Source: a virus (lineage: Duplodnaviria; Caudoviricetes). From it: a stretch of 31,458 bases of DNA. Numbering within the stretch: position 1 is the first letter of the stretch; every line of letters begins with the position of its first letter. The position numbers and the translations under genes are program-made. The notes below the pieces were generated by a model. That model was not told where the DNA came from. It was given only the letters and a program-made list of their open reading frames with translations, and ran no database searches. Below, in pieces: positions 1 to 31,458 of this stretch. Location: positions 1 to 31,458 of IMG/VR virus record IMGVR_UViG_3300017651_000192; one strand, given 5' to 3'.

Positions 1-810
1 TACAGCGGGAAAAACGAGGATATCGGCAACAACCTCGACGGAATCGACATGCGCGAGTCGCACTTCGGCCTACACATGAGATTTTTCATCGAGCAGTTGC
101 ACCGTGTGCTCGCGCCGGGTGCGCTGGCCTGCATCCACATCCAGCAGCTGATCGCCACGAAGGTGCAGCACGGCTACATCGGACGCAGGGACTTCCGCGG
201 TGCTGTCGTCGACCTGTTCACGGCCGGCGGATTCGACTGGACTGGCGAGGTCGCGATACCCAAAAACCCACAGGTCATCGCCCAGCGCCAGAAGCTCCAC
301 AGCCTCATGTTCGTCACCGGCAAACGGGATGCCCGGATGCTGGCTCCGGCCGTCAACGATTACGTGATGCTGTTCCGGAAACTGGGCGATGGCGTACCGG
401 TGCCGTGTCTGTATGACGCGCAGAAGAACCCGGACGGCTGGGTAACGACCGATGAATGGATCCGCTGGGCGCGTGGCGTCTGGGACGACATTCGCGAGAC
501 CGACGTGCTGACCGGCTGGCAGTACGGCCGTGAGGAGGGCGACGAGAAACACGTCTGCCCGTTGCAGCTCGATCTCATTCGGCGCTGCGTGAAGCTCTAC
601 TCGAATCCCGGCGCGACCGTGCTCGATCCATTTATGGGTATCGGATCTGTCGGTTGGGTGGCCATCGAGCAGGGCCGTAACGCAGTCGGGTTTGAGCTCA
701 AGGAGTCGTACCACTCCCAGGCGGTCCGTAACTGCGAGAAGGCGATCGAAAAGCGCCACGCTGGCGACACGTTGCCACTGTTCGCTGCGCTGGAAGCGGC
801 GGGTGCGTGA
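1..810 (+). CDS. DNA amino-methyltransferase (N4-C/N6-A, beta-class-like), 5' truncated by window edge
   Basis: Frame is open from base 1 (YSGKNEDIGNN...). C-terminal HVCPLQLDLIRRCVKLYSNPGATVLDPFMGIGS carries the FxGxG SAM-binding motif, followed by GFELK. The catalytic (S/D)PP(Y/F) motif is not in the window. Confidence 0.9.
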   Translation, partial: YSGKNEDIGNNLDGIDMRESHFGLHMRFFIEQLHRVLAPGALACIHIQQLIATKVQHGYIGRRDFRGAVVDLFTAGGFDWTGEVAIPKNPQVIAQRQKLHSLMFVTGKRDARMLAPAVNDYVMLFRKLGDGVPVPCLYDAQKNPDGWVTTDEWIRWARGVWDDIRETDVLTGWQYGREEGDEKHVCPLQLDLIRRCVKLYSNPGATVLDPFMGIGSVGWVAIEQGRNAVGFELKESYHSQAVRNCEKAIEKRHAGDTLPLFAALEAAGA

Positions 811-995
811 TGACCATCCCGTTCCACGTCCTGCGCGAACAACTGCGGCGCTATGTCCTGCAGTGCGCGACGGACGTGGCACGGGCACAGGCAGCACTCG
901 CTGAGGCCAGGCGGCAATACCAGCAGGCACTAGACGATGAACGTGAGGACGCGATGCAACGCGCGCAGGAGATTATCGAACGGCGGCGACGATGA
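807..995 (+). CDS. hypothetical protein (helical/coiled-coil)
   Basis: Start overlaps the MTase stop and its stop overlaps the next start (ATGA). Confidence 0.6.
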   Translation: MMTIPFHVLREQLRRYVLQCATDVARAQAALAEARRQYQQALDDEREDAMQRAQEIIERRRR

Positions 996-1336
996 CGACG
1001 GCACCTGCCTCACTGATCGCCGCGAGCATGACCGAACGTGAGTTACAGAACAACATCGTTGCGATGGCGCGGACGCTCGGCTGGATGCCGTACCACCCAT
1101 ACGATTCACGCCGCTCGGAACCAGGCTATCCCGACCTGACCATGATTCACGCTGATACCGGGCGGCTGATTTTCGCCGAATTGAAAACGGCGAAAGGGCG
1201 GCTACGCCCGGCACAGATTGAGTGGTTGGGTGCGCTGCGTGAGGTAGCGCGAGATCGTGGGCTGGAGGTCTACGAGTGGCGGCCCTCGGACTGGCTGGAC
1301 GGGACGATTGAGGCGATTCTGCGAGGTGGCCGATGA
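992..1336 (+). CDS. VRR-NUC domain PD-(D/E)XK nuclease (Holliday junction resolvase-like)
   Basis: TERELQ...GYPDL...IFAELKTAKGRLRPAQIEWL matches the phage VRR-NUC pattern. Confidence 0.85.
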   Translation: MTTAPASLIAASMTERELQNNIVAMARTLGWMPYHPYDSRRSEPGYPDLTMIHADTGRLIFAELKTAKGRLRPAQIEWLGALREVARDRGLEVYEWRPSDWLDGTIEAILRGGR

Positions 1337-2205
1337 ACGGCGTACGGCTCTTTGTCGGTGGACACGCTGGCACTCTCCAGGGCGAGCGCAACAACCTCGG
1401 GGGAGACCGATGCTTCACTGCGGTGCACCCAGCGCCAGCGCACACCGACGCGAATGATCTCCACTATCTGCTGGACAGCGGGGCGTTCTCCGATCCACCG
1501 GAGCGCCGATTGACGCCGGATGCTGCACTCGACCGGCAGCTCGTGTGGGAGTCACGGTCGTCCGACGCATGGGGCCGGGCCGTCGCGGCTGAGGCCATCG
1601 TGTCCTATGACCTGCTGATCGATGAGGTCTGGACGGACGGCATTCGGGAGAAACGGCGCTGGTCTATCTCAGAGGCTGATAGCGCGGTGCGAGAGACCGT
1701 CGACGCAGCCGCCTATCTCGCATCATGCCGGCACGGTCTGTATCCCCGTCGGCTGGTGTTGTCATGCCAGGGTGTCGATGCCGTGCAGTACGCCGAGTGT
1801 GTCGATGCCGTGCTGCACCATGCCAAGCCGGTCGACTGGGTTGGTTACGGTGGCTGGTGCATCATCGGGCGCTGGCAATCGTGGCTCCCGGAGTTCCGCC
1901 GAACACTGACACTCACAATCCCGCGAATTGCACGCGCTGGCGTTCAACACGTGCACCTGTTCGGCGTGCTATGGGAACCGGCGCTCGCGGCGATGCTGTG
2001 GATCGCAGACCAGCACGACATCACGGTGTCGACCGATTCGACAGCGCCACTGCTGGCCGCAACCCGTGGCAATCACCGCAAATCCGGTGCGCGGGATTCG
2101 TACTGGCGTAACAACGTGGAGTGGTGGCGCCAGCATCTCGCGAACCTACGGCAGAGCCGGTACTACGGCGCTTTTTCGGATGCCCGGCAGGCGGTGCTGC
2201 TATGA
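1333..2205 (+). CDS. dpdA: tRNA-guanine transglycosylase (TGT)-fold protein, DpdA-like DNA 7-deazaguanine transglycosylase
   Basis: TGT motifs in the expected order: LLDSGAFS, SYD, SCQG...Y, GYGG, HVHLFG, STDS. Located among phage DNA-metabolism genes. Confidence 0.65.
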   Translation: MNGVRLFVGGHAGTLQGERNNLGGDRCFTAVHPAPAHTDANDLHYLLDSGAFSDPPERRLTPDAALDRQLVWESRSSDAWGRAVAAEAIVSYDLLIDEVWTDGIREKRRWSISEADSAVRETVDAAAYLASCRHGLYPRRLVLSCQGVDAVQYAECVDAVLHHAKPVDWVGYGGWCIIGRWQSWLPEFRRTLTLTIPRIARAGVQHVHLFGVLWEPALAAMLWIADQHDITVSTDSTAPLLAATRGNHRKSGARDSYWRNNVEWWRQHLANLRQSRYYGAFSDARQAVLL

Positions 2206-2357
2206 CCCGCACTCCCTACTCAGCACCACCGCGCCGCGTTGACTACTGGACGATGGCATTCGGGATCATCGGCGCACTCGGGCTGGTCGTCGGGCTGGCA
2301 GTGGGGGCGCTGACAGGCTGGATTCTGAAGGCGATAGCGATTGAGAAGGGCTGGTAG
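2202..2357 (+). CDS. small single-pass membrane protein
   Basis: ATGA overlap with the upstream stop; hydrophobic stretch MAFGIIGALGLVVGLAVGALTGWIL. Confidence 0.65.
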   Translation: MTRTPYSAPPRRVDYWTMAFGIIGALGLVVGLAVGALTGWILKAIAIEKGW

Positions 2358-2361
2358 ATCG

Positions 2362-2607
2362 ATGGCAGAAAAATATGGCGTTGACCTCATTGAGGAGATG
2401 GGAGAACCGCGCGTTTCTCGCGGCGCAATGGCTGAGGCAATCCGAATCTCACTCAATCGCCGAGGTCAACCGAGTGAGCGGGACGTGCGGGAAATCCTCG
2501 AAACCCTGCGCTATGACGTTGAACCGGTGTGGCTGGAAACCAACGTCGTGCTGTATGGGGAGATGATCCTGGATTCACTCGATCAGGACGCAGGCGGTGA
2601 CGCATGA
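2362..2607 (+). CDS. hypothetical protein
   Basis: ATG 4 nt after the previous stop; fills the gap and is coupled to the next gene. Confidence 0.6.
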   Translation: MAEKYGVDLIEEMGEPRVSRGAMAEAIRISLNRRGQPSERDVREILETLRYDVEPVWLETNVVLYGEMILDSLDQDAGGDA

Positions 2608-2948
2608 CTGAGTACGTTCGTTTCGCAACGATGGTTGACGGCAACATCCGCCATCACAAAGGCTCTCGCCATAACCGTGTGTACCCGACCGGTTGGATAG
2701 CGGAGCGCATTTGTGATGCAGCCACGCTCGTCACCGGATGCCGCCCGATCACGGCAGAAGATCGTCTTGGCGAAGCCAACGAGCGATACACGCATGTCGT
2801 CCGATGCACATGGTTCGGAGTAGGCATGGACGGGACCGGCATACAGCACGACAACTATTACCTGACGACATTCGACGCGCTGGACATCCTCCGCACGATC
2901 AAGCACGGCGTTGAACAGAGCATCGTGGCGTTAGTCGGTGACGCATGA
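2604..2948 (+). CDS. hypothetical protein
   Basis: GGTGA SD and ATGA coupling at both ends. Confidence 0.7.
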   Translation: MTEYVRFATMVDGNIRHHKGSRHNRVYPTGWIAERICDAATLVTGCRPITAEDRLGEANERYTHVVRCTWFGVGMDGTGIQHDNYYLTTFDALDILRTIKHGVEQSIVALVGDA

Positions 2949-3211
2949 GTAAGCCGCGACGGGTTGGACGCCGGATGATCCGAGAGCGCAACGGCAACAT
3001 GCGGCGGAAGTTCAGACGCGAGGCCGAGCGCGCCCAGTGGTGGGCGGACTTCACCGGCAGTTCATTCCATATCTATCGCGTGCCCTACGGAGTGGTCTAC
3101 CCAGACTCGCCACAACATTACGCCCTCTGCAACGCGAAAGACGCTCCGCACTTTCCCGTCCTGTACTGCGCCATGACCGTGCATCCACAGACAGAGGTGA
3201 CGCATGACTGA
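2945..3211 (+). CDS. hypothetical protein, Arg-rich N-terminus
   Basis: GGTGA SD and coupled start; ends PQTEVTHD. Confidence 0.65.
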   Translation: MSKPRRVGRRMIRERNGNMRRKFRREAERAQWWADFTGSSFHIYRVPYGVVYPDSPQHYALCNAKDAPHFPVLYCAMTVHPQTEVTHD

Positions 3212-3458
3212 CGTGATCCGGATGTCCCATATCGGGCCGGTCGGGATCTATGGCCGGGATCAGCATGGTGTCCATTGGACGACCTTCGAGCACATACAGG
3301 CATCAGAGCATGGATGGGTAGTACGCCCTGATATGCGATGTGACATCTGTGGGTCAGCCATCGGTTCGGGCTACGAGTCGCTCACCGGCGGCGCAAAGTG
3401 GCACGTTTGCGCGACTCACGTGGTGTGGGAACCCCAGGCAGAGGTGACGCATGACTGA
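3204..3458 (+). CDS. hypothetical protein with possible metal-binding motif (CDIC...CATH)
   Basis: GAGGTG SD; ends PQAEVTHD. Confidence 0.65.
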   Translation: MTDVIRMSHIGPVGIYGRDQHGVHWTTFEHIQASEHGWVVRPDMRCDICGSAIGSGYESLTGGAKWHVCATHVVWEPQAEVTHD

Positions 3459-3702
3459 CACGACTGAGATTGCCGAACTACAGCGGCAGATGTTCCGTGA
3501 GCAACGAGACCGGCGCATGTTCTCGCGTCAACTTGCCGTCGCTATCCGGGCGCTCAGGTGGTACGGCGACGAAGACAACTACTATGACCCGCCCGGCGCT
3601 CCCGGTCACCTGGCCGGCGAAGGCATTGATGAGGAACTTGTTCGCGACTACGGCGAGAGGGCGCGTGAGGCGCTGGCCGAGATATACAGGTTGGAATCAT
3701 GA
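3451..3702 (+). CDS. hypothetical protein (shares C-terminal module with next gene)
   Basis: GAGGTG SD; ALRWYGDEDNY...DYGERAREAL. Confidence 0.7.
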   Translation: MTDTTEIAELQRQMFREQRDRRMFSRQLAVAIRALRWYGDEDNYYDPPGAPGHLAGEGIDEELVRDYGERAREALAEIYRLES

Positions 3703-4070
3703 CTGACATCGTGGCTGAGCTGCGGCGGCTGTACGAGGAATCAACAACGGACGGTGACCTCTCGTGGGTTCATGGCGATGTAGTCAACGAACGTGGCTGC
3801 GTGCTGTTTTCCGGTCGGCGATGTATTGAGGTCGGAACCATATTCACGCAAGAGGATGCCGACCTGATCGTCGCCATGCACAACCACCTACCGCAGCTGT
3901 TGGATGCGATCGACACGCTGCGCTGGTACGCGGATAAGAGCAATTACGACGATAACGGCATTTGCCGCACCAAGAGCCGACTCGCACCAGGGGACTATTT
4001 CTGGTGGGAAGACTACGGCGAACGTGCTCGTGCCGCAATCGCGGCGCTGGAACAGGATGGTACCGAGTGA
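3699..4070 (+). CDS. Ead/Ea22-like phage accessory protein
   Basis: ELRRL...DADLIVAMHNHLPQLLDAI resembles the Ead/Ea22-type signature; coupled start. Confidence 0.55.
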   Translation: MTDIVAELRRLYEESTTDGDLSWVHGDVVNERGCVLFSGRRCIEVGTIFTQEDADLIVAMHNHLPQLLDAIDTLRWYADKSNYDDNGICRTKSRLAPGDYFWWEDYGERARAAIAALEQDGTE

Positions 4071-4309
4071 AAGCCACGTTGGACAGTGAAGCGCGATCAG
4101 TTGCATCGGCATTTGTTGACGGGAAGATCGACCATCACTGGCTATTCGACTGGTATCAGGACAAGCCGCGAGAGCGGGAGTACCTGGGGTTCGAGCCGTT
4201 CCGCATCTTCATGGACGTTGACGATGGATACACCACGCTAGAGAAAGAACGGGAACGACTCGCAAAGCGTTTTGGCCTTGGGCGGACGGTGCCTCATGAC
4301 CGCGATTGA
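4067..4309 (+). CDS. hypothetical protein (paralog of 4296-4565)
   Basis: GTGA overlap with the upstream stop; similar to the next ORF. Confidence 0.6.
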   Translation: MKATLDSEARSVASAFVDGKIDHHWLFDWYQDKPREREYLGFEPFRIFMDVDDGYTTLEKERERLAKRFGLGRTVPHDRD

Positions 4310-4565
4310 TGCCGAGGCGCGGGCGGTGATCGGGAGGTTTGTGGCGGGGCAGATCAACGAGAACGCGATTCTCAATTGGCTGACCGCTGAGCGGTGGGAT
4401 GCTGGCGGTGATGAAGTTGAGGACAGTGTATCCGCATGCACTCGGATTCTCTTCGGCGAGTCCACCGTCCGCCGTGAGCGTGAGCGTCTCTCCGCCATCT
4501 ACTTCGGCCCCGACACGGCCCGCTGGCACAGCAACAACGACTGGGACGAGCAGGAGGAACGATGA
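4296..4565 (+). CDS. hypothetical protein (paralog of 4067-4309)
   Basis: MTAIDAEARAVIGRFVAGQIN...RERERL. Confidence 0.65.
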   Translation: MTAIDAEARAVIGRFVAGQINENAILNWLTAERWDAGGDEVEDSVSACTRILFGESTVRRERERLSAIYFGPDTARWHSNNDWDEQEER

Positions 4566-4774
4566 CCCGCCAGACACCCGCTGAGCTGGCCGCAGAGCAG
4601 CGAGCCGAGGTCATCCTCTGGCTGTTGTCGTTGCACCGTCGCACCGACAGGGCGCATGATGAGCATGACCACGAGATGACCGCCAAACTGCATAGATCCC
4701 TGCGCACCACGATGCAGACCATGCAGCAATTCGACGCCAGACGAGCGCAGAAAGGGGGTGATGCGATCACCTAG
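4562..4774 (+). CDS. hypothetical protein
   Basis: GGAGG SD and ATGA overlap. Confidence 0.6.
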   Translation: MTRQTPAELAAEQRAEVILWLLSLHRRTDRAHDEHDHEMTAKLHRSLRTTMQTMQQFDARRAQKGGDAIT

Positions 4775-4824
4775 CCCACGCGACCGACCGTTGGACGTAT
4801 GGACACACGAGGAGAACACCCACA

Positions 4825-5157
4825 ATGCGACGATTCCTGACCGCGCTGATTCTCGGGCTGATGCTCACTGGACTCGTAGCCGTCCCGGCGATGGCGGCAC
4901 CGCCTGACCCGTGCGTGCCGGGCGTGACCGTTTCGACGTTCACCAGTAGCGACACCGGCAACGTCATTCAGGTGACGACCACCACCACCTGTCACGAAGA
5001 CGGGACAGTGGACGACATCAGCTACGAATACGAAACGCTGGCCGTGCGACTGACTGACTCACGGGGCAATAGCCGGTTGGTGCCCGTGGATGAGATCACG
5101 CGACCCGGCCCGTGGCGACCGTGCGGACCACCGCGCGCTGCGGACGTTTGTAACTAG
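4825..5157 (+). CDS. secreted protein with Sec signal peptide
   Basis: GAGGAG SD. MRR + hydrophobic core + AMA|A cleavage-like site; mature part has 4 Cys and is Thr-rich. Confidence 0.7.
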   Translation: MRRFLTALILGLMLTGLVAVPAMAAPPDPCVPGVTVSTFTSSDTGNVIQVTTTTTCHEDGTVDDISYEYETLAVRLTDSRGNSRLVPVDEITRPGPWRPCGPPRAADVCN

Positions 5158-5186
5158 GCCCTGACCGACTGACAGGAGGCTTGACG

Positions 5187-5375
5187 ATGGCAACGGACAC
5201 GAACACTGCGCAGAGCGGTGGGAAGATCGGCGTGATTCTCGGAGGGCAGATGGTCGTGGAATGGCATCCTCGGCCGGTTGCGCCGAAGCACCCGCCGATC
5301 AATCTGCTACTCGCTGACGGCCGTTGTGTCGCGACGTGGCACCCCGGATCAGAAGCGCCGGTAAGCACCGACTGA
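5187..5375 (+). CDS. hypothetical protein
   Basis: AGGAGG SD upstream of the ATG. Confidence 0.55.
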   Translation: MATDTNTAQSGGKIGVILGGQMVVEWHPRPVAPKHPPINLLLADGRCVATWHPGSEAPVSTD

Positions 5376-5385
5376 GATAGCCGAC

Positions 5386-5410
5386 GGGGCAGCGTGATCG
5401 GCGCTGCCCC
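5386..5410 (+). other. intergenic GC-rich hairpin
   Basis: GGGGCAGCG-N7-CGCTGCCCC perfect 9-bp stem with no U-tract. Confidence 0.6.
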
Positions 5411-5428
5411 TGACGACAGGAGGACGTG

Positions 5429-5620
5429 ATGATCGATTGGAATCCGCAGGTCAGGACGGCGCCAGGTCTCATTGCTACGACCACGTACATCGGCAATGGC
5501 TGGTACCACATCAACGTTGAGTCTAGGTCTCTGGTGGAATTCCGAAACCGCATGCGATTTGAGCGCCGCTACGCCCGACAGCGGACGCGCAAGGCGCGGC
5601 GCGTGAGAGAGAGACGATGA
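5429..5620 (+). CDS. hypothetical protein, basic C-terminus
   Basis: AGGAGG SD and ATGA overlap with the next gene. Confidence 0.6.
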   Translation: MIDWNPQVRTAPGLIATTTYIGNGWYHINVESRSLVEFRNRMRFERRYARQRTRKARRVRERR

Positions 5621-5799
5621 TGTCACCAACCGCGTGGGGGATATTCTGGCTCATCATTCTGACGGCCAATGTCGTGGGGATCATCGCGTGTATTGCCCTG
5701 TGCGTCTGGGTTACACGAGTCAGTCGCGAGATTGAGCGGGAGCGGACGCATCAGCCACAGGATCGCGGAACCTACGGGCATCGTGTTGTACGACGCTAG
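5617..5799 (+). CDS. small single-pass membrane protein
   Basis: Hydrophobic AWGIFWLIILTANVVGIIACIALCVWV followed by a charged tail. Confidence 0.65.
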   Translation: MMSPTAWGIFWLIILTANVVGIIACIALCVWVTRVSREIERERTHQPQDRGTYGHRVVRR

Positions 5800-5819
5800 C
5801 TAACACAGAAGGAGCGCAC

Positions 5820-6044
5820 ATGAGCAAGCGACTACGGATTGAGTCAGACGGCACTCCGAGGGGAGCACGGGTTCTGATTGACGGCCAGTTGGTGGAGCAC
5901 GTAGTAGCGGCCACCGTCGAGATATGCCCGGATCAGATCACGGCGACGATCACCGTGCTCAACCCCGAACTGGCGATTGACATCAACGACACTGAATTGG
6001 CGATCCCGATAACGTCGATGGACTTCAGGACGCGAACCCGCTAA
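5820..6044 (+). CDS. hypothetical protein (beta-rich)
   Basis: AAGGAG SD; LRIESDGT...VLIDGQ. Confidence 0.7.
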   Translation: MSKRLRIESDGTPRGARVLIDGQLVEHVVAATVEICPDQITATITVLNPELAIDINDTELAIPITSMDFRTRTR

Positions 6045-6094
6045 CCAACACCCTACGCTCAGTGTGGCCGGCGCTGAGCCATCGAGGAGGATGC

Positions 6095-6334
6095 ATGACT
6101 GCGGAGAGCGCAGCACGCAACGCCGGTCAACCCATACAGCCGTATCTCGTCATCTGTCGAGACTGTGGCGATGCCGTCGCAGTCAGAATGGCCAGCGGCC
6201 GGATCGTCCCCCTCGGCGAGGTTGAGGTGACCGAGGATCGTCGTATTGTTGTCGTCTGCCCCGTCTGCGGTCGCGACAACCGGATTGGCAACACCCGCGC
6301 AGTTGACAGAATGCGCAGAGAGCGGCGACAATAG
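6095..6334 (+). CDS. small Cys4 zinc-ribbon protein, candidate late-gene regulator
   Basis: GAGGAGG SD; CRDC...CPVC; last gene before terS. Confidence 0.7.
   Translation: MTAESAARNAGQPIQPYLVICRDCGDAVAVRMASGRIVPLGEVEVTEDRRIVVVCPVCGRDNRIGNTRAVDRMRRERRQ
6303..6332 (+). promoter_or_regulatory. putative sigma70-type promoter for packaging operon
   Basis: TTGACA (6303-6308) - 18 nt - GACAAT (6327-6332); same geometry as 11573-11602. Confidence 0.6.
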
Positions 6335-6351
6335 CGGTGAATCGAATATGT

Positions 6352-6403
6352 CGGAGGCAGTGCCCCGTCCCCCGGTGAATTCCGGGCGCGGGGTGTTTTT
6401 GTT
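6352..6403 (+). terminator. leader copy 1: 17-nt box + terminator-like hairpin before terS
   Basis: CGGAGGCAGTGCCCCGT, outer stem GCCCCG/CGGGGT, inner stem CCCGG/CCGGG, then TTTTTGTT. Confidence 0.7.
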
Positions 6404-6411
6404 GGGAATCA

Positions 6412-6837
6412 ATGGCAACACGCGCACAGACAGCACAACATAAAAAAGCGTTTCTCGAGGCGTTCCGTGTGCTTGGCAATGTCTCGGCTGCCTGTCGCGA
6501 TACCAGCGTTGACCGGCGAGATGTCTATCGCTGGAAAGAGAACGATGCCAAGTTCCTGGCGGCGTTTACAGATGCTGAGATCGAATCGACCGAACTCATG
6601 GAGCGCGAGGCGTACCGGCGGGCAGTTGAGGGTGTCCAGAAGCCGGTGTACAGTCGCGATGGCACGCTCATCGACACGGTGTACGACTACTCCGACACTC
6701 TGTTGATGTTCCTGCTGAAAGCTCGTGCGCCGCAGCGATTCCGCGAACGCTATGACCACCAGCACACGGGGGCGAACGGAGCTCCGCTGACCTTCACGTT
6801 GCTCATCGGTGATGACGATGACGGCGACGACGAATAG
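6412..6837 (+). CDS. terS: terminase small subunit
   Basis: N-terminal HTH (GNVSAACR...VYRW), EAYRRAVEG, YSDTLLMFLLKA; directly upstream of TerL. Confidence 0.85.
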   Translation: MATRAQTAQHKKAFLEAFRVLGNVSAACRDTSVDRRDVYRWKENDAKFLAAFTDAEIESTELMEREAYRRAVEGVQKPVYSRDGTLIDTVYDYSDTLLMFLLKARAPQRFRERYDHQHTGANGAPLTFTLLIGDDDDGDDE

Positions 6838-8029
6838 CCCCAGCGTCGGCTACCGTCGCCCGTGGCTCTACGATGCGCAGCGTGCGGCCATCTTCGCGCC
6901 GGAACGCTATAGCGTCATTGAGGCATCAACGAAAGCCGGGAAGACCGTTGGCTGCATGGTCTGGTTGGCTGAGCAGGCGATGATCGACGGTCGGACGGGC
7001 CGCAACTACTGGTGGGTCGCACCGATCTATAGCCAGGCGAAAATAGCGTTTCGCCGCCTCAAGCGGGCCATCCCGCGCCAGCTCTACGTAGCGAACGAAT
7101 CCGAGTTGACCATCACTCTGGCGAACGGCGCCGTGCTGTGGTTCAAGGGCGCGGAGAATCCCGATAGCCTCTACGGCGAGGACGTGTACGCTGCGGTGAT
7201 TGACGAGGCCACGCGCGTCAAGGAGGGCGCGTGGCACGCCGTCCGATCGACACTGACCGCCACACGTGGGCCGCTGCGCATCATCGGCAACGTCAAGGGC
7301 CGGAAAAATTGGGCTTACAACCTCGCCCGCCGTGCTGAGTCGGGCGAGCCGGACATGCACTATGCCAAACTGACCGCCTACGACGCGGTGCAGGCCGGCG
7401 TGCTGGACGAGCGCGAGATCGATGACGCCCGTCGCACGCTGCCGGACGCCGTGTTCAGGGAGCTCTATCTCGCCGAACCGTCTGATGACGAGGGCAACCC
7501 GTTCGACATGCGCGCGGTGCGGGACTGCATCGCGCCACTCTCGATTGCCGCGCCGGACGCCTACGGTTGGGATTTGGCGAAGAGCATCGACTGGACGGTT
7601 GGAATCGCGCTCGACCGCTCCGGCGCGACGTGTCGTTTCGATCGGTTCCAGGCACCGTGGCAGGTGACGATTGAACGCATCCGGCAGGCGACCGGCAAGA
7701 CTCCTGCGTTGGTGGACTCGACCGGCGTCGGTGACCCCGTGCTCGAGGCGCTCCAGGAACGGTCTATCAACTACGCCGGCTTCAAGTTCACTGCACCGTC
7801 GAAACAACAACTCATGGAGGGCTTGGCCGTGGCTATCCAGCGGCGTGAGATACGGTTCCCATCCGGGCCGATCGTCAATGAGCTCGAGACGTTCGAGTAC
7901 CAGTACACGCGCACGGGCGTGCGTTACGCAGCACCGGATGGCCTGCATGACGACTGTGTGATGGCGCTCGGCCTGGCCGTCTGGCATCGCCAGCATCGAC
8001 CTAGCCGCGGCCTCGTGAGTTGGAGCTGA
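6818..8029 (+). CDS. terL: terminase large subunit
   Basis: Walker A ASTKAGKT, Walker B AVIDEA, RNase H-like GWDLAKSIDWT and HDDCVMAL. Start could be 6809, 6812 or 6818. Confidence 0.95.
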   Translation: MTATTNSPSVGYRRPWLYDAQRAAIFAPERYSVIEASTKAGKTVGCMVWLAEQAMIDGRTGRNYWWVAPIYSQAKIAFRRLKRAIPRQLYVANESELTITLANGAVLWFKGAENPDSLYGEDVYAAVIDEATRVKEGAWHAVRSTLTATRGPLRIIGNVKGRKNWAYNLARRAESGEPDMHYAKLTAYDAVQAGVLDEREIDDARRTLPDAVFRELYLAEPSDDEGNPFDMRAVRDCIAPLSIAAPDAYGWDLAKSIDWTVGIALDRSGATCRFDRFQAPWQVTIERIRQATGKTPALVDSTGVGDPVLEALQERSINYAGFKFTAPSKQQLMEGLAVAIQRREIRFPSGPIVNELETFEYQYTRTGVRYAAPDGLHDDCVMALGLAVWHRQHRPSRGLVSWS

Positions 8030-8030
8030 G

Positions 8031-9341
8031 ATGGACCCTACGACCGCTGATATCATCGGGCAGGCACTCGCCGACCTGAAACGCCGCGCCCCTGTCTACA
8101 CGCTGTATCGCGACTACTACGACGGCGACCACCGCCTGACGTTCGCGACCCGCAAATTCTCCAACGCGTTCGGCAATCTGTTCGCCGCGTTTGCCGACAA
8201 CCTGAGCAGCACCGTCGTCGATGCCGCTGCCGACCGGCTGACACTGACTGGATTCGTGCGCGATTCGGGCGGCTCTGGCGCAGTTGCCGAGGCAATGAAT
8301 CTATGGCGGCGTAACCGCATGGATCGGCGGGCTGGCGAGGCACATACCGAGGCGCTGCTAACCGGCGACAGCTACCTGATTGTCTGGCCCAATGCTGAGG
8401 GCAAGGCCGTCATCCAGCCGCAGAAGGCCCACAACGTCACCGTCGGATATGACGACGAGAATCCCGGCCGGATTATCTGGGCCGTCAAAATCTGGCGCGT
8501 TCGCAAGCAGTGGCGATTGAATCTCTATCTGCCGGATCGTGTTGAGAAATGGGCGACGCCGGAGTCGAGCCAGTCCAGCGAGATGCCCGACAGAGCCAGC
8601 GCGTTTCAGGAGTATGAGATTGTGGGCGAGGCGTGGCCGTTGCCAAACCCCTACGGCGTTGTGCCGGTGTTCCATATGGCGAACAATGCGGGCGTCGGCG
8701 AGTTTGGCCGCTCGGAGCTGCGCGACGTTATTCCGCTACAGGACGCGCTCAACAAGAGCATCGCCGACATGCTGGTCGCGCAGGAGTTCGTGGCGCTGCC
8801 CCAGCGGATTATCACGGGCTGGGAGCCAGAGATTGACCCTGACACCGGCCAGCCGCGCAGCCTGCCGTCGAGTGTCGAGCGATGGACGGCGTTCGCTGAC
8901 GCGGGCGTCAACGTTACGCAGTTGGCAGGTGCTGACCTGACGCAGTTCCATTCGACGCAGGACGGATTTCGACGTGAGATTGCCGGAGTGAGCCGGACAC
9001 CCGCGCATTTCCTCGTGCCAACGACCGGCGACTGGCCGAGCGGCGAGGCGCTCAAAACGGCTGAATCGCAGTTCATCGCGAAGCTCCAGGATCGGCAGGT
9101 CGCGTTCGGCAACGTCTGGGAGGATGCGATCCGGTTTGCGCTGGTGATCGAAAACGTGACGGTTGAGGACCTGTCGGCAGTCTGGACCGACCCGACGCCA
9201 CGGTCGGAGAACGACATGGTGCAGCGCGTCAAGACGCACGTCGACGCGGGCGCGGCCTACGGCGGCGCACTGCGGCTCGTGGGATTCAGCGACGATCAGG
9301 TGAAAATGGCGACGGATTTTAGCGATACACCGGAGATGTAG
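8031..9341 (+). CDS. portal protein (SPP1 gp6-like)
   Basis: Follows TerL; YYDGDH, GRSEL..VIPLQDALNK, PQRIITG, SGEALK. Confidence 0.92.
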   Translation: MDPTTADIIGQALADLKRRAPVYTLYRDYYDGDHRLTFATRKFSNAFGNLFAAFADNLSSTVVDAAADRLTLTGFVRDSGGSGAVAEAMNLWRRNRMDRRAGEAHTEALLTGDSYLIVWPNAEGKAVIQPQKAHNVTVGYDDENPGRIIWAVKIWRVRKQWRLNLYLPDRVEKWATPESSQSSEMPDRASAFQEYEIVGEAWPLPNPYGVVPVFHMANNAGVGEFGRSELRDVIPLQDALNKSIADMLVAQEFVALPQRIITGWEPEIDPDTGQPRSLPSSVERWTAFADAGVNVTQLAGADLTQFHSTQDGFRREIAGVSRTPAHFLVPTTGDWPSGEALKTAESQFIAKLQDRQVAFGNVWEDAIRFALVIENVTVEDLSAVWTDPTPRSENDMVQRVKTHVDAGAAYGGALRLVGFSDDQVKMATDFSDTPEM

Positions 9342-9343
9342 CG

Positions 9344-9673
9344 GTGGACGATCTGCCCGAACTGACGCTAGCCATGATCCCCGAGGCGCGGGCATTCTGG
9401 GATGCTCATGTCCGTCGTGCTGACCGTGGGCTACTGGACACGCCACAGCCGGACGAACGCCGCGTTGAACGGGCGCTGGATGAGGTGTTGCGTCGTGCCG
9501 AGGCTGAGGCCGATGGGTGGGCCACGAGTCTGGCAGGCGGTGGCATGACGCTGGATGACTACGGGCTACGGATGCTGCACATGATCGCGATGACGCGCCT
9601 GTGTGCCATCGCGGCAGGGCGTGGCGGCTGGCAGCACATCACGGCAGGCGATCTGGCAGAGGAGAACGCCTGA
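9344..9673 (+). CDS. minor head/morphogenesis protein, N-terminal part
   Basis: Position after portal; LAGGGMTLDDY...AAGRGGW; TGATG-coupled to the next ORF. Confidence 0.55.
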   Translation: MDDLPELTLAMIPEARAFWDAHVRRADRGLLDTPQPDERRVERALDEVLRRAEAEADGWATSLAGGGMTLDDYGLRMLHMIAMTRLCAIAAGRGGWQHITAGDLAEENA

Positions 9674-9999
9674 TGGCGATGTCGTTTCGTGAGCAGACGG
9701 GCTTCCTCCAGCGGTTCATGGAACAGACGGCCAGTGGCGTGCAGCGTGTCGACGGGCGATTCCGGCAGCGTGCCAAGCAATACATCCGGGCGGCGAAGGC
9801 GCTGTTTGTCGAGACGAAGCGCAAGGTGAAGCGGCTCGTTGGCACGACGGAAGAGCGCCGCGTACTCGGCAACGCCGAACATTGCCCGGAGTGCATCGAG
9901 TACGCAGCGCGTGGTTGGGTGCCGGTTGGGACACTGCCGGTGCCTGGGGAGCAATCGAGCTGCCGGCAGAACTGCAAATGCCGCATGGAGTGGCGCTAG
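9673..9999 (+). CDS. MuF/SPP1 gp7-like minor head protein, C-terminal part
   Basis: GAGGAG SD; HCPEC...GW...LPVPG...CRQNCKC terminal motif. Confidence 0.7.
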   Translation: MAMSFREQTGFLQRFMEQTASGVQRVDGRFRQRAKQYIRAAKALFVETKRKVKRLVGTTEERRVLGNAEHCPECIEYAARGWVPVGTLPVPGEQSSCRQNCKCRMEWR

Positions 10000-10316
10000 G
10001 CCTCAGGCGGCTGCGCATTCCGCAGTATCCGATACCGCACTTCGTCGTCTTCCTGCATGACCGCAGCGGCCAGCCGGTCGAACCGTGAGCGCCAGTCAGG
10101 CGGCGTGTTCTCACCGTCTTTCGGTTCCCACTGGACGCAGCCATACATCGCGTTGGTGACGAGTTCTGCGCGGTACGATTCCCAATCCGTGGCATATGCG
10201 AGGGGTGGCGGGTCTATGATAGGCCTGCCGTCGGATGAGATGGTGAGTTCACACGCGCCCTGCTCAGGATCGTTGTCGAACTGTGCCCACCACTTGCACG
10301 TCTTGCAGTGATTCAT
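9996..10316 (-). CDS. Cys-rich hypothetical protein
   Basis: CKTCKWW...C...YGCVQW; GGAG SD; its stop overlaps the convergent gene's stop (CTAG). Confidence 0.7.
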   Translation of the reverse strand: MNHCKTCKWWAQFDNDPEQGACELTISSDGRPIIDPPPLAYATDWESYRAELVTNAMYGCVQWEPKDGENTPPDWRSRFDRLAAAVMQEDDEVRYRILRNAQPPEA

Positions 10317-10319
10317 CGT

Positions 10320-10763
10320 CTACTCCGACCGTTGGCTATCGGCGATCAACTCCTCCGGGTCTACACCTAACGCTGTTGCTAGTTTTCTGATCGTGCTGAT
10401 ACGCGGCTGATACGACCGCAGGGTGCCGTTAACCACGTCGTGATCCGCAACGCTCAGGTGGGAATACAACGCAGGCCACGGGTTGTAGAGTGGCATGCCG
10501 ACAGTGATCGCGTCTCTGGTCAGGCAGTATTCAGCGATCGCCATCTCTGCTCGCGTCTTCGTTGGCTCAACCACCGCAAAGACGAACGCGCCCTCTCCAA
10601 ACCGGCTCCAGTCATCGCGAAGTCGATGGTTCGTTGCGGACTTCCATCCGCCATTAAGGCTTTCACGATGCTGTCTCCATCGGCGTTCGATGTTCGTTGA
10701 GCCGCCGATGTACACGCGCCCCGTCACGCTATTCCTGATCGCGTAGACGCCGATCGTCGGCAT
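10320..10763 (-). CDS. GIY-YIG endonuclease with C-terminal XRE/Cro-like HTH fragment
   Basis: GVYAIRN...VYIG.S.NIERRW..H, later E and YN; C-terminal PRISTIRKLATALGVDPEEL; GGAGGTG SD before the ATG at 10763. Confidence 0.85.
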   Translation of the reverse strand: MPTIGVYAIRNSVTGRVYIGGSTNIERRWRQHRESLNGGWKSATNHRLRDDWSRFGEGAFVFAVVEPTKTRAEMAIAEYCLTRDAITVGMPLYNPWPALYSHLSVADHDVVNGTLRSYQPRISTIRKLATALGVDPEELIADSQRSE

Positions 10764-10938
10764 CGCCACCTCCTTCCACAAACGCTTGCACATCCTCGGG
10801 CCGTATGCGCCAGCCAGCACGTCGGCTAATTCGCGTGCCATTCAACCTCCCCGCCCGTAGCCAGTCACGAACCGTCTCGGGATGCACCTGTAACTGCTCT
10901 GCGACCTGTTTGACGGTCAACCATCGTTGTTCGCTCAT
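10729..10938 (-). CDS. excisionase-family (MerR-like/HTH_17) DNA-binding protein
   Basis: WLTVKQVAEQLQVHPETVRDWLRAGRL...WRIRPEDV; AGGAG SD. Confidence 0.9.
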   Translation of the reverse strand: MSEQRWLTVKQVAEQLQVHPETVRDWLRAGRLNGTRISRRAGWRIRPEDVQAFVEGGGDADDRRLRDQE

Positions 10939-10962
10939 GCGTCTCCTATCCATGCAATACAT

Positions 10963-11020
10963 AGCATATCACTGTGTTTGATGCTTGACTATCATGTATA
11001 TCACTGTATAATACTGTATA
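10963..11020. promoter_or_regulatory. AT-rich divergent promoter region with direct repeats
   Basis: Rightward TTGACT (10985-10990) - 16 nt - TATAAT (11007-11012). Leftward extended -10 TGATATGCT (10971-10963). TGTATA occurs three times at 10-bp period. Confidence 0.75.
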
Positions 11021-11055
11021 GAGAGTAACGCTAACACAGAACGGGAGAGGGCACG

Positions 11056-11355
11056 ATGACACGAGAGCAGTTGCAGGCGAACACCGAGGTCGCGAAGCAA
11101 CACATCGTTGTACGTGGCAATGGCGAGTGGGTTGTCCCGAGCCGTCGGCAGATCGGGCAGGTCTACATCGTGGCGCGGCGCAAGGGGCAGATGACCTGCA
11201 ACTGCGAGGCGGCGCTGCGCGGCATCCAGTGCTGGCACATCGCGGCCGTCAACGAGCGGTTCGCAGCGCCGGAGCCAGAGGAATCGCCGGAGATGGCCGA
11301 GACGCGGCGGCAGATGATGAACCTGTTGCGCGGCAAACCACAGTTTAGCGCGTAG
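11056..11355 (+). CDS. SWIM zinc-finger protein
   Basis: V.S...Y.V...CNC...CWHIAAV (CxC...CxH). Confidence 0.85.
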   Translation: MTREQLQANTEVAKQHIVVRGNGEWVVPSRRQIGQVYIVARRKGQMTCNCEAALRGIQCWHIAAVNERFAAPEPEESPEMAETRRQMMNLLRGKPQFSA

Positions 11356-11363
11356 AGGGAATG

Positions 11364-11389
11364 ACGGGGCGGCGATTGTGCCGCCCCGT
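11364..11389 (+). terminator. intergenic hairpin (terminator-like or processing site)
   Basis: ACGGGGCGGC-N6-GCCGCCCCGT perfect 10-bp stem; weak U-tract. Confidence 0.55.
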
Positions 11390-11408
11390 TCTGATAGGGA
11401 GGCACGGC

Positions 11409-11576
11409 ATGAAGAAACTGGCGATTGACTACAGCGACATGACCGCCGACGATCTGGCCGAGATGGAGTACAACGACCTGCCACCGCAGCGGGAACGCAT
11501 GGCGCAGCACGAGCGTGAGGCGGCGCTGGCAGAGCTGGCGGAATTGTTCGGCGAGATGCCGGAGCAGCCTGATTGA
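11409..11576 (+). CDS. small acidic hypothetical protein
   Basis: GGGAGG SD; 55 aa, D/E-rich. Confidence 0.65.
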   Translation: MKKLAIDYSDMTADDLAEMEYNDLPPQRERMAQHEREAALAELAELFGEMPEQPD

Positions 11577-11602
11577 CGTAACGCCCACTCATCGGCTAGA
11601 CT
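11573..11602 (+). promoter_or_regulatory. putative sigma70-type promoter for capsid/tail operon
   Basis: TTGACG (11573-11578) - 18 nt - TAGACT (11597-11602). Confidence 0.65.
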
Positions 11603-11622
11603 GACAGCACAACCAGATAGTG

Positions 11623-11677
11623 CGGAGGCAGTGCCCCGTTGATGACCGGAAACGGTCGTCGCGGGGCACTTTCGTTT
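11623..11677 (+). terminator. leader copy 2: 17-nt box + terminator-like hairpin before scaffold gene
   Basis: CGGAGGCAGTGCCCCGT, outer stem AGTGCCCCG/CGGGGCACT, inner stem GATGACCG-GAAA-CGGTCGTC, then TTTCGTTT. Confidence 0.75.
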
Positions 11678-11689
11678 GCGAGGAATCGA

Positions 11690-12220
11690 ATGGCAGACGA
11701 TCCACAGGTCGACGCGACCCAGGCGGACGCCGAGACCACGCCCCAGGCGGGCACCGAATCCCAGCAGCAGCCGGAGACGACCCAGGCGGACGCTCCGACG
11801 AACGACGGCGGGCTGAGCCGCGAAGAAGCGCGCAAGCTGCGCAACGAAGCCAGCAGTCTGCGAAAGCGGCTCAAGGACCTTGAGGACGCGCAACTCTCGG
11901 AGTCCGAGAAGCTCAAGCGGGACTTCGAAGCGACCACCGCGGAGCGCGATGAACTGCGCCAGACGCTGCGCTCAATGCGTGCCGAGGCTGCCGCGCGTGA
12001 CGCCGGTGCCGTCTATCCCGACCTCGTTGCTGGCCGTATCGATCCCGAGGCGATCGACGATCCGAAGGCGCTGTCTCGCGCGATGACCGATCTGAAAGCG
12101 CAATACCCGTCGCTGTTCAGGAGCCAGAACGGCTCAGTGGACGCCGGGGCTCGCGGTGACGTTGTCGCTACTCGTGACATGAACCAGTTGATCCGACGGG
12201 CGGCCGGGCACAGCGTCTAG
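11690..12220 (+). CDS. capsid scaffolding protein
   Basis: GAGGA SD; acidic low-complexity N-terminus, coiled coil (KLRNEA...LEDAQLSESEKL), C-terminal DMNQLIRRAAG; precedes the major capsid gene. Confidence 0.85.
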   Translation: MADDPQVDATQADAETTPQAGTESQQQPETTQADAPTNDGGLSREEARKLRNEASSLRKRLKDLEDAQLSESEKLKRDFEATTAERDELRQTLRSMRAEAAARDAGAVYPDLVAGRIDPEAIDDPKALSRAMTDLKAQYPSLFRSQNGSVDAGARGDVVATRDMNQLIRRAAGHSV

Positions 12221-12246
12221 GCCGCTGAAACGAAACGGAACCCGAC

Positions 12247-13191
12247 ATGCCCTATAACTCATTGATTAGCCGTGCCGACGCGGCGGCGATGATTCCGGAG
12301 CAGGTGTCCAACGCCATGCTCGGCAATCTGTCCAACACCAGTGCCGCGCTGGCCACATTCACCCGCATTCCGGTCGCACGCAATCAGGTGCGTTTCCCCG
12401 TCCTGTCTGCGCTGCCAACGGCCTATTTCGTCACTCCGACAGATACCGGTCTCAAGCAAACGACCGAGGCAGCATGGTCGAACGCCTACCTCAACATTGA
12501 GGAGCTGGCCGCTATCGTCCCGATCCCCGAAGCCGTCCTCGACGATGCTGGCTACGACGTGTTCGGGGCCATCCAGCCGCTGCTGGAACAGGCCATTGGC
12601 CGCGCCCTTGATGCCGCTGTGTTTTTCGGCACGAACGCGCCCTCGTCGTGGCCGACCAACGTCGTGGCTGCCGCTGTCGCGGCTGGCAACGTCGTTGCAC
12701 GCGGCGCTAACGCCGTATCTGAGGGTGGCTACACCGGCGATATCTCGGATTTGTTCGCGACACTGGAAGAAGACGGATACAACCCGAACGCCATCATTGC
12801 GAACACAACTGTGCGTGCGTTCCTGCGGAACAATCGCGCGACCGACGGCCAGATGCTCCAGGAGGTTTCGACCGCGCAGGCGTTCGGTGTGCCGGTGACG
12901 TATCCGATGGCGGGCCAGTGGCCGAGTGGCACGAGTGTGGCTGAGGCCATCGCGATGCAGCGTGAGAATTTCGTGATCGGTGTCCGGCAGGACATCACGT
13001 ACAAGATCATCACCGAGGGTGTTATCACCGACAACACCGGGGCGATTATCTACAACCTCCCACAGCAGGACATGGTCGCGCTGCGCGTCGTGTTCCGTGT
13101 GGGGTGGCAGGTCTCCAACCCGATCAACTACCAGCAGGTCACCGAGGGTAGCCGTTACCCGGCGGCAGTCCTGCGAACTCCGGCCACCTAG
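12247..13191 (+). CDS. major capsid protein (HK97 fold)
   Basis: IPEQVS, EELAAIVPIPEAVLDD, ALDAAVFFG, QQDMVALRV; size and position fit. Confidence 0.92.
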   Translation: MPYNSLISRADAAAMIPEQVSNAMLGNLSNTSAALATFTRIPVARNQVRFPVLSALPTAYFVTPTDTGLKQTTEAAWSNAYLNIEELAAIVPIPEAVLDDAGYDVFGAIQPLLEQAIGRALDAAVFFGTNAPSSWPTNVVAAAVAAGNVVARGANAVSEGGYTGDISDLFATLEEDGYNPNAIIANTTVRAFLRNNRATDGQMLQEVSTAQAFGVPVTYPMAGQWPSGTSVAEAIAMQRENFVIGVRQDITYKIITEGVITDNTGAIIYNLPQQDMVALRVVFRVGWQVSNPINYQQVTEGSRYPAAVLRTPAT

Positions 13192-13193
13192 TG

Positions 13194-13397
13194 ATGACCG
13201 AGGAGGAACGCGCGGCGCTCTACCGTAGCCAGCAGGCGCAGATGGCACGCCAACGCGCGACCATTGAGCGGGGGCTGGCCGGCAATGCCGCCGCGCGTGC
13301 CGCCCTCGATGACGACTATGAGCCGATTGTCCAGTGGCTCGCAGAAAGGAACTCGACCGATGACGGAGAAAAAGGCTCCCGCATCCTCGCGAACTGA
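13194..13397 (+). CDS. hypothetical protein
   Basis: ATG 2 nt after the capsid stop; overlaps the next ORF by 38 nt. Confidence 0.5.
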   Translation: MTEEERAALYRSQQAQMARQRATIERGLAGNAAARAALDDDYEPIVQWLAERNSTDDGEKGSRILAN

Positions 13398-13539
13398 CGA
13401 CGTCGGGCATTCCGAGGTGCAGTCGGCGTTCGACGAGGCCAACGAAAAGGGCTATTTCGGCACCGTGCCGGACGAGCGGCCCAATGAGGACTACACGCTA
13501 GCCGGTTCTGTTCGGCGGGCGAAGGAGGAACGGAAGTGA
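13360..13539 (+). CDS. small head-associated hypothetical protein
   Basis: AAAGGA SD; EVQ...EKGYFG.VPD..PNEDYT.AG; GTGA overlap with the next gene. Confidence 0.65.
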   Translation: MTEKKAPASSRTDDVGHSEVQSAFDEANEKGYFGTVPDERPNEDYTLAGSVRRAKEERK

Positions 13540-13949
13540 GCGGACAAGCGCCACTGACGAAGACCTATAGCGTCATCATTCCGGGTGCGGCTGCCAATGC
13601 CGATTTCGTCGCCACCATCTGTGCGGCGGAGTTTGCTGGCACGCTGACCGAGGCGTTCTACATCGCGGACACGGCCATCACCGGTGCGAACACGGAGAGC
13701 CGAACGCTCAACATCCTGAACCAGGGCACCGATGGCGCGACCGGCGACGCGGTGACGATGGCAACGACGGCGTTTGTCTCCGGCACCAACGCAGCGCAGT
13801 ACCACCGTACCGATCTGGCGCTCTCCAGTACTGCGGCGAACCTCGACGTAGAGGTCGGCGATGTCCTGACCGTCCAGTCGCTGCACGTTGGCACGACCGG
13901 GCTGGCCGATCCGGGCGGCACCGTGTTCGTTACGCTGAGCCGGGCATAG
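13536..13949 (+). CDS. putative capsid decoration/cement protein
   Basis: A/T/G-rich beta protein downstream of the capsid gene; GGAGG SD. Confidence 0.6.
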   Translation: MSGQAPLTKTYSVIIPGAAANADFVATICAAEFAGTLTEAFYIADTAITGANTESRTLNILNQGTDGATGDAVTMATTAFVSGTNAAQYHRTDLALSSTAANLDVEVGDVLTVQSLHVGTTGLADPGGTVFVTLSRA

Positions 13950-13953
13950 TCCG

Positions 13954-14304
13954 ATGACCGAGGAGCAGGCGCTGGCTCGATTGCAGGCTATGGTCGCCTA
14001 CGATGCCGACCCGGCGCTAGACACCGATGAAATGGACATGCTCCTCGATGTAGCGCGGCGAGCAGACGCAGACGGGCTGGCACCGAGTGACACGGGCTGG
14101 GCTCCGACGTGGGATCTCAACGCCGCGGCAGCCGAGGGCTGGCGCTGGAAAGCCGCGAAAGTGGCGAACCGCTACAACGTCGCGACGGACGGCCAGTCGC
14201 TCAGTCGCTCCGATCTGATTGCACACTGCGAACGCATGGTCAGTCAATATCAGCGCCGCATTGCTAGCAGCGTACCGATGCGGGGCGCGTGGACGGAGGC
14301 ATAG
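13954..14304 (+). CDS. head-tail adaptor
   Basis: WDLNAAAAEGWRWKAA...DGQSLSRS; position fits. Confidence 0.75.
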   Translation: MTEEQALARLQAMVAYDADPALDTDEMDMLLDVARRADADGLAPSDTGWAPTWDLNAAAAEGWRWKAAKVANRYNVATDGQSLSRSDLIAHCERMVSQYQRRIASSVPMRGAWTEA

Positions 14305-14493
14305 ATGCCACAGTGGGTGTATTTCGCGGACCATTCCGAGGCGGTCCGGCTGGATCATTACCGACGCCACGAGGACGAATACAAGGACCGGCTGATCGCC
14401 TACATCCTCGATACCCGGACCGGCGAACGCAGTCCAGAACTGCCGAAGCCGCGCACCAAACGGCCATCGGAGCAGGCCAGTGATACCGAGTAG
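14305..14493 (+). CDS. hypothetical protein
   Basis: GGAGG SD; abuts the upstream stop. Confidence 0.55.
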   Translation: MPQWVYFADHSEAVRLDHYRRHEDEYKDRLIAYILDTRTGERSPELPKPRTKRPSEQASDTE

Positions 14494-14830
14494 CGAACTG
14501 GCACTCCTCCGCGCCGATCTCACCGGCGTCCTCGCTGACTCCTGCGCGGTCGTGCGGGTGACGCGGACGCAGACCGACTCGGGCGGCTGGACGGAGGCGA
14601 CAACGACGCAATCTGCGCAACCGTGCCGTGTGGGGCCACTGAGCGGGCGTGAGCGCATCGCAGGCGGCAAGATCGCCGAGGAGTCTGATCTGGTCATGAC
14701 GCTGAAATACGACGCGGATATCCGCAGTGATGACCGCGTTACACACGGCGGCAAAACGTACGAGGTTGTGTCGATTGATGACCGCACCGACCGGCTGGTT
14801 CGGCGGGTGTACGTGAGGAGAACGGGATGA
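14480..14830 (+). CDS. head closure/stopper protein (SPP1 gp16-like)
   Basis: TDSGGW...LSGRE...DIRSDDRV...TYEVVSI. Confidence 0.8.
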   Translation: MIPSSELALLRADLTGVLADSCAVVRVTRTQTDSGGWTEATTTQSAQPCRVGPLSGRERIAGGKIAEESDLVMTLKYDADIRSDDRVTHGGKTYEVVSIDDRTDRLVRRVYVRRTG

Positions 14831-14949
14831 GCGCGTTCCTGCACACGTTCAGCGCGTTTGACATCATCGTCCTCGCCATGTCGTTGACATCTATAGCCAT
14901 GACACTCAACCAGATGCGCCGACGCAGGCGCGCAGAACGGACGGGTTAG
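14827..14949 (+). CDS. 40-aa membrane micro-protein (below ORF-track cutoff)
   Basis: GAGGAG SD and ATGA overlap; MSAFLHTFSAFDIIVLAMSLTSIAMTLNQMRRRRRAERTG. Confidence 0.6.
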   Translation: MSAFLHTFSAFDIIVLAMSLTSIAMTLNQMRRRRRAERTG

Positions 14950-14952
14950 CAG

Positions 14953-15144
14953 ATGCCACGGAGCGCAGCACTCGAAATCAGCGTACTGGATATCGAGCCG
15001 GTGATGGCGGTCGTTGAGACTGCCAGTGTCGTGCTACAGGTGCTGTCAGAGCAGAGCTCCATCAGCGCCGATACCGATGCAGCGGTGGCGTTGCAGGACG
15101 CGATGGACGGGCTGCTGGATCATCTGCGGGAAGGCGGCGAGTAG
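14953..15144 (+). CDS. hypothetical protein
   Basis: Fills the gap with 2-3 nt spacing on each side. Confidence 0.55.
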   Translation: MPRSAALEISVLDIEPVMAVVETASVVLQVLSEQSSISADTDAAVALQDAMDGLLDHLREGGE

Positions 15145-15146
15145 AG

Positions 15147-15479
15147 ATGGCTATTCGGGTTCGCATTAGTAACAACCGGCTGCCTGACATCGCGCGGCAA
15201 CTTCCTATCGCGCGTCGCACCATTGTGGCTCGCCGTGGCGCAGAGATGCGTGACATCGCAGCCCGACTGAGCCGAGTAGATACCGGCGAGATGCGGGAAG
15301 GCTGGGAGTTTCGCGAGACAAACCAGGGCGGCGTCTTGGAGAATCAGGTGCCGCACACCGTCTTCAATGAGTACGGCACCGTGAAGATGACTGCGCAACC
15401 GATGGCACGACCAGCCGCCGAGCAGACATTCCCCAAGATCATCGAAGACTTCGAGAACTTGGAGGGTTTGCTGCGATGA
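15147..15479 (+). CDS. HK97 gp10-family neck/tail completion protein
   Basis: VDTGEMREGW...EYGTVKMTAQPMARPA. Confidence 0.88.
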   Translation: MAIRVRISNNRLPDIARQLPIARRTIVARRGAEMRDIAARLSRVDTGEMREGWEFRETNQGGVLENQVPHTVFNEYGTVKMTAQPMARPAAEQTFPKIIEDFENLEGLLR

Positions 15480-15919
15480 CCGCGTTCGAGCCATTCATCG
15501 CCAAACGCTACGTGCGATCACGGCTGATCCAGTCTGCAACACTGGCCGGGCTGATCGGCACGAGCGTCTACGCCGATGTGGCACCGAGCGGCTCCGCTGC
15601 GCTGTACGTCCTGATGACCGTCGTGAGTGCTGAGGATCTCATGGTCGTTGGCGCTGATCGTGTCTGGTCGAATGTCCTGATGCAGGTCGAGGCATGGGGA
15701 CGGACGGCAGACGACGCGGTGGTGGCACAGGTCGCGGCAGCCATTGATGGCGCGCTCCACGACACCAACGGTGCCATGACCGGCGTTGATTACGGGAAGG
15801 GCATCGTGTTCAGCAGCACGCGAGAGCGCGCACTGAATCTGCCGCCCGAGGTTGACGGTGACGTTATCTGGCGTCGTGCAGGCGGCGAGTACCGCCTGAA
15901 GGTGCAGGCCAGCGCATGA
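15476..15919 (+). CDS. tail terminator protein
   Basis: LIGTSVY...P...YV...QVEAW; located between the gp10-like gene and the tail tube gene. Confidence 0.78.
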   Translation: MTAFEPFIAKRYVRSRLIQSATLAGLIGTSVYADVAPSGSAALYVLMTVVSAEDLMVVGADRVWSNVLMQVEAWGRTADDAVVAQVAAAIDGALHDTNGAMTGVDYGKGIVFSSTRERALNLPPEVDGDVIWRRAGGEYRLKVQASA

Positions 15920-16050
15920 CCGAGCGTGAGTTTCTCGACAAGCTGACACGCCTGATTACGGCGCAGATTCGATTGTTCGAGCAGATGACGAACCGACCGT
16001 TCGGTTTCGTCGTCCACATCACCCGCAAGGGTGACGGCCACGGGGCATAG
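15916..16050 (+). CDS. 44-aa hypothetical protein (below ORF-track cutoff)
   Basis: ATGA overlap; MTEREFLDKLTRLITAQIRLFEQMTNRPFGFVVHITRKGDGHGA. Confidence 0.5.
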   Translation: MTEREFLDKLTRLITAQIRLFEQMTNRPFGFVVHITRKGDGHGA

Positions 16051-16147
16051 GGCGCCCCTACGCTGCGCAGACTCCACCCAGAACGAGCCACGCCGATTCG
16101 CTCCGGCCACGCTCACAGCAGTTATCCACTGATTGTGAGGTGTCCTC

Positions 16148-17158
16148 ATGGCAGAGCGATCTACCATCAGCCAGGGTATCCAGATTGGCGTCGAAACGGT
16201 TGAAGGAACCGCAGTAGCCGCCAACAAAAAGCTTTCCAGCCTGTCGATCGTCCCCAGCCCCAACATGGAGTTCTCCTCGTTCTCCCCAGCGGGCAACAAG
16301 TTCGACACGCTCTCAATCCTGAATCGCGAGTGGTCGAACATCAGCCTCGATGGCTACCCGACGTACACGGAACTGGTCTACGCGCTGTCCATGCTGATGG
16401 GCGCGGCGACGATCACGACGCCGGTCGGCGCGACCAACGCCCGGCAGTGGGAGTTCACGATCAACGCCACGTCGGACGATCCGCCAAAATCCGTGACCAT
16501 CGAACGCGGCGATAGCAACCTCGCGGAGAAGGTGGCCGGCGCGGTGCTGAACGCGCTCACCATCGGATTCTCGCGGACCAGTGATCCGTCACTTTCGGGC
16601 GATGGTTTCGCGCGGCAGTACCAGACCGGCGCGACACTGACGGCATCCCCAACGACGATTCCGCTCGTGCCAGTCCTGCCAAAGGACGTGTGCGTCTACG
16701 TCGATGCGCCGGGCAGCGATCCCGAGGCCGCGCTGGGTACGACGAAACTCACGCGCTGCAACAACTACTCGTTCGCCGTTGGCAGTCGGTTCTCCAATTT
16801 CTGGGCACTGGATTGTGCGCAGGACTCCTACGTCGCGACGCTGGAAACGAAGCCCTCGGCCACTATCGAGCTGGGCGTGATGGCTGATTCCACCGGCATG
16901 GCGTTCCTGGCGAACGCACGCGCGGGCGATACCCGGATGGTGCGCATTGAGGCGGATTCGGGCGTTGAAATTGATACCGGCGTGGCGACCAGCACCTACC
17001 GCCTGACCATTGACGCGGCGATCAAGTTCTCCAGTATCGGCGACATGAGCGATCAGGACGGCGCAATGGTCATCCCCTACACCGGCACGATTGTTTACGA
17101 CGGCACGTGGGGCAAGGCACTGCGTGTGCAGATCGTGAACGAACTGACGGCGCTCTAG
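16148..17158 (+). CDS. major tail (tube) protein
   Basis: GAGGTG SD; QIGVETVEGT, SVTIERG, C-terminal IVNELTAL; precedes the chaperone and tape measure. Confidence 0.85.
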   Translation: MAERSTISQGIQIGVETVEGTAVAANKKLSSLSIVPSPNMEFSSFSPAGNKFDTLSILNREWSNISLDGYPTYTELVYALSMLMGAATITTPVGATNARQWEFTINATSDDPPKSVTIERGDSNLAEKVAGAVLNALTIGFSRTSDPSLSGDGFARQYQTGATLTASPTTIPLVPVLPKDVCVYVDAPGSDPEAALGTTKLTRCNNYSFAVGSRFSNFWALDCAQDSYVATLETKPSATIELGVMADSTGMAFLANARAGDTRMVRIEADSGVEIDTGVATSTYRLTIDAAIKFSSIGDMSDQDGAMVIPYTGTIVYDGTWGKALRVQIVNELTAL

Positions 17159-17169
17159 ATCGCGTGTTC

Positions 17170-17195
17170 ACCGGCGGCTGACTGTGGTCGCCGGT
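17170..17195 (+). terminator. hairpin after tail tube gene
   Basis: ACCGGCGGCT-N6-GGTCGCCGGT (two G-U pairs); weak U-tract. Confidence 0.45.
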
Positions 17196-17224
17196 TCTCC
17201 CCATACCCGAGAGGACAGAACGCA

Positions 17225-17557
17225 ATGGCAATGAAGCTCAAGGACCGCCGAAAGGTCACGAAAACCGTGACAGTCGAATACGAGGGCGAGACGGTCGATG
17301 TCACGTACTGGCCCGCCAAGATCACGAATCAGACCAACACGGACGCACGCGATGCCGACGCCAGCGCGTTCAACGCGGAGTGGATCAGTCGCGTCGTTGC
17401 CAAGTGGGACGTAATCGACGAGGACGGCGGCGAATTCCCGCCAACGGTTGAGAACGCGCGGCAGTTGGAATCCCTGTTCCTCGTTGCGGTCATCACGGCG
17501 ATCTATGGAGACATGCGCCCAAACGCGACGAGCGGCAGCGGCTCGTTTGGTGGCTGA
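17225..17557 (+). CDS. tail assembly chaperone (G)
   Basis: GAGGA SD; VAKWDVIDEDG..P; located between tail tube and tape measure genes. Confidence 0.8.
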   Translation: MAMKLKDRRKVTKTVTVEYEGETVDVTYWPAKITNQTNTDARDADASAFNAEWISRVVAKWDVIDEDGGEFPPTVENARQLESLFLVAVITAIYGDMRPNATSGSGSFGG

Positions 17558-17763
17558 AACACGGCGACCGAGCCGCCGAGCCGCCACCGTCGTGGGCCTC
17601 GGTACTGGTACTGGCAGAGAAATGGGGGACACCCCCGTGGAATGTTGCAGACCCGGACGATATGACAACCCGCTGGGAATGGCGCGCACGCGCTATCGAG
17701 CTGGAATCAGCACGCGCCGAAGTCCGCGAGCAACAACGGCTCAAGGATCGTTTGCGCGGCTAA
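17518..17763 (+). CDS. tail assembly chaperone -1 frameshift extension (GT)
   Basis: In-frame slippery heptamer C CCA AAC at 17518-17524. The -1 frame is open to TAA 17761-17763 (KRDERQRLVWWL...LAEKWGTPPW...RLRG). Confidence 0.8.
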   Translation, partial: PKRDERQRLVWWLKHGDRAAEPPPSWASVLVLAEKWGTPPWNVADPDDMTTRWEWRARAIELESARAEVREQQRLKDRLRG

Positions 17764-17967
17764 TCAACGGTTGTGGCGTATCGCCGTACCAACGGCAATG
17801 TAGATCACCCCGCCTACCAGCCACGCCAGCATCAGGACGAGTCGAAACCCGGACAGCCAGCCGGGCATCTCGGCATCACCCGTTATCAGGCCATGCAGAA
17901 ACGGCGGGGCGACGATCAGCAGGAGCAGACCGGCGGCGACGATGGCGAGTTGCCTCATGAATGACAT
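17764..17967 (-). CDS. two-TM membrane protein (moron-like)
   Basis: AGGAGG SD on the minus strand (17981-17976); two hydrophobic helices. Confidence 0.8.
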   Translation of the reverse strand: MSFMRQLAIVAAGLLLLIVAPPFLHGLITGDAEMPGWLSGFRLVLMLAWLVGGVIYIAVGTAIRHNR

Positions 17968-18028
17968 GACAGATTCCTCCTATTCGCTGACATCGTATCC
18001 GACGCCGGGACGATTGGAATAGTTTCCA

Positions 18029-21000
18029 ATGGCTATTCGCGCTGCCAGTCTCATAGTCGACGTTGACGCCGATGTCAAAGCGGCGCAGTCAAAGATTCAG
18101 GGCGTTGACAAGGATCTCAAAAACCTTGCCAAATCCGACCATGAGCTGAAAGTCGACGCCGACACGGCACAGGCTGAACGGTCTGTGCAGGAACTCGACA
18201 AAATGATCGTCCGCATTGCCGGACAGAATGTCGAGGTATCCGTCGATGCCGACCTGAATCCTGCGCTGGCAGAACTGGCGAGAGCCGAACAGCAGGCCAA
18301 AGAGCTCGACAACCTGAACCCGAGTATCGAGGTTGATGCCGATACACAGGAAGCCGAAGCCGGACTACGGCGTCTCAGTACCGAGATGCGCGATCTCGAC
18401 GGGTTACAGGGCAAGGTCGCGCAATCGGCAGGCGGATTCGCCGCGGGTCTGGGTGGCATTGCGAAAACCGCGCTCGGTGTCGCAGGCGGTATCGGACTCG
18501 CGACCGCTGGGTCGCGGCTGCTGGGCGATGCGTTCGGGTTCGTCACCGATTCGATGTTCGGCACCAACATCGCGATGGAGAACGTCGAAGCGCGGCTGAT
18601 GGCGTTCACGAAGGACGGTGCGGAGACGCAGCGGATTCTCGCTGAAATCCGCACTGAAGCCGCCGAAACGCCGTTCGCGTTCAACGAGATGGCCGATGCG
18701 GTCGCGTCACTCCTGCCCCCCGCCAAACAGGCCAATCTCGATCTCATGGATCTGGTCGAGACTGCCGAAATCCTCGCTGCATCGAATCCACTGGAAGGGC
18801 TGGAAGGCGCAGCGTTCGCCCTGCGGGAGGCGCTGTCTGGCGATTTCCAGTCACTGATTGAGCGGTTCAACATCCCCCGTACCGAGATTAACCGGCTCAA
18901 AGAGGAGGGTCTGCCAAATATCGAGATCGTTCGGCAGGCGATGCAGTCACTCGGGCTGGACATCACACTGGTCGGCAATCTGGCGCAGACGACCAGCGGC
19001 AAATGGTCAACGTTCCAGGACAACATCCGCAACGCGCTCGCGGCTATTGGCGAGCCGTTCATGGATAAGATCAACTCCGGGCTGACCGATCTGGTCGCGT
19101 TCACCGAAACCGAGCAGTTCACCGCCATGATGGAGCGGTGGGCCGACAAGGCGGTGACAGTCGCGGACAAGGTCGGTGACATCGGTGCCGCAATGGCAGA
19201 CATGCCGAATCAGGACTGGTTCAAGGCGTTCCAGTCTATGGCAAGCGGCAACGATGTTGATGCCGGTGCCTGGGGCGAGTTCGCCGGGTTCATGAACGAT
19301 GTCGCTGATGCGTTCAACTGGGTTGGCACATCTGGCGCACGAGCGCATAACGCAATCGCTGGCATCGGCGATGACGCCAGCGGCGCGGCTGGTGGCGCAT
19401 GGGAACTGAGCGACGCGCAGAAAGCCGTACAGGAAGCGACGAAGGGCGTCGAGGATGCGGTCACGCGCTCTGGCGGTGCCAAACAACGCGACCATCAGGC
19501 GACGCAGGCGCTGGCCGAGGCGAACGCTTATCTCGGGAACACGTACCGTGACGCCGCTGGATGGGTCGCGTCGTATTACGCTGGCGTCGGCTACGGTAAC
19601 GATGTTCTGCTCTACCAGACCGACATTGCAATCCAGCTCAACAACGCGCTCAGCACACTCTCAACGACGCAGGGCAACCTCAATGACGTCATGGGTGTGT
19701 TCGCATCGCAGGGCAGCGAGTACCAGTCTACTCAGCAATCCCTGACCGACGCATACGACATTCTGCAACGCAAACAGTCCGAGGGCATCGCGCTCTCTGA
19801 GTCCGAACAATTGCTACTGGATCGCTACCCCGATCTGTACGGACGGCTCCAGGGTGCGCAGGAAGACGCCGCTGTGCAGGAAGGGCTCGTTGCCGCAGCC
19901 AAAACCGAGGTCATGCTGGCACAGGACGAGCTCAACGCGGCGATTGCACGCGGCGAGAAGGATTTGGGGCCGTACAACGAACGGCTGTCCAACGCCACGG
20001 CGCTGCTGTCCGACGTTGACCCGCAGTCCGGCGCACAACTGGCAATCGAGAACCTGACGACGGCGATCAACCAGAACCTCGTCACGGCGATCAACGACCT
20101 GATTACCAAAATGGGCGAGCTGGACGGCACGACGGCAAATCCGAAGGTCACGCTGGACACCACGGCGTTTGACCTGGGTGTCGGGCAGTCCAAACAGGGC
20201 CTGACCGAATTCGACCAGGCGCAGGCCGAGCCGACCGCTGATCTGGACAACGACCCGTTCAACTCCAAAATCGAGGACGCACGGATTCAGCTCAATGATT
20301 TCGACGGACGCCGCGCAACCGCGACCATCGAGGCGCATTTCGTCTCGACCGGCGACCCGCTGGCCATGCAGGCCTACGGCTACCACTCGGGTGGCACCGT
20401 CGTTGGCATCACGCAGGCCGAGGGCGGCTTCCACGACAAACCGACGGTTGCGCTGATCGGCGAGGACGGGCCGGAACTCGTGCTGCCGCTGTCGAAACCA
20501 GCACGCATGCACCAGTTACTATCGCAGGCTGGCATCGTCCCGATGGCCGAGGGTGGCATCGTCGGGAGGCGACTTGCCGGCAACACGGGTGGTGTCGCGG
20601 CTGGGCAGCCGGTTGACACCGTTTCGATCAGTGGTGACGGTGGATCACTCTACAAGGACTTTCTGGATCGCCTGATCGCAGACCTTGACGCCGCGTCTCA
20701 GCGATTTGACGATGACGACATTGCCAGGCTGAAGGACTACGCATCAGCCGCACGCGAAGGCGTGCATCTGATTGACGACACGTTGAATCTCCTAACTGCG
20801 CTATCTGAGACAACAGTGTCGTACACGCCGCAGATCGAAAGTGGCGTTAGCCAACTGAAGTTCATGTCTGAGCATGTCACCGAATCGGTCGGTGATAGCG
20901 CCGCGATGTTCGATAAGGATTTCATCGAACACGCCAAGCTCTATGCCAGTGCGGGGTCAGAGGCCGTTGGGCTAATCGGCGATACCCTCAGCCTGTACAA

Positions 21001-22192
21001 CGATTTCGGCGAGACGGTCGTCGATTACAGCCCAACAGTTGCCGCCAACATTTCCGCGTTGAAATTCATGGCAGAGCACGCAGTACGCAGTATTGCCGAC
21101 AGTGCTGCGATGTTCGATGAGAACGGCCTTGCGGCTGCCAAACTCTTTGCCGACACGGCAGCGCCGATTGTCAATCTGCTCAAGAACGGCGTAGACGGGT
21201 TCAACGCTCTTGGCGATTTTGTTGCTCCAGCCGAAGAGAACGTGAACTGGTTCCTCAATTGGCTTCTCTACATCGTCGATGAACTAGAGGGCAATAGCAC
21301 ATCGCGATTCAGTGAAGAGGGGCTGGCCGCAGCATCGCGATTTGCCAAGACCGCTGGCGATATTGTCAGCATCCTGCGCAATGGCGTTGATGGGTTCCGT
21401 GCGCTACGAGATTTCCGCGCTCCTGCCGAAGAGGATGTGAACCAGTTCATCAACTGGACGGACTACTTCGTTGACGAACTGGTCGGCACCGTAACAGCCA
21501 AGTACGAGAAGGAAGGGCTAGAACAGGCCAGCCGATTCTCGAAGGCCGCGGGGGATGTTCTGGGCCTGATTGGCGCTGCATCCAACATGTCCGAGCTTCA
21601 GCGGTTCATTGCCCCGAACCAAAAGGCGCTGGATGCCTATTTCGGGTTCCTGGATGACACAACAGATCGAATCGTCACTGAGGCGGCCAAGTTTGAGAAG
21701 GAGGGCTTGGACGGCGCTCAGCACTTCACCGAAACAGCAGGGGACGTACTCGCACTACTCATTCAAAGCTCCGATTTCAGCGGACTCAAGCGCTACCGCG
21801 GCGGACTGCTGGATGGGATTGACGACTATCTGGGCGATGTCAAGACCGCAGTCCAGATGATCGCAGAGATGGGCGACGAACTCGGCGACGGTCTCATTGA
21901 TGCCGAGGCCGTGGCAATGAAGATCAACACCATCGTTGATCTACTCACCAGCGGCCGCGACTCAATGTCCATTGCGCAGCGCAACGCTGTCAGCGGCCAG
22001 TACATCCGGAATCCAGGCGGCAGTTCGGGCGGTTCGTCCAGCGGCTTCAACGCAGCGGACGTACGCAATGGCACCGTGCGGATCGGCAACACGATCAACC
22101 TGACGATGACCGACGGCTCAGTCGTGGGCCAGTGGTACGCGGACCAGCAATACCGCGACGAACAACTCGCGCCAGTCGGAATAGGGGGCTAG
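18029..22192 (+). CDS. tape measure protein
   Basis: 1387 aa, Ala-rich helical; AAETPFAF tape-measure domain, SGKWSTFQDN, AEGG...LIGEDGPELVLPL. Confidence 0.93.
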   Translation: MAIRAASLIVDVDADVKAAQSKIQGVDKDLKNLAKSDHELKVDADTAQAERSVQELDKMIVRIAGQNVEVSVDADLNPALAELARAEQQAKELDNLNPSIEVDADTQEAEAGLRRLSTEMRDLDGLQGKVAQSAGGFAAGLGGIAKTALGVAGGIGLATAGSRLLGDAFGFVTDSMFGTNIAMENVEARLMAFTKDGAETQRILAEIRTEAAETPFAFNEMADAVASLLPPAKQANLDLMDLVETAEILAASNPLEGLEGAAFALREALSGDFQSLIERFNIPRTEINRLKEEGLPNIEIVRQAMQSLGLDITLVGNLAQTTSGKWSTFQDNIRNALAAIGEPFMDKINSGLTDLVAFTETEQFTAMMERWADKAVTVADKVGDIGAAMADMPNQDWFKAFQSMASGNDVDAGAWGEFAGFMNDVADAFNWVGTSGARAHNAIAGIGDDASGAAGGAWELSDAQKAVQEATKGVEDAVTRSGGAKQRDHQATQALAEANAYLGNTYRDAAGWVASYYAGVGYGNDVLLYQTDIAIQLNNALSTLSTTQGNLNDVMGVFASQGSEYQSTQQSLTDAYDILQRKQSEGIALSESEQLLLDRYPDLYGRLQGAQEDAAVQEGLVAAAKTEVMLAQDELNAAIARGEKDLGPYNERLSNATALLSDVDPQSGAQLAIENLTTAINQNLVTAINDLITKMGELDGTTANPKVTLDTTAFDLGVGQSKQGLTEFDQAQAEPTADLDNDPFNSKIEDARIQLNDFDGRRATATIEAHFVSTGDPLAMQAYGYHSGGTVVGITQAEGGFHDKPTVALIGEDGPELVLPLSKPARMHQLLSQAGIVPMAEGGIVGRRLAGNTGGVAAGQPVDTVSISGDGGSLYKDFLDRLIADLDAASQRFDDDDIARLKDYASAAREGVHLIDDTLNLLTALSETTVSYTPQIESGVSQLKFMSEHVTESVGDSAAMFDKDFIEHAKLYASAGSEAVGLIGDTLSLYNDFGETVVDYSPTVAANISALKFMAEHAVRSIADSAAMFDENGLAAAKLFADTAAPIVNLLKNGVDGFNALGDFVAPAEENVNWFLNWLLYIVDELEGNSTSRFSEEGLAAASRFAKTAGDIVSILRNGVDGFRALRDFRAPAEEDVNQFINWTDYFVDELVGTVTAKYEKEGLEQASRFSKAAGDVLGLIGAASNMSELQRFIAPNQKALDAYFGFLDDTTDRIVTEAAKFEKEGLDGAQHFTETAGDVLALLIQSSDFSGLKRYRGGLLDGIDDYLGDVKTAVQMIAEMGDELGDGLIDAEAVAMKINTIVDLLTSGRDSMSIAQRNAVSGQYIRNPGGSSGGSSSGFNAADVRNGTVRIGNTINLTMTDGSVVGQWYADQQYRDEQLAPVGIGG

Positions 22193-22194
22193 GC

Positions 22195-25100
22195 ATGAGC
22201 TTTGATGTCCGACTCGGGACGCCAACGGACTATCTCGATCTGACCGATATCGTGCGCCACGCGGTCGGCACGATCAACAACGCTGCCGACTGGCTCGACA
22301 TGCCCGAGGCTCCCGACGGTGCCACGCAGCGCACGATTGCGTTTACCACGCTGGTAAGTGGTGCTACACCGGACGCGATGCTGGCGAACGTCTCAGCAAT
22401 CCAGCAGATGCTGAACCGTGCAGTCGAGGCGAATCGCAGCCGCAAACCGGCCAGTGAACGCGTGTCGTTGCAGTTCCGGCTCAACACCACCGGCTGGACA
22501 TATGCCGATGTTCTGGGCGGTCGCATCAATCCGCATACACGGCTGCCTGACGGGCGACACGTTCTCGCGACCGTGACACTGGCCTGCCAGCCTGCGTTCC
22601 GAACCGACGCCGTACAGGCGCAGAACCTGTTGTCGGCTGCCTGCGACCCGGAGCGATCCGTCTGGACGCTGACCAACGTCACGGCCACGAGCAACAACGC
22701 CACTGCGCCGGACGGCTCCGAGACGGCCGCGACACTGCGCGAGACAGCAGACAGCGGGACGCACGAAATCCGGCAGGAGATCACGAAGGACACGGCCAGC
22801 GAAACCTACACGCTGTCCGCCTACGTGAAGGCCGATGGCCGCGATGCCGTGTCGTTGTATCTGGCGGACTCGACCGGCACGAACGGGGCCTACGTCATAT
22901 TCGACGTGGCGGCGGGATATCAGCTGTATCCAGCGGATGTGAACGGCACGGGCTTCAGCGCGGCGGACGGCTCGATTGAGCCGGTCGGTGATGGCTGGTA
23001 TCGCTGCATCCTGACGGCCACGAGCAACGCCGACGCGGCGCTCCGGGCCTATGTGCAACTCCACAACGGCAGCGGCACATCCTACGCAGGCAATGCCAGC
23101 CTCGGGCTGCTGGTCTGGGGCATCCAGGTCGAGGAATCGGACAGCGCGGGCCTGTTGCTGGTGCCCGAGATGCTGCCCGATACCGTGACGGCAGAGCGGA
23201 TCATCCCAGGCGACGTTGTCCCGAGTTCGGACGAGATGCTCGCAATTGATCCAGACAACCTGATCGCCAGCGCCACGTCCCCGACCATCTGGGACACGTT
23301 CCAGGCAAACACGTCGACAACAACACGGCCAGCCAGTGCGACAACGGGTCAGGCCATATTCGCGCGGGAGACGACGACCGCATCCGCGCACTACGTCTAC
23401 ATCAAAAACACGATTTCGCCCGCGACCGCAACCGTGTCAGCAGGGGTCAACACGCTCGGGATCTACATCGCATCGAGTATCGACTATCCGACTCCCGCCT
23501 GCCGTCTGCTGTTCAGCGGCAATGACCAGACCGAGGGTTACTACGTCACGATCGATTTTGCCGCAGGCACGGTATCAGCGCCAACGTTGCGCGGTGGAAC
23601 CGGCTATAGCGGCGCATCCTCGGAGATTATCGCGCTGGCCGATGGCTGGTTCTGGGTGCGCATTACCCAGACGATGCCCGCGACGACCAAAGCGGGTTGT
23701 TACATCACGATGCGCGACTCCAACGCGGGATCGTCCTACACGGGCACCGGGGCTGCTGTCAAATTCTACGCGCCGCAGATCGTCGCTGGCGCAACCATCG
23801 ACAAGCCGGCTCCGGCAGTTGTGGGCTACGAGGAAGAATCGACGGTCATCCCCGCCGAAACCATCGCGACCGGCAAACAGGGCGGGGCCTACATCTGGCC
23901 GGTGCCGGGCGACGCCGATGCGCTGTATCGCGTGGAAATGGTCGACGCATCAACGACGACGGCGGTCAATCGTGTTCACATCGGGGCATGGCAGGGGCGG
24001 CTCAACGAGGGCCAGCCGTTCACGCTGCTCAATGCCGTCGAGGGTTCGTCGGTGTCGACCGGCGGTCTAACGCAGGTCGGAACATGGGTTCCGGGCGTTT
24101 CGACCGATGACACATGGCGCACCATCGGAGCTATCGACAGCACCTGCAATCTGCCGGACGGTCGCTATGATGTGATCGCCCGCGTCCGTGATACCGCGCA
24201 GAACATCGGGTCACCGAGGATTCGTCCGCTGTCCGTCACAGGGGCGATCTACGCTCGACAGGTTGCGCGCGAGAGCCACAAGCTCGATCCCGACCATCGC
24301 AGCCTGACGTTGCCAATATCCGAGCCAACGCGGCAGGGCTCGACCCTCGTGCTGATGGCGCAGGCTATCGGAAAACCTGGCGCATATGGCACCCCACAGA
24401 TGACTGCCTCGGTGACCAACGGGGGCGGCCTGACGTGGACGAGCCTGTTTCCGTCCGGGCCGGCCGAAACGCTCGGCAAAGCGCAGGCGTGGTACGTCAC
24501 CAACGCCGCGCCGGTCGGCACCGAGGTCACGGTGAAATGGAGCCGTGAAATCAGCGCCATGACCGTCACGGCATCGCTGGTCGAGATCGTGGGAGCAGCG
24601 CCGTCATCGCTCGACGCGACCGATACGGACTACAAGGACAGTCGCACATCGGCCAGCCTGGTATCTGGCGTCGCCGAGGCCACGCCATCGGTGGCCGGTG
24701 GGCTGGCGCTGTCGTTCGGCGGCGGGTGGAACGACTGGGCGAACCCGTTTACGAACCCGACTATCGACGGCGACCAGTGGTACAGCGTCTCCAGCCTGAC
24801 CAGTGGGTCAATCTACGCGCGACCGATCACCGCGACATTCCCGATTCAGGCGCAGTGGCGCAAAATCCCGGTCATCGGGATGTTCCCCGACCCGATCGAG
24901 GAGGGCTGGTATGTCCTGCTGGCCCTGTTCAAGGCCGCGGCATCGAGCGGTTCCAGCATCGGTACCGGCCAATGGTCAGTGCAGGTCACTGCCATCACGG
25001 CGGGCGGGGTCGAATCGCTGCCCTCGGAACGCATGGTCGCGCAGGTGGTATCCAGCGGCGCGGCCGTGTCGGTCGCGTGGGACCCGCCCGAGAACGGCAC

Positions 25101-25776
25101 ACCGGCGAAATACCGGATCTACCGCAACCGTGGCACCGGCTGGGGTTATTTCGAGACTGCCGACGCCAGCGCCACATCGTACGTGTTCACCACCGAAACC
25201 GGCATCACAGCAGGGTCACCGCCGTCCCAGACATCCACCATCGCGGCCCTGCGGCTGGCTGTCTCGCCTGCGTCGGGGTCGACGATTGCGGTCGGACGCA
25301 CGGCCAGTGTGCGACGCGCCAATGGCATCTGGGAGCCGATTGCGCTGGGCAGCATCACGCTCCCGCCGGTGGCACCGGGCGAGGGCACGATGCCGGACGG
25401 CTGGCAGGTGCATGTGCAGGCCCGCAACGAGGCGAAATGGCCGGTGGAATGCAACGGACTCTGGCTCATTTCGGCGGATGACGGGCAGGTGCAGGCGTGG
25501 CGACCGCGACTCAACGGCACGGTGCCGCGCGGGTGGATCGTCGACACAGCACGCGATGAGCTGACAACGGCTGTCCTGATGGACGGGGCCAGCGACGCCG
25601 GGCAACTGGCACTCGTGCCGGGTGTCCTGACGCTGCGCAGTGGCGGCGGCGCACACATCAGCGTCCGGCCCGACATCGCCGATGGCGTGTCCGATCTGGT
25701 CAACGCCGACCTGCGGATTAGTCGTGTCCTCGTCACGCCGCGCCATCGGTATTTGTCCTCGGGCGGTGGCGCATGA
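22195..25776 (+). CDS. large distal-tail (Dit-like) protein with inserted carbohydrate-binding-like domains
   Basis: First gene after the tape measure. Dit-like N-terminus (RTIAF...VTLACQP) and C-terminus (VTPRH); two related jelly-roll-like modules (GDGWYRC / ADGWFWV) and an FN3-like segment. Confidence 0.7.
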   Translation: MSFDVRLGTPTDYLDLTDIVRHAVGTINNAADWLDMPEAPDGATQRTIAFTTLVSGATPDAMLANVSAIQQMLNRAVEANRSRKPASERVSLQFRLNTTGWTYADVLGGRINPHTRLPDGRHVLATVTLACQPAFRTDAVQAQNLLSAACDPERSVWTLTNVTATSNNATAPDGSETAATLRETADSGTHEIRQEITKDTASETYTLSAYVKADGRDAVSLYLADSTGTNGAYVIFDVAAGYQLYPADVNGTGFSAADGSIEPVGDGWYRCILTATSNADAALRAYVQLHNGSGTSYAGNASLGLLVWGIQVEESDSAGLLLVPEMLPDTVTAERIIPGDVVPSSDEMLAIDPDNLIASATSPTIWDTFQANTSTTTRPASATTGQAIFARETTTASAHYVYIKNTISPATATVSAGVNTLGIYIASSIDYPTPACRLLFSGNDQTEGYYVTIDFAAGTVSAPTLRGGTGYSGASSEIIALADGWFWVRITQTMPATTKAGCYITMRDSNAGSSYTGTGAAVKFYAPQIVAGATIDKPAPAVVGYEEESTVIPAETIATGKQGGAYIWPVPGDADALYRVEMVDASTTTAVNRVHIGAWQGRLNEGQPFTLLNAVEGSSVSTGGLTQVGTWVPGVSTDDTWRTIGAIDSTCNLPDGRYDVIARVRDTAQNIGSPRIRPLSVTGAIYARQVARESHKLDPDHRSLTLPISEPTRQGSTLVLMAQAIGKPGAYGTPQMTASVTNGGGLTWTSLFPSGPAETLGKAQAWYVTNAAPVGTEVTVKWSREISAMTVTASLVEIVGAAPSSLDATDTDYKDSRTSASLVSGVAEATPSVAGGLALSFGGGWNDWANPFTNPTIDGDQWYSVSSLTSGSIYARPITATFPIQAQWRKIPVIGMFPDPIEEGWYVLLALFKAAASSGSSIGTGQWSVQVTAITAGGVESLPSERMVAQVVSSGAAVSVAWDPPENGTPAKYRIYRNRGTGWGYFETADASATSYVFTTETGITAGSPPSQTSTIAALRLAVSPASGSTIAVGRTASVRRANGIWEPIALGSITLPPVAPGEGTMPDGWQVHVQARNEAKWPVECNGLWLISADDGQVQAWRPRLNGTVPRGWIVDTARDELTTAVLMDGASDAGQLALVPGVLTLRSGGGAHISVRPDIADGVSDLVNADLRISRVLVTPRHRYLSSGGGA

Positions 25777-26921
25777 GCGAACGGTTTGTGCTGCGCATCA
25801 CCGAGTCAGTGATGGCTCCACAGGGCCAGACCGCCGCTGACGTGATTGTCGAGCAGGTGCTGAATCCCGCCGTGACGGCGCTGCGCTGGTCGTGGGATCA
25901 GGCGGGGCCAGCGGCGCTGGATGTGTCGCTGCGTCGCGACCAGCGTCGCCCGGTTGTCGGCATCCTGCCAGCCGACATGGCGATTCCCGAACACGCGCAC
26001 ATCGAGGTCTGGCACGGCGCAACGATCCTGTGGGATGGCTACGTGCTGACTGAGGAACGCGGGCAGGGCGGCGTCATCACGCGCATTGCGGCTGTCGGCT
26101 ACATGCAGTCGCTCGCTGACATCGAGTGGGACTACACGGGGTTTGCCAGCGCCACAACAGGCGACCTGATGATGCGACGGCTGCTGGATCAGCGTGCGCC
26201 GTGGCTGCGCCCAGACACCTCGGGCCGCTGGATTGACCCGCTGGTCACGCTCGGGACACTCGACTCCTACAACGGCCAGATGGTCGCGCAGATTGTCGAC
26301 ATCATCCGCAACGCCGGTGACATCGCCCGCAACCAACTGTGGATCATGGCACGACCCGGTCGCAGTGTCGTGATGGAGCCACGGCTGGCACCGCTGGAGC
26401 CGCACTACCGCATCGCATTTGACCACCGGGTGCAGGCATGGACTGCCGACTATTCCCAGACGGCGCGCGCCGTGAAGGCCCGCTACGGACCGTCCAGTAG
26501 CCCGGCCAGTACCGCGCTGGCTGTCAACCCGGATAGCGAATCGTTCCGCGTCGTGACCGTGCAGGCGGGCGAGGTGGGGGTGGATGCCGCCAACGCGATG
26601 CGCGACGCCGAACTGGCACGGCGGGCAGCACCAATTGTGAAAGGGACTCTCGGTGCCAATGCCGACCCGCGGACGTGGCCCACGCTCTCGGGTGGGCAAT
26701 CGGTGCCGTGGTGGCAGCCTGTTGTCGGTGAGTGGGTCGCGGTCGCGGGCTATGACCCGTTGCCGATCGTCGCGGTGACGATCGACGGCATGGCGCAGAC
26801 AGCAACGTACGAGCTGGGCGAGCGCGACCTGTCGCTGACGTGGAATCGCGGGCGGCTGGCGCGGCAGGCAGCCGTGCAGTTTCGGACGCAGACGGCACCG
26901 ATGGGCGGCAGGCTGAGATAG
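25773..26921 (+). CDS. tail hub / Tal-like minor tail protein
   Basis: ATGA overlap; IEVW...LWDGYV...I.AVGY; second gene after the tape measure. Confidence 0.7.
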   Translation: MSERFVLRITESVMAPQGQTAADVIVEQVLNPAVTALRWSWDQAGPAALDVSLRRDQRRPVVGILPADMAIPEHAHIEVWHGATILWDGYVLTEERGQGGVITRIAAVGYMQSLADIEWDYTGFASATTGDLMMRRLLDQRAPWLRPDTSGRWIDPLVTLGTLDSYNGQMVAQIVDIIRNAGDIARNQLWIMARPGRSVVMEPRLAPLEPHYRIAFDHRVQAWTADYSQTARAVKARYGPSSSPASTALAVNPDSESFRVVTVQAGEVGVDAANAMRDAELARRAAPIVKGTLGANADPRTWPTLSGGQSVPWWQPVVGEWVAVAGYDPLPIVAVTIDGMAQTATYELGERDLSLTWNRGRLARQAAVQFRTQTAPMGGRLR

Positions 26922-26991
26922 CGAGGTGAGCGATGAACGGCGGGAGAACGCCGGCGTGCTCGACACGAGATAGGACGCAGAGTGAGCGTCA

Positions 26992-27219
26992 ATGACAGCA
27001 CAGGACATCTGGCAACTGATATCCAGTGGTGGAGGCACCGCCGCGCTGGTCGTCGTCCTGTGGCTGATTCTCACGGAGCGGCTGGTTACTGGGACACAGT
27101 ACCGGAGAGAGATCGACCGCAACCAGCGGCTCGATCAGGAGAACCGCGAACTCCTGCGCCTACAGCAGCGGACGGTGAACGTGATCGACACGTACACCTC
27201 TCGGCAGCACTCCGACTGA
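26992..27219 (+). CDS. membrane protein with coiled-coil tail (holin-like)
   Basis: GGTAALVVVLWLIL TM segment followed by a charged helix; upstream of the endolysin. Confidence 0.65.
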   Translation: MTAQDIWQLISSGGGTAALVVVLWLILTERLVTGTQYRREIDRNQRLDQENRELLRLQQRTVNVIDTYTSRQHSD

Positions 27220-27422
27220 TGCGCCGCTTACTGCGCTGGCTGCGCGTGCAGATGACCGGCGGATCCGGCAGGCCGACTCGCTCGCATGCAAACGCTATCG
27301 ACGTCTACATGGAGATGCGCTCGGAGGACATCGAGCGACTCAGCAAACAGGTCGCGTATTTCGAGGAACGCCTCGGCATTGAGCAGCAGATAGATGAGCA
27401 CAGACATGATGGTGGCAGTTGA
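27219..27422 (+). CDS. hypothetical protein (lysis region)
   Basis: TGATG coupling at both ends; MRRLLRWLR amphipathic start. Confidence 0.6.
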   Translation: MRRLLRWLRVQMTGGSGRPTRSHANAIDVYMEMRSEDIERLSKQVAYFEERLGIEQQIDEHRHDGGS

Positions 27423-27799
27423 TGTTCGGGACTGTCTCTCCGGCAGAGGTCGTCTGGGTCGCGGTGGCTGGATGGGGCGCTATCCATCACCTGCGGATCC
27501 ACCGCGCCATTCGTCACGACATCCATCTGCTCGAGCGCGGCGTACTGCCTGTCTCAGATGGCGCGATGGCGCTGTTCCGCGCCGATGCAGAGAGCGAATT
27601 CGACTGGGCAGCATGGAAGAGCGGCATTGCGCTGGTTGGCGTCATCAGGATGACGCAGCCGCCGCCGTACCTGGATTGGCAACAGATCACCATCGTCTCG
27701 GCTCTGATGGGTCTGGTGCTGTGGACCCGCTGGCGTTCGGAGCTGCGCAGCCGCAGGCGCAACCGGATTATCTGCAGACGGAAGAGAGATAAGGCATGA
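27422..27799 (+). CDS. membrane protein (lysis region)
   Basis: Two to three hydrophobic segments, Arg-rich C-terminus; ATGA overlap with the endolysin. Confidence 0.65.
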   Translation: MFGTVSPAEVVWVAVAGWGAIHHLRIHRAIRHDIHLLERGVLPVSDGAMALFRADAESEFDWAAWKSGIALVGVIRMTQPPPYLDWQQITIVSALMGLVLWTRWRSELRSRRRNRIICRRKRDKA

Positions 27800-29193
27800 G
27801 CTATACGCGCAACTCGCCGATTCAGGGCACCGGCGTCGCGTCGGCTGAGGCTATTCAAGCGTGGTTTGCCGCCAACGCGGCGCGGGGCGCATCGTGGGTT
27901 GGCCTGCCAGTTGCGCCGATTCCAGCCGACCTCGGCGTGTCGATTGTCCGGTCTGCTGGGCGCTATGGATTCAACAGTGACGAGGGCGCGGCACAGATCG
28001 CCCACGAGACGGCGTTCGGGCAGTCGAGGATCTTCCGCGACAAACTGAATCCGGCCGGCATCGGTGCCGAGAATGACGACCCGTACCGCAAGGCTCTGAC
28101 ATACACAACCGTCGGTGACGGCTGCGACGCATGGGCTGCGCACCTCGCAGGCTACGTGCTCGGTGACGGGCCGTGGAACGCACTCTCGCCACGCTACGCG
28201 ATCGTCAAAGCCAACGGCTGGGCGGGCATCGTTCGGGTGCTGGCTGATCTCGAGCAACGATGGGCCTGGACTCCGCAGGCGAAATACGACGCCACGCCGC
28301 TCGACCAGCGTTACGGCGCGAAGGTCGCGGCACTCGCAAACGACCTTGTGGATTTCGCGAACAACCAGACATGGGAGCCGCCGATGGCTGACATTCCGAT
28401 CATCCAGATGTTGCTACCGGTCGACGCATCCAACACGCCGCGCCGATCTATGACCCCGCTCTACATCACGATCCACGAGACGGCCAACCCTGCCAAAGGC
28501 GCGAACGCGGTGATGCACGGCAGGTGGCTGCTCAATCTCGCCAATGATGGAGCTGATGAACCGTCGTGGCATTACACGGTTGACGATCACCAGATTGTGC
28601 AGCACATGCCGATCAATCGGGCTGGCTGGCATGCCGGCGATGGCGGCAACGGTACCGGCAACATGGAGAGTATCGGCATCGAACTGTGCGTCAACAGCGA
28701 CGGCGACATACAGAAGACGCGTGACAACGCCGCGTGGCTCGTCAGGAAGCTCCGCAGTGAGACGGGCATCCCTGCTGATCGTGTCGTGCAGCACAACCAC
28801 TGGAGCGGCAAGGACTGCCCACGATTGCTGCGGCAGTCTGGCTGGGCCGCGTTCATTGCGTCGATACAGGACGCGCCAGAACCGACGCCAGAACAACCCG
28901 TCGACAAGTGGGTCATCCCTGACGGGCCGAACAAGGGCGCGGGATTCCAGCAGGGCTTCCGGGCATGGCTGGAAACACAGGCACGGGCACGATTCCCCGA
29001 CGATCTGAACGCCGGGGCGCTGGCCATCACGGGCTATCCCGAGGCCGACGAATACGGCGCAGACGATGGCTGCTCGTATCAGGTTTGCCAGCGCATGACA
29101 CTGCGCTGGATGCCGAACACCGCGCCACCGTGGGACATCGTGCCGTTGCTGCGTGACGAGCCGATCCCACCGCCGAAGGGCAGTGAGTCATGA
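27796..29193 (+). CDS. endolysin: glucosaminidase/lysozyme-like domain + N-acetylmuramoyl-L-alanine amidase (Amidase_2) + C-terminal binding domain
   Basis: AQIAHETAFG...NPAGIGA; ITIHETAN, SWHYTVDD, WHAGDG, SIGIELC, HNHWSGKDCP; PEPTPEQP linker. Confidence 0.92.
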   Translation: MSYTRNSPIQGTGVASAEAIQAWFAANAARGASWVGLPVAPIPADLGVSIVRSAGRYGFNSDEGAAQIAHETAFGQSRIFRDKLNPAGIGAENDDPYRKALTYTTVGDGCDAWAAHLAGYVLGDGPWNALSPRYAIVKANGWAGIVRVLADLEQRWAWTPQAKYDATPLDQRYGAKVAALANDLVDFANNQTWEPPMADIPIIQMLLPVDASNTPRRSMTPLYITIHETANPAKGANAVMHGRWLLNLANDGADEPSWHYTVDDHQIVQHMPINRAGWHAGDGGNGTGNMESIGIELCVNSDGDIQKTRDNAAWLVRKLRSETGIPADRVVQHNHWSGKDCPRLLRQSGWAAFIASIQDAPEPTPEQPVDKWVIPDGPNKGAGFQQGFRAWLETQARARFPDDLNAGALAITGYPEADEYGADDGCSYQVCQRMTLRWMPNTAPPWDIVPLLRDEPIPPPKGSES

Positions 29194-29399
29194 CCGACTG
29201 GTACTGGACGGCGTTCTGGGCCGTCACCATCGTCACGATGGTCGTTGCTGATGTCATCGCCGCGACCAACAACCGACCCAACGACACTCTGACTGAGCAC
29301 GTTCGATCTCTGTCGCGGCACCGCTGGTTCCGTATCGCGCTACTGGCATTTCTGGTTTGGGCGGTTGTCCATCTGCTCGGGCCGGCCGGATTCGTTTAG
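29190..29399 (+). CDS. two-TM membrane protein (holin-like)
   Basis: ATGA overlap with the endolysin stop; TM-DTLTEHVR-TM. Confidence 0.7.
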   Translation: MTDWYWTAFWAVTIVTMVVADVIAATNNRPNDTLTEHVRSLSRHRWFRIALLAFLVWAVVHLLGPAGFV

Positions 29400-29408
29400 G
29401 AGGTACCG

Positions 29409-29744
29409 ATGACCGACGTTGGCAGCATCGCAATCGCAGCAGGCGTGTTTGGCACCGTCGGGGTGTCGGCGCTGGTCATGCTGCTGGTTGAGCTCGTCAA
29501 AGCCTACTGGCCGGATTTGCAGGGCCGCAGGGCGGAGATTGCCGTGACGTGCGTGTCGGTTGCGACCGTCCTGCTGGTGCTGTTGTCGACCCGTGCCGAC
29601 TGGATGAGCCGCGATACGTACATCGCGCTGGCCATTGGGACGTTTTCGGTCAACGTGCTGGCGCGGGGACTGTACGCACGACAGGCAGCGACCAGCGCGA
29701 GAGGGGGTGATGCCGATTCTGCCGCGCATTCCCCGAACGATTGA
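29409..29744 (+). CDS. holin (three TM)
   Basis: AGGAGGT SD; three hydrophobic helices, LVELVK, ARGLY. Confidence 0.75.
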   Translation: MTDVGSIAIAAGVFGTVGVSALVMLLVELVKAYWPDLQGRRAEIAVTCVSVATVLLVLLSTRADWMSRDTYIALAIGTFSVNVLARGLYARQAATSARGGDADSAAHSPND

Positions 29745-29770
29745 ACGATTGACAGATAGGAGACAGAACG

Positions 29771-30274
29771 ATGGCAATCGTCAACACGGATATCAAAACC
29801 TACCTGTCCGGCGGATCCAGTAACAGCAACCCGAACGCCTCGCTGGGCGGCGCGAAATCGACGACGCTCTGGACAGGCGGCACGCTACACGATCTGTTCG
29901 ACGTAGTGACGGGTGATGAGAACGCCGCATCGGACGTGGAGTATCGCTGCGTCTACATCCAGAACGGCCACGGGTCACTGGCGACGAGCGCCGGGAAACT
30001 GTGGATTCAGTCGCAGGTATCGGGCGGCGCGACGTTGGCAATCGGTCTTGATCCGGCGGGCAAGAACGCGGAGGCTGCGACGGCCGCAAATGAGAACACG
30101 GCTCCGGCTGGCGTGTCGTTCTCGGCACCGACCGATAAGGCCAGCGGCCTGACGATGCCGGACCTGTCGGCCGGCGACTACATCGGGGTGTGGTTCCGGC
30201 GCACGGCGGCAAACTCGGCGGCGCTGGATGCGGACGGCGCGACCGTCCGGTTCGCGTTCGATAGCCCGGCGTAG
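29771..30274 (+). CDS. putative virion structural protein (appendage/decoration)
   Basis: AGGAG SD; LSGGSSN..PNASLGG, LFD.V...E....VEYRCVYI.N, VWFRRT; G/A/S/T-rich. Confidence 0.65.
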   Translation: MAIVNTDIKTYLSGGSSNSNPNASLGGAKSTTLWTGGTLHDLFDVVTGDENAASDVEYRCVYIQNGHGSLATSAGKLWIQSQVSGGATLAIGLDPAGKNAEAATAANENTAPAGVSFSAPTDKASGLTMPDLSAGDYIGVWFRRTAANSAALDADGATVRFAFDSPA

Positions 30275-30285
30275 GGACGTAGCAG

Positions 30286-31458
30286 ATGGCATCGGTCACG
30301 CTGTCACCAACGGGGGCGTCCGGCTGGACGAACTCCGGCAACGTCACGGCGAGCGATAACTCGCGAGCGTCAACGTCCATCAGCGGACCAGGCACTTCAG
30401 CGACCCTCACGGTCTCGTTCCCGGGTGCTGGCATCGGCGCGTCCGACATCATCGATGGGATTCAGGTCGATATCGAGGGATACGTGAGCAGTGCGTCAAG
30501 CATCGCACTGTCCAACGGTGGGGGCGTTACGCTGCCGAAGGGGAGTGTCGGCACGAGCGGAGCGCTCTGGACGACATCGGATGCGATCTACACCGTGGGC
30601 GGCGCAACGGCCATGTGGGGGGCATCGTGGTCCGCCAGTGATTTCAACACCGCCTGGTCACTGGGCATTGTGCTGTACAACCGCACCGGGTCATCGAGAG
30701 ATGCGTTTGTAGATTCCGTCACGGTCACGATCTACTACCACGCTGGCACCGTCGAGGTAAACGCCGACCGCAGCCTGTCATGGTCTGTCCGCGCTCCGGT
30801 CACCGCCGATCGTTCGCTCTCGTGGGCGGTGCGCACAGGCGTGACGGCTGACCGCAACCTGTCATGGTCAGTCAGGAGCGCCATCACGGCGGATCGGGCG
30901 CTGTCATGGGCCGTCCGGCAGGCCATCACCGCCGACCGTGCGCTCGCGTGGAGCGTCCGGCAGGCCATCGAGGCGGATCGCGATCTCGCATGGGCAGTGC
31001 GGCAGATTGTCGAATCCGACCGTGTGCTGCTGTGGGACGTGGAACCAGCGGTCGGCGTGGTCGTTGTCGACCGTGGCCTGTCGTGGGACATCCGCGCCAT
31101 CGTCAACGCCGACCGGGCCGTCTCGTGGGATGTGCGCACGCTGACAGCGGCTGATTCCGTCCTGCTGTGGGACGTGCGCGAACTGGCCGAAGCCGACCGC
31201 GATCTCACGTGGGATATCCGGGAGATCGTCGAGGCAGATCGTGAGCTCGTCTGGCGCGTCCGAACGAACGCCATCATCCGGCAGATCACCGTCCACGGCT
31301 CCGCACGCGCGGCACAGGTTGTCAGTGGAGCGCCGCATGTGCTGGCCGTCAGCGGCAGTCTGCACGTCATGCCGGCCGTCTCGGGCTCACTACGCGAGGG
31401 CATCAACGCGACCGGATCGGCGCGACAACCGGTCATTGTGAAAGGTTCACCGGCATGA
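30286..31458 (+). CDS. putative fibre/spike protein with 14-aa Trp repeats
   Basis: S/T/G-rich beta N-domain, 12 repeats, short VxGS repeats; stop codon at the last base of the window. Confidence 0.7.
   Translation: MASVTLSPTGASGWTNSGNVTASDNSRASTSISGPGTSATLTVSFPGAGIGASDIIDGIQVDIEGYVSSASSIALSNGGGVTLPKGSVGTSGALWTTSDAIYTVGGATAMWGASWSASDFNTAWSLGIVLYNRTGSSRDAFVDSVTVTIYYHAGTVEVNADRSLSWSVRAPVTADRSLSWAVRTGVTADRNLSWSVRSAITADRALSWAVRQAITADRALAWSVRQAIEADRDLAWAVRQIVESDRVLLWDVEPAVGVVVVDRGLSWDIRAIVNADRAVSWDVRTLTAADSVLLWDVRELAEADRDLTWDIREIVEADRELVWRVRTNAIIRQITVHGSARAAQVVSGAPHVLAVSGSLHVMPAVSGSLREGINATGSARQPVIVKGSPA
30757..31263 (+). repeat. degenerate 42-bp coding tandem repeat (12 copies)
   Basis: (V/I)xADRxLxWxVRxx repeated, with one 2-residue insertion at EPAVGVV. 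Confidence 0.9.

Follow-up and report, generated by a model that had tools for sequence, protein, structure and literature searches.

In the BglG/LicT/SacY family of antiterminators, the protein stabilises a small conserved RNA hairpin (RAT) that overlaps an intrinsic terminator in its 5' arm. For the phage antiterminator Q, in turn, the regulator gene lies directly upstream of the late promoter. The Com protein of phage Mu (family PF10122) binds a short RNA hairpin through a bipartite motif in the hairpin loop, GAG(N)2CC / CC(N)2-3GAG, and translational control of mom is the only role shown for it in the available portion of the source (PMC6483171). The accessible parts of two further papers describe the binding of NusA to the spacer 3' of boxA (PMC2724277) and sites of Q, AlpA and GafZ between the -35 and -10 promoter elements (PMC11150451). 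Here we describe a phage in which two late operons are headed by the same type of leader, and our best reading, to which we give slightly better than even odds (roughly 0.55), is that these leaders are an antitermination switch for late genes operated by an RNA-binding protein.

The window analysed is a stretch of 31,458 nucleotides from a viral record (Caudoviricetes; IMGVR_UViG_3300017651_000192), and all features given below lie on its plus strand. The first-pass annotation had proposed that terS and the scaffold operon share an upstream layout of TTGAC(A/G), 18 nt, a -10-like hexamer, 19-20 nt and an identical 17-mer, and direct reading of both sites confirmed this at every coordinate. Promoter-like site 1 (6303..6332; TTGACA at 6303-6308, 18 nt, GACAAT at 6327-6332; 10/12 match) is followed after 19 nt by box copy 1 (6352..6368), and promoter-like site 2 (11573..11602; TTGACG at 11573-11578, 18 nt, TAGACT at 11597-11602; 9/12 match) after 20 nt by the identical box copy 2 (11623..11639). 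Downstream, terS (6412..6837, ATG at 6412; PHROG 4044, E 3e-34) heads the terS-terL-portal operon, while the head scaffold gene (11690..12220, ATG at 11690; PHROG 194, E 1e-7; PF06810, E 1e-8) is the first of the capsid/tail/lysis block, with the major capsid gene next. With up to three mismatches allowed, the 17-mer occurs just twice in the window, both times exactly (shuffle mean 0.26), and the only other exact repeat of this length is a ribosome-binding/gene-junction repeat (3192/3439); no third box or leader copy was found in the window ahead of tail or lysis genes. The promoter match by itself says little, because the five sigma-70-like promoters found in positions 1-20000 (sites 1 and 2 included) compare with a shuffle mean of 4.7. 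Of 569 differences from contigs assembled from a sequencing run, none of the 40 listed falls into a box, an observation that cannot prove box conservation. We also considered the GGAGG of the box as a ribosome-binding site and rejected this, since no usable start follows in copy 1.

Both leaders are predicted to fold into long bulged hairpins despite their different inner stems, and the 3' half of the box provides the 5' arm in each, as had been suspected. Predicted terminator 1 (6359..6403) is composed of a 5' arm (6359-6368), an inner stem (6371-6386), a 3' arm (6388-6397) and a U-tract (6396-6403); predicted terminator 2 (11630..11677) has a 5' arm (11630-11639), an inner stem with GAAA loop (11641-11660), a 3' arm (11661-11670) and a U-tract (11670-11677). 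Fold z-scores of leaders 1 and 2 were -2.2 and -7.5 when trimmed and -0.9 and -5.7 with their 5' flank; taken alone, the fold of leader 1 beats chance only modestly. The form of an intrinsic terminator, i.e., a GC-rich hairpin and then a U-rich tract, is present in both leaders as first described, and a U-tract lies 3' of the stem in all five leader copies of the window and its relatives L186 and L203. However, the tracts of both window leaders are imperfect (TTTTTGTT and TTTCGTTT), and a simple terminator scanner missed the full bulged hairpins, calling just a partial stem at 6379-6394.

The box is also predicted to form a hairpin of its own, which in copy 1 has six base pairs, an A bulge and an AGU loop (-7.1 kcal/mol) and whose 3' strand doubles as the 5' arm of the terminator. 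Its pairing probability is 0.98-0.99 in copy 1 and 0.85-0.99 in copy 2 before the 3' arm of the terminator is included, and 0 once it is; the same holds for both L186 copies (within 0.85-1.0, then 0) and for L203, except that at one length in between the value falls to 0.23. The box hairpin would thus keep the 5' arm occupied until the 3' arm has been made, making the two folds mutually exclusive, and the predicted terminator is 9-13 kcal/mol more stable. In prediction, all five copies share a feature of RAT elements, a small hairpin that excludes the terminator by overlapping its 5' arm. As controls, random genomic 8-mers in place of the 5' half of the box folded equally well in 2.6%, 2.5%, 8.4%, 0.8% and 2.8% of cases for the five copies, and self-shuffled versions of this half did so in 12-21% of trials (window and L203). 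Among 15 other terminators with the same core, which the search pattern had forced, five form a mini hairpin of -5.4 or better and one surpasses that of the window. These controls discriminate only moderately.

The specific family of ribbon and box, i.e., the leader element together with a zinc-ribbon gene described below, comprises three phages from two lineages. L203, with a TerL 77% identical to that of the window phage, carries a ribbon orthologue in the same place (46% identity) as well as the promoter, a box with two changes (one in the loop, one from C-G to U-G) and the terminator, with only one leader copy in its 20-kb record. L186 (portal 46%, capsid 53%) encodes a look-alike of the ribbon and has two leaders sharing a box of their own (16/17), one ahead of the gene upstream of terL and one ahead of the scaffold gene. 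Ribbon and leader have been kept together in both of these related phages. Of 10 terminator pairs compared between the window and L186, two change from C-G to G-C consistently over all copies, while two more are compensated relative to window copy 2; we counted these by script because the automatic RNAalifold alignment, which reports double changes at 6/21 pairs, mis-registers L186 by one base. The box had been described as conserved in sequence, which misses the predicted competing hairpin and the fact that from phage to phage its 3' half and the 3' arm of the terminator vary in concert, with only GG-N-GGC fixed. A covariance model, as the first-pass annotation had suggested, found no further member over 200 loci (2.45 Mb; best new E 0.11), and a single event passed on by descent may therefore account for the covariation. 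This pattern also bears on an RfaH/ops-type reading, where the box would act in DNA as a pause signal and a NusG paralogue would be recruited by its non-template strand. Elemental pauses have GG ten to eleven bases ahead of a C-G step, and the box fits this pattern and could form a small non-template hairpin; however, its 3' half covaries as an RNA stem and no NusG-like gene was seen among 50 window ORFs compared with PHROGs (the record is a fragment), and we consider this reading very improbable.

Wider searches agree with the earlier impression that the leader is not a named RNA family. Rfam 15 gave no match at gathering score anywhere in the window, best E-values of 1.9 and 4.3 at the two leaders and 0.08 in 11 related loci, and we found no paper describing the leader. 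A promoter with U-tract is present at 5 of 80 terS loci, with most relatives lacking the layout, and a portal search gave three loci, all distant. In viral contigs the exact box matched once, in coding sequence and by chance, and the at least 120 matches in genome contigs (about 410 estimated) include, among those listed, none with both promoter and hairpin, and are likewise read as chance. Metagenomes gave at least 117 matches (about 500 estimated), among those listed two with a promoter; these match the window at 6041/6041 and 6043/6043 bases, which makes them the window phage again and not independent cases. The combined pattern of box and stem had 16 viral matches, of which one is real (L203) and 15 are ordinary or unplaced terminators. 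That 15 of these 16 are not this leader, with GCCCCG/CGGGGC stems frequent in ordinary terminators, would suit an element without any trans factor, i.e., an attenuator or insulator that is leaky, tuned by NusA and multiplied within each phage, and that sets late expression or blocks read-through. The imperfect U-tracts point the same way, and copy 2 could block read-through from a strong promoter (11/12, 10985-11012) that is directed into leader 2. However, each terminator lies just 3' of its own promoter and, in the absence of a switch, would hold down the operons with the highest expression. Within a phage, moreover, the copies have the box in common but not their inner stems, and ribbon and leader travel together; we regard this account as quite unlikely.

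A gene for a protein of 79 residues adjoins leader 1, its 3' end running across promoter 1 (6095..6334), and encodes a zinc ribbon (CxxC-x30-CxxC) that is a candidate for the factor acting on the box. Like Com, it is a short ribbon with four cysteines, CxxC-x(n)-CxxC, and N three residues on, and its AF2 model (pLDDT 74.8) has an all-beta core with no predicted helix-turn-helix. A profile of the ribbon aligned with a Com-like profile at 81% probability (E 1.2e-5, 33 columns, 15-residue insertion). Any two zinc ribbons can align, which bears on the reading of this match. When 185 short CxxC-CxxC ORFs were scored, six of the nine best non-training scores belonged to Com-like proteins, at low values of 9-16 bits. 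The ribbon had no match to PF10122 at E<=1 or 0.05, staying under the Com family cut-off, and none in PHROG (13819 and 6417 included); Foldseek against viral models gave nothing below E 0.001, and the ESM Atlas returned only clusters without names, the Com cluster being below threshold. Neither window box and neither L186 leader carries the Com motif, and L203 has one single half-site. With the ribbon under the Com cut-off and the box devoid of its motif, we treat this distantly Com-like protein as a divergent variant. Homologue searches added one further cluster, found nothing in Chloroflexota genomes (0/401), and returned one viral locus that proved spurious.

The distant likeness to Com raises the question of translational control as for mom, with the leader read through and the ribbon remodelling the hairpin to free the terS and scaffold ribosome-binding sites. 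This is the only role shown for Com in the part of PMC6483171 at hand, and the leader hairpins end 10-20 nt short of the start codons with weak U-tracts. Yet the Shine-Dalgarno-like sequences are mostly unpaired in the predicted folds, every one of the five copies has its U-tract after the stem, and in the Com-linked look-alikes G405-G407 the hairpin ends well ahead of the start codon, all of which makes this reading rather improbable. Among these look-alikes, G406 combines a long-loop ribbon with a terminator leader that lacks the window's box. More broadly, a Com-like ribbon followed by hairpin and U-tract ahead of head/tail genes was found in L202, L232, L393, L530 and L583, the ribbons of L232 and L202 matching PF10122 weakly (E 8e-5 and 1e-3), and in three of the six loci listed among seven PF10122 matches in 401 Chloroflexota genomes.

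A regulator gene directly upstream of a late promoter is equally what one sees for Q, and a factor of the Q/AlpA/GafZ type, the ribbon or another, might bind DNA between -35 and -10 and ride polymerase through the terminator, the box being a shared pause or terminator part. Both window promoters and that of L203 have spacers with a similar beginning (AAYGC-CA), in the region where the accessible text of PMC11150451 places the sites of Q, AlpA and GafZ. However, the two L186 promoters lack this motif and still have a common box, the longest conservation is the transcribed box that folds against the terminator, and the ribbon has no predicted helix-turn-helix; we judge this unlikely, if the least so of the rival accounts.

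A further element near the predicted starts resembles the spacer 3' of boxA. The matrix used derives from Chloroflexota boxA sites in rRNA leaders, of which it covers the 3' part. As to Chloroflexota links of the phage, 1 of 73 terS homologues is named Chloroflexota, and TerL matched in 2 of 401 Chloroflexota genomes (about 60%), including G175 (unpublished, and drawn on for this count alone), at whose locus no leader was seen. The best match in the whole window on both strands is ACAACCAGATAG (11609..11620), a candidate NusA site, while a weak look-alike near predicted start 1 (6339..6349) is equalled by 9% of background windows. The match is strong in leader 2 only and not significant in leader 1 alone. 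Six of 14 leaders scored below 5% of background with this matrix, which was built after the motif had been noticed in leaders. The CCTT part of Chloroflexota rrn boxA (NusB-NusE core) is missing from both leaders.

In the antitermination switch that we favour, transcription by host polymerase would begin at both sigma-70-like promoters and, about 65 nt further on, end at the predicted terminators. The box would fold first and sequester the 5' arm, giving way when the 3' arm has been transcribed, unless the ribbon binds and holds the box hairpin as RNA, much as Com binds a hairpin beside an inhibitory one. Less firmly, the A/C-rich element near +1 may recruit NusA in the manner of the lambda nut and rrn spacers. 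One ribbon binding the boxes of both leaders would switch on the terS and scaffold operons jointly, so that a single early-made protein opens both. The original idea of a promoter-proximal terminator overridden via the box thus remains the best reading, with a candidate factor gene next to copy 1, but the box is now better seen as a competing hairpin. More tentatively, and with clearly less confidence, a divergent long-loop branch of Com-like ribbons may have turned to a new RNA hairpin code as master late-gene antiterminator. Its minimal nut-like unit (a host NusA spacer borrowed from rRNA operons, a phage-specific hairpin and the terminator overlapping it) would then have been duplicated, one copy ahead of each virion operon, with ribbon and box co-evolving as phage-specific pairs.

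Many environmental phages lack, to our knowledge, a late regulator of any recognisable kind (Q, RinA, ArpU, Ogr or sigma-like), and a 79-residue ribbon with a 65-nt leader would, if true, be a compact answer to how such phages time their virion genes. The switch is testable through gene synthesis alone, and because the window phage and L186 differ in box and ribbon, a cross-swap would test protein-RNA specificity directly. If the model is true, orthogonal ribbon-box pairs would make useful transcription switches, and Com-like proteins would gain a broader job beyond translational activation of mom.

Compared with lambda Q, AlpA and GafZ, the locus shares a constitutive-looking promoter, a short leader, a predicted terminator ahead of late or particle genes and a candidate regulator gene directly upstream, but these factors load by way of DNA sites lying between -35 and -10 (per the available part of PMC11150451), whereas the element described here would be transcribed and is duplicated before two operons. 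In the order of lambda N/nut and rrn leaders, a candidate spacer-like element and then a small predicted hairpin would lie near the transcript's 5' end, and the match of leader 2 is to the rrn part 3' of boxA that NusA binds in the accessible portion of PMC2724277; unlike there, we see no NusB/NusE boxA core and no arginine-rich N-type protein, the hairpin overlaps a predicted terminator, and the operons are late rather than early. With BglG/LicT/SacY it has in common a hairpin overlapping the terminator's 5' arm and a proposed stabilisation by protein, while the ribbon fold lacks CAT/PRD domains, the RNA sequence is another one and phage late genes take the place of sugar operons; no protein of this family was found among the scanned window ORFs, and no RAT sequence with Rfam. 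From Com and mom it differs in its target, with predicted terminators ahead of the packaging and the capsid operon instead of a mom translation block, in about 15 extra residues between the knuckles of a ribbon that does not match PF10122, and in a box free of GAG(N)2CC repeats. What it shares with Com and mom is a small CxxC-CxxC ribbon encoded beside its likely target and a short hairpin that overlaps or abuts a larger inhibitory one.

Direct reading of the sequence bore out the upstream layout that the first-pass annotation had claimed to be shared by terS and the scaffold operon; the genes behind the two leaders are terS and the head scaffold gene. The 17-nt box is present in two exact copies (6352-6368 in leader 1 and 11623-11639 in leader 2), with no other match in the window at up to three mismatches (shuffle mean 0.26), and both copies lie 19-20 nt downstream of sigma-70-like promoters that are two of the five such sites within the first 20 kb. 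Each leader is predicted to fold into a long bulged hairpin followed by an imperfect U-tract, the check that had been proposed, and Rfam holds no family for either of them, in agreement with the earlier impression that this is not a named RNA. We regard the duplicated leader as a real feature. The window is a fragment of a tailed-phage genome, and a 142-kb metagenome contig (L303/L304) begins with identical sequence, which suggests that this phage may be a prophage.

When transcripts of growing length are folded, the box is predicted to fold back on itself as CGG-A-GGC, AGU loop and GCC-CCG (-7.1 kcal/mol), at a probability of 0.85-0.99 from its completion until the 3' arm of the terminator is present and of 0 from then on, as its 3' strand is taken over by the terminator. 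Imposing this hairpin on the full leaders has a predicted cost of 8.7 and 13.3 kcal/mol, which would make termination the default outcome; if the box hairpin stays in place, the inner stem alone should be left, ca. 10 nt from the U-tract. Such a three-strand design would explain why all 17 positions of the box agree in the two copies even though their inner stems have drifted. Controls for the predicted fold discriminate moderately: replacements of the box 5' half fold equally well in ca. 2.5% of trials with random genomic 8-mers and in ca. 12% with shuffles of the same eight letters, and 5 of 15 other terminators chosen for the same core contain mini hairpins of -5.4 or better. An attenuator or insulator that works without any factor appears quite unlikely to us.

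The candidate trans factor is a C4 zinc-ribbon protein of 79 amino acids encoded at 6095-6334, with the 3' end of its gene spanning promoter 1. Its AF2 model (pLDDT 74.8; 6 sequences) shows a beta ribbon and a C-terminal helix and had no significant match in a fold search of viral structure models. The most likely reading, to which we assign a probability of roughly 0.55, is a ribbon-gated terminator/antiterminator switch of both late operons: host polymerase would make a terminated leader of ca. 65 nt, and ribbon produced from the upstream early block would bind the transient box hairpin and let polymerase enter both operons, possibly together with NusA. BglG/LicT antitermination is a further system to which the switch can be compared. 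Loading of the RfaH type seems very improbable.

Ribbon and leader also occur together elsewhere. The sole leader-context box match among 131 loci collected with capsid and TerL, L203, has an orthologous ribbon at the same position, promoter geometry equal to that of the window, and a box with two changes that both preserve the hairpin. A short open reading frame resembling the terS N-terminus lies between leader and intact terS of this phage (1530-1660), which suggests that the packaging gene was replaced while the leader in front of it stayed. A search for short ribbons with a hairpin and U-tract behind them gave 14 sites including the window, among them L186, a phage with its own sequence version of the entire system and a similar long-loop ribbon. 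One of its leaders precedes the gene upstream of terL, and the other precedes the scaffold gene; the two share 16 of 17 box letters, and the box is predicted by the same growing-length folding to self-pair and switch as in the window. In the terminator stem, the pairs at box columns 11 and 12 read C-G in the three copies of the window type but G-C in the two of L186, and the L186 pairs at columns 8 and 9 are compensated relative to window copy 2. Only GG-N-GGC is common to both types. With two lineages in all, this evidence is thin. A covariance-model search of 200 loci (2.45 Mb) found no further members, and in G406 a ribbon of the long-loop kind goes with a terminator leader of another sequence. 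Promoter plus U-tract occurs in 5 of 80 terS loci and most relatives lack the layout, which makes it a module of some lineages.

Several loci carry other arrangements. In a lower-GC phage (L424, ca. 9870-10000), another small zinc-ribbon gene is followed by a near-consensus promoter, hairpin, U-tract, and terS, while in L392 and L404 the leader is present and no ribbon was detected. Many capsid relatives (L123-L126, L132, L135, L145, L149, L177) have, in place of the window-type leader, small hairpins in pairs, their loops of the GCAC type (CCGCACGG), immediately before the scaffold start codon, possibly a translational operator.

Several leaders contain an A/C-rich stretch directly after the predicted start. 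We built a matrix from the 3' 12 letters of 18 distinct boxA sites from 30 Chloroflexota 16S leaders; its top match in the window on both strands is 11609-11620 in leader 2, with the leader 1 element scoring at 9% of background and 6 of the 14 leaders at under 5%. The matched part corresponds to the spacer 3' of boxA, a NusA-binding site in lambda nut and rrn (PMC2724277). A viral scan for promoter plus element yielded at least 103 distinct sites among the 120 matches listed (ca. 270 estimated), 27 with hairpin and U-tract and 3 with an upstream ribbon; phage promoters therefore often carry the element, and it is no special mark of the leader switch. In its rrn-spacer-like form ACAACYGAAT (L510-L629) it follows hundreds of phage promoters, some of them preceding tRNA clusters and head operons, and it may serve phages more generally as a start signal that recruits NusA. 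Because the motif was noticed before the matrix was built and the host phylum is uncertain, a putative NusA site in the leaders stays a lead. DNA-loaded antitermination of the Q/AlpA/GafZ type, acting via the promoter spacer (PMC11150451), is an unlikely alternative to the ribbon-gated switch.

Elsewhere in the window, the portal block and the scaffold gene are separated by a divergent cassette (10320-11355) that comprises a GIY-YIG plus HTH gene (10320-10841, minus strand), a promoter (10985-11012, 11/12) with repeated ATATCACTGT that points into leader 2, and a SWIM zinc-finger gene (11056-11355). The stretch 10005-11016 is missing from, or replaced in, contigs of two further runs and is thus a variable insert. 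A 13-21-nt repeat, GAGGTGACGCATGACTGA, combines Shine-Dalgarno and overlapping stop/start in three to four copies at junctions of several small early genes (2596, 2936, 3192-3212, and 3439-3459). In the intergenic gap downstream of the head-closure gene, TTGACATC stands twice in direct orientation at a distance of 26 nt (14857-14892), a possible operator that has no matching -10 at normal spacing, and 42-nt (14-codon) periodic repeats (30750-31259) lie inside the last, truncated tail-type open reading frame.

In the main text of open-licence papers, we found no report of phage late genes antiterminated by a Com-like or other zinc-ribbon protein, nor of the leader motifs, although the supplementary motif tables of comparative RNA screens could include them. 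The locus contributes the rrn-spacer lead, and L186 adds another phage, whose box differs, for swap tests.

One of the closest known systems is Com of phage Mu (PF10122), the activator of mom mRNA. At the position of the window ribbon, L202 (TerL 77%) encodes a Com-like ribbon, after which come tandem repeats, a hairpin, a U-tract, and terS; in L232, L393, L530, and L583 a Com-like ribbon ends at the promoter and a terminator leader precedes head genes. The same arrangement was seen in 3 of the best 6 of 7 PF10122 matches from 401 Chloroflexota genomes, two of the three being near copies. Six of the nine top non-training scores among 185 ribbon ORFs belong to Com-like proteins, all scores being low, and the window ribbon itself has no match to PF10122 or PHROG. 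The SELEX motif of Com (PMC6483171) is absent from the window box. Translational control of the Com/mom type seems distinctly unlikely. The window ribbon aligns to the Com-like set at a profile probability of 81% with a 15-residue insertion; it may work like Com but is not classed as Com. What the locus contributes here is a branch of divergent ribbons whose hairpin box is not that of Com.
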